64,000 nt of DNA from assembly GCA_051294375.1 (NCBI GenBank), contig CM119270.1:6875279-6939278 (forward strand), in the 5' to 3' direction. Every line of letters begins with the position of its first letter. Position 1 is the first letter of the stretch. The notes beneath the pieces were generated by a model. The model ran no database searches. It was not told the DNA's origin and worked only from the letters and a program-made list of their open reading frames with translations. The translations under genes were made by a program, and so were the position numbers. Positions 1 through 64,000 of the stretch are shown in pieces. Source of the DNA: Paraspadella gotoi (Eukaryota > Animalia > Chaetognatha).

Positions 1-611
1 AAGTTCGTTTACGACGTATAATGAACTCTGGATTTCCCAGTGGCGCCTTACCGAGCTTTAACATCTACGTTAATTCTATTCTATCTTAATGTAACGAGAC
101 AATTCAACGATTAGAATATTAGTTTTTCATAAATCTTAAAAAACGCTTTCCCAAGCAGCGTTTCTATATCCGAGTGTCCTTTTGTCTATTTTCACCCAAA
201 ACGTTTGAAAAACTTTCAACCGTAATAGCGTCTTTGAAAATTTACCCACGGCAGCCGAATCGACCGCGGAATTCGGTCGTAAGCCCCCGTATCGGACCAC
301 CAATCTGTCCCTCTTATAAAACCACCCACTCGCGAACTCAACTACCGCCCACCTTCCCCCCCCACACACCCCTCTCTTCCCAACCCACTCTATTATCCCT
401 CGAGACGCTCATTTTTTTTTTTGCTTTTAAGAAGAGTGAGTTTTTCTTTTGCTGAAAAAGAAAAGAAAAATAAGGGTTTTTTTTCATCAGATTTTTTTTC
501 TTTTTTTATTCTTTTAATGGATTCTTAGGAGATCGAGCGACGAGCAAAGTTTTCACGAGGATTTTCTCCATGATGATTTTGTTGTAAAAAAAAAGTCGTC
601 GGATTTCTTAC

Positions 612-676
612 GTATGGTATGGTATGGTAAGGTATGGTATGGTATGGTATGGTATCGTATGGAATGGTATGGTAAG
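612..676. repeat. (GTATG)n pentanucleotide repeat
   Basis: Visible directly. Confidence 0.9.
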
Positions 677-1432
677 GTTAAGCCACCTCCACACTGTCCG
701 TCTTCAGCCTCAGCGGAATTAATTTTCTTGTCTCGACTCTCGACGGTCCTTCCCCAGCTTTTTCGATTCTGGCTAAAATGTGACGAGACCGTTTTAAACA
801 TGCCAGCGACGTGAGGCCGTCGATGTGGGTCCTCAGTGTCTACGCCAACTGGTGAGATACTCCACGCCCCGGAACTCACCGGCAATTCCTCCGTTGCCGT
901 CGTGCTCCGTTTAAGAAAGGATTTTACGGTGAGTTAGTTGTAATGTTTCGTTGTTTTAGTATAATAATTAATATAATTTCTCTCTTCATTGTCAAGATTT
1001 TATCTCTTCGATGGTGCCTTTTCTTTTCGGTTTAACTGTTGTTATCGTGATATTAACCGTTGCCGCCGTAGTCACCGTCATCATCGTCGTCGTCACCGTC
1101 ATCATCTTTTTCGTCACCGTCATCATCCTCGTCGTCACTGTCGTCATCTCCATCTCGTCGTCATTGCTGTCATCATTTTCATAAATCATATAATAGTTTC
1201 AATACGATCCTCACGTTTTAACATTGTCATCGTCATTACCATCGTCATCATCGTCATCTTCGACGGCCTCATCGTCGTCATCGTCTTCTTCGTCGTCGTT
1301 GTTGTCGTCTTCGTCATCCTCGTACTTGATATTCGTCCCAACGCCTCCCTCTCACTTCGCGACGCCTCGTTAAAAGATTTTCCAGTCTCCTTATCATTTT
1401 TATCTCTCCCTCCCTACCTCCCTACCACCTTC

Positions 1433-1471
<39 letters not shown>

Positions 1472-2669
1472 TTTTTCTGATTCTTGCTTCTTTCCATTCT
1501 ATCTTTCTTTATTTCTCTTCTTATCCTTCTTCTTTTCCGCCATTTTTACAACAATTTTCAATTTTCTCTTCTTCATCACATCATTTCTCAATTTTTCATC
1601 TATATCCATTATTCTTCCTCTCCCTCCCTCTCCATCCCCCTCCCTCTCACCCTTCCTCCCTCCTCCCCCTCCTTCCCCTCCCCCCTCCGCCCCGCCCTCC
1701 CCCTCCTTTTCCCTCTCTTCCCAGAAATTATCGTTGTACTCTTTTTAAAAAAAATCCTTTCTAACTTTTATTTTTGCATTAATTGTGAGCGTTACTCATT
1801 CAATATCCATTTATCACGACCCTTTTTTACGCTTAAAAATTTGCATTCGATTTTCGTAAGTAGATGTACAATGTTTTTTTTTAGAGTCGTTGTCGTCGTC
1901 GTTGTCGTCGTCGTTGTTGTTGTTCTCCTCTTCGTCCTTCTTTTTGTTGTTGACTCCGAGGAATTTGTGTTAAAAAAAAAAAAAAAAAAATAAGGATTTC
2001 AAGCCGGAGATTTTGTCTGCTTAGAATTTTTAATTAAGGCCCCGACGGAGGGGAAGGCTGAAAATAGCCTCGTCACCCGGTCTTGCGCGGCTCTGGTGAT
2101 TTTGCAGCTCGTTGAATCCGTCGGCTAAAAATGTGACGACGGCAAGCGTTGTATTATGCATCGTATTTACATACACGAGTTGTAGTTTAGCTAATTATAA
2201 ATTTTAATTCATTAAAATAAACGTAGTTAAAATAAAAACAAAACACTTCTATTTTGTAAACTAATTTTAAAAACAACGAAAAGAAAGGAAACTATACAAA
2301 TTTTAATTAACAGTGCTTGTGCTCGTGTTTGTTCCGACAGACTTAAATATTAAGATTGAAGTTGTTTTTTTTAGTATTTTAATGGAACTCAAAGACAAAA
2401 CGAAGCTATTACGATAATCTGTGGTAGCAATTAAAAGCTTTATTATCCTCAACAAACAAAGCAAAAAACCAGAGATAATTTTGCATAAAATTGTCTTAAA
2501 ACGTTTTTGGGCAAACATTAGCTTGCCGGTTTGCGAGAGTACAAACTACAAAAATTACCTCTGAGGCTTAGCTTTTGCCATAAATAGCAGCCTTCCTAAC
2601 AAGCAAACGTTCATCGGTGCAAGAATTAACCTCAAAAGCAACTGCGAGCTCCAACGGATTGTTTATCGT

Positions 2670-3517
2670 TGCCATACCAACGACCCGGGCGCCGAGTGAA
2701 GGCTCTCGCGCCACTCCATCGCGCCGAGTGGAACCGGCGGCCGAAGAAATGATGCTATAAATAGCCTGGCGCCGTCGAGACTTAGTTTTCATTCGAGATT
2801 CCATCTTCATCCGAGAAATTGTCCGAGAAGAAGAAGAAGAAGAAGAAGAAGGAGATGAAGAAGAAGATTGAGAAGGAGAGGATAAAGAGAAAGACGGAGA
2901 AGGAGAGGAAAAAAAGAAAAAGGAAACTTGATTGGCTTTTTAGACGAACAACATTAGATTGACTCATGCATAATAAAAACCGAGTTGCCATCTCGAGTCT
3001 CACGCCGACGTCATTTTCTGAGAGGACGATGACCGTTTAGTTCAACTTTTTTTTTAAACTTTTTTTTAACTCAATACGTTTTATTTTTAACTCTGTCTCT
3101 ATTGTCAACTCGTTATTATTGGTTTTAACTCGACGATTTTATTTCACTTATTCACTGATTGTTCGTTCCTGTGCAACTTTACTCACCCAGCCGTTCCTAA
3201 CACTAAAATTTATAATAACTTTCCCTCGTAGAAGACGAAAATAGTAAGGCCGTGTGACCGTGTGGATTGACCGGCTCTCTCTCTCTCTTTTTTACTGTTG
3301 TTTCTTGAATTGAATTTGACTTTGTCATCTTCATCATTTTCGTCGTAGTATTGTGGAGCCTCGTCGTCGTCGTCGTCGTCGTCGAGATCGTCGTCGTCGT
3401 TGTCGTCGTCTCTTCAGCTTTTAACTGCCTTCGCACTGATTACAACGAAAATTCAACATCAGAATGACGCCTAACGACGACCGAACGATGAAAGCGCCAA
3501 TTAAAAGGGAAGAATGA

Positions 3518-3576
<59 letters not shown>

Positions 3577-3984
3577 TTTCTTTTCTAAATTTCTTACGAG
3601 CTCATTTTTTCTCATAAATACGAAATCTAAAGTCCACGAAATGCTGATTGAAGACATTTATTTAATTTAGTCAACTAATAAGTCAATAAATAAATTAATA
3701 ATTATCAAATACGAGCAGCATCATTGATCTCAGTGGTGGCACGTTTAAAAAAAAAAAACAAATCAAATCAAAACGAAACGAAACAAAAGGAAACAAAAGA
3801 GCAACGATTCCCTTCTTCAATGAAAAAACACGAAATTCTCGAGCATCGGCGGGAGAGACTGAAAAATCCGGTTGTCGCCTCCCTTGGCCTCTCGGCACCG
3901 GAACCGAAGAACCCCCGGCGCCAAAAGACGCCGGATGGCGGCGCGGGAGAGCGAGAGGAGCGACGCCGGCGTCGAGGAGGCGGC
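2670..3984 (+). repeat. Clean copy of the segment repeated noisily at 4010-5402 and 24075-25467
   Basis: All three copies start with cgttgccataccaacgacc and are collinear. Confidence 0.9.
3817..3984 (-). CDS. Terminal exon encoding a SOCS box (5' part lost in N gap)
   Basis: Translation AASSTPASLLSLSRAAIRRLLAPGV...RIFQSLPPMLENFVFFH-stop has a BC-box (PxSLxxLxRxxIR) and an LP-containing cullin-box-like motif just before the stop. Noisy copies lie at ~5236-5441 and ~25301-25506, the latter showing a ctccag acceptor. Confidence 0.7.
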   Translation of the reverse strand, partial: AASSTPASLLSLSRAAIRRLLAPGVLRFRCREAKGGDNRIFQSLPPMLENFVFFH

Positions 3985-5574
3985 NNNNNNNNNNNNNNNN
4001 NNNNNNNNNCGTTGCCATACCAACGACCGGCGCCCGAGTGAAGGCTGCTCGCGCCACTCCATCGCGCCGAGTGGAACCGGCGCCCGAAAGAAATGATTGT
4101 ATAAAAATAGCCTGGCGCCGTCGAGACTTAGTTTTCATTCGAGATTCGCATCTTCATCCGAGAAATTGTCGGAAAGAAGAGAAGAAGAAGAAGAAGGAGA
4201 TGAAAGAAGATGATAAGGAGAGGATAAGAGAAAGACGGGAAGAAGGAGAGAAAAAGAAAAAGGAAAAACTTGATTGCTTTTTTAGACGAACAACATTTAG
4301 ATTTGACTCATGCATGAATAAAAACCGAAGTTGCCATCTCGAGTCTCACGCCGACGTCATTTCTCTGAGAGGACGATGACCTTAGTTCAACTTTTTTTTT
4401 AAACTTTTTTTTAACTCAATACGTTTTTTTTAACTCTGTCTCTATTGTCAACTGTTATTATTGGTTTTATAACTCGAACATTTTATTTTCACTTATTTCA
4501 CTGATTGTTCGTTCCTGTGCAACTTTACTTCACCAGCAACCGTTCCTAACACTAAAAATTAATAACTTTCCCTCGTAGAAGGACGAAAATAGTAAGGCCG
4601 TGACCGTTGTGGATTGACCGGCTCTCTCTCTCTCTTTTTACTGTTGGTTCTTGAATTGAATTTGACTTTGTCATCTTCATCATTTTCGTCGTAAAGTATT
4701 GTGGAGCCTCGGTCGTCGTACGTCGTTCGTCGTCGAGATCGTTTCGTGTCGATTGTCGGGTGCGTCTCTTCAGCCATTTTAATGCCTTCGCACTGTTACA
4801 ACGAAAATTCAAATCAGAATAGCCTAACGACGACGCCGAACCGATGTGAAAGACGTTGCCAATTATTAAAAGGGGAAGAATGACTCTTCTCTTTTCTCTT
4901 CTCTCTTCTCTTTTTTTTTCTTCTTCTCTCTCCTTTCTTTCTTTCCCTTTTCTTCTTTTTCTTTCCTTCTCTCTCTCTCTCTCTCTTCTCTTTTTCTTTT
5001 CTAAAATTTTTACGAGCTCATTTTCTCATAAATACGAAATCTAAAGGTCACGAAAGCTTGATTTGAAGACATTTATTTTAATTTAGTCCAACTAATTAAG
5101 TCAATAAATAAAATTAAATTATCAATACGAGCAGCAATCATTGATTCTCAGTGGCTGGCACGTTTAAAAAAAAAAAAACAATCAATCAAACGAAAACGAA
5201 ACAAAAGGAAACAAAAGGAGCAACGTTCCCTTCTTCAATAAAAACACGAAATTCTCGAGCATCAGGCCGGGGGGAGAGACTTGAAAATCCGGTTGTCGCC
5301 TCCCTGGCCTTCGCACCGGACCGAAGAACCCCCGGCGCCCAAAAGACGCCGGATGGCGGCGCGGAGAGCGAGAGAAGCGACGCCGGCGTACGAGGAGGCG
5401 GCGAGAAGGACGCGGCGGATTGCGCGTTGGGTCGGGCGGCGCTGGAGGGTTGGAAGGGGGGGAGGAGGGCGTTGAGATAGGAAGGGAAGAAATAAGGTCA
5501 AATTTATGAAAAGTCTTAACATGCTTTTCTCTTTCTTTCTCTTTCTCTCTCTCCTCTCTCTCTCTCTCTCTCTG

Positions 5575-5606
<32 letters not shown>

Positions 5607-7416
5607 AGCAGTTATGCTTACTTTTCAACAAAAAAATTTATTTCTGAAGATCTTGCATGAATAGAACACACGACATTTTTTACTACTACATAGTAAACAA
5701 TAATCTAGTATTTTCATAAAAATAACTCGTTACACAACCGTATTTAGGCTTTGTTGCCAACCAACGGACAGAGAGACAGAAACGCAGACAGATTAAGTCG
5801 TCGAATGAAGAAAAACTGCTTGACGTCCACAATTCGTGATTGGCACAGAAAAGACGACGACGAAGATGGCGACGACAAANNNNNNNNNNNNNNNNNNNNN
5901 NNNNGATGGACGACGACATGACCGAGCCGGCGCCCGGTCAACATTAATGTGGATCGCAAGTTAATGCCGGAAGTAGCAAGATAAAAGATTATCTCAAAAG
6001 GTTCGATGCTGAGATGATGATGATGATGATGATGATGATGATCATGATGATGATGATGATGACGATGATGAAGATGATGTACGATGATGCCTGATTATAA
6101 TGAAGATGAAGATGAAAATAAGATAATGATGCCGACGACATTGATGATGATGATGATGATAATATGATGCTGATGATGATGATGATGTGATTATAATACA
6201 GATTAAAAATAATGATAATAACTATCGCAACAAAAACGACGAGGAGGATCGAATCTTCCGATACAGAGAAAGCCACAACAACAACAACAACAACTACCAC
6301 TCCGACCGACAATAGCAAAAAAAACCAACTGGCCTTCCCCCCCCCATTTCCTTACAAATGTGTCCTTTTTCCGCCACAAAATCAAAGAAAACATTTATTG
6401 AACGTAAAGAAAATTAAGAATAACGGTTTTCTTCTTTCTCTGACAAGAAAAGGAAAAGGAAAGAGAGGGAGAAAACTGAAGAAGGATTAGGTGTGGAAAG
6501 GGGTTAAAGATGGAAAAGAAAAGAGAGAGAGAGAGAGACGAGAGAGAGAGAGGAGAATGAGAGAAGGAGATAGAGACGAACAGACAGTCGCGAACACAAT
6601 TAACCATAGAGGTAATCCAAAATATAACTTTATGAAATTGGTACAACTGTAAACCAGAATTAAAAATTATTCATTCATTAATAAATAAGCTATCTTGCCC
6701 CTGACTTTGGACAGGGCTTTGTGGTTTAAGGCCTCCATCACTCCTACAGAATAATAACATGCAGGTTCCCTCTCTCACGCTTGTTTATTCATCCCAGAGT
6801 CCTGCTTCCCAATCCTATATTTTTACAGTATTCGTGGCGGTCATTGTCCGGCTGACTCATTCCCCCAAGTCCTGACCCGTTGGATCATTGAGTAAAAGCC
6901 TTCAGCTCATGACCCTCGGCTTTGGCAGGGTTAGGACGGCCGGTAAACCTCGCTTGGGGGCGTGGCAACCCCCCCCGTTGACCCGTTCCATGGCGGATAG
7001 ATCTGGTTCATCATGTTACTTTTTGTATTTTTAGATGCCCTTACCGCCTTATACATATTGTAACATTTTTTCTATCGTAGAGTGGTTACATCGACACGTT
7101 TGGGTGAAATAAAATTTCGGAGGAGTCGAAGCAGCAAGATCATCGTGAGCAAAGAACAACAAATAAACAAAAACGCAAAAGTATAAAAATAACTAAATAA
7201 TAATGAAGGAAAATGGAGGGAGAAAAATTCTTGCGTGAAATAAATGAAACCTGAAAAAAAAAAGGAAAAGTTAGTTTGAAGTGTAAAGAAAAGGAAGGAT
7301 CGAGATCCAGAACTAATCAAAGCGACAGATCGAGAAGAGTGGCATTCTGGCCGATATCTCTCTCTTTCTCGTCTCTCGTCTCTCTCTTTCTCTCTTCCTT
7401 TCTCTCTTTCTCTCTT

Positions 7417-7452
<36 letters not shown>

Positions 7453-7535
7453 TCCCTATCCCTTCCTTTATTTCCTCTACATTTTTTTCTCTATCTCACT
7501 CTCCCACCGATACTCTCTTCTCTCTCCTCTCTTCT

Positions 7536-7567
<32 letters not shown>

Positions 7568-10124
7568 CTCTCTTTCTCTTCTCTCTCTTTCTCTCCTTCT
7601 CCACTTAATCACAGAGAAAGTAGAAAAGTTTGGAAAAGAAAAAATTGTCAGAGTTCAACGAACGAGAACGATGGGAGAGAGAGAGAGGAGGAAGATTGTT
7701 ATCGGCGACGGGGGCGAGAGGGGGAAAGGGAAGAAAAGAAAGGGAGGAAGGAAAGGGGGAAATAAAAAGGAAAGAGAGAGAAATGCAAGGGATAAAGCGC
7801 CCTTCCACACGAGAGCCGTCTATGCTCGTCAGAAGAGAGAGAGGGATGGGGGGGATGAGTGAGGGAGGAGAGGAGAGAGGAGACAGAAGAGGATGGAGGA
7901 GAGAGAGAGAGAGGAGAGAGAGGGGGAGATAAGGAGGAGAAGAAGAGGGAGAGAAGCTATTAATTAATCTTTTTGATAAATCCGGGATAAATTATTACTT
8001 TCTTCTTTTCTCGTTCAGCTTATTGAATAGAGGAAGAGAAGAGGAAGAGGAAGGGGAAGAGAGGGAAGAGGAAAAGGAAAAAAGAAGAAAGATAAAGAAA
8101 TATGATAGCCAGTTTAATCAGGGTTCTAGTTAAAAGAAAGAAAGAAAGAAAGAAAGAAAGGGACAGAAAGAAAGAAAGAGAAAGAAAGAAAAAAGACAAG
8201 AAGAAAGAAGAAAGAAAAGACACGAAAGAAAAAAAAAGAAAGAAAGAAAAAAGAAAGAACGAAAGAAACAGTCCATCATTCATTTCTTTATTTCTAATAT
8301 CCCTCTTTTGATTCATCCATCTTTTGTCATTTTCGTGATCATCTGTCCGTCGTCCGTCGTCGTCGTCCGTCGTTCGTCGTCGTCCTCGTTCCGCCTTCTA
8401 AACAAACGATAAACAAATCCTGAACGAAACTTTTTTATTTTCCCAATCATTTTTAAATTCCATCCTCACTCGGATTGAAGAGGACGTTTTCCCTCTATAC
8501 TTTAACGGCCCACCTAATGTTTCAAAATCTAACTTAACGCCCCTTAATGCTTTAAACACCCCAAGGTTCCTTGAACCCGCCCACCCCCCCAGAGGTCCAT
8601 ACCTCATATCTCCGATCCTCACTGTCCAAAGTCACGCCAAAGTCGCCCAAGTGTCCCAGCGTAAGTCAGTGGCTAAAACAACCACCGGTTACCACGGTGG
8701 CCAGAGACATGACCCACGTGAAAATCCTAAAGCGTCCTCCATATCGCCCTATATAACCCTCACCTCATCGATAAGCGAAACCCCCTCGCCTTACTCTCCT
8801 TCTTAGTCGCTTTTCAATAACTTAAGCCTTACCTTCCCCTACCCTCGGCCGTTCCCCCCAGAGGCGAAACTGACCTCGGAAAGCGCGGAGATATGCTCAC
8901 TAACGCGATATTTCCGGAAACAAAAGGCAAAACATTGCGAACCTCATGGGCCGCCGGGCGTGTTTCGGGGACGAGAGAGGAAGGGTAAGGAATGTATAGC
9001 GGGAGATTGTGTGTGAGTGTGATGTGATGTGTGGTGATTCGTGATTGATGTGGGAAGTGTAGCGTGTGAGGAAAGGGTGTTGAAGAGTTTATCGTGTAAG
9101 CAAGTGAGCGCGGATCAGAATCGCTTCAATGTCAGGAATTTTTTCTTTCTGGCCTGAGATTTTTCAAAAATTTAGTGACGTTTTAAAAATTTTATTTGGA
9201 TTCAAAGATTGAACAGCTTGGTTATTATTTTATTGTTAATTATACGAGTGTAAAATAAATTTTGTTTTGAATTATTGCGCGAAGGTTATGTAAATCCAGT
9301 TTTTTTGTAAGAATCAAAACTTTGTACGAATTGAGGAAAACGTTCGGAATTGGAAACTAAAACGAAAATACAAAAAAGTTTTGTCGTTAACAAAAAAACA
9401 ATTTGTCATCATATGTAAAAACCTAAAACGCAGGGAATCAAAAGTCCCTACAAATAAAAACGAAAAACGTAGACAAATAACTGATAAAATAAATGTTATG
9501 AAAGAAATTTTTAAAAAGAATCGCTACATTTTGATTAATGGCTTCAAATCGAACCCACTCAAACGAGATTCACAAATCACAAATCCCAAAATTTTTTTTA
9601 GCTTTCACCTGGCCCCCCTACCTCTTCTCCTGCCCTCCCCTCCTTTACCCTAATCCCTTTCCTCAACTTCCCCCCCACTCCAATCTCTCCGCCTTCCCTC
9701 CCTCCCCCCCTCCACCCCTTCTTTTAAAAAAAAGAACATGTGGCCTCATCGATTGAAACCTGTTTACCGATTTTCAAGGCGACGACGAAATCATGCCAAA
9801 CTTTCCCCTTTTCGACCTTCGAGACTCCGTTTCAAATCTCCACTCGATTTCAACGAATTTTCCTTCTCCTATTTTTTTTTCACTTTTCTCACTTTTCTCA
9901 CCACTTTTTGCAAACAATAAACTCTTGACCCCAATTTGGTTGTTTGTGGGTGGGGGGCGATTGGGTATGGTAGGGGAGGAAGGGGTAAGAGAAAAGAAAA
10001 GGTTTCATGGGGGGAGATAGCAATAAAAAAGGAAAAGGAAAACGTCCTTTCTGATTCGATGATTGAGATATGGAATTTCCAAAAATGTGAATAAATATAT
10101 ATTATATAATAATTTAAAAAAATA

Positions 10125-10160
<36 letters not shown>

Positions 10161-10237
10161 TAATATGAAGACTTTTCTTTAAAAGACAACGAGTCAACAA
10201 GTCATCAAAATGTCAAATAGTTTATTTAAGAATATTA

Positions 10238-10609
10238 TCACCAGCGTCTCATATGCTTTTCCCCAAACGGTCACACACGGTGTTCTCAAATCTTTAGGGA
10301 TGCGAGGGGCAGAAAAACTGCGGCCTTTCAATTTGTTGAAGAATTGATTGTGTCTCGAGCTTTTTTTTTTCTCGTTTGTTCTCTAAAATTAAGTTTCCAA
10401 CGAAAAAGGTGCCAAATAAGGTTTTTGAACTTCGAATGGCGCGTTTGTAAACACGTTTTAAATTGAGGCAAAAATCTGCAGCATTTTTTGCATCAGTAAC
10501 TTTAGGAATTATTCCAAATTTCATAATTTTCTCTATCTTTCTTTCTTTCTTTCTCTCTCTCTCTTCCTCTCTTCTCTCTCTCTTCTCTCTCTCTCTCCTC
10601 TCTATCTTT

Positions 10610-10651
<42 letters not shown>

Positions 10652-13600
10652 CATCCTCTCTCCTCTCCCTTCTCTCTTCTCTCTCTCTCTCTCTCTCCTC
10701 CTCTCTCTCGCGCCTCACCTCCCTCCCCTCCCATCCTCTCCATTTCCACTCTTCTTCACTTCTCCTCGCGCCAAACTCGACGAGCCTCTCCACGGCGTCG
10801 ACGGCCGCCGCTCCGCCGCCCAACCCGTCGCCGTCATCCCATGCGCGTCGCTATGGCGCGACATTGGCGCGCCCCTCGCGCCACGCGTTGGGATTTTTAG
10901 GGCGGGATCTATGACGCATGGCGGGCTTGAATGGATGGATTATTATTTATTGATTATTTCTTTTATTTCTTATTTATTTTAATTTGATTTCTTTATTCTT
11001 ATTCTTTATTTATTTATTTATTATTATTTATTTATTTATTTTTATATTATTTATTTATTTATATATAATTTTATTTATATTTATTTATTATTTATTTATT
11101 ATATTTTAAACTATTTATTTATTTAATTATTTATTTTTATTTTTTTTTTTTTATTTATTTATTTATCTTATGTATCTATTTATTACTTCATTATTATTGA
11201 TTTATTTTATTTATTATTTATTATTTATTTATTTATTTATTATTTATTTATTTATTTATTTATTATTTATTAATAGAAAAATCAATTTTGCTCATTTGAT
11301 TCATTGAATTGATTTATCGATTGACTGAATAGTAAAATTCTGAGAAACGTTTAAATCACCTTACAAAACCGCCGAGTTTATCTCCACAACGAAAACTACA
11401 CCAAAACTCACTTACCCCACGAGGAAACTCCCAAAAAAACTCACCCAATGCAGCGGCTGAATCTTTCTCGTGAGTCTGAAATCGACGCTCGCCCCAAAGT
11501 CGAGAGGCGAAATATCGCTTCCATGTCACAGATTTGCAAGGTTGAGAGCCAACCCTAAAAGCACGCGATGAGAAAATTTGAAGCAAGGGGAAGAGACGAT
11601 TGGGAAATATACTCAAATTGAAAAAAACTATAAAGACCGAACAGACAGACGGGCAGAAAGATGAAGAGACAGACAGAAATAGGAAGACGGGATATAGCAA
11701 GAAAGTCAGGGCGACACTGCACAAATAGACTGGGGCAGCAGATACAGAAAAGACAGACTAACATACAGGCAACAGACCAAGAAACAGCAGGCAAACAGCA
11801 GACGACAGGCACAACCGGCACGAAAAGAGATCACATACAGGACCGACTAAAACGTGATCTTCTCCCCAAAGGCGTCCATCCGCTCTTCTAATGGGTAATC
11901 CACAGCGCATCCGACTTAAGGAAGAAAAGCAACGATGTTCGAAGTTGTGTTCGACGCTTTTAGAGGCGGTGCTTTCGTCTAGTGAGCGGAATACGGACGG
12001 TGGGTCATAGGAGTAGGCCATTAATCTAAGATATTACTTAGTGGGTCGACAAAGAATGGGGATCTCGACTGAGGTGAGCGGGGATTACGTCTCGAGTAGG
12101 TGGAGCGGATCGAAAAGTTCGATCCTTCCTGCAACTTCTACTACGTGTTCGGCACAATGCGTGCGCACTACAAATCGAATCTTTCATTCTTTTCTAGATA
12201 TTTATATATTAAAATCCTTTTTCATGCTCAACCTCCCCCCGCCCTTCACTAAACCTCGCAATCCTCCCGTCGAGGTCGGCGCCAACTCGGATCCGAGCAC
12301 TCGACATCTCCCGGTTTTCTTCACGTAGATGGCCGAAGATGAGCGGAGTGTTGAATTGTGGATTGTGGGGTTTGGTCAGCTCCTTTGGGAGGAGAGGGAA
12401 TGGACGGAGGTCGGTGGAAGTTAAATGGTTTTTGTTTTGTTTGTTTGTTTGGTTTTTTTTAATTCTCTGTCAAACTGTTTCCGCTCATAAAAAAATAAAA
12501 CTCAAGGAAAAAAAATAAAAGAAAAAGAAAAGAAGGAAAAGAAAAGGAAAGAAAAAGAAAAGGAAAAGAAAAGAAAAGAAAAGAAAAGAAAAGAAAAGGA
12601 AAAAAAGAAAGAAAGAAAGAATTAAGAAATAAAAAAAACCGAGCGAACGAACTAAACAAACAAACAAAAAAAAATCAACTAACAACGGACTCGAACCAAC
12701 CAACGAACAAATTGTTCTAATCTAACCAAACCACAGAAAACAAACAAATTAACGACACGAACGAACAAAAGAACGAACAACGAACGAACCCTCCGCAATA
12801 TTCTCATGATTTTGCACTCTTCATATGAATACTAAGAATCGCGACGTAAACTTTAAAATATTCACGACGTTTTTTTCTTTCTTTCTTTGTTTTTTTCGCT
12901 CAGCGAAATATGCGAAAGAGATTTTGATGATGGATAAAATGTTGAAGAAAAAATAAAAAAAAAATATAAAATAGTACGATGACGGACCGACGACGACGAC
13001 GACACGACGACGAACGAGAATATCATGAAAGAAATCAGAATATGGACTTTAGTTTTTACGTTGAAAAGATATCGAAAAAATGTGGTTATTTATTCCGTTC
13101 TGAAGTTAATTGTTTGACGACAAGTTTCGCTTTCATTTTGTACGACGGAAGAATGGGAATGTCCGAAATCTGAACTGCATTTTTTAATTACATTATTTAT
13201 TTTCATTTATTATATTTTATTTACATTCATATTTATTTATATTATTATATTATTTTATATTTATTATATTATATTTATTATATTTATTTATATTTATTTA
13301 TATTGTTTATATTATATTTATTTATTTCATATTTATTTATATTATTCATATTTATTCATATTATTTGCTATTCGCTTTCTTAATTACTTTTATTCACAAG
13401 TTCGCTCAGTCACCTGCTTCGGCCAACATCGGGCGATCTCGAAATGTCCCGCCCCGCAGCGCGACGTCACGGCGTCTCTCCGTCTTGTCGACGGCGTCGA
13501 CGTTGGCGCCGCGTCGAGAAAAGAATTCGCACGTCCGCCACCTGGTGGGGAAGAAGGCAAGTGGATTGATGCTTTTATTTCTTTGTTTTGTGCCTTTTTG

Positions 13601-15553
13601 TTTCGTCCTACTTTTGGTGCCCATTTTCTTTTTTTTAATTAATCTTAATTCATTTTTATTTAGTACCTACTTTTCTATTCGTTCTTTCCTTTCTTTCGTC
13701 TTTACCCTATTTATAATAAGTATGTACGCCAGCCTACTTTTAAAAATCCTCTCTCAACCTAAATCTCATTCCACTATTTCTCCGTTCGGCTCCACTATCG
13801 TTTGCTCTCATTGCTCCTCTAAGCTCATACTTCACCTTCCACTTTAAACGCGTAGTGGAGGCGGCGTCTGTCCTCCGCGTCAAAATGCGACGGTCGACGA
13901 GCGCCTGTGCGATGGAAACCCGTTCTCGCCTTAGTAATAGTATTATTATTTATATCTTATTATATTATTTTATTTATTTTATGATCAGTATACTTCTTGT
14001 TATATATATATTTTGGTATACCATTTATATTATATATGCATTCATACTTAATTCATGACTGTAACACGCCACTCCAATCAAATTCACTAATCATCCGCCA
14101 CCTCCAACAAATTTCTATCACCAGCCACTCCATCAAATCTCTAGATCACCAGCACCTCCAACAAATCTTCTAATCACCAGCCACTCCAATTAAATCTCTA
14201 ATCAGCAGCGACCTCCATCAATCACTGATCTCCAGCCCGCTACCGAATCAAATCTCTAATCACCGAGCCACCTCCAATCAAATCTCTAATCACCGCCATC
14301 GATTAACTAATCTCCAGCACCCTCCAATCAAATCACTAATCACCCGCCGCCACTAGCCCTCCGTGATCTCGTGTTGGCATCCGTGGTTCGAGTCGACAAG
14401 TTGACGCGGCGTCATTCCCGATCGAAGCGGCGTTCGCGTTTGGGCCTCTGAAGGAAAAAGATGGGAGGAAAGAAGAGAGGGAGGGAAGGCGAATGGAGCA
14501 AGGAGAAGTAGAGGAGAGGGAGGAAAGGCGGAGGAAGAATACAGGAAATGGGTAATTAAAGGGTGGAAAGGAAAGAAAGCAGTGAGAGGTGCAGAGGGAG
14601 AAAGGGGAGGATAGGAGAAAAGGAGGAGGAAAGGAGCGGAAAGGAGGAAAGAGGAAGGAGGAAAGAAGCGATTAAAAATAGAAGAGATAGAAAAAAAGTT
14701 TAAAAAACGTAGAGAAGATTAAAATGTTTGAGTAGAGAAAAAAAATAAAATGGTTTTCAGAATGGAGGAGGCAATAGCAATAGTCGTTGGCGTCACTCCC
14801 GCAAAGGGATCATTTAGCTAACCTGGTTATATTAAAATTAAATTTCTCAAGACGATGATTCATACAACTTAATAAAATTAGACAATTAATCGGAAGCGAG
14901 AAAAAAAAAAGGAATTAGTTTTTAAAGGCAATTGTGAGAGAGAAAATAATCCCTCGCTTGTGCGTCTTTTTTCAATTGATGCAAATTTATCTAATTCGAT
15001 TCATTTAATTTCTCATTTTTTTTTTCTTCCGCGCTACATTACATTCGGCTAAACAGTAAGTAATTATTATTCTCGATTGGTCGAGGAGGTTGAAATGGAA
15101 AGCTGGAAGAGGTTTTAATTTTTTATTTCTATTAGGGGTAAAATGACAAAATATATGACGTAATAAGACACAATAATAAGCAATAAATAATCTGCGTGAT
15201 TGTACAATAACAAATATCGACAGACAAAAAGTACAAATGACGACGGAAACATGACAACACATACGGCGCAACTTAACAATGTACTTTTCCCTCAGTATGT
15301 ATAACTTTCTTTCATATCCAAAAAACATCTCCCAAATCAAACTCACTCCAACTCATTCCGCACCCACCTCACCCTCACGCCTCACCTGCGGAATAAGCTC
15401 GTCCACCATGCCCACCACCCCGCTCGCGCCGCGTAGTGCAGCGGGCTGCTGATCTTGTCTCCGACGTTCGACGTCGGCGACGTGGTGGAGGAGATGCTGA
15501 AGATGGAGGTGTGGCCGCCTGGGACGGCCTCGTGGAGGGTTTATGCCCGTACC
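10238..15553 (-). pseudogene. Indel-riddled duplicate of ankyrin gene exons 3-11 (likely uncorrected long read, not a true pseudogene)
   Basis: Collinear with 30360-35603. Scattered 1-nt indels occur in exons and introns alike. Confidence 0.7.
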
Positions 15554-15805
15554 TGGAGAGGAGGGAGTTGGAGAAGAAAGAATGAATGAATGAATGATGA
15601 ATGAATGAATGAATTAATAAGAATGAATGAATTGAATGATGAATGAATTGAATGAATAATGATTGATGAATAATAAAAAATGTACCATTTCGAATAATTA
15701 AAGAATAAAATTACAAACTTCGAGAAATTTATTGGAGTTGCAACTGATCAGGTCACCGACGAACACGAACACGCAAAATCCTCTCTCTCTCTCTTCTCTC
15801 TCTCA

Positions 15806-15839
<34 letters not shown>

Positions 15840-16315
15840 CTTCTCTCCTCTCTCTCATCTCTCTCTCTCTCTTCTCTCTCCCTCTCTCTCTCTCTTCAAC
15901 GTTTTTATATTTATTCGTACGCCAAGTTGTCAATTCTTATTTTGTTAGACTGATAGACTTAGCTCTTCTGTTCCCGCAAAGTTTCTTCTGTTTTTAACTC
16001 TGTTTTGTCTGCCGTTTTCTTACACTCGAAAAAATTTCACCTCTGCTCTGAACTTCCCGTTCGATCGTTGGCTCATGGTACATTCATGTTGCGAAACGAT
16101 TTTGTGATTCGGTTAACTTAAAATATTTTGCTCAGAAGGTATCAGTAAAAGGCCTGCTCTACTCCACTTTTCTGTTCTTCATCGAGAAAAACAAAGCAAA
16201 ACAAACAAATCCAAACAACAAAGAACAACATTCGAAAAACTAACAGAAAATTCAAGCCCCGCCTGCTTATTACGCGTCAAGATCAGCAGCAGTATTCCGC
16301 TGCAAGCAATCACGC

Positions 16316-18192
16316 ATGGCGCAATCCTCGTTCGACCGGAAATAGTCCGGAATCAACTCCTCTTTCCCTCCGTTCAAACCGCGCGGATGTTTCTCCGTTT
16401 CCGTCGAATCTGCGTCTCGCGGGTCGTTCTCGGCGCCAGAGAAAAAACTCGGTCGCATTCCGTCGAAAAACTCGCCTCCACCAAAACTCGCATTGTCGGT
16501 TTCGAAGGAAACTTGAGTGTGGGAATCTAAGTTAAAGATCACACGAAGGTTAAATTGCGGGTATTGGGAGGAAAGGGAGCAAAGGGTGAAAGGCGGGCAT
16601 AGGGCCTAAAGGAGAGAAAAGGGAAAGCGCGCAGAGGGAGGAAAAGGCGGGCAGTAGGGCCAAAAGACGAAAAGAAAGGGAGAGGCGGCAAAGGGGCAAA
16701 AGCGGCATTAGGGCCAAAAGGGTAAAAGAAAGGGGGAGGAAAGCGGGCACAAGGCTGCAAAAGCGGGCATAGGGACAAAAGACGGGAAGAGAGGGAAAGG
16801 CGGGCAAAGGTGCAAAAAAGCGGTTAGGCCAAAAGGAACGGAAGATAAGGGAAAGTCGGAGAGAGAAGAAAAGTGGGCATAGGCTCGGATCCCGGACCAT
16901 TAGCGAGGGGCGTTAATTTCTAAATGATGCAAAACACAATTTCTTTCGAATCAACCAGTCACAAATTACAAAACCTGTTTCTCCTCCCTAAATCAAGGTT
17001 GTCTCCTTTCTACCCTGGCCTTCCCAATTTACCATTCCAACGTTTCTCGCCACCGACTACGCTCTCCGTCGAACTTCCAGCCGCTCCAATTCTTCGAACA
17101 ACGCTGAGAATTTTTTACGTGGGATTTCGACCCAGTCGCAATTCCTTCGAAATCCCCGCCGGAGAGCATCTCGGGCTTCGCGCTCGAAGAGGCTCGGGTG
17201 CGAGGGAGGATCCCAGATGTTGAAACGCGCTCGATTGCCCAAGGGGTCGGGCAGACGAATCGAAGTCTGACGTCGCGTCGTTCGCCCGAAGTTCACGCAT
17301 CGACGGATCGACGAATAGACAAACGATTTTCGAATATCCATGACAGCGAAAGAGGAAAGAAGAAAAGAAGAAGAAAAAGACGAAGGGCGTCAACGATAAC
17401 AAAGCGTTGGGCCAATTCAATCGACTCTTTTGCCGTTGATGGAAAAAGGATTCGGAATCTTATCTCGACACCCTCATCGCAAAAATTGCAGAAGAGACAA
17501 ACGCGACAAAGTTGGCGAGAATTTAAAACTGATCTATAATATTGGTAAACATTATATCTTTAAACTTTCATTCGTACCCTTGGTCCAGTTCCAACAAGTC
17601 ATTTCCCGCTGACCATCGGCGACGATTCGGCGAGTTCGCCTTTGACCGTAATGGAACTTTTAGCAAGCAAGTGCTGGCCGGATCAAAGCTTCATTGTCAA
17701 AGCTCAACAGAGGCCTTCGACCCTTTGACGGGACTTTCTCTTTATCCTCAACTCGTACTTTTTGTGGTCGATCACTCCTTCCATCGTTGTCGCTTAATTA
17801 CGAAGGCATTAAGTTACATCTCTCTCTCTCACTCATAGGACGCCGCAGGCAATACCATTATCTGACTATGTAAAAACTTTGCTGTACATAGACTAAAAGT
17901 ATTATCCATGGAAAATCATCATTTTGATGATGCTTATCAATCATATTGATTCTAAACTATTATTTATACAACATTTCGCCCCAATAAAAAACGTTGGATG
18001 GCATTACTTGCAAAGGGAAAAAATTTAAATAATTGTGTAATTGTAAATGGAAAGATTTCATGAAGAATGCCTGATTCTTAGATTAAATTGTAAAGAGAAA
18101 GTCAGCTTTTTATGACCTATTGTTATTATTTCCCTAAAGCCCATTGAATAAATTCCAATTCAAATTCAAAAATTCAAAATCACTCTCTTCTC

Positions 18193-18225
<33 letters not shown>

Positions 18226-21200
18226 CTCTCTCTAGTCTATCTTGTTGTCATTAGTTATCCGGAGAGTTATCCGATTCAGCATCCCTTTTCTCACCAGCAA
18301 TGTCGCGATTGAGAAATCTCCGAAATTAAAAATTACCGCCCGGCCGGAACAGAGAGGCGCTATCCCGCACGGCAAGGGACACGACGCCGCCGGAGCTTCA
18401 CTCGCACGATGTGGGACCGGGACGCATTCGCGGAACGAACGCGACGGGAAGTCAGAAGCACGACCGCCACTCGCACATCACTACGGGATTATGAAGCGGA
18501 CATGCTCGGTCCACCGATAGGATGGAAACGCGAACGACGACGCGACGGCGACGTTGGCTACGGGCGACGCGATGAGCCCGGCGTTCTTGGACGAAGGGCT
18601 CCGTCCACTTCCTTCGATCCTCATCGGTCGAGGCGATCCGCTGGTCCATCTCTTGCAACACAGCAAGGGCGCTGCTTTTCCGGTCGGGGATCGCGAACAG
18701 TTTGAGCAGTTCCTCCCGCGGCGCCGAAGAATTGTGGAGATCGAGAAGGCGACTTGGGCTCTCGTCGAGGGCGGCGTGGTGTGGGACAGGAACTGAACCG
18801 CGGAATTTAAAACGTTTGAAAAAAAAAATGGCTTATTTATATTTAAAAGTATAAACATTTTTTTCTTTTAGATTCTTTTCTATTTTGTTTTGTATTCGTC
18901 TCATATCTCCTAATTTTGTTTATTGTATGTATTTGTTATTTGTATTCGTATTTTTTACCTTTATTTATCTTCGATTCTTTCACGGACTCGCGAGTGGTCA
19001 GTTTCTCATCCCATCTTTCTCTGATTGGCTGAATTTTCCCGCGTCCTCCCCCGCCTCCTTAAAAAAAAGTTCGGCAATCACTCTGACGACGAATCGATGC
19101 CGCGCCGCCGGCGCCGACGTCCCCGCACCCGAGAAGCGACGCATCCTCCACGAGATGATGGACGTCAAATCATCTCCAAACATATCCCCGGATACGAATG
19201 CTGCTGGGTATTCGCGGATGGCGCCGGGGGCGCGCGAAGTTGGAAATAATCAGAAGAAGTTTGTGATAATGGAGATAAGGCAGTAAAAGCGACAAATGTC
19301 AATATCCAGTGGCGCATATAAAATAACGTATCCACGTTCTTCCTTATGCCTTCCTTGCCTTGCTGGTGGTCGTTACTCCGAAGTACCGTTTTCTGCATTG
19401 GTCATTAGTCAATGAAACCTACCTAGTAGGGGGTAAGGGCCATATTCTTCCGACATACCGGTACAGCTGCTACAACTTAAACAAAGGCACGGCGAGAGAA
19501 ATATGTTTGTGTCAGAACCGGTTTCAATTTTTGAAATAAAAAAAAACCGGTTTGATTTTCAATTTCTTCTTGGTGTAAGAAGGAAGTCATTCAGGCATTA
19601 CAATGCGTAATCTTTGATGTATTAGAGATACATCCGGAGAAATTACATTATAGTATTATATTATAATTAAAACGGAATATTAAAATGGCGAGTAGGAATG
19701 CATCAAATGTTTAAAGTGAATACAGTTTTCGGAATCGGCTGGGAGCTCAGCCTTCTGAATTTTGTACTACCATTTTGGCCCCTATTTTGAAGTTTGAATT
19801 GAATTACCCTTTTTCTTAAAAAATTCAAAAACAAAATCCATCTACAATGAATTAACACTATAACTTTGCCAAAAAACAGGAAAAATAAACTAAATATGGA
19901 AATTTGGTGGTTGTAAGATTCAAGCAGCTTTAACCTTTTGGTTATTTCATCGCCTGCCTTCTACATTGATTACACTCGTCGTCTTCACACGATTTCGCGC
20001 GACAAATCTCGATCTGTCATCGTCATTGAAATGGCCCGACGGTAGGGAGACCGCCTCGAAAGCTTGAACGATGGCTGAATTCAAGCAACGAAATGGCGCC
20101 ACCTTGTTCTCCGTGACATTTTTCGTCAAGAGGCAACGGCCGCTGAAGAGAAGCGTGCTGGCGCATTGAACAACATCGCCGGCCGACCATCCCAAGTGTT
20201 GAGAATGCAAATTAAGCGAAGCTCGGAGGATCTTGTATTTCGAAGAAATGGAATCCTTCGTCCAAATGTGAAATCATGGAGGACTAGACGATTTGAGAAG
20301 TTGTTGTCGGAAACTGACCCCCACGAAAGCCTTCAATTCATCAGTCGGCCCATTGTGGAGAGTCAAGATGCTTCGAGCGGTGGAACGGACAAGAGCAGAA
20401 CCACGCCATTGATCTGACTTTTATCACGCGATCGTCGATGGAATTTCCGCCGTGAATATCGGCGATCGACTCATGGACGAAATTGCAGCGAAGAGAATCT
20501 GTTCCGGATGCGAGGACGCCATTGCCGGAAAGTTGCCGCCGTCGTATGTTTCGTTTCTCGGGCGAAAGCTTAACGGGACATTTCTCGGCTCTGGAAAATA
20601 ATTATATACTTGACTTCGAAATTGTTTCAATTATAACTTTTTTTCCGAAAGAAAAGCCTTGTTCTTTCGTCGCTCGAGCAGCTTCGCCGAAACGAGTTGC
20701 GATCGAAGATCCGCCGTCCGACAGACAAGCTTTATTCCCTAAAATGTGAACAAGGACGATTTCGACAAAGCTCCTTGGTCAATTGCCGTCGACATAACAT
20801 GCAAACTGCAAGAGCGTTGCAAGCCCGTAGTGAGCCTGGCTTCAAGTATGAGACTCTTAGCACGCCTCAAAGTCGAAGGATCGAGCTACCCGACCTGTGA
20901 ACATTCAAAGTAGACCCGATCCGGCGCGCCAGATTGTCGAGCCAAACTACCCTCATCGGTGATCGGATGTTTAATAAACCGGCGCCATGATGAGGAGAAA
21001 CGTGGAATCCGACACCGAGAGACTGAGAGAAAATTGGACTCTCGCCAAATCTATGAGCGACGAAAGATTCCGGAAAAAAAAGCAAGAAACGCCGTTGGAA
21101 TTTTTCCTTAAAAAAGATTGGAGTTTATTTTCGCATCTTGCCTGGCTTTCTTGGTTGGAAAATATCCAACGCATCAACGAACGAAACCTTCCTTCGCGAT

Positions 21201-22015
21201 CTATCAACTTGGATTTCGTCATCAGCAACTTTGGCAAGTTTCTCGACCGCGAAGACGAACGCGCCTTCGACATCTTCGCGGCGTATTCCGCCCACAACGC
21301 AACCTTCAGCGAGGTGTGCTTTTTGCACATGAATTCTTTCCCTGCGCGGATCAACTGTTTTGGACGATTAATTTTTCGGAGGTCGTGATTTCGGTCGAAG
21401 AAGGGAGAGTTAACGCTCGATCTTGGAGGAGCGTTTTGAGAGACGTTGTTGAATGGGAGGGATCTAAAAAGACGTGAAAATGACTGGAATGAAAACTTTG
21501 CTTTTTACTTAAATGAAAAACAAAGTTTAATATAATCAAAACTGCTTAAGTTTTTTTAATTTATAGTATTAATAGTTTATAGATTTCACACCTTGGCTTC
21601 TCTTGTTTTTTATGGGAATGATTATTTAAACGAATAAAAATTTTCTCTTTTTTTTTTATATTTTAAACGGGTTTGCTCTATATTTTAGTTATTATCAACG
21701 ATTAAAATATAAAAATAAGGTTAGGGACCCAATAAAAAAACCTTCTTAATTGCAAACTATATTGTATGACCTTTTTTAGTCTTTCTGACAAAATGTCGTT
21801 CGCTATTAATACAATGACAACCAGCCCGTCCTCAAGCATTCCCGCATGGAAACTTGCTTTCATTTTTCAAACCCCTCCGCCACAACGGACAAACTCGAGA
21901 CAACACATTTCCCTTCGTCTGGTAGTGAAGAAGCGCGTGACCGGAGTGCCATGCTGCCTCAAGGGCCATGGAGACATATCCGGAGGTCGTCGCCACCGGC
22001 GGGCACAAGAAGTGA
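16316..22015 (+). pseudogene. Indel-riddled duplicate of the TEX47-like gene (likely artefact)
   Basis: Collinear with 36306-42077; fragmented ORFs share peptides such as EIEKATWALVEG and VPAPEKRRILHEMMDVKS. Confidence 0.7.
19896..21467 (+). pseudogene. Indel-riddled duplicate of the condensation-domain gene (likely artefact)
   Basis: Collinear with 39975-41531; shared peptide MMRRNVESDTER...SINLDFVISNFGKFLDREDERAFDI. Confidence 0.72.
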
Positions 22016-22130
22016 CCGCCTGGGAAGTTTATGATTTTAAAGGAGTGCTTTCATGACAAAAAAGAAGTACAATGTCAGTACTTCGTTCGAGATTTTCAAA
22101 TATTTCGGATAACATTTGATCTCTCGTCTG

Positions 22131-22247
22131 CGAAGATGGCGACGATGACGACGACGATGACGACGGCGCTTTCGACATTAATGTGGATCGTCAGCTTAAT
22201 GACCGGAAGTAGCAAGATTAAAAAGATTATCTCAAAAGGTTCGATGC

Positions 22248-22281
<34 letters not shown>

Positions 22282-22767
22282 CATGATGATGATGATGATG
22301 ACGATGATGAAGATGATGATGACGATGATGCTGATTATAATGAAGATGAAGATGAAAATAAAGATAATGATGCCGACGACAATGATGATGATGATGATGA
22401 TAATGATGATGCTGATGATGATGATGATGATTATAATACAGATTAAAATAATGATAATAACTATCGCAACAAAAACGACGAGAAGGATCGAATCTTCGAT
22501 ACAGAAGAAAACGACCACAACAACAACAACAACAACTACCACTCCGACGACAATAGCAAAAAAAAAACCAACCTGGCCTTCCCCCCCCCCATTTCCTTAC
22601 AAATGTGTCCTTTTTCCTCCACAAACATCAAAGGAGAAAAACATTTATTCGAACGTAAAGAAAATTAAGATAAACGGTTTTCTCTTCTCTGACAAGAAAA
22701 GGAAAGGAAAGGAGAGGGGAAAACTGGAAGAAAGGATTAGGGGGGAAAAGGGTAAAGATTGGAAAAG

Positions 22768-22838
<71 letters not shown>

Positions 22839-24049
22839 GAACCGACAGTCGCATGAACACAATTAACCATAGAGGTAATCCAAAATATAAACTTTATGAA
22901 ATTGGTACAACTGTAAAACCAATATAAAAATTATCCATTCATTTAATAAATAAGCTATCTTGCCCCTGACTTTGGACAGGCTTTGGTGGTTTAAGGCCTC
23001 CATCACTCCTACAAGATAATAACATAGCAGGTCCCTCTCTCACAGTCTTGTTTATTCACTCCCAGAGTACCTGGCTTCCCAATCCCTATATTTTTTACAG
23101 TATTCGTGGCGGTCATTGTCCAGGCTGACTCCATTCCCCCAGTCCTGACCCGTTGGATCATTGAGTAAAGCCTTCAGCTCATGACCACTCGGCCTTTGGG
23201 CAGGGTTAGGACGGCCGTAAACCTCCTTGGGGGCGTGGCAACCCCCCCGTGACCCGTTCCATGGCGGATAGATCTGGTTAATCATGTTACTTTTGTCATT
23301 TTTAGATCCCTTACCGCCTTATACATCATTGTAACATTTTTTCTATCGTAGAGTGGTTACATCGACACGTTTGGTGAAATAAAATTTCGGAAGGAGTCGA
23401 AGCAGCAAAGATTCATCGTGAGCAAAGAAACAACAAAATAAACAAAAACGCAAAAAGTATAAAAATAACTAAATAAATAAATGAAAGGAAAAACATGGAG
23501 GGAGAAAAATTCTTGCGTGAAATAAATGAAACTGAAAAAAAAAGGAAAGTTAAGTTTGAAGTGAAGAGGAAAGGAAAGGATCGAGATGCCAGAACTTCAA
23601 TCAAAGCGACAGATCGAGAAAGAGTGGCATCTGGCGATATCTCTCTCTTTCTCTCTCTCTCTCTCTCTTTCTCTCTTTCNNNNNNNNNNNNNNNNNNNNN
23701 NNNNNNNNNNNNNNNNNNNNNNNNNNNNNNNNNNNNNNNNNNNNNNNNNNNNNNNNNNNNNNNNNNNNNNNNNNNNNNNNNNNNNNNNNNNNNNNNNNNN
23801 NNNNNNNNNNNNNNNNNNNNNNNNNNNNNNNNNNNNNNNNNNNNNNNNNNNNNNNNNNNNNNNNNNNNNNNNNNNNNNNNNNNNNNNNNNNNNNNNNNNN
23901 NNNNNNNNCTCTCTCTCTCTCCCTCTCCGAGCTAATCACAGAGAAAAGTAGAAAAGTTGGAAAGAAAAATGTCAGAGTCAACGAATCGAGAAGACGAGAG
24001 AGAGGAGGAAGATTGATCGGCGACGGGGGACGAGAGGGGAGGAAAGGGA
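22131..24049 (+). repeat. Clean copy of the segment repeated noisily at ~5905-7740 and ~26000-27845
   Basis: Collinear (GAT)n block, MIITIATKTTRRIESS frame and downstream unique sequence. Confidence 0.9.
22245..22435. repeat. (GAT)n microsatellite
   Basis: Visible directly; source of poly-Met/Ile/His ORFs. Confidence 0.9.
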
Positions 24050-25300
24050 NNNNNNNNNNNNNNNNNNNNNNNNNCGTTGCCATACCAACGACCGGCGCCC
24101 GAGTGAAGGCTGCTCGCGCCACTCCATCGCGCCGAGTGGAACCGGCGCCCGAAAGAAATGATTGTATAAAAATAGCCTGGCGCCGTCGAGACTTAGTTTT
24201 CATTCGAGATTCGCATCTTCATCCGAGAAATTGTCGGAAAGAAGAGAAGAAGAAGAAGAAGGAGATGAAAGAAGATGATAAGGAGAGGATAAGAGAAAGA
24301 CGGGAAGAAGGAGAGAAAAAGAAAAAGGAAAAACTTGATTGCTTTTTTAGACGAACAACATTTAGATTTGACTCATGCATGAATAAAAACCGAAGTTGCC
24401 ATCTCGAGTCTCACGCCGACGTCATTTCTCTGAGAGGACGATGACCTTAGTTCAACTTTTTTTTTAAACTTTTTTTTAACTCAATACGTTTTTTTTAACT
24501 CTGTCTCTATTGTCAACTGTTATTATTGGTTTTATAACTCGAACATTTTATTTTCACTTATTTCACTGATTGTTCGTTCCTGTGCAACTTTACTTCACCA
24601 GCAACCGTTCCTAACACTAAAAATTAATAACTTTCCCTCGTAGAAGGACGAAAATAGTAAGGCCGTGACCGTTGTGGATTGACCGGCTCTCTCTCTCTCT
24701 TTTTACTGTTGGTTCTTGAATTGAATTTGACTTTGTCATCTTCATCATTTTCGTCGTAAAGTATTGTGGAGCCTCGGTCGTCGTACGTCGTTCGTCGTCG
24801 AGATCGTTTCGTGTCGATTGTCGGGTGCGTCTCTTCAGCCATTTTAATGCCTTCGCACTGTTACAACGAAAATTCAAATCAGAATAGCCTAACGACGACG
24901 CCGAACCGATGTGAAAGACGTTGCCAATTATTAAAAGGGGAAGAATGACTCTTCTCTTTTCTCTTCTCTCTTCTCTTTTTTTTTCTTCTTCTCTCTCCTT
25001 TCTTTCTTTCCCTTTTCTTCTTTTTCTTTCCTTCTCTCTCTCTCTCTCTCTTCTCTTTTTCTTTTCTAAAATTTTTACGAGCTCATTTTCTCATAAATAC
25101 GAAATCTAAAGGTCACGAAAGCTTGATTTGAAGACATTTATTTTAATTTAGTCCAACTAATTAAGTCAATAAATAAAATTAAATTATCAATACGAGCAGC
25201 AATCATTGATTCTCAGTGGCTGGCACGTTTAAAAAAAAAAAAACAATCAATCAAACGAAAACGAAACAAAAGGAAACAAAAGGAGCAACGTTCCCTTCTT

Positions 25301-25506
25301 CAATAAAAACACGAAATTCTCGAGCATCAGGCCGGGGGGAGAGACTTGAAAATCCGGTTGTCGCCTCCCTGGCCTTCGCACCGGACCGAAGAACCCCCGG
25401 CGCCCAAAAGACGCCGGATGGCGGCGCGGAGAGCGAGAGAAGCGACGCCGGCGTACGAGGAGGCGGCGAGAAGGACGCGGCGGATTGCGCGTTGGGTCGG
25501 GCGGCG
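25301..25506 (-). pseudogene. Error-laden duplicate of the SOCS-box exon (likely assembly artefact)
   Basis: Same sequence as 3817-3984 with indels; identical to 5236-5441. Confidence 0.55.
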
Positions 25507-25639
25507 CTGGAGGGTTGGAAGGGGGGGAGGAGGGCGTTGAGATAGGAAGGGAAGAAATAAGGTCAAATTTATGAAAAGTCTTAACATGCTTTTCTCTTTC
25601 TTTCTCTTTCTCTCTCTCCTCTCTCTCTCTCTCTCTCTG

Positions 25640-25671
<32 letters not shown>

Positions 25672-27524
25672 AGCAGTTATGCTTACTTTTCAACAAAAAA
25701 ATTATTTCTGTAAGATCTTGCTATTGAATAGGACAACCGAACATTTTTTACTATACATAGTAAACAATAATCTAGTATTTTCATAAAAATAACTCGTTAC
25801 ACAACCGTATTTAGGCCTTGTTGCCAACCAACGGACAGAGAGAACAGAAACGCAACAGATTAAGTCGTCCCGAATGAAAGGAAAACTGGCTTGACGTCCA
25901 CAATCGTGATTGGACAGAAAAAGGAAACGACGACGAAGGATGGCGACGACGTGACGAAACATACGACGACGAAGATGCCGACGACGAAGTGGCGACGACG
26001 AAGATGGCGACGGATGGACGACGACATGACCGAGCCGGCGCCCGGTCAACATTAATGTGGATCGCAAGTTAATGCCGGAAGTAGCAAGATAAAAGATTAT
26101 CTCAAAAGGTTCGATGCTGAGATGATGATGATGATGATGATGATGATGATCATGATGATGATGATGATGACGATGATGAAGATGATGTACGATGATGCCT
26201 GATTATAATGAAGATGAAGATGAAAATAAGATAATGATGCCGACGACATTGATGATGATGATGATGATAATATGATGCTGATGATGATGATGATGTGATT
26301 ATAATACAGATTAAAAATAATGATAATAACTATCGCAACAAAAACGACGAGGAGGATCGAATCTTCCGATACAGAGAAAGCCACAACAACAACAACAACA
26401 ACTACCACTCCGACCGACAATAGCAAAAAAAACCAACTGGCCTTCCCCCCCCCATTTCCTTACAAATGTGTCCTTTTTCCGCCACAAAATCAAAGAAAAC
26501 ATTTATTGAACGTAAAGAAAATTAAGAATAACGGTTTTCTTCTTTCTCTGACAAGAAAAGGAAAAGGAAAGAGAGGGAGAAAACTGAAGAAGGATTAGGT
26601 GTGGAAAGGGGTTAAAGATGGAAAAGAAAAGAGAGAGAGAGAGAGACGAGAGAGAGAGAGGAGAATGAGAGAAGGAGATAGAGACGAACAGACAGTCGCG
26701 AACACAATTAACCATAGAGGTAATCCAAAATATAACTTTATGAAATTGGTACAACTGTAAACCAGAATTAAAAATTATTCATTCATTAATAAATAAGCTA
26801 TCTTGCCCCTGACTTTGGACAGGCTTTTGTGGTTTAAGGCCTCCATCACTCCTACAGAATAATAACATGCAGGTTCCCTCTCTCACGCTTGTTTATTCAT
26901 CCCAGAGTCCTGCTTCCCAATCCTATATTTTTACAGTATTCGTGGCGGTCATTGTCCGGCTGACTCATTCCCCCAAGTCCTGACCCGTTGGATCATTGAG
27001 TAAAAGCCTTCAGCTCATGACCCTCGGCTTTGGCAGGGTTAGGACGGCCGGTAAACCTCGCTTGGGGGCGTGGCAACCCCCCCCGTTGACCCGTTCCATG
27101 GCGGATAGATCTGGTTCATCATGTTACTTTTTGTATTTTTAGATGCCCTTACCGCCTTATACATATTGTAACATTTTTTCTATCGTAGAGTGGTTACATC
27201 GACACGTTTGGGTGAAATAAAATTTCGGAGGAGTCGAAGCAGCAAGATCATCGTGAGCAAAGAACAACAAATAAACAAAAACGCAAAAGTATAAAAATAA
27301 CTAAATAATAATGAAGGAAAATGGAGGGAGAAAAATTCTTGCGTGAAATAAATGAAACCTGAAAAAAAAAAGGAAAAGTTAGTTTGAAGTGTAAAGAAAA
27401 GGAAGGATCGAGATCCAGAACTAATCAAAGCGACAGATCGAGAAGAGTGGCATTCTGGCCGATATCTCTCTCTTTCTCGTCTCTCGTCTCTCTCTTTCTC
27501 TCTTCCTTTCTCTCTTTCTCTCTT

Positions 27525-27560
<36 letters not shown>

Positions 27561-27643
27561 TCCCTATCCCTTCCTTTATTTCCTCTACATTTTTTTCTCT
27601 ATCTCACTCTCCCACCGATACTCTCTTCTCTCTCCTCTCTTCT

Positions 27644-27675
<32 letters not shown>

Positions 27676-28259
27676 CTCTCTTTCTCTTCTCTCTCTTTCT
27701 CTCCTTCTCCACTTAATCACAGAGAAAGTAGAAAAGTTTGGAAAAGAAAAAATTGTCAGAGTTCAACGAACGAGAACGATGGGAGAGAGAGAGAGGAGGA
27801 AGATTGTTATCGGCGACGGGGGCGAGAGGGGGAAAGGGAAGAAAAGAAAGGGAGGAAGGAAAGGGGGAAATAAAAAGGAAAGAGAGAGAAATGCAAGGGA
27901 TAAAGCGCCCTTCCACACGAGAGCCGTCTATGCTCGTCAGAAGAGAGAGAGGGATGGGGGGGATGAGTGAGGGAGGAGAGGAGAGAGGAGACAGAAGAGG
28001 ATGGAGGAGAGAGAGAGAGAGGAGAGAGAGGGGGAGATAAGGAGGAGAAGAAGAGGGAGAGAAGCTTGATTAATTAATTCTTTTTTGATAAATCGGGATT
28101 AAAATTATTACTTCTCTTTCTTTTCTCGTTCATGCTTATTGAATAGAGGGGAAGAGGAAGAGGAAGAGGGAGAGGGGAAGAAAAGGAGGGAAGAAGGAAA
28201 AGGAAAAAAGAAGAAAGATAAAGAAATATTATAAGCAGTTTGGAATCAGGGGTTAGTTA

Positions 28260-28366
<107 letters not shown>

Positions 28367-28456
28367 CGAAAGAAAACAGTCCATTCATCATTTCTTTTAT
28401 TTCTAATTCATCCCTCTTTTTGATCATCCATCTTTTTGTCATTTTCGTGATCATCT

Positions 28457-28500
<44 letters not shown>

Positions 28501-30239
28501 TTCTTACAAACGATAAACAAATCCTGAACGACTTTTTTTATTTCCCAATCATTTTAAATTTCGCATCCTTCACTCGGATGAAGAGGACGTTTTCCCTCTA
28601 AACTTTAACGCCCCCTTAATGTTCAAAACTAAACCTTAACGCCCCCCTTAATGCTTTAAACACCCCAAGGTTCCTTGAACCCCACCCCCCCCAGAGGTCA
28701 TGACCTCGATCTCCGATCCTCACTGTCCAAAGTCACGCCAAAAGTCGGCCCAAGTGTCCTCAGCGTAAGGTCAGTGGCTAAACAACCACCGGTTACCACG
28801 GTGGCCAGAGACATGACCCACGTGACCTAAAGCGTCCTCCATATCGCCCTATATAACCCTCACCTCTATCGATAAGCGAAACCCCCTCGACCTTACTCTC
28901 CTTCTTAGTCGCTTTCAATAACCTTACCTTACCTTCCCCTACCCTCGGCCGTCCCCCCAGAGGCGACTGACCTCGGAGTCGCGGAGATATGCTCACCTAA
29001 CCGCGAATTATTTCCGGTAAACAAAGGCAAAACATTGGCGACCTCATTGGCCGCCGGCGGTTCGGACGGAGAGGGAAGGGTAAGGAACTGTATAGCGGGA
29101 GATTGTGTGTGAGTGTGAGTGTGAGTGTGTGGTGATTCGTGATTGTGTGGGGAAGTGTGAGGTGTGAGGAAAGGGTGTGAAGAGTTTATCGTGTAAGCGA
29201 AGTGAGTCGCGGGATCAGAATCGGTTCATTGGTCAGGATTTTTCTTTCTGGCTGAGGATTTCAAAAATTTAGTGAGGTTTAAAAATTTTATTTGGATTCA
29301 AAGATTTGGTAACAGTTGGGTTATTATTTTAATTGTTAATTTTATACGAGTTTAAAATAAATTTTGTTTTGAATTATTGGCGAAGGTTTGTAAATCCTTT
29401 TTTTTTTGTAAAGAATCAAAACTTTGTACGAATTGAGAAAACGTTCGGATTTGGAAACTAAAACGAAATACAAAAATTTTGTTCGTTAACAAAAAACAAC
29501 TTTGTCATACATATGTAAAAACCTAAACGCAGGGAAATCAAAAGTCCCTACAAATAAAAACGAAAACGTGTAGACAATATAACTGTATAAAATTGAAATT
29601 ATGAAATAGAAATTTAAAAAGAATCGTACATTTTGATTTAATGGTTCAAATCGAACCACTCAACCGAGGCATTCACAAATCACAAATCACAATTTTTAGC
29701 TTTCACCTGCCCCCCTTACCTCTTCTCCTTTCCCTCCTTACCCTAATCCCTGTTCCTCACTTCCCCCCCCACTCCATATCTCTCCCCCTTCCCTCCCTCC
29801 CCCCCTCTCACCCCTCTCTTTTAAAAAAAAAAGCTGGCCTCATCGATGAAACCTGTTTCTCGCATTTTCAAGGCGACGACGAAATGTCAAGCCAAACGTT
29901 TTCCCCTTTCTGACCTTCGAGACTCCGTTTCAAATCTCCACTCGCATTTTCAACGAATTTTCCTTCTTCCTATTTTTTTTTTCACTTTTCTCACTTTTCT
30001 CACCACTTTTGCAAACATAAACTCTTGACCCCAATTTGGGTTTTTTTAGTGGGGTGGGGGGGCGGATTGGGTACTGGGTAGGGGAGGAAAGGGAAGAGAA
30101 GAAAAGGTTTTATGGGGGGGAGATAGGCAAATAAAAAAGGAGAAAGGAAAACGTCTCCTTTCTTAGTATTTCGTGAATGAGATATCGGATTTCCAAAAAA
30201 ATGTGAATTAGAATATATATTATATAATAATAAAAAATA

Positions 30240-30284
<45 letters not shown>

Positions 30285-30359
30285 TTGAAGACTTTTTCTT
30301 TAAAAGACAACGAGTCAACAAGTCATCAAAATGTCAAATAGTTTTATTTAAGAATATTA

Positions 30360-30689
30360 TCACCAGCGTCTCATATCTTTTTCCCAAACGTCACACACGG
30401 TGTGTCTCAAATCTTTAGGGATGCGAGGGGCAGAGAAAACTGGGCCTTTCAATTTGTTGAAGAATTGATTGTGTCTCGAGCTTTTTTTTTTCTCGTTTGT
30501 CTCTAAATTTATTAGTTCCAACGAAAAAGGCTGCAAATAGGTTTTGACTCGAATGCGCGTTTGTAAACACGTTTAAACTTTTGATGCAAAATCTCAGCAT
30601 TTTTTGCATCAGCTAACATTTCAGGAATGTATTCCGAGATATTTCATAATTTTCTCTATCTTTCTTTCTTTCTTTCTCTCTCTCTCTTC

Positions 30690-30722
<33 letters not shown>

Positions 30723-30728
30723 CTCTCT

Positions 30729-30778
<50 letters not shown>

Positions 30779-30793
30779 CTCCTCTCTCCTCTC

Positions 30794-30827
<34 letters not shown>

Positions 30828-31346
30828 CTCTCTCTCGCGCCTCACCTCCCTCCCCTCCCATCCTCTCCATCCACTCTTCTTCCACTTCTCTCGCGCCAAA
30901 CTCGACGAGCCTCTCCACGGCGTCGACGGCCGCCGCCTCCGCCGCCCAACCCGTCGCCGTCATCCCATGGCGCGTCGCGGCGTCGACTGGCGCGCCCCCT
31001 CGCGCCACGGCGTTGGGATTTTTAGGGCGGGATCTATGACGATGGCGGCTGAATGGATGGATTTATTGATTTATTGATTTATTTCTTTATTTCTTTATTT
31101 ATTTTATTTATTTCTTTATTTCTTTATTCTTTATTTATTTATTTATTATTATTTATTTATTTATTTTTATATTTATTTATTTATTTATATATAATTTTAT
31201 TTATATTTATTTATTATTTATTTATTATATTTTAACTATTTATTTATTTATTTATTTATTTTTATTTTTTTTTTTTTATTTATTTATTTATCTTATGTAT
31301 CTATTTATTTACTTCATTTATTTATTATTTATTTATTTATTTATTT

Positions 31347-31398
<52 letters not shown>

Positions 31399-33119
31399 TT
31401 AATATAATATAATCCAATTTTGCTCATTGATTCATTGATTGATTTATCGATTGACTGAATAGTCAAAATTCTGAGAAACGTAAATCACCTTACAAAACCG
31501 CCGAGTTTTATCTCCACAACGAAAACTAACAAACTCACTTACCCACGAGGAAACTCCCAAAAAAACTCACCCAGATGCAGCGGCGTGAATCGTTTCTCCG
31601 TGAGTCTGAAATCGACGCTCGCCCCAAAGTCGAGAAGGGCGAAGATTATCGCTTCCATGTCGACGAGATTTGCAAGGTTGAGAGCCAACCCTAAAAAGCA
31701 CGGCGATGAGAAAATTGAAGCAAGGAAGAGACGGATTGGGAAATATACTCAAATTGAAAAAAACTATAAAGACCGACAGACAGACGGGCAGAAAGATGGA
31801 GAGACAGACAGAAAGATAGGAAGACGGAGATACTAGCAAGAAAGTCAGGCGCACTGACAAATAGACTGGGAGAGATACAGAAAGACAGACTAACATACAG
31901 GCAAACAGACCAAGAAACAGCCAGGCAAACAGGCAGACAGACAGACAGACCGGCACGAAAAGAGACAAATACATGGACCGACTAAAACGTATCTCTCACC
32001 CAAAGGCGTCCATCCGCTCTTCGTAATGGGATCCACATCGCATCCCGACTTAAGAAGAAAAGCAACGATGTCGAAGTTGCTGCTTTCGACGGCTTTGTAG
32101 AGGGCGGTCTCGTCCTAGTGGAGCGGAAATACGGACGGTGGGTCATAGGAGTAGGCCATTAATCTAAAGATATTACTTAGTGGGTCGGACAAACGAAATG
32201 GGATCTCGACTGAGGTGAGCGGGATTACGTCTTCGAGTAGGTGGAGCGGATCGAAAAGTTGATCTTCCTGCAACTTCTACTTTACGTGGTTCGGCACAAT
32301 GCGTTGCGCACTACAATCGAATCTTTTCATGTCTTTTCTATGTATTTATATAATTAAAATCCTTTTTTCCATGCCTCACCTCCCCCCGCCCTTCACTAAC
32401 CTCGCAATTCCTCCCGTCGAGGTCGGCGCCAACTCGGACGAGCCACTCGACCATCTCCCGGTTCTTCTTCACGTAGATGGCGGAGATGAGCGGAGTGTTG
32501 AGATTGTGGGGATTGTGGAGGTTTGGGTCAGCTCCTTTGGAGGAAGAGGGGGGGGGGAATGGACGGAGGTCGTGGAGAGTTAATGGTTTTTGTTTGTTTG
32601 TTTGTTTGTTTTTTTTAATTCTCTTGTCAACTGTTTCCGCTCATAAAAAATAAAACTCAGAAAAAAAATAAAGAAAAGAAAAGAAAAGAAAAGAAAAGAA
32701 AAGAAAAGAAAAGAAAAGAAAAGAAAAGAAAAGGAAAAAAAGAAAAGAAAAGAAAAGAAATTAAGAAATAAAAAAAAACCGAGCGAACGAACTAAACAAA
32801 CAAACAAAAAAATCAACTAACGAACGGATCGAACCAACCAACGAACAAATTGTCTAATCTAACCAACCACAGAACAAACAAATTAACGAACGAACGAACA
32901 AAAGAACGAACCAACGAACGAAACCCTCGCATATTCCTCCATGATTTTTCACTCTTCAATGAATAACTAATGAATCGCGACGTAAACTTTAAAATATTCA
33001 CGACGTTTTTTTCTTTCTTTCTTTTTTTTTTCCCTCAGCGAAATAATGCGAAAGAGATTTTGATGGATGGATTAAAATGTTGAAGCTAAAAAATAAAAAA
33101 AAAATATTAAATAGTACGA

Positions 33120-33152
<33 letters not shown>

Positions 33153-35834
33153 ACGAGAATATTCATGAAAGAAATCAAATATGGACTTTAGTTTTTACGG
33201 TTGAAAAGATATCGAAGAAAATGTGGTTATTTTAATCCGTTCTGAAGTTAATTGTTTGACGACAATTTTCGTTTCATTTTTGTACGACGGAAAATGGGAA
33301 TTCGAATATCTGAACTTCATTTATTTAATTACATTTATTTATTTTCATTTATTTATATTTATTTATTCATATTTATTTATATTTATTTATATTTATTTAT
33401 ATTTATTTATATTTATATTTATTTATATTTATTTATATTTATTTATATTTGTTTATATTTATATTTATTTATTCATATTTATTTATATTTATTCATATTT
33501 ATTCATATTTATTTGCTATCGTTTCTTAATTACTTTTATTCACAAAGTCGCTCAGTCACCTGCTTCGGCCAACATCCGGGCGATCTCGAAATGTCCCGCC
33601 CGCAGCGCGAACGTCAGCGGCGTCTCTCCGTCTTTGTCGACGGCGTCGACGTTGGCGCCCGCGTCGAGAAGAATTCGCACGTCCGCCACCTGGTGGGGAG
33701 AGAAGGAAGTTTGATTTGTGCTTTTTGTCCTTTGTTTTTGTGCCTTTTTGTTTCGTCCTTACTTTTGTTGCCCATTTTCTTTTTTTAATTAATCTTAATT
33801 CATTTTTATTTAGTACCTACTTTTCTATTCGTTTCTTTCCTTTCTTCGTCTTTACCCTATTTATACATAAGTATGACGCCACCTACTTTTAAAAATCCTC
33901 TTCTCAACCTAAATCTCATTCCACTGATTTCTCCTTTCGCTCCACTATCGTTTTGCTCTCATTGCTCCTCTAAGCTCTAACTCACCTTCCACTTATAAAC
34001 GGCGTAGTGGAGCGGCGTCTGTCCTCCCGCGTCAAAAGCGACGGCGTCGACGGAGGCGCCTGTGGATGAAACCCGGTTCTCGCCTTAGTAATAGTATATA
34101 TTATTATCATTATTATATTATTATTATTATTTTATGATCAGTATACTTTCTTCGTTGATATATAATATTTTGGTATGTACCAATTTTATATATATATGCA
34201 TTCATAACCTAATTCATGACTTAAATCACCCGCCACCTCCAATCAAATCACTAATCATCCGCCACCTCCAATCAAATTTCTAATCACCAGCCACCTCCAA
34301 TCAAATCTCTAATCACCGCCATCGATTAACTAATCTCCAGCCACCTCCAATCAAATCACTAATCACCCGCCGCCACTAGCGCCCTCGTGATCTCGTGTTG
34401 GAATCCCGTGGTTCGAGTCGACAAGTGAAGCGGCGTCATTCCCGATCGAGAGGCGGCGTTCGCGTTGGCGCCTCTGAAGGAAGAAGAGGGAGGAAGGAGA
34501 AGAGAGGGAGGGAAGGCGGAAGTGGAGGAAGGAGGAAGTAGAGGAAGGAGGAGGAAGGGCGGAGGGAAGAATACAGGAAAATGGGAATACAGGGTGGAAA
34601 GGGAAAAGAAAGCAGTGAGAAGGGTGCAGAGGAGAAAGGGGACGGATAGGAGAAAAGGGAGGAGGAAAGTAGGGAAAGGAGGAAAGAGGGAAGGGAGGGA
34701 AAGAAGGATTAAAAATAGAAGAGATAGAAAAAAAAGTTTAAAAAAAACGTAAGAGAAGATTAAAAATGGTTTGAGTAGAGAAAAAGAAAATAAAATGGTT
34801 TTTCAGAATGAGGAGGCAATAGCAATTAGTCGTTGCGTCACTCCCGCAAAGGAATCATTTAGCTTAACCTGGTAGTATTTAAATATTAAATTTCTCAAGA
34901 CGATTATTCATACGACTTAATAAAAATTAGACAATTAAATCGGAAGGAGAAAAAAAAAGGATTAGTTTTTAAAGGCAATTGTGAGAGAGAAAAATAATCC
35001 CTCGCGTGCGTCTTTTGTTCAATGATGCAAATTTAATCTAATTCGATTCCATTTAATTTCTCATTTTTTTTTTCCTTCCGCGCTACATTTACATTCGGCT
35101 AAACAGGTAAGTAATATTATTTCTCGGTCGAGGAGGTTGAAATGGAAAGCTGGAAGAGGTTTAATTTTTATTATTCTATTAGGGGTAAAATGACAAAATT
35201 ATGACGTAATAAGACACAATAATAACGCAATAAATAATCTGGTGATTGTACAATAACAATATATCGACAGACAAAAAGTACAAATGACGACGGAAACATG
35301 ACAACAAATACGCGCAAACTTAACAATGTTACTTTTTCCTCTCAGTAATGTATAACTTTCTTCATATCAAAAAACATCTACCCAATCAAACTCACTCCAA
35401 CTCATCCCATCCCACCTCACCCTCACCCTCACCTGCGAATAAGCTCGTCCACCATGCCCACCACCCCCGCTCGCGCCGCGTAGTGCAGCGGCGTCTGCTG
35501 AGTCTTGTCTCCGACGTCGACGTCGGCGTCGTGGTGGAGGAGAGTGCTGAAGATGGAGGTGTGGCCGCCTTGGACGGCCTCGTGGAGGGGGTATGTCCCG
35601 TACCTGGAGAGGGGAGGGGAGTTGGAGAGAGAAAAGAATGAATGAATGAATGAATGAATGAATGAATGAATGAATGAATGAATGAATGAATGAATGAATG
35701 AATGAATGAATGAATGAATGAATGAATAAAAAAATTAGTTTTACCATTTCGGAATAATAAAGAATAAATATTACAAACTCGAGAAATTTATTTGAGTGTG
35801 GCAACTGATCAAGTCACCGACGAAACGAACACGC

Positions 35835-35890
<56 letters not shown>

Positions 35891-38187
35891 CGTTTTTATA
35901 TTTATTCGTACGGCCAAGTGGTCAATTCTTATTTTGTTAATGACTGTAGACTTAGCTTCTTCTGTTCCCGTTTTCTTCTGTTTTAACTCTGTTTTGTCTC
36001 CGTTTCTTACACTCGAATAAAATTCACTCTTGCTCTGAACTTCGTCTCGATCGTTGCCTCATGAGTACATTTCATGTTGCGAAACGATTTGTCGAATTCG
36101 GTTAATTTAAAAATATTTTGCTCAGAAGGGTAATCGTAAAAAGAGCCGCTCTACTCACTTTTCTTTCTTCATCGAGAAAAACAAAAGCAAAACAAACAAA
36201 ATCCAAACAACAACGACAACAATTCGAAAAACTAAAGTAAAATTCAAGCCCCGCTGCTTATTACGCCGTCAAGATCAGCAGCAGTATCCGCTGCAGCAAT
36301 CACGCATGGCGCAATCCCTCGTTCGACCGGAAATAGTCCGGCAATCAACTCCCTCTTTCCCCTCCGTCAAACCGCCGGATGTTTCCTCCGTTTCCGGCGA
36401 ATCCCTGCGTCTCGCGGGTCTTCTCGGCGCCAGAAAAACTCGGTCGCATTCCGTCGAAAAACTCGCCTCCACCAAAACTCCGCCATTGTCGGTTTCGAAG
36501 GAAAACTTGAGTGTGAGGGAATCTAAGTTAAAGATTCACATCGAAAGGTTAAATTGCGGGTATATGGGGGGAAAGGGGAGCAAAGGGTGGAAAGGCGGGC
36601 ATAGGGCCTAAAGGAGGGAGGAAAAGGGAAAGGCGGGCAGAGGGAGGAAAGGCGGGCATAGGGCCAAAAGACGAAAAGAAAGGGGAGAGGCGGGCAAAGG
36701 GTGCAAAAGCGGGCATAGGGCCAAAAGACGGAAAGAAAGGGAAAGGCGGGCAAGGGTGCAAAGCGGGCATAGGGACAAAAGACGGGAAGAGAGGGGAAAG
36801 GCGGGCAAAGGGTGCAAAAGCGGGCTTAGGGCCAAAAGACGGGAAGATAAGGGAAAGTCGGGAGTAGAGAAGAAAAGTGGGCATAGGCTCGGATACCCTG
36901 GACATTAGCGAGGGGCGTCTAATTTCTAAATGATACAAACACAATTTCTTTCGATCAACCAGTCACAAATTACAAAACCTGTGTTCTCTCTTTCCCTTTA
37001 AATCAAGGTTGTCTCCTTCTACCCTTGGCCTTCCCAATTACCATTCCAACGTTCTCGCCACCGACTACGCTCCCGTCGAATTCCAGCCGCTCCAATTCTT
37101 CGAACAACGCGGATTTTTACGGGGATTTCGACCCAGTCGCAATTCCTTCGAAATCCCGCCGGAGGCATCTCGGGCTTCGCGCTCGAAGAGGCTCGGGGCG
37201 AGCGGAGGATCCCAGATGTTGAACGCGGCTCGATTGCCCAAGGGGTCGGGGCAGACGAATCGAAGTCTGACGTCGGCGTCGTCGCGAGTCACGCATCGAC
37301 GATCGACGAAATATGACAACGATTTTTTCGAATATCATGACAGCGAGGAAGAGGAAGAAGAAGAAGAAGAAGAAGAAGAAAAAGACGAAGGCGTCAACGA
37401 TAACAAAAGCGTGGCCAATCTCAATCGACTCTTTTTGCCGTTGATGGAAAAGGATTCGGAATCTTATCTCGACACCCTCATCGCAAAATTGCAGAGAGAC
37501 AACGCGACAAAGTTGGGAGAATTTAAAACTATCGTATAATATTGTAAACATTATATCTTTAAACTTTCATTCGTACCCTTGGTCCGTCCAGACAAGTCAT
37601 TTCCCGCCTTGTCATCCTGGCGACGATTCGCGAGATTCAGCCTTTGGACGTAATGGACTTTAGCAAGCAAGTGCTGGCCGGGATCAAGCTTCATTGGCAA
37701 GCTCAACAGAGGCCATTCGACCCTTTGACGGGGACTTGTCTCGTTTATCCTCAACTCGTACTTTTTGTGGTCGAATCCACTCCTTCCATCGTTGTCGCTT
37801 ATTACGAAGCGATTAAGGTTACATCTCTCTCTCTCACACACTAGACGCCGCAGGGCAAATACCATTATCTGACTATGTTAAAAACTTTGCTGTACATAGA
37901 CTAAAAAGTATTATCCATGGAAATCATCTTTTTGATGATGCTATCAATCATATTGATTCTAAAACTATTTATACAAACATTTCGCCAATAGAAACACTGT
38001 TGGGATGGCATTACTTGCAAAGGGAAAAAATTTTAAATAAATTGTAAATTGTAAATTGGAAAGATTTCATGAAGAATGCCTGAATTCTTAGACTTAAATG
38101 TAAAGAAGTAGCTTTTTATGACCTATTGTTTTATTTTGAGCCTAAAGCCCCATTGAATAAATTCAACTTCAAATTCAAAATTCAAAA

Positions 38188-38230
<43 letters not shown>

Positions 38231-39676
38231 TGTTGTCATTATTATCGGAGATTTATCCGATTCAGCATCCCTTTTTCTCAACCAGGCAATGTCGACGATG
38301 AGAATCTCCGAAATTAAAAATTACCGCCCGGCCGGAAGAGAGGGCGCTCTGCCCGGCACGGCAAGGGACACGACCGCCGCCGGAGCTTCACTCGGCACGA
38401 TGGGGACCGGGACGATTCGCGGAACGAACGCGACGGGAAAAGTCAGAAGCACGACCGCCACTCGCAGCATCACTACGGGGATTATGAAGCGGGACATGCT
38501 CGGTCCACCGATAAGGATGGAACGCGACACGACGACGACGACGGCGACGTTGGCTACCGGAGCGACGCATGAGCCCGGCGTGACTTGGACGAAGGGCTCC
38601 GTCACTTCCTTCGATCCTCATCCGGTCGAGGCGATCCGCCTGGTCCATCTCTGCAACAACAGCAAGGGGCGCTGCTTTCCCGGTTGGGGATCGCGACAGT
38701 TGAGCGTGCCTCCCGCGGCGCCGAAGAATGTGGAGATCGAGAAGGCGACTTGGGCTCTCGTCGAGGGCGTCGTGGGGTGGGTACAGGAATGACCACGGAT
38801 TTAAAACGTTTGAAAAAAAAAATGGCCTTATTTATATTTAAAGTATAAACCATTTTTTTTCTTTTAGATTCTTTTCCTATTTTGTTTTTGTATTCGTCTC
38901 ATTATCTCCTAATTTGGTTATTGTATGGTATTTTGTATTTTGTATCTTTTTTTTTACCTTTATTTATCTTCGATTTTCACGACTCGCGAGTGGTCAGTTT
39001 CTCATCCATCCTTTCTCTTGATTGGCTTATTTTCCCGCTCCTTCCCCGCCTCCTTAAAAAAAGGTTCGGCAATCACTTGACGACGGAATCGATGCGCGCC
39101 GCCGGCGCCGACGTCCCCGCACCCGAGAAGCGACGCATCCTCCACGAGATGATGGACGTCAAATCGATCTCCAAACATATCCCCGGATACGAGATGCTGC
39201 TGGGTATCGCGATGGCGCCGGGGGCGCCGCGAAGGTTGGAAATAATCAGAAGAATTTTGTGATAATGTAGATAAGGCAGATAAAAGGACAAATGTCAAAT
39301 CCATTGGCGATATAAAATAACCGTTATCCACCGTCTTCCTTATGCCTTGCCTTGCCTTGCTGTGGTCGTTACTCCGAATGTACCGTTTTCTGCCATTGGT
39401 CATTAGTCAATGAAACCTACCTAGTATGGGGTAAGGGCCAAGTATTCTCTCGACATACCGGTACAGCTGCTACAACTTAAACAAAAGGCACGCGAGAAAT
39501 ATGTTTGTGTCAGAACCGGTTTCAATTTGAAAATAAAAAAAACCGGTTGATGTTGATTTCAGATTTCTTTGGTTAAGAGAAAGGTCATCCCAGCATACAT
39601 GCGTAATGCTTTGATTGTATTAGAGCTAATACATCGAGAAATACATTATAGTTAAAAATAAAATAAAATAAAATAA

Positions 39677-39749
<73 letters not shown>

Positions 39750-42700
39750 TACATTATAATTAAAACCGATATAAAATGGCGTAAAATGCATCAAATGTTT
39801 AAAGTGAATACATTTTCGGAATCGGCTGGAGCTCAGCCTTCTGAATTTGTACTCCATTTTGGCCTATTTTGAAGTTGAATTGAATTACCCTTTTTCTTAA
39901 CAAAATTCAAAACCAAAATCCATCTACAATGAAATAAACTATAACTTTGCCAAAAACAGAAAAATAAACTAAATATGGAAATTTGGTGGTTGTTAAGTCA
40001 AGCAGCTTTAACCTTTTTGGTTATTATCATCGCCTGCTTCTACATTGATTACACTCGTCGTCTTCAACATTTCGCCGACAAATCTCGATGCTGTCATCGT
40101 CATTTGAAAGGGCGACGAGGGCGACCCCTCGAAGCCTTGGAAACGTTGGCTGAATTCAAGCAACGAAATGGCGCCACCTTGTTCTCCGTGACATTTTTCG
40201 TCAAGAGCAAACGGCCGCTGAAAGAGGAAGCGTTGCTGGCGGCATTGAAGAACATCGCCGCCGACAATCCAATGTTGAGAATGAAAATTAAGCGAAGCTC
40301 GGAGGATTTCTTGTATTTCGAAGAAATGGAATCCTTTCGTCCAAATGTGGAAATCATGGAGACTGACGATTGGAGAAGAGTTGTCGAAACTGACCTCACG
40401 AAACCTTTCAATTCATCAGTCGGCCCATTGTGGAGAGTCAAGATGCTTCGAGGCGGATGGAACGGACAAGAGCAGACACGCCCATTGATCATGACTTTTC
40501 ATCACGCGATCGTCGATGGAATTTCCGCCGTGAATATCGGCGATCGACTCATGGACGAATTGAGCGGAGAGAATCTGTCCGGATGGAGGACGCCATTTGC
40601 CGGAAAGTTGCCGCCGTCGTATGTCTCGTTTCTCGGCGAAAGATTAACGGACATTTCTCGGCTCTGGAAAATAATTATATACTTGACTTCGAAATTGTTT
40701 CAAGTTATAAACTTTTTTCCGAAAGAAAAGCCTTGTTCTTTCGTCGCTCGAGCAGCTTCGCCGAAACAAGTTGCATCGATATCCGCCGTCCGACAGACAA
40801 GCTTTATTCCCCTAAAATTGAACAAGGACGATTTCGACAAGCTGCTTGGTCAATGCCGTCGACATAACTGCAAACTGCAAGGAGCGTTGCAAGCCGTAGT
40901 GAGCCTGGCTCAAGTAGAGACTCTGCAACGTCTCAAAGTCGAAGGATCGAAGCTACCCGACCTGTTGAACATTCAAAGTCGGTACCCGGAATCCGCGCGC
41001 GAGATTGTCGAGCCAAACTTACCCTCATCGGTGATCGGATGTTACATAACCGGCCGCATGATGAGGAGAAACGTGGAATCCGACACCGAGAGACAGAGAG
41101 AAAATTTTTGGACTCTCGCCAAATCTATGAGCGACGAGATTCGGAGAAAAAAGCAAGAAACGCCCGTGGAATTTTTCTTAAAAAGATTGGAGTTTATTTT
41201 TCGCATCTTTCCTGGTTTCTTGGTTGAAAATATCCAACGCATCAACGAACGAACCTTCCTTCGCGAATCTATCAACTTGGATTTCGTCATCAGCAACTTT
41301 GGCAAGTTTCTCGACCGCGAAGACGAACGCGCCTTCGACATTTCCGCGGCGTATTCCGCCCACAACGCAACCTTCAGCGAGGTGTGCTTCTTGCACATGA
41401 TTCTTTCCCTGCGCGGTCAACTGTTTTGGTCGATTAATTTTTCGGAGGTCGTGATTTCGGCGGAAGAAGGGAGAGTTAACGCTCGATGCTTGGAGGAGGT
41501 TTTGAGAGACGTTGTGAATGGGAGGATCTGAAAGACGTGAAAATGACTGGAATGAAAACTTTGCTTTTTTACTTAAATGAAAACAAAGTTTAATATGAAT
41601 CAAAACTGCTTAAGTTTTTTTAATTTACTAGTATAATAGTTTATAGAATTTCACACCTTTGGCTTCTCTTGTTTTTTTGGGAATATTTTTAAACGAATAA
41701 AAAAAATTTTCTCTTTTTTTTTTTAATTTTAAAACTGTTTGCTCATATTTTAGTTATTATCAACGATAAAATATAAAAATAAGGTTAGGGTGACCCAAAT
41801 AAAAAAAACCTTCTTAATTGCAACTATATTGTATGACCTTTTTTTTAGTCTTATTCTGACAAAATGTCGTTCCATATTAAACAATGACAACCATGCCCCG
41901 TCCTCAAGGCATTCCCGCATGGAGAACTTGCTTCTCAACCTCCGCCACAACGACAAACTCGACGACAACACATTTCCCTTCGTCTGGGAGAAGAAGCGCG
42001 TGACCGGAGTGCCATGCTGCCTCAAGGGCATGGAGACATTCCCGGAGGTCGTCGCCACCGGCGGGCACAAGAAGTGACCGCTGGGGAATGTTTATGATTA
42101 AAGGAGGTGCTTTCATGACAAAAAAAAAGTACAATGTCAGTACGTTCGTTCGAGATTTCAATTTTCGGATTAAACATTTGTACTAATATTACATATACTT
42201 ATGTACTTAAAGCAACTGCGTTTTTTTTTTTTTGTTAACGAATATAGTGCATTAGACTTACGTAATGTTTTGTTCAAACCAGACGTAATTCCCCTATTTG
42301 GCTATGAACCGTTTATTACTTAAATAGTTATTAACCCCGGAACCAACTAAAACTCCCAAGTATGACAGAGTACAATAGATACAGTAAGACTGTAACGAGC
42401 AGCTAAAAATATTTTTAAAAAAAATATTCAATCATACTTAAGAATAAAACAACAACAGCATTGCCTAAAAGTTTCGACATTACCACTCGTCGTGCTGGTT
42501 GACCTTGGCTCCGGCCTTTAAGAGAATGTCGACGATCCTTTCCAGTCCGTCTTTAGAGGCGAAGCAGAGAGGCGTCCGTCCCGTGATCTCGGATCCTGGG
42601 ATGTAGGGGCCTGAGGAGTCAAATCAAATGATGGATACAAATGGTTTGAGATGATTTTATTTAAATCGGATGCAAATGGATTAACTGGATATGGATAACC

Positions 42701-43472
42701 CGGATGATTGACGTGAAACAAAATAGTATAAATTTTAAATCTATGGGATTTGAACTGTGAATAAAATTTAATTGAAATGATTGAAGAGACAGTAATAATT
42801 GTTATGTGTTAGTGACAGAACCGTTCAATATAAGCAGTCCCTGAGCTTCGGATCAGACTGTAACACCGTGTTATAGGCGGGTTAAGTCCTTATAGCAGTC
42901 CTTCTTAACTGCAAGGCGACCACGGGGCTAGAACCCCAGACCTTTGGGTTGGGAGGCGAATGACTTGCCTCCGGCACCAATGGCCGCTGATTATGGTCCA
43001 CCATATCATATATATTTTCAGACTGACTCACCCGCAATTTCCTCTAAAACTTACCCTTCTTCGACTTATCCTTCGTCAAATTGACTCGACCGAATTTACT
43101 GTAAAACTTGTCCACGTAATTGACGTCGGCTCCAGCGTCCACGAGCCTTTGGACGCCATCGACGTCGTTGTTGGAGATGAAATGCAGCAAATCTTGCTGC
43201 AGGTATTGCTGCGATACGTCTTTGGGAACCTCGAGCTGCAGATTATTCGGCGATAAATGATGGTTTTGCAGCAAGTTTTGTGGCGATTCAAGGTTCGGGA
43301 GCTCTGGATCCGGGTGATCTTGCTGCAAGACAGGAAACGTCTCATCTTCTTCCAGAAACAGAATGTTTTGTAGATTTAACGGAGGAGGGGGAGGAGGAGC
43401 AGCGGGAGGGGGAGCTGGAGCAGGAGGAGCAGCAGGAGTAGGAACTGAGGTAATAGAATCAGGTTCTTCCAT
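30360..43472 (-). CDS. Multi-exon ankyrin-repeat protein (~617 aa as modelled; probably ankyrin repeat and SOCS box, ASB-like)
   Basis: Phase-consistent GT-AG exons read by hand: 43472-43055, 42610-42484, 35603-35433, 34473-34367, 34059-33986, 33689-33560, 32534-32401, 32114-32000, 31690-31571, 31048-30846, 30612-30360. The spliced translation gives successive ankyrin repeats: GVQRLVDAGADVN, GRTPLCFASKDGLERIVDILLKAGAKVN, TYPLHEAVQGGH, QTPLHYAARAG, GMTPLHLS, GQTPLHYAV, LLDAGANVDAVDKDGETPLTFALRAGH, ETALYKAVESSNFDIVAFLLKSGCDVD, FTPLHLAA. Exons 10 and 11 each need a 1-nt correction. The 3' end is uncertain. Confidence 0.9.
31062..31400. repeat. (TTTA)n low-complexity intronic repeat
   Basis: Visible directly. 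Confidence 0.9.
32672..32760. repeat. (GAAAA)n microsatellite
   Basis: Visible directly. Confidence 0.9.
33320..33514. repeat. (ATTTAT/ATTT)n intronic repeat
   Basis: Visible directly. Confidence 0.9.
34225..34366. repeat. ~29-30 bp minisatellite (CCGCCACCTCCAATCAAATCACTAATCA), ~5 units; ~9-10 units in the copy at 14065-14345
   Basis: Tandem units directly visible. Confidence 0.85.
35636..35727. repeat. (GAAT)n microsatellite
   Basis: Visible directly. Confidence 0.95.
36306..42077 (+). CDS. TEX47: BLUF-fold TEX47/DYBLUP/MOT7-like protein (600 aa, 6 exons), nested in intron 2 of the ankyrin gene
   Basis: Exons 36306-36547, 37008-37511, 37592-37817, 38286-38776, 39064-39234 and 41909-42077 join in phase (1803 nt, ATG to TGA, no internal stop). 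Motifs KQVISRLVILATI, LTGTCLVYPQLVLFVVES, IRLVHLCNNSKGRCFPGWG and C-terminal FVWE match, in order, the BLUF-like TEX47 family pattern as I recall it (RLxx..TGxLLxYP..xxES..RxFxxW). Confidence 0.72.
36570..36890. repeat. ~58-60 bp purine/G-rich minisatellite, ~5 units, in intron 1 of the TEX47-like gene
   Basis: Recurring GGCGGGCAAAGGGTGCAAAAGCGGGCATAGGGCCAAAAGACG; noisy copy at 16570-16890. Confidence 0.85.
39654..39750. repeat. (AAAAT)n-(AAT)n microsatellite
   Basis: Visible directly; absent from the duplicate copy. Confidence 0.95.
39975..41531 (+). CDS. Intronless condensation-domain / alcohol-acetyltransferase-like CoA-dependent acyltransferase (518 aa) with N-terminal membrane anchor
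   Basis: Single clean ORF with the catalytic HHxxxDG motif (MTFHHAIVDGIS), preceded by PFNSSVGPLWRV and an N-terminal RPLEALE motif, with a late ISNFGKF motif. Residues ~4-24 are hydrophobic. AATAAA occurs downstream at ~41696. Confidence 0.88.
   Translation: MEIWWLLSQAALTFLVIIIACFYIDYTRRLQHFADKSRCCHRHLKGRRGRPLEALETLAEFKQRNGATLFSVTFFVKSKRPLKEEALLAALKNIAADNPMLRMKIKRSSEDFLYFEEMESFRPNVEIMETDDWRRVVETDLTKPFNSSVGPLWRVKMLRGGWNGQEQTRPLIMTFHHAIVDGISAVNIGDRLMDELSGENLSGWRTPFAGKLPPSYVSFLGERLTDISRLWKIIIYLTSKLFQVINFFPKEKPCSFVARAASPKQVASISAVRQTSFIPLKLNKDDFDKLLGQCRRHNCKLQGALQAVVSLAQVETLQRLKVEGSKLPDLLNIQSRYPESAREIVEPNLPSSVIGCYITGRMMRRNVESDTERQRENFWTLAKSMSDEIRRKKQETPVEFFLKRLEFIFRIFPGFLVENIQRINERTFLRESINLDFVISNFGKFLDREDERAFDISAAYSAHNATFSEVCFLHMILSLRGQLFWSINFSEVVISAEEGRVNARCLEEVLRDVVNGRI
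42790..42987 (-). mobile_element. tRNA-derived SINE-like element (pseudo-tRNA head 42987-42915) in ankyrin intron 1
   Basis: 73-nt head with a paired acceptor stem (GCGGCCA/TGGTCGC), A-box-like TGGTGCCGGAGG and T-arm GGGGTTCTAGCCCC (B-box-like). The anticodon stem is unpaired. A ~120-nt body and short A-rich end follow. Confidence 0.55.
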
Positions 43473-44494
43473 TTTGTCACCAAGTTTTCATAGAATTATC
43501 ACCGTTTCTAAGAATGTAAAAAATGATCCGTTTATCACAAAGAGACGTAAGCATTTACAGGGTTGTGAAAGTAAATCGAGACGCATAATAATTAGAGCAA
43601 ATTAAACAAATTTAATTTCGTCAGTAGAAATAAGAATATTTAATTTGCTCCGGGCATAAAAAGAACGAAATTATTCTGAAATTACATTCAGAGATCGAAA
43701 CAACTTGGCTTCCTACTTAGGTCTGACAAAAGAACATTCTGACATTTAGTTCCGACATCTATGACTATAAAAAGATTCAGATTGTCAAAATTATAATGGC
43801 CCAAATCTTTTTTATGTGTCGCATGTTGGTGTCCAGTTTGTCTCGATTTACGATTTCACTCCTGCCGAGTAAAAAGCAAATTGCCATACGAAATGTTGTC
43901 CACAAATTATTTTAAAAAAGCGGAAAAAAAATAAAAAATAATCTGTTAAGAATTAACGACAAAAAAATTTGAATATGTTTATCAGTCAGCAAAGCCGCGT
44001 CGTTTTAAGCCGAAATATTACAACATCCATGTAGTATTAGTTAGTTAAATTCAATGTATGTAACGTTTGAATAGTCATAAATAACGATAATTTCTCCCTG
44101 TTGCAAAAATTTACGAAAAATGTACATGGAATTAGGACGTACATCGAATTAGCGTCATCGTTAATATCACAGAATCAGTCAATCAATCATTCAGGCGAGG
44201 TACAACTTACGACGCACGAATTGATTTTAAAAAATATTTTTACTACGAATTTCAGTGATATCTCCTAGTTACTTTTTTTGCTTCTACCAATTAACTCCCT
44301 GTTTTTTTTTCCTTATCATAACCTCCTTTTTCCCTTCCAGAAAAAAAAAAATTTTCCCTTCCATTCATTGCACCATTCGAATTTTTTTCCCGCCTTGTCC
44401 TTTATTTCTTTCAACTCCTTTCTTACCTTTGCCTTTCCTTTATTCCGACTTCCTCGTTTCCAATCATCATTCTACCTCCTTTCGCCATCAAACA

Positions 44495-44526
44495 CTCTCT
44501 TCTCTCTCTCTCTCTCTCTCTCTCTG

Positions 44527-44618
<92 letters not shown>
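44495..44618. repeat. (CT)n microsatellite (one of many CT/GA tracts in the window)
   Basis: Visible directly. Confidence 0.95.
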
Positions 44619-44621
<3 letters not shown>

Positions 44622-45257
44622 TCACTTTCCACTTAATCTCTCTCGTTCTCTTCTTCCCTTCTTTTCTTCCCCCGTCATCTTTCCGCACTTCGCCTTCTCA
44701 CCTTTGTCATTGTCATTCTCAATGCCTTGCCTCATTAGTCGCTCTCCTCTTTCGTCGTATGTCATTTCCTGGCCCCGACTTCTTTTGCTCCCCCCTCCTT
44801 TCTTTTTTTTCTTTTGTGAACCCATGATTGTTCTCTTTAATCTTTTTTCATTGCATTGTACCGAAGAGAAAATGTATTTTATTGGTTTCCTAGTTTTTTT
44901 CTTCTTTTTTTTTCCTCCGCAACATTTTTTTCCCTCTTTTCTTTGTTTCCCCATATTTATCTCCTTCGTGATGAATGTGCGAAGTTTTCCTTTTATTTTC
45001 GATTCTGTTCTTCCCTCTTCTCTCTCTCTCTCTCCTCTAACCCCCTCTCTCAAAAACCTCCCCTTTACCCTCCTCTTCCCATTCCTTCCTCGAGACTCAC
45101 CACCGCCTCTCTCTCTCAACGACCCTTCAAACTTCATACCTCATAGCGCTCAATGTCCGTGCGGCATAAACAAAACTATCTCCCTCCATTTTTCCCCTTC
45201 TTTCCTTTCCTCCCCCTCTTCCTCCCTTCCTCTCCACCTCTTCCTCCTCTCCTCTCT

Positions 45258-48200
45258 TCATCTCCCATAGTGCTTGGTGTCGAGCAAGCAAGGCAACGTC
45301 TCCTGCATAATCGAGTGATGAACGACGAGCGAATCGAGAGACGGGAATTCTTTGTCGAGGCCGTGAATCCGATAAAAGAATTCCGGGCCGCTTGCGCCGC
45401 CGCTTCCGCCGCTTCCTCCGCCGCCGCCGCCACCCACGCTCTCCCCCGGGCGCCACGGCGGCTGGCTCCTCGTAAAAGCCTTTCCCCGCGGCGACCGTAA
45501 ATTTCTGTCCAAAAAACCGCCGTCCTCCGAAGCGTCGTCGTCGTTGTCGTCGTTGGACTCCTCCCTCGCCGTCTGGAGAAAGCGTCTCGTCTCACCCAAC
45601 CCTCCTCCTCCTCCTCCTCCTCCTCCTCCCTCTCTCTCCGCGTCCAACGAGAAGCGTCGAGTGTTAGGACGAGAGAGAGGAAGCGGGGGAGGGAGAGGAT
45701 TGGAGAGAGGGAGAGGGGGAGGAAGGGGAGGAGGAAGAGGACGAGAGGAAGGGCGAAGGTGATGGTGAGAGCGAAAGTGGAATTGCGGAGGGTGAGTCGT
45801 TTCGGCGGCGGAGACGCGCTCCACGAGGTAGTGACTCACGCCCGAAGGATTCACGTATCTGGGGGAGGAAGAGGGGGAAGGTGGGAAGAAAAGAAGAGAG
45901 GGGGAGAGGAGGTAAAGGGGGGAAAGGGGGTGAATAAGAGGGGGAGAGGGAGGAGAGAAAAGAAGAGAGGGGGAGAGTAAAGGAGGGAAAGGGGGTGAAT
46001 AAAGAGGGGAGAGGGAGGAGAGAAAAGGAGAGATGGAAAGAGTAAAGGGAAGACAGGGAAGGGACGTCAAAAATCTTAACGATGTTGTTTAAATCTTAAC
46101 GGTCGAATTTATGAATTTATTTACTAATAAACTTTTTTATTACTGCTTGGTTTAAATAAAGTTTTCGGTTTTTACGAAAAAAAGTGATAAGCGTTCGGAT
46201 CGATGGACAAAAACTGAGACTTTGAAAAGAAAACCAGGCAAAGAAACAGACAGACGAACGGACACTAAATGTAACGATGATTATAGTATTTGTTTACATC
46301 AATAATCTTAACGGAGTTGGAACATCGACACTTTGGAAAACGATACTACGATGATGTTAATCGAATGTGTAAACGATCGACGTAAATAAAAACAATGTAG
46401 TCGCGCTTTCTAACGTTACTATCATCACATCGATAACGATGACTGCGACAATATCATCACAACAACAACACCATATTAATAGCAACAAAAAAAAACACCC
46501 ACAATCGCAATGATGACGAGGATAACAACACAAAATAACAACGACGACAACGACAACAACAATAACAACAACAACAAAGATCCAACCTGGGCACCCTGAC
46601 CGACAAGGCGAAACTGCCCTTCAGCGTCGTCGAATCTCTTACGACGAAGAAGCCGACGTCGTGCTCCTTGAGAACCGACAAAGCGGTTTGTCGGCTCATG
46701 GCCCCTTTGTACCAGGGATGGGAGGCGAGGTCTTCCGCAGGGGGAGCGGGTGGGCGGAGGTGGTTGATGTGGGGATGCGTTGGCTGGAGGCGGGGTGGAT
46801 TTAGAGAGGGGCGGAGGTGAAAAGGGTGAAGTGGGAATTTCTAGTACGATTAGTAGTTCGTACCATCTTTTTTTCTGTTGTTAATGAAACCGAGATTAAA
46901 ATTAAATTTCAAAATATAAAAATAAATGGAAAAACAAGATGTTATAATAAAATTAAAGATAACTTTAAATTGCACTTTTATAAATATACAATTGATTGAA
47001 GATAAAAAAAGCTTCTAAATTTATCACCTTTTTCTTCGCTTTTAATCGAAAGTTTATCTTCGACGCCATCTTTTCCTCCTCCTCCTCCTCCTCCTCCTCC
47101 TCCACTCCTCCTCCTCCTTTCCTTCAACGACCTCCTCATCCTCTCCAGCGGATTCGACGAGTCGCTCCGACGTCTCCACGCTTTCTGCGCCTCCTCGTCA
47201 AATTCGACGATTCCGTTGCCATCGTTGCTGTTGTTACAGTCGTTACTGTCGTTGCTGTTGTTGCAGTTGTTGCTGTTCCCTGAATTATTGTTTACATTCT
47301 GGAATCTTTCTTGGAAATCAACGACCAAAGTCGCCGTAGCCGTCGTCGTCGTCGTCGTCGTCGTCGACCCCTGTCCCCCCTCAAATATTCGCCCCCCGGG
47401 GTCAGAGATCGTCGGGGCCGATGACCGCGCGTGCCCGCAAGGCTGGACCGCCTCCGACAGCTGAGAAGGAGTCTTTAACGGAGCCCAGAAGGCCTGTTCC
47501 ACGGGCGAGGGATACATCGGGCCCGTGACCCCGAGGGGCTGAAGATTTTGATGGATCGAAGCGGGGAGAAGGTTAGAGTGGTGGCCGTGGTGGTTGTGGA
47601 GATGATGGTGGTGTGGATAAAGATGTGGGTGACTGTTCGAAGTCTGTGGTTGCGGCTTCGCCGTCGGCGACGACGCCGTCTGCATCTCAGCTCGGTGAAG
47701 ATTGTTCGGCGGGTGTGAGTGGTGATTAGGATTGGTGAACTGGTGATTAATGTCGCGAAGAGGGTGATTGATTTCGACGTTATTTTGTGGCTGGTTAATC
47801 GTGTGGTGTGGTTGGTGAATGAGATTAAGAGGCCTATGATCTGGCAGTTGGTGATTTTTTGGCATGTGATGATGAGACGATGGTTGGCGATCGAAGGTGA
47901 GTCGATCCGGTCTCAGCAGCCGCAGGGGAATCGCGGCGGAGGTCGGAGGCTGCGGAACCTGCGGCGGAAAAATCTGCGGTGACTGCGTCGTGGAAGCCTC
48001 GGGTAGGGAACCAGGTAAGGCAGAGGGTAAGTCCGTCTCCTGAGAAGAGGATTCGATTCGACGATGATGCCGATGATCGTGACGACGATGATGTCGCCGC
48101 CTTTGCTGCTGTTGCTGCGGCTCCTGTTGCAGCAATTGAGTCCGCTCCTGTTGCTGCCGTCTGTTTCCTTCGCCTCCTCGCGTCGCTTCCGCTGCTGCAG

Positions 48201-48785
48201 CCGCTGCGCCGACCAGCGCCGGACGGACAGAGTAAGGCGGCGGCGCCTCGTCGTCGTCGTCGTCGTCGCCGCTTCCTGTCGGAGTTCGAAGCCAAACTTC
48301 GTCGACGAAGAAAGAACGAAAGGACGGCGTCGCGTTGTTGTTGTTGTTTTGAGTTCGGACGGATCTATTGACGACGGAATTCCCCGTCAAAGGTTCGAGA
48401 ACGTCGTCGTCGTTTTCGTCGTCGTTATCGTCGTCTTCGTTTCGTCCTCCTTCGACCGTCGACGACAAAGTCTCCAACGAAGTCGATCGTCGATCTTCCT
48501 CCACGATTTGGACGCCGGACGACGCTGACGACGCCGACGACGCCGCTGCTACCGACCTCGGCGCCGCCGAAGATGACGCTGACGTCGGCGCCGGAAATTT
48601 TAAGGACGCCGGCGGACAAACTGGCGTTGTCGTCGGGGGGCAGAGCGCCGGTGAAGAGAGAGCCGGGACGCCGCGAAAACCGGTGACGTCGTCGTCGTCA
48701 TCGTCGACGGCGGCGTTGACGATGGCGCCGAAATTCGTCGCCGTCGTCGTCGTCGATTTCGTCGGCGTCAGATAATTGGAACTGC
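45258..48785 (-). CDS. SH2-domain adaptor protein (tensin-like / EGFRAP-PVRAP-type SH2) with long disordered N-terminus; 5' end unresolved
   Basis: Exons ~48785-47028 (open, low complexity), 46783-46587 (HPWYKGAMSRQTALSVLKEHDVGFFVVRDSTTLKGSFALSVRVP) and 45858-45258 (YVNPSGVSHYLVE...YRIHGLDKEFPSLDSLVVHHSIMQETLPCLL, stop). The FVVRDS phosphotyrosine-binding Arg motif is intact. The junction at 47028/46783 is off by 1 nt within an A-run. Confidence 0.85.
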
Positions 48786-49821
48786 CTTGGGAGGAGGAAG
48801 AGGAGGAGGAGTCTTGGAGGCGGGAGGAGAGGAAAGACTGGGAGGGAGAGAGGGAGAGAGAGAGAGGGAGAGAGAGAGATAGAGAGAGAGAGAGGGAAAG
48901 AGGGAGAGAGAGACAGGGAGAGAGAGACAGGGAGAAAGGGAGAGGGAGAGAAGGACGAAAGGAAATTATTTGAAAATCATTTAATTTTTAGGTATGATAT
49001 GAAAGTTTAAACGCGAGGAAGAGAAATAAAAAAAGATTAAATTTTAAAAAATTCTTAACTCTTTTTTTTACAACCTATTTAACTGTCTCTTATTCTCTCA
49101 GGAATTCTTCGAATAAATAGTTTGATAAATTATCATTTGATTTGCTTTTTATGTCTATTTTTATCTCACGTTTGTTCGACTTTGAACTCAGAAATTTTGG
49201 TTTTTAAAATTTTTTGATTCTTAAAAAAGTTGGGGAAAAACGATGAAAATATATTTTTCTTTTTATTTGAGTCTTTTTTTTTTCATTCCCTCGATCTTAT
49301 ATCATTATTCTCGATCAGATTCCGGAGTGGATGATCCGTTATTCTGTTTTGTTTATTTTTATTTTTTTTATGCTGATCAGATCCGCAGTGGATGAGCCTT
49401 ACCTTATCCGGGCGGAGAAAAGAAAGAGACTCACCTGCAGACTACGTTTGAGACGAAATAACTGCCATCGGATCTCAAAGAGAGAATTCGCCCCGAGCCC
49501 AGTTTTTATTTTCTTTTTTTTTTTGTTTCACGGTTTAAGTTAAGTTTATTTTTTTTCTTTTGTCTTTTTCATATTTAGTTTTATTTTTTTCTTCTTAGTT
49601 TTCCATTTTCACTTTCTTTTTTTTTAAAGTCAGCCGTTCAGTGAATTCGCAACGTTCGAGTCACGGTGAAGGCAGATTTCCACCTCATTCTTCTCCAAGG
49701 TCTTTCACTTAATCCCTTCCGCGGCTAATGTTCGATTCACACAAACGTGAAACAGAAAATGAATCTTTACAGTTGTTCCTTGTTTAACGACAAACTGTTG
49801 AAAGTTTCGTGTAGTTGTCCT

Positions 49822-50329
49822 AGGAATAAAAAAAATTTAAATATGTGAGTATCGTTGAAAGATAATCAGCCAATACGTGATATCCACTGAGCCGATGTTT
49901 CAATAAAAAACCACTACTTTGAGGTTTTTCTATTCATATCAAATTATGATACAGTTGAATAAAGATAGAAACATAATGACAATGAAAAAAAAAAAGTTTT
50001 TAATGTTTTAATATTTCTAAAATTAGTATCCCTTCACGATACGAATATTAATCAACTAGATTAACATCACAAGACGGCGAACTACGGGACTACTATAGCA
50101 TCATCTTATCCGAAAACGCGACAACCCGATACTCGACTCCCTACCCATTCATTTAACGTTACATTTGACGGTGAAACATCACAAAAGCATCATTTCACCG
50201 CCGAACAAAACAACATCACTTTTCTGCATCAAAAAAGTCAGTTTTTTTTCGCGTTTGTTTTCAGAATGAAAGAAAATCGAGTCTAACTTCTCTTGGTTGT
50301 CGGTGCCAAGGGGCCAAAGTGGAAAAGAA

Positions 50330-50360
<31 letters not shown>

Positions 50361-51490
50361 GAGATTACGAAAGCAAGTGACGGAGAAAGATATGTATTTT
50401 TTACAATTATTTATTTCTGTGCGTAGTTCTTTTATCGTGTTTCTTGTATTCTCTACGTCTCTCTTGTGTAATACTGTGTATATATACAGACAGGTTAGAT
50501 AGCTATTAGAGGCGAATCGTTGCGACAACAACTCGACAATGATGATGACTATATACTGTGTTAGGACGTGCTTTGTTATATCGAGTACATACTGATATAA
50601 GATGAATGTACATCTGAGGGTTTAAGGTACGTTCATCTGCTTGGAAAACGCGCAATTACAGAGGGAGCAAGACGCTCTACCATTTCCATATGATTCAAGC
50701 CTTTCCTTTTTATAGTTTTAAAGTTCAACCGGCTGCACCAGTGCACCAACGTCCACGATTGAGCTCTGGAACGGTCCCGGGAATCCTGCTTTCGGCCAAT
50801 CTCCGTGAGGTTCAGACCAGGTATAAGCGCCGTATTACCTTGAGGTAAGGGCAGTCTACTCGGGCTCGCGCGCAGCGCTGCTGACTCATTCTTCTGAGCG
50901 CCTCACGTGTCTATAGGGTTCTTTTTGCGTAATCACTGTAATACCTTCCCGACGGTCCTCTTGTATCACACTGCGGTTCCGGGAACTTCCCCAGCCTTAT
51001 ACCCGAAACGAGAAAGAACACTACACTAGCGTATAGGGAACTGACAATTATGACCGTGAGAGGACTGAGAGTCCGCTTGCGTCTACCATATAGTTTTGCC
51101 TGAGAGTCTAGAGGGTTTCTAGAATCCGGCATTCCTGGAAGCGTATTAGAGGTTTGACGAAAGGTCTGCAAAAAGGTCTATGGGTAAACAAAGAGTCATC
51201 GATGTATTGTTGTGTTTGCTAAGAATAAAAAAAATTTAAATATGTGAGTTTATCGGGTTGGAAAAGATAATCAGCAATCACGTGAATAATCACTGGGGAG
51301 CGCGATGTTTCAATAAAAAACCAACTACTTTGACGGTTTTTCTATTCATATCATAATTATGATACAGTTTGAATAGATCAAGAAACATAATGACAATGAA
51401 AAAAAAAAGTTTTTAATAGGTTTTACATATTTCTAAAATTAGTATCTTCACGATACGAATATTAATGCAAACTAGATTAACATCACAAGG
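49822..51490 (+). repeat. ~250-bp direct repeat pair (49822-50073 clean; 51221-51490 noisy)
   Basis: gaataaaaaaaatttaaatatgtgag...ctagattaacatcacaag occurs at both positions. Confidence 0.85.
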
Positions 51491-54234
51491 ACCTGTGTAG
51501 AATCGACGTACTATGCCGCGCTATATCCAATATAAGCCAAATGTATTGTAAATATACAACTGTTTTATGACCGTTATGATTGTTTGAAAGGTCTTTTGCA
51601 CCCATATCTTAACGACGCACTTATCATCACATATTATAAAAAAAAATAATTATATTATTGTCGCCGACCTAACACTTTTTATAAGCCAACGCGAGTGGCC
51701 TTCAGGCGGCATTTAAAAAAAAAATTTTGGGTATCTACTTATATAAGTTTTTCAAGAAAATGTATAAAAGTTCTTATTTAGGGAAGGTTCCACAAATCAA
51801 ACTACTGCGAATATCCCACCACCCATTGACATAGTTTAAAGCCTACTAATGGTATTCCTCGTCAGCTAAATAAAACGAAATGGTGACGAAGAAAGAACAC
51901 ATCGAACGAAGAACTATTGCTTTCCACTGATACTGGCAATTACCGCAAATGCCTCCTTAGTCCCATAATATTATAATTAAGCTTTGACAAAAAGTGATGA
52001 TCAGACTTTCTTCAGCAGAGAATTATCCAAGTCCCTTTTATTCTCCGCAAACAAATTTTTTTAGCATTCCTATTTAAAACGGACAATAACACTTTAATTC
52101 ATTAATCAGAAAGGCGTTAACTTACGATGGTCTCAGTGGCATAGGCACGTGGAGAAAACCATTACATCGTATTTGGTCCTGGAAATGGACGTACCAAATC
52201 GGCTGAATAGTTACATTTTGGATCTTAAATGATTAATGAAAATGCTAAAGTAAAAAAATGTGGTGAAACGGTGGCAAAACCTGGACAGATCTCATAACTC
52301 CACCGCACGCGAGGTATTAAAAATAAATACTATCGTTGATTAAAGAATTAATGCACTCTATAAATACCTAACATTAGCGACCGAATGCTCGTTTCTCCTA
52401 ACCCATCATCTTAACGTATTAACATTTTGTAATCGGTGTTTCTCATTATGGAAATCAATTTCAAAGGAGTAGATGAGGTGCGACAAGGCATCGGGCTGGC
52501 ATCTGCGCGATAAGCAAATTCAGATGGTCTATTGGACGACCTGGTTTGCCTTAGGAAAATGGGCCAAGATTTTCCTGGCCGAGAGGGAGTCGGCGAAGTT
52601 CAGATGTAGTGAAACTGATGAATACTCCGCACGATTCTATGCTGTAGGTATATTATCCAGGCCATAAGAGTCTCAAGGACAACGTTTTGCATCCGAGAGA
52701 ACTGTACATCTTGGCATACTAACCCGGAAGACATGACGACGGGTACTCTTGATGACGTGGTACTACATTATCGTAGTCTACGGACTTGAGGGCCAATACA
52801 TTTCACCATTGCACCGCAGAGCGCGGACGCAAGCCGCAATTAAACTTGAGCGAACCAAGTTCTTGCAGCGGTCGCTAGGAACACAACCGTAACGCCTCTG
52901 GTCTGTCGTTGGTATCTCGTTAAGTCGATCGCTGTTTTCGATTCAGTCATTTTAATATCTTTCGCTCAAAATCGCGTATATTTGAACTATAGCAGTATTA
53001 ATATCCACTAGCTTTCTAAATTTATTCCCGTGGCCGACTTTAAAAGAATGGAAAACTACCGCAATATTCATGCGAATGGTATACAGGCAAACAACCGTGC
53101 ATTGCTTGGTAACAGGATGATCGCTTCGACTCATCTCTTCTTACCAAAGGATAAATAGGAAACTCACTTCTGAAGATTTCTTACCAATGTCATTTCCAGC
53201 TGCCTGTGTGTTCAATATTTTAATCTTTTATTCTTATCGGAAGTTTATAGTGTGGTCTTGTAACCAAGATGCCCGTGGCAACAGAGGATATTTTGAAAAA
53301 AACAACATTGCACCTGGAAAGAGCGAGATGGCGATAATGCTGCAGCTTTGCTTTGTGGTCAAGAGCGCCTGTCACTTGCGTCATTGCTATGGGCGAGAGC
53401 GTGTATCCGTGCCCAGGCCCGTGCCTTGTATTCGGTTCACCAGGAAGCACTACCTGCTTGGGAGAAAGGTTTGTCAATTGTCCTAAGAAAAAATATTGAT
53501 CTTATTTAACATAGCTATCCTACATGAAATTAAATTTTATACCATTTTTGATTTTCCGTGAGTGACTCGCTTATATATTATATGTGGAAGCAAAATTAAG
53601 GAAATAAGGATAGAATGAGGAAAATCTATAATTAATGTCCATCTAAGCAAGATTAAGAGTATGACGAGTAAAGCCACTGCAGATAATTGACAGTATGAGC
53701 AATATGCAGTATGTAGTATAAAGAATTATTACTAGAGTATATTTTTAAATAATAGGATTTAAGAATGTTTTTATTTGTAATAAGGGTGGCAGTTACTGTA
53801 CAATCTCGTTTCGGAAAAGAAGTTTTGCTCGAACATTGGAGGCGAGACAATGATTTGTTGTAAATGAGCGCACGACAGAGCGAGCGTGAGGATTATGGCG
53901 TGTGAGCCTGCGGTACTTTGCGCCTATGGAGCCGTTGGGACGGAGCGGGAGTACGAGCGTTGTAACGCGAGGCAGGTTTAGACACCGACTCGGTTGAAAT
54001 AGCATGAAGAAATTCCCAAGCGACGAGGGAAAAGAGTAATAGGCGCGGGATAAAAAATATTATATCTTAAGCATTCACACATCCGCAGTCCTTGTTCCTA
54101 GGTGAGTCGTGCGCGAGTTACAATAGCTGAGCGTAGCCATGAGACTGAGGCAGTAGAGCGATATTCGTCAGCTCGACATGCTCGATATACACTCTTTTGG
54201 ATCATCATTNNNNNNNNNNNNNNNNNNNNNNNNN

Positions 54235-54302
<68 letters not shown>

Positions 54303-54330
54303 GAGGTGAGGAGGGGAGAAGGCGGTTAAA

Positions 54331-54448
54331 AAATAAATAGCGTTCATCATTTATTCTAAACACTTTTTGTCATTTAATTCATGTTTAATAAAATAAATAG
54401 CCTTCATCATTTATTCTAAACACTTTTTGTCATTTAATTCATGTTTAA
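54331..54448. repeat. Two-copy 60-bp tandem duplication
   Basis: aataaatagc(g/c)ttcatcatttattctaaacactttttgtcatttaattcatgtttaat occurs twice. Confidence 0.9.
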
Positions 54449-56672
54449 TTTTATCTATTTTTTTATAGTTGAGTATGAGTTTATATCACCTAAGTTTCTC
54501 GTACTAAAAATGCGAATTTAAAAGAAATATACATATATTTATATTATATATTATATATAAATATACATACCCGCAGATTCCAACAGAACTTGAGGGAAAG
54601 TGGAAAGGAAAGTGGGAATCAATGCTTAGGGAAAAAATGAAAAGAACGAAGGTGAGAAAATGGGAAAGGAGGAGTAGGAGGAGGAGGAGGAGGAGAATTA
54701 GAAAACAAAACGAATTTCGAATTAAAACTTTAAAAAAAAAAAAGAAAAAGAGAAGAAAAGAGGAAAAGAATCGAATTGTTGGCGCGTTGGGTGTTGGGGT
54801 GAAGACGATAAAGGTCAAAGGTCAAAAAAGGGGAAAATTTGAGGTCAAAAAGAAATAAAAGTTGAAGTACTTTCCTTTTGAAAGCGATTAATTTATCTAG
54901 CGAGTGAATGCAAATAGCTGAAAATATTTTATAGGGAAACTGCTTTAAATACATGTACTCAATTTTGAAATGATTAGCAATTAAAAATTAAGAAAAACTT
55001 TTCAAATGCTAAGAAATGATTTTCAATTTACGTTACATCGAATTAGTCGGTGTAGGAAGAGTGAAAAAAATTGGCTTCAACGAACGAAAACATAAAAAAA
55101 TTCGGGAGTTACGTAAACAGACGAGGAGTCTCGAATTTTCACGACGGCGGTTTTGATTTTTTGTGCGGGAAAAAAGTCGGAACAAAGTTAAGATTAAAAA
55201 AGTTTCGACTCTTTCTGGATGCACTGGCGATCTCTCTCGGTCTGCTCTTCTCTGCAGTCTCTCTCTCTCTCTCTCGATCTCTCGTCATCACGTCCTCGGT
55301 CGCGGTTGAGAGTCTCCTGCGCTCCTTCCTCGTCTCTCTCGGTACTGGTCGTTACTTCTCCTCTCCTCGTTCACGTCGCGCAGCCTCAGATCCAAAACAT
55401 TCGTCTGGCTGGCTCTCTCGATTCGGCCGGGCGTTTTTCTTTCACAGAATTCTTTAGTCCTTAAAACTTAGTTGTTTATGGCGTTAATTTATATTCGGCA
55501 TTTTAATCTGTGGGAGTTTTTATTGTTTTTTCTCCGTGGTGCTTTATATTGTTTCCTTNNNNNNNNNNNNNNNNNNNNNNNNNNNNNNNNNNNNNNNNNN
55601 NNNNNNNNNNNNNNNNNNNNNNNNNNNNNNNNNNNNNNNNNNNNNNNNNNNNNNNNNNNNNNNNNNNNNNNNNNNNNNNNNNNNNNNNNNNNNNNNNNNN
55701 NNNNNNNNNNNNNNNNNNNNNNNNNNNNNNNNNNNNNNNNNNNNNNNNNNNNNNCAAAAAAGAGAGAAAAAAATAAATTCTGAATATAAAAAATGTAAAA
55801 TAATAAAACAATTTAAACGAGTAATTGTAGTTTTTTTTCGGTCAATTCATTTATATTGTAAAAAGACTTTTACAGGAGTAATAAAACTTAAAATCCACCC
55901 TATGTTTTTTTTTTATAGATGTGCACGCGATCATTCAGAAATTGACATTTTTTTTTAGAAAAGCCGTTTCTAGCTGTTTTTTTGATTGTTCATGACAGAT
56001 TTTGGTTAAAAGGAAAACTTTTGACAATGGGGGTGGATAAAAAAATGTCATCATGATCGTCGTTCGTCGCGTGACATTTGAAAACTTAAAAACATCAACT
56101 TTTCGAAATAAAATCGTAAACAACTTCGATTAACGAATACAATTTGAACGAGGACGATGACGACGATGTCGACGACGATGACGACGAAAACGACGACGAA
56201 AAAAGCCATTAAAGAAGACGACGACGAAGACGAATCAGACAATTATGAAGACGAAGATGATTTCGCCACAAAAATGGAAACGAAGACGAAGACGACGACG
56301 ACGACGACGACGACGACGAAAACGACGAAACAGATCTCGTCAGGCCGCGAAAACTTTTTTTTCTTTTTCGACCTCGTCATAAATTTGAATCGAATAACGA
56401 AGAGAGAGAGAAAAGTCGATGAGTAAGAAATTAATTCCAGGCACCAGACAACTTTTACGGTACTCGCCGCTTTTTACGATTCTTTCTCTCTCCTTCGAGG
56501 CCGTGAAATACAGTGAATCGAGATTTTAATCGAACGAAACCGAATTAATTTGTCGAGAGATTTTTTTTTTATTATTTATTTCGTGAGAGTTTAAGATTTG
56601 ATTATTTTTTTTTGCCGGGATGTCTTAATCCAGTTTGTAGGAAAGCGAGAGAGAGCGAGGGAGAGAAGAGAT

Positions 56673-56704
<32 letters not shown>

Positions 56705-57368
56705 AGAGAAGAGAGAGAGATAGAGTAGAGATAGAGAGAGAGAGAGAGAAGAAGAGAGAGAGAGAGAGGGGAAGGGAGCGTGCAATTAAATGACATCCGT
56801 TCTAATGAGGCTAACAAATGACACTTCAATCTTCAATCTTAGTCATTGAAGGACCCGAGACTTTTCATTATATTTTACGTTGGTCATTAGGCTCGACGGT
56901 AATTAGTTGGGGTTTTTTTTGGTTTGACAATAGTTCATTGATTTAATTAAATTATTAAACGCACCTTTAACCCGTCGGTCTTTAATCTTTTTTTAAGTAT
57001 CATTTACAATTTGATTTTTTTTCCATTTTTTTTGTTTTAATCGCTCGGAGCAAATTCTTTATCTATTTTTAGAATTATCTCATTTTTTTCTTCCTTTTTT
57101 CTTTCTATGCTTTACTTTCTTCATTGTTCATTTTTACATCATTTTCCACTATTGTCAATTATTACAAAACGATGAAGTTTATTTCGCCATTTTTTGTAAT
57201 CGCAGCTTTTCAGACGTCGTTAGCGAAACCAATGAACAGATAAATCTCGTTGAGTCAAGTTGTCTTATGTCGTTTGTTTGGTCCTTTTGTTTCTTAAACT
57301 TTATTACATTGTAACAAATACAGATGATTGCAGGTAAGAGGATTAGGTAATTTAAAATATTGTAAATG

Positions 57369-57416
<48 letters not shown>

Positions 57417-58033
57417 CCAAAACTAAAGAGAAAAAAAGTCGAAGGAATTAATAAAACGAAAATAAAAAAAACCCGAAAAGATGTAAAAAAATTAATGGAG
57501 ACGCTAAAACAGAATAAAAACCCAATAAAAATGAGATAAAAACTGAATAAAAATGGGATAAAATGAGCGCGAGATTAAAATGGGTTTTTGAGTCGAATTG
57601 ACGAGGAATTTGTTCATAATTTTTGAGGTCATCATAACAATTAAAAGTTTTCAAATTTGAACGTCTGTTACATTTATTGATGAGCTACGAGGAAGATCAT
57701 TCCACAAAGACGACATTACTTTGCGTTAGCCTACTTTAATTATTTAAAATATCAGTGAAATATTAACTTTTAGAAAGTGAAAGTATATGTGGATCTCCGT
57801 TTACTCTTTTTGATTAAAAAAAATTTATATAGAAAAAAAAAGAAGCAACGTTTTTGTTTAAAGTTGTCAAATATAAATGAAATACGTTTTAAAAACACAT
57901 TTTCTTTAAAAAACAACTATTTATATATTTCGTCGGCGCAGCAAAGTGGCTGTCGCGGCCCGCAGCGTTTCTTTACAGAGACTTGTTCGAAAAATAAACA
58001 TTATAGTTCAGAAGAAGAAAGAGAGAGAGAGAG

Positions 58034-58075
<42 letters not shown>

Positions 58076-58778
58076 GAGAGAGAGATAGAGTGAAAAAGCC
58101 GGGCCAGTAGAAGAAAACATATTCATGAAAAGAAGGGGAAACTTTGTCTCTCCATTGAGAGAAGGCAAACTATCGGAAATCGTTTCCACAAAAAAAGGAG
58201 ACGAATTTTTTTCTTTCCTTTTCTTTCTTTTCTTTATTTTCTGTCTTTTACCCAAACTGTTGAGAAAAGTACTTTACCCTCGGAAGACTTTTTCATCCCA
58301 AGTTATCTTTTTTTTTTTAATAAATGTCTTATTTTTAAAAAGAAACTGGTAACTAAAAACGCGTTATGACCTTACTTTTTTTACTTTCTCTCTTTCCCTC
58401 TCTTTATCTCTCTCTTTATCTCTCATTCTTTGCCCCCCAGACATTGTAAATATAAACGTGTTTCTTTCCTTATTGCTTTGTCTATTTTTCGTTCATTTCC
58501 CGCTTATTTGTTTATTCCTTGAGGTTGCCTTAATGTATTTCTTCACTGTTTGCAACTTCTTGATACTTTTCATTTTTCTTATTTGCTGTATTGAAAATCT
58601 TCTTTTTTTTTCTATCTTTATTTTTTTTTTTAATTTTCTTATCACTTAAATTTTCTTAACACTCTCTGTTTTTTTTACCGTCTCAGACATTTGCAATCTC
58701 GCATTCTCTCTGTCTCTCTCTTTACCTCCTTCTTCAGTCAGTGTAAACAATCGGGCAACAAGTTGAGAAAGAGAGAGC

Positions 58779-58836
<58 letters not shown>

Positions 58837-59630
58837 AAGATAGTGAAAGAAAGAAAAAGTCTTTGCAAATCCCCACAGAAATCCACCGCGAAAATGTTTC
58901 TCTCGAGTTTTCGCCTCTTTGAGAGCAAGGATCGCCTCTTTGGCAGCTCCGTTCAACTTTCGTATGGAAATCAACTCGGACAATTAAATTTGCTTTTGGA
59001 TTAAATTAAGTTATCTCCCGATTTTCCCCATCGAGAGATAATTATGATTGAAGCTTCGGCAGGTAGGATGACCCGAAAAAAAAATACCTCGTCGATGCCT
59101 AAACCGAAATAGTTGTTAGTTGATATATATCTTGTCGGTGAACTTTTACCCAATCAAATCGTATTAAGCTAATTCAACGTACAAGTAAGCGAATAGATTA
59201 CGTACGATTCATAATCGTTAAAATTGATCTGAAATCAATAGAAAGGATAATTTTGAGGAAAACAGAAACGGTTAAGGGAAATTAGTAGATCAATTAAATC
59301 GGAGAGAATTTATCCGGGACCTTAATCCTTATTCGTTCATTCATTCCTTCATTCATTCATTCATTCATTCATTTATTCATTTTTACACTTATTCATGCAA
59401 ACATTTATTTTGAAATATATCTATACATGTATTAATATAATTATTCATTATTTCATGCATTTATATATTCATCCATTTTTTTAATTTTGATTAATTTATC
59501 TTTCCTCAATTCTTAGAATAATTAACTTAATTCATTAATTTTTTAGTGGTTAGACAGGAACAAGTCTTTCGGAGTCCTTGTGTGACACACACATCCTTTT
59601 GCAATTCATGGTACGAGAAGGTTCTTCGTC

Positions 59631-59694
<64 letters not shown>

Positions 59695-59822
59695 TTCCCT
59701 TCCTCTCCGGTTTGACAGGCTTAGGGTTCTCCGAAATTAGTAAATCCAGTTTTTTTTATTTGGTCCCTAAATTTCCGAGTTCAATACCTAAAAAAAAAGG
59801 AAAAAACAAAAAGTAAAACAAA

Positions 59823-62800
59823 ATGGTTGACGTCGAAAACGCCTCGATCTTTCTCGGCGATTTTTGCGGCGATTCTCCCATCTGGGACCCGGATGTCACG
59901 TGGAATTCACGTAGTCCGGATGTAACTCTTTGCTTCATGGACGCGACTACGGCCTTGATTCCCTGTATCTTTCTCCTCGTCGCCGTTCTTCTTCGCCCTC
60001 GCGTCTTGAGACGGCGTAAAAGTTCGCCGTTGCCCGCCAAGGACGATCAATGGCGAATTCGTCGCACCGCACAGGCGATCTTCGCTATTGTCGCTTTAGC
60101 CACGACCATCGCTGAGTTCACAATCATTCTTGGATCGTCATTTTCATCATCATTGTCAATTAATTTGTCATTTTCTTCGTCCGCATCTACGTTATCTTTC
60201 CCAGCCACCTCATCAGTGTCGTTGTTGCCCTCATCTTCGATGTCGTCAACATATTCATTATCATCATCTTCATCACTATCATTATCAATATCATCACAAT
60301 CATCTTCATTGTCATCGACTCTGCCCTCCCCATCATTGTTGTCATTATCGCCTTCGAGTGTAATGTTGTCTTTGACACACCCACTCCTTTCCTCCACATC
60401 TTCTCAAGCAATAACATTTTCATCAGCAATGTCATTGCCCACACCGTTATCATTAAGGCCCTCTCATTCCCATTCCCTCCCATTACCATTAACTTCTATT
60501 TCATCACCAACTTTTCATCAGCTACAGATGCGTGTAAACCAATCTTCTTCATTATCAATACTAGGGCCGAGTCCTTCTTTATCACCATCTACTATGTCAT
60601 TAGTTTTACTGTCATCATCATCATCTACATCGTCGCTTCTACCGACATCGTCATCGTCATTGGAGTCTCCATCGTCATCGCCTTTGACATCTTCGTCTTT
60701 CTACGATTCGCCGGCACCGATCGTCCACCGCGCGATTCTTATCGTCGCTCTCATCGTCGTCGTCGTCGTTACTCAGCGATCGAAATTCGATCCAACAGTC
60801 GCCTCCTCCTCTCTTCTCTTTGCATTCTGGCTGCTGCACCTTCTCAGCCACACGCTCAAGCTGCAGCACTTTTCGCGTGCAGCCGCGGGTGAAGTCGCTT
60901 TCGTCGACGAGGAATTGGAGACGAAACTCTTCGCAACTGTCGTCATTACGGCGGGGGCGGCTCTGGTCTCGTTGGCGCTAGTTGGCGGAGAAGAAGGAAA
61001 ACGTCAAGGTTCGCCGCTGGATTCCGCTTGCGTCGCATCGAAGTGGACTTTCTTTTGGATGATGCCTTTGTTGATGAGAGGATTCAAAAACCCGCTCGAG
61101 ATGAAGCACTTGCCTCCTTTGCCGTTTAAGATGAAGATTGAAAATCTTGTAGAACGATTTTACCAAGAATATGGGAGAAATTTCAGGGATAGAAATGTCC
61201 AAGCAATAAAATTTACTACAGAATCTCCCTTCAATGCTACTTATCTTCCATCTATCTTCAAAGTTCTCTTTTCCTGCCACTTGAGTTCGCTTTTATTTCA
61301 AGCGTTCCTGAGAATATTGTTCATTGCAAACGATTTGGTTAAAACTGTCTGCTTAGGTTATTTGCTCCAGCATTTATCAGACAGATATGAGGAGACAACA
61401 GTGAGCATTTGGTATTGGAATGCATCTTTCTACATTGTACTTATCTTTATCGTCACTATTGCCCAAACTTATTGTCATAACTTTTTCTGGTTTTACACTA
61501 ACACTCTCGGCTTGAAGGTGCAAAGTGCTCTGACTGTTGCCATTTTTGATAAGAGTCTTCGAGTGACATCAGGTCATTCCCAATCAACTAGTGTTGGAGA
61601 GATAGTCAATCTAATGAGTGTCGATGCTAGAAAGTTTTATGAAGGCATACAACTCTTTGTCTTGGGGCTTCTTATCCCCCTTCACGTAATTCTGGCAATG
61701 TGGATGCTACATAATCAGATTGGCTCGGCAGCCTTTGCGGGAATCGCCTGTTTGGTGGCGCTGTTGCCTATCAACGCCGTGATTGCCATCAAAATAAAAA
61801 ATTTGCAGCAACGACACATGAAGCTGAAAGACACGAGAGTAAAGATGATGAACGAAATCTTGAACGGCATCAAAGTTCTTAAGTTTTACGCCTGGGAGGA
61901 ATCCTTTCTGAAGCGCGTGGAAGAAGTTCGAAAACAGGAATTAAAGGTATTGGGCCTTCAACTTCTATGGCAGGGAATAGTGAGATTTTTAACAGAAGCG
62001 GCTCCGATGATCGTCGTCATTGTTTCAATTTCCGTGTTTTTTCTGATATCAGAAGAGAAGCTTACAGCTGCGAAAGCATTCATGTCGTTGTCCATTCTCA
62101 ACAGCATTCGAATTTCATTGTCATTGTTTCCCACGAGTCTTCTATTCAATGTCCACATGTTTGTCTCGGGCCGAAGGATTGACGCATTTCTTACGAGGAG
62201 AGAAATTGATTCAGATGACGTCGATCATGAATCTATTGAAGGAATCTCAGTGAGGGTCGAACATGCATCTTTTTCGTGGGAGAGAGGTGAACCACCGTTT
62301 CTTCAAGATTTGACCTTCGACCTGAAGGTCGGGCAGATGCTTGCTTTGGTCGGTGGCGTTGGCGCTGGGAAATCTGCAGTGATCAAAGCCATTCTGGGAG
62401 AAATGAACAAAGTCACAGGGACTGTTAATACCCCTACAAAAATTGCCTACGTATCTCAGCACCATGGATACAAAATGGTACCGTTAAATGTAACATTCTC
62501 TTCGGCAATGAGATGCTAAAGAGTGGTACATTCCGTCCTCGCGGCCACTGCATTGGGACCAGATTTGGAGAATTTTCCAGCGGGAGATGAACCGAGATTG
62601 GCGAAGAGGAGTCATCTTTCGGCGGACAAAACTTCGTATTTCTCTGGCCAGAGCCATCTACGCTGACGTGGATCTTTATCTCCTGGATGATCCACTCTCC
62701 GCTGTTGACACTCAAGTTGGGATGTACATCTTTGACAAAGTCCTCTCGGCTGGAGGCCTCCTGGGCAAAAAGAGTCGGATTGTAGTTACAAACGCTTTGA

Positions 62801-64000
62801 ACCACCTTCCTCAAATGGACGGCATAATCTGTCTGAGCAGAGGCAGAATTGAGCGAAATGGCAGCTTAATAAACTTAAAGAGCAACGATGGACGTTTTTC
62901 AAATTTCTTAAACAGATTCAGAGAACAATTTAAACAGAATTCGGACTTGGAAAGGACGCCATTAAGTTTGAACGTGAGAGAATCCGGAATGAAAATTGTG
63001 AAGGACAAGATGAATGGTCGACTGACGACAGTTGAAAATGTTAACCATGGCATGGTCAGTTTCCGTGCGTATCTAGATTACCTAAAAACCACAGGACGGT
63101 TAACGGCTTCAATGTTTTTCATCTCCTTTACTCTGTCACGCGCCTTTGAAATCGGTACTAATTTAACTCTCGCGGATTGGATGGACGAAATTCAAAATAT
63201 AACTGCGCCACCTGGGTGCAAATAAAAATCAATGTCAAATCAATAAACGAGAAAAAAAATATAATTAGCATTTATAAACTTTAAAACTATGGGAAAAAAA
63301 NNNNNNNNNNTCATTAGATTTTTGATTAAAAATATAACTTATCGTGTTTTTTATATGCTCCCTGGTTTATTAGCGCAAACTCAACTCTTTCGGCCGACAT
63401 AAACTCTCGCTACCTACTTCCTTACGTCCTCGTCGGACTCTCCTCCTCCACATTCCTCCTTATATCCGTCGTCTTACACATCTTCGGTTCCCTTTCCGCC
63501 TCTCGTCGTCTCCATGGCAACCTCACGCGGCGCGTCTTGGAGAGTCCCCTCTCATTCTTCGACGTCACCCCATTGGGTCGAATAGTGAATCGTTTCTCCG
63601 TCGACATGGATATTATCGACGCCAAAATCCCGAACGATCTCTTTTTCGCTTACGGCGGAATCTTCTACGGGGTCGGCTCCTTCGCGGCGATATCCCTGGT
63701 AAAGCCGTGGTTCTTGCTCGGCGTACCTTTCCTCGTCGGAGGCTTCGTCGCAGTCCAACGGGTCTACTTGCGCTCTGCTCGTCAGCTGAGGCGATTAGAG
63801 TCCACATCGCGGTCTCCTATATTCTCATTATTCGGCGAAACATTGCGAGGAATGTCCGTCTTGCGCGCCTTCAAGAAGCAGGACGACTTCAAAGGGGAAG
63901 CTCGGTTTCGAGTCGCCGAGAATCTGAGAGCAGCGTTTTACATGAGGTCGACGAACATTGTCTTATCGTTCGTCTTGGAACAGATGGCATCGTTGATCGT
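59823..64000 (+). CDS. ABCC: ABCC/MRP1-like long-form ABC transporter (TMD0-TMD1-NBD1-TMD2), truncated by the window end
   Basis: MRP N-terminus FCGDSPIWD..PDVTLCF; lasso region WTFFWMMPLLMRGF; GEIVNLMSVDA; NEILNGIKVLKFYAWE; Walker A GGVGAGKS; Walker B YLLDDPLSAVD. After one intron (63216-63373) come FFDVTPLGRIVNRFSVD and RQLRRLESTSRSPIFS. Frameshifts cluster at ~62455-62635. Confidence 0.95.

What the first reader, a model, noticed from the sequence alone, without database searches (positions are those of the whole stretch)
35604..42483. Three-level nested locus: acyltransferase gene inside a BLUF-fold gene inside an ankyrin gene
Seen: ankyrin exon 2 ends ...QHDE-tg|GTAATG (42484) and exon 3 resumes CAG|g-YGTYPLHEAV (35603), completing a Trp codon and continuing the repeat series, so 35604-42483 is one 6880-nt intron. 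A 6-exon antisense gene (36306-42077) fills ~84% of it. That gene's last intron (39235-41908, phase 2, ag|GTTGGA...CAAG|g) contains a complete intronless 518-aa ORF on the same strand. Established: nested genes are usually single-level and antisense; double nesting with a co-oriented inner gene is rare. Inference: the middle transcript must read through the inner gene's promoter and poly(A) signal, and all three may interfere with one another, which implies separated expression (e.g. ciliated or sperm cells versus secretory cells).
Basis: partly seen in the sequence, partly recalled or inferred. Interest (0 to 1): 0.9.

Follow-up and report, generated by a model that had tools for sequence, protein, structure and literature searches.

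The report
Gene inside gene inside gene
In an unidentified invertebrate, an intact acyltransferase-like reading frame lies inside a spliced-out intron of a likely cilium-protein gene, which in turn lies backwards inside what is very likely one intron of an ankyrin gene; the nesting is real and tightly packed, but such Russian-doll genes are already known from flies and comb jellies.

Summary
The architecture is real. All reported coordinates match. Spliced contigs from two studies show the 39234>41909 junction directly, so the middle mRNA skips the 518-aa ORF. The middle gene (600 aa, 6 exons) is TEX47/DYBLUP-like; "BLUF fold" rests on family literature only. The inner ORF is an intact HHxxxDG acyltransferase. 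Its independent transcription is likely but unproven: a TATA box at 39311 lies 35-47 nt before two RNA-contig starts, and AATAAA stands at 41696. A polymorphic 324-nt TTAA-flanked insertion sits in its presumed 5' UTR. The 20-kb upstream copy of the locus is most likely a long-read assembly artefact. The rarity claim is overstated: 484 doubly nested genes are reported in Hormiphora, a handful in Drosophila, and intronless genes are the usual same-strand tenants. Cell-type separation is untested. Verdict: a well-supported new member of a known kind. Two look-ups of earlier scan notes found no similar case.

The parts
43055..43472 (-). Ankyrin gene exon 1 (ATG at 43472; Pro-rich N-terminus and first partial repeat)
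   Evidence: spliced to exon 2 in X9 and X5 contigs (table 8)
42484..42610 (-). Ankyrin gene exon 2; its donor opens the 6880-nt intron
   Evidence: Pfam Ank 27.5 bits, cut-off 21.1; X9 and X5 contigs leave or branch from the genome at 42481, i.e. the donor plus 3 letters shared with exon 3
35604..42483 (-). Ankyrin intron 2 (outer host intron, 6880 nt; the other measured introns are 286-1025 nt)
35433..35603 (-). Ankyrin gene exon 3
   Evidence: Pfam Ank 50.2 bits; one of only two AG|GTA[CGT] sites between 42483 and 35599
30960..34473 (-). Ankyrin exons 4-10 (34473-34367, 34059-33986, 33689-33560, 32534-32401, 32114-32000, 31690-31571, from 31048); exon 10 frame uncertain
   Evidence: Pfam Ank above cut-off in exons 6, 7, 8; exon 10
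36306..36547 (+). TEX47-like gene, coding part of exon 1; exon likely extends up to 35884 or beyond
   Evidence: loose end before 37005 in X9 is 36516-36545; length arithmetic
37008..37511 (+). TEX47-like exon 2 (low-complexity, acidic)
37592..37817 (+). TEX47-like exon 3, first part of the TEX47 domain
   Evidence: Pfam TEX47 22.2 bits, profile 2-65; only PDB hit is TEX47, E 1.1; Atlas first hit TEX47 cluster 0.90
38286..38776 (+). TEX47-like exon 4: about 100-aa Thr/Gly-rich insert, then second part of the domain
   Evidence: Pfam TEX47 11.2 bits, profile 80-125; joints
39064..39234 (+). TEX47-like exon 5
   Evidence: joint 38776>39064 in X9 and X5
39235..41908 (+). TEX47-like intron 5 (inner host intron, 2674 nt; the others are 80-468 nt)
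   Evidence: spliced out in X9 and X5 contigs
39311..39317 (+). TATAAAA box, candidate promoter of the inner gene
   Evidence: X9 and X5 contigs begin at 39346 and 39358 where DNA contigs run on; 2.0% background; weak hint
39577..39900 (.). 324-nt insertion flanked by TTAA, with an (AAT)n core; absent from one X9 contig; ends 74 nt before the inner ATG
   Evidence: 552-nt X9 contig covers 39346-39576 and 39897-40221; ends; very high summed DNA depth at both ends
39975..41531 (+). Intronless 518-aa acyltransferase ORF, hydrophobic N-terminal helix (residues 6-24), HHAIVDG at 176-182
   Evidence: Pfam Condensation, AATase, WS_DGAT_cat above cut-off
41696..41701 (+). AATAAA followed by a T-rich stretch, candidate poly(A) signal of the inner gene
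   Evidence: sequence; X9 contig ends at 41669; use not shown
41909..42128 (+). TEX47-like exon 6 (stop at 42077, ATTAAA at 42097, contig end 42128 at a genomic A-run)
2667..22118 (+). Error-rich second copy of 24075-42180, most likely an assembly artefact; not part of the biology

Best explanation
This is a three-level nested locus: the TEX47-like mRNA splices out an intron that holds a complete acyltransferase-like ORF, that gene lies antisense within what is very likely one ankyrin intron, and the three are likely separate transcription units. Shown: the gene models, the splicing of the middle gene across the inner ORF, ankyrin exon 1-2 splicing and the use of the donor at 42484. Inferred: polymerase on the ankyrin gene crosses both tenants on their non-coding strand, so their splice and poly(A) signals are not read; polymerase on the middle gene crosses the inner promoter and AATAAA, and splicing of intron 5 wins over cleavage. 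The inner gene likely starts about 30 nt behind the TATA box at 39311, ends near 41700 and is tolerated on the same strand because it has no introns and no strong splice site. It likely arrived last, as a duplicate of a multi-copy acyltransferase family; a mobile element then inserted in its 5' UTR and still segregates. Conflict is likely limited by partly different cells or times (axonemal protein versus membrane-anchored acyl-transfer enzyme), which was not tested.
For: Junction 39234>41909 in two studies, none in DNA runs; exact 1263-nt length match. X9 2194-nt contig joins ankyrin exons 1-2 and goes on for 641 letters that lie off the stretch from 42481; X5 contigs branch at 42481-42510 and 41906-41935. 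Only two AG|GTA[CGT] acceptors fit (39420, 35603); the 2194-nt contig is not among the pieces listed on 36890-39650, and no later ankyrin exon begins with GTA. DNA contigs 38237-39579 and 40459-42806 confirm local order. Inner ORF intact in a 1%-diverged allele: no nonsense change or gap in 1446 nt, stop TGA to TAA. TATA box 35 nt before the X9 contig start. No strong donor and no pyrimidine-rich acceptor on the plus strand between 39235 and 41836 by my two patterns. Extra DNA depth and contig breaks at the HHxxxDG-coding stretch suggest paralogues. Removing the tenants leaves ordinary intron sizes: 702+406 and 416+377 nt. Pattern matches Drosophila statistics.
Against: The outer junction was not seen on exon 3. 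No run is on record as RNA; contigs give no strand, start, end or level. In X5, contigs run without a break from 39875 to 42510, as unspliced ankyrin RNA or DNA carry-over would. The X5 contig start is 47 nt from the TATA box, outside my 25-45 nt window. pN/pS of the inner allele is 0.45 but not significant (8 non-synonymous, 5 synonymous, p 0.18). The presumed 5' UTR holds 6 upstream ATGs (11 with the insertion). No target-site duplication or poly(A) remnant marks the inner gene as an insertion, and no related genome was available to order the events.
Confidence: 0.72

Rival explanations
1. Two-level nest plus a silent passenger: the inner ORF is a young copy without a promoter of its own, and its RNA cover comes from unspliced host RNA (ankyrin antisense or middle pre-mRNA) or DNA in the libraries.
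For: X5 contigs are continuous from 39875 to ankyrin exon 2; X9 also has a contig in intron 4 (38813-39035); pN/pS not significant.
Against: In X9 no listed contig links 41669 to 41906 or 42128 to 42481; contigs of two studies start 35 and 47 nt behind a TATA box; ORF, motif and stop are intact in a diverged allele; X5 has no cover on 36890-38327, unlike DNA.
Confidence: 0.14
2. Promoter sharing: the inner ORF is an alternative last exon of the middle gene, made from the same promoter (like CPNE1/RBM12, seen here in a search listing only) or as a fusion.
For: Same strand, last intron, weak exon-6 acceptor (TCAAG, few pyrimidines).
Against: The only frame-compatible AG after 39900 is at 39998, without a pyrimidine tract and inside the N-terminal helix; the 552-nt X9 contig enters the ORF unspliced from 39346; only exon 6 is listed as the loose end of exon 5; unspliced read-through of exon 5 stops after 9 codons.
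Confidence: 0.06
3. The outer level is false: ankyrin exons 1-2 and 3-10 are two transcripts, or the region is misassembled.
Against: Frame, Trp codon and repeat series continue; RNA contigs leave at the donor with the three letters of exon 3; DNA contigs and the error-rich copy give the same order; exon 3 has no start of its own in the model.
Confidence: 0.04
4. Functional coupling: the nesting is kept because the genes regulate each other (for example the inner promoter truncating ankyrin transcripts), not merely tolerated.
For: X5 cover from ankyrin exon 2 into the intron stops near the inner gene's 5' end; intron retention and cryptic polyadenylation next to nested genes are described (PMC3192792, abstract).
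Against: No strand information; no minus-strand AATAAA between 40808 and 38964; the three proteins have no evident common pathway.
Confidence: 0.1

Closest known systems
Doubly nested intronic genes of the ctenophore Hormiphora californensis (PMC8527503; passages read)
   Same: A gene inside an intron of a gene that is itself inside an intron; many nested genes parallel to the host; mobile elements often beside nested genes (1109 of 2357).
   Different: Different animal and genes; there defined by Iso-Seq, here by short-read contigs. Their count by orientation at each level was not seen (supplement on figshare, not read).
Russian-doll nestings of Drosophila (PMC5174743; passages; Assis et al. 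2008 known only through that text)
   Same: Antisense first level (71.3% of pairs), intronless same-strand tenant (71.5% of same-strand cases), proposed origin by insertion of young duplicates, interference as the constraint.
   Different: Only a handful in flies; external genes there are large, whereas here the tenants fill about 84-91% of a 6.9-kb intron and the middle gene has six exons.
TEX47 / DYBLUP / MOT7 / LAX28, f/I1 inner-arm dynein tether protein (PMC7909887 and 10.1101/782888; passages)
   Same: Exons 3 and 4 match the TEX47 profile in order; TEX47 is the only family hit in Pfam, PDB and Atlas.
   Different: 600 aa against about 250; a 250-aa low-complexity N-terminus and a 100-aa insert inside the domain; no Pfam BLUF match; exons 5-6 match nothing; flavin binding and ciliary location untested.
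Stand-alone condensation-fold (HHxxxDG) CoA-dependent acyltransferases of invertebrates, AATase/PapA-like
   Same: Three Pfam families above cut-off; motif shared by 3 of 3 aligned proteins; full-length match to a nemertean protein (24% identity); Atlas first hit an uncharacterised eukaryotic cluster, 0.98.
   Different: Very distant from all relatives found (2 hits among 7998 candidates); substrate unknown.

Membership tests
Doubly nested (Russian-doll) genes | Inner gene lies wholly inside one spliced intron of the middle gene | tested here: met
   ORF 39975-41531 inside 39235-41908; junction seen in X9 and X5
Doubly nested (Russian-doll) genes | Outer donor at 42484 is used | tested here: met
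   X9 contig leaves and X5 contigs branch at 42481
Doubly nested (Russian-doll) genes | Outer intron closes at 35604, beyond the middle gene | tested here: inconclusive
Doubly nested (Russian-doll) genes | Whole middle transcript, with its start, inside the outer intron | tested here: inconclusive
   CDS and 3' end inside; contig arithmetic reaches 35884, the edge of a (CT)n run, 280 nt from the intron end; start unknown
Doubly nested (Russian-doll) genes | Inner gene has its own transcript | tested here: inconclusive
   Contig cover, TATA box and AATAAA are hints; no strand or end data
TEX47/DYBLUP | Pfam PF24787 at or above cut-off 25 bits | tested here: inconclusive
   Single exons give 22.2 and 11.2 bits on profile 2-65 and 80-125; the spliced protein could not be scanned as one; Atlas 0.90; PDB E 1.1
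TEX47/DYBLUP | BLUF domain recognisable by profile | tested here: not met
   No PF04940 hit at E up to 10 for four exon pieces; LAX28 and other homologues are also reported without a clear BLUF signature, so fold is not excluded
TEX47/DYBLUP | Binds flavin, sits on f/I1 dynein tether | not testable with these tools
   needs biochemistry or localisation
Condensation-fold CoA-dependent acyltransferases | Pfam Condensation/AATase/WS_DGAT above cut-off | tested here: met
   36.4/30.6, 31.5/22, 27.1/23.6 bits
Condensation-fold CoA-dependent acyltransferases | HHxxxDG catalytic motif (motif recalled from knowledge) | tested here: met
   HHAIVDG at 176-182, identical in 3 of 3 aligned proteins
Condensation-fold CoA-dependent acyltransferases | Two-lobed CAT-like fold | tested here: inconclusive
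   Models poor (mean pLDDT 34 and 43); the listed Foldseek rows are NRPS condensation-type domains and PapA5 but with TM about 0.24
Ankyrin-repeat proteins | Ank repeats on both sides of the big intron | tested here: met
   PF00023 above cut-off in exons 2, 3, 6, 7, 8; exon 9 piece no hit; exons 4, 5 not scanned
piggyBac-type MITE (324-nt insertion) | TTAA target duplication and empty site (criterion recalled) | tested here: met
   TTAA on both sides; one X9 contig has a single TTAA
piggyBac-type MITE (324-nt insertion) | Terminal inverted repeats | tested here: inconclusive
   Ends only loosely alike over about 10 nt

The most novel reading that the evidence does not exclude
The locus is a natural switch: the segregating TTAA element in the inner gene's 5' UTR sets whether the acyltransferase is expressed, and firing of the inner promoter reshapes both hosts (inner RNA running on into the middle gene's last exon and poly(A) site, ankyrin transcripts cut short head-on at the inner promoter). 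It would be a three-way interference system testable by allele-specific reads in wild animals. Hints: X9's inner-gene contigs lack the element and differ at 16 of 1771 nt while its middle-gene mRNA differs at 0 of 1557; X5 carries the element and shows unbroken cover from 39875 to ankyrin exon 2.
Probability: 0.12. Interest if true: 0.65.

Novelty: new member of a known kind. Interest (0 to 1): 0.36.

Why it matters
It is a compact, junction-supported example of three protein-coding genes sharing 7 kb, in an animal lineage far from any protein in the databases (best ABCC hits 32-39% identical across bilaterians). It warns that gene finders will miss such tenants: neither inner protein was found in the protein collections. 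With a polymorphic insertion in the innermost gene, it offers a ready test of how a same-strand host ignores an intronic promoter and poly(A) signal. It does not change what is known to be possible, since double nesting is in print.

Tried and rejected
No whole genome is held, so paralogue counts, genome-wide nesting frequency and synteny could not be computed. No RNA holder is on record among 11 listed runs; X9 and X5 are treated as holding RNA because of GT-AG joints absent from DNA runs. Depth figures were not used to rank genes. TEX47 homologues for a profile of my own: none at E 0.001 among 1.84 billion representatives, none at E 10 among 61 candidates; so whether exons 5-6 complete the domain is open. 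Structure prediction of the inner protein failed. Upstream copy as a real duplication: rejected; over the inner ORF it has 79 indels (68 of 1 nt, 78 frameshifting) and 42 substitutions spread 13/14/15 over codon positions, and it shares 10 exact runs of 31 nt or more with 40459-42180 while DNA contigs of X1 and X4 are unbroken there; contigs drop rare variants, so this is not proof. The 39576>39901 skip as an intron: rejected, ends are GA..AA/TTAA, not GT-AG. A fourth nesting level: 116 flanking ORFs (114 of the 145 listed, plus two of my choice) gave only the ABCC gene and one sub-threshold hit; no support, weak test. No Rfam match in 35400-44500. No target-site duplication around the inner gene. 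Organism not identified. Literature: searches listed no paper on this trio; (shared poly(A) in last-intron nesting) returned none; subscription papers are not covered. Earlier scan notes gave nothing relevant.
Full report
Sequence check. The minus-strand ankyrin gene has ten exons with GT-AG introns; exons 1-9 join in one frame, and Pfam Ank exceeds its cut-off in exons 2, 3, 6, 7 and 8, on both sides of the 6880-nt intron. The plus-strand gene has six exons and one open frame of 600 aa. Its last intron, 2674 nt, holds a 518-aa ORF; 300 shuffles of the intron gave at most 188 stop-free codons. Both host introns are outliers: the other measured introns are 286-1025 nt (ankyrin) and 80-468 nt (middle gene), and without the tenants ordinary sizes remain.

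Evidence from sequencing runs. Nine of 11 listed runs hold half or more of the sampled words; none is on record as RNA. On 36890-39650, three joints were listed, all GT..AG: X9 has 3 of 3, X5 1 of 3, X1 and X6 none. X9 and X5, from two studies, therefore hold spliced RNA. In both, the letters behind exon 5 are those of exon 6. One X9 contig of 1263 nt carries exons 2 (part) to 5 and 41906-42128; its predicted length is exactly 1263. The junction to exon 1 is also seen, fixing the donor at 36547.

The outer junction is supported less directly, because exon 3 was not in either laid stretch. A 2194-nt X9 contig joins ankyrin exons 1 and 2 and has 641 further letters that leave the genome at 42481; X5 has the same splice and a branch at 42481-42510. 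The three letters beyond the donor equal the first three of exon 3. Only two minus-strand sites fit them, 39420 and 35603; the contig is not among the pieces listed over 39420, and no later exon starts with these letters. DNA contigs 38237-39579 and 40459-42806 confirm the local order.

The inner gene. It matches Pfam Condensation, AATase and WS_DGAT_cat above cut-off, has HHAIVDG at 176-182 and a hydrophobic N-terminal helix, aligns over its length with a nemertean protein at 24%, and falls nearest to an uncharacterised eukaryotic cluster in the Atlas. Folding failed; Foldseek rows are of the expected fold class but from a poor model. It is likely a membrane-anchored acyltransferase of unknown substrate. 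Whether it has its own transcript is the open point. For: X9 contigs cover 39346-41669 with no listed link to exon 6; X9 and X5 contigs begin 35 and 47 nt behind TATAAAA at 39311 where DNA contigs go on, against a 2.0% background (357 of 17756 positions); AATAAA with a T-rich tail at 41696; a 1%-diverged allele keeps the frame and swaps one stop codon for another. Against: contigs give no strand or ends; X5 cover is continuous to ankyrin exon 2; pN/pS 0.45 is not significant (p 0.18); six to eleven upstream ATGs. A fusion is unlikely.

The middle gene. Exons 3 and 4 match Pfam TEX47 in order (22.2 and 11.2 bits, cut-off 25); TEX47 is the only PDB hit (E 1.1) and the first Atlas hit (0.90). TEX47/DYBLUP/MOT7 links f/I1 dynein to its tether and has a BLUF or BLUF-like domain (PMC7909887, 10.1101/782888; passages; supplementary alignment not seen). 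Here Pfam BLUF is not matched, the protein is more than twice the usual size, and exons 5-6 match no family. 'TEX47-like' is well founded; 'BLUF-fold' is borrowed.

Assembly caveat. Window 2667-22118 repeats 24075-42180. Its differences are mostly 1-nt indels that break every frame compared, with substitutions even over codon positions, and DNA contigs are unbroken where the two copies share exact 31-mers. It is most likely a raw long read filled into a gap. It does not touch the finding, and it repeats the same gene order.

How it likely works. The ankyrin polymerase meets both tenants in antisense, so their processing signals are not read (inference from established knowledge); the few minus-strand AATAAA sites in the intron must be ignored. 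The middle gene is shown to splice across the inner ORF; cleavage at 41696 must lose to splicing (inferred). The inner gene carries no introns and, by my two patterns, no strong splice site, the property that Drosophila data link to tolerated same-strand nesting. Extra DNA depth at the motif-coding stretch hints at paralogues, so insertion of a duplicate is the likely origin; order of events is not tested. Separation by cell type is plausible for an axonemal protein and an enzyme, but mammalian pairs are often co-expressed (PMC11694760, passages).

Comparison and verdict. Double nesting is described: 484 of 2357 nested genes in Hormiphora (PMC8527503, passages) and a handful in Drosophila (PMC5174743, passages). 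My searches listed no paper on this trio. PMC3192792 was seen as abstract and outline, PMC2568002 as a listing only. The locus is a new, well-supported member of a known kind; tight packing and the segregating insertion make it a usable test case. Interest 0.36; architecture about 0.93 likely, independent inner transcript about 0.75.

Noticed in passing
window 2667-22118 versus 24075-42180: About 20-kb tandem copy at 87-92% identity with 1-nt indels in every exon compared, bounded by 25-N gaps; looks like raw long-read gap filling (the 25-N signature is recalled). It would create false pseudogenes.
   Followed up: yes
window 39577-39900: Polymorphic 324-nt TTAA-flanked repeat in the presumed 5' UTR of the inner gene; adds five upstream ATGs and a second TATAAAA at 39770.
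   Followed up: partly
window 40224-41669: X9 contig differs at 15 of 1446 nt, while X9's TEX47-like mRNA contigs differ at 0 of 1557; diverged allele, allele-specific expression or a close paralogue.
   Followed up: partly
window 39875-42510: X5 contigs cover this intronic stretch without a gap but nothing on 36890-38327; retained ankyrin intron, inner read-through or DNA, strand unknown.
   Followed up: partly
window 43371-44477: If unspliced, the X9 ankyrin contig reaches 1 kb above the ATG, to the (AG)n run 780 nt behind the stop of the same-strand SH2 gene: long 5' UTR or read-through. There is also a possible acceptor at 43508, and the X5 contig has 21 letters beyond it.
   Followed up: no
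window 30727-31062 (-): An ankyrin-like reading in the last exon is out of frame with the acceptor at 31048; assembly error or a truncated end. No Pfam hit at E 0.001.
   Followed up: partly
window 45258-48987 (-): Gene with a long low-complexity exon and a C-terminal SH2 domain (Pfam SH2, E 3e-08).
   Followed up: no
window 59817-64000 (+): ABCC/MRP1-like transporter with a 2.7-kb uninterrupted first frame and a Ser-rich insert in TMD0; a frame change near 62500; only 32-39% identical to the best hits.
   Followed up: partly
window 42781-42991: Very high-copy repeat in ankyrin intron 1 (summed DNA depth above a million).
   Followed up: no
window 36568-36887: 57-nt tandem array, 5.2 copies, in intron 1 of the middle gene.
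   Followed up: no
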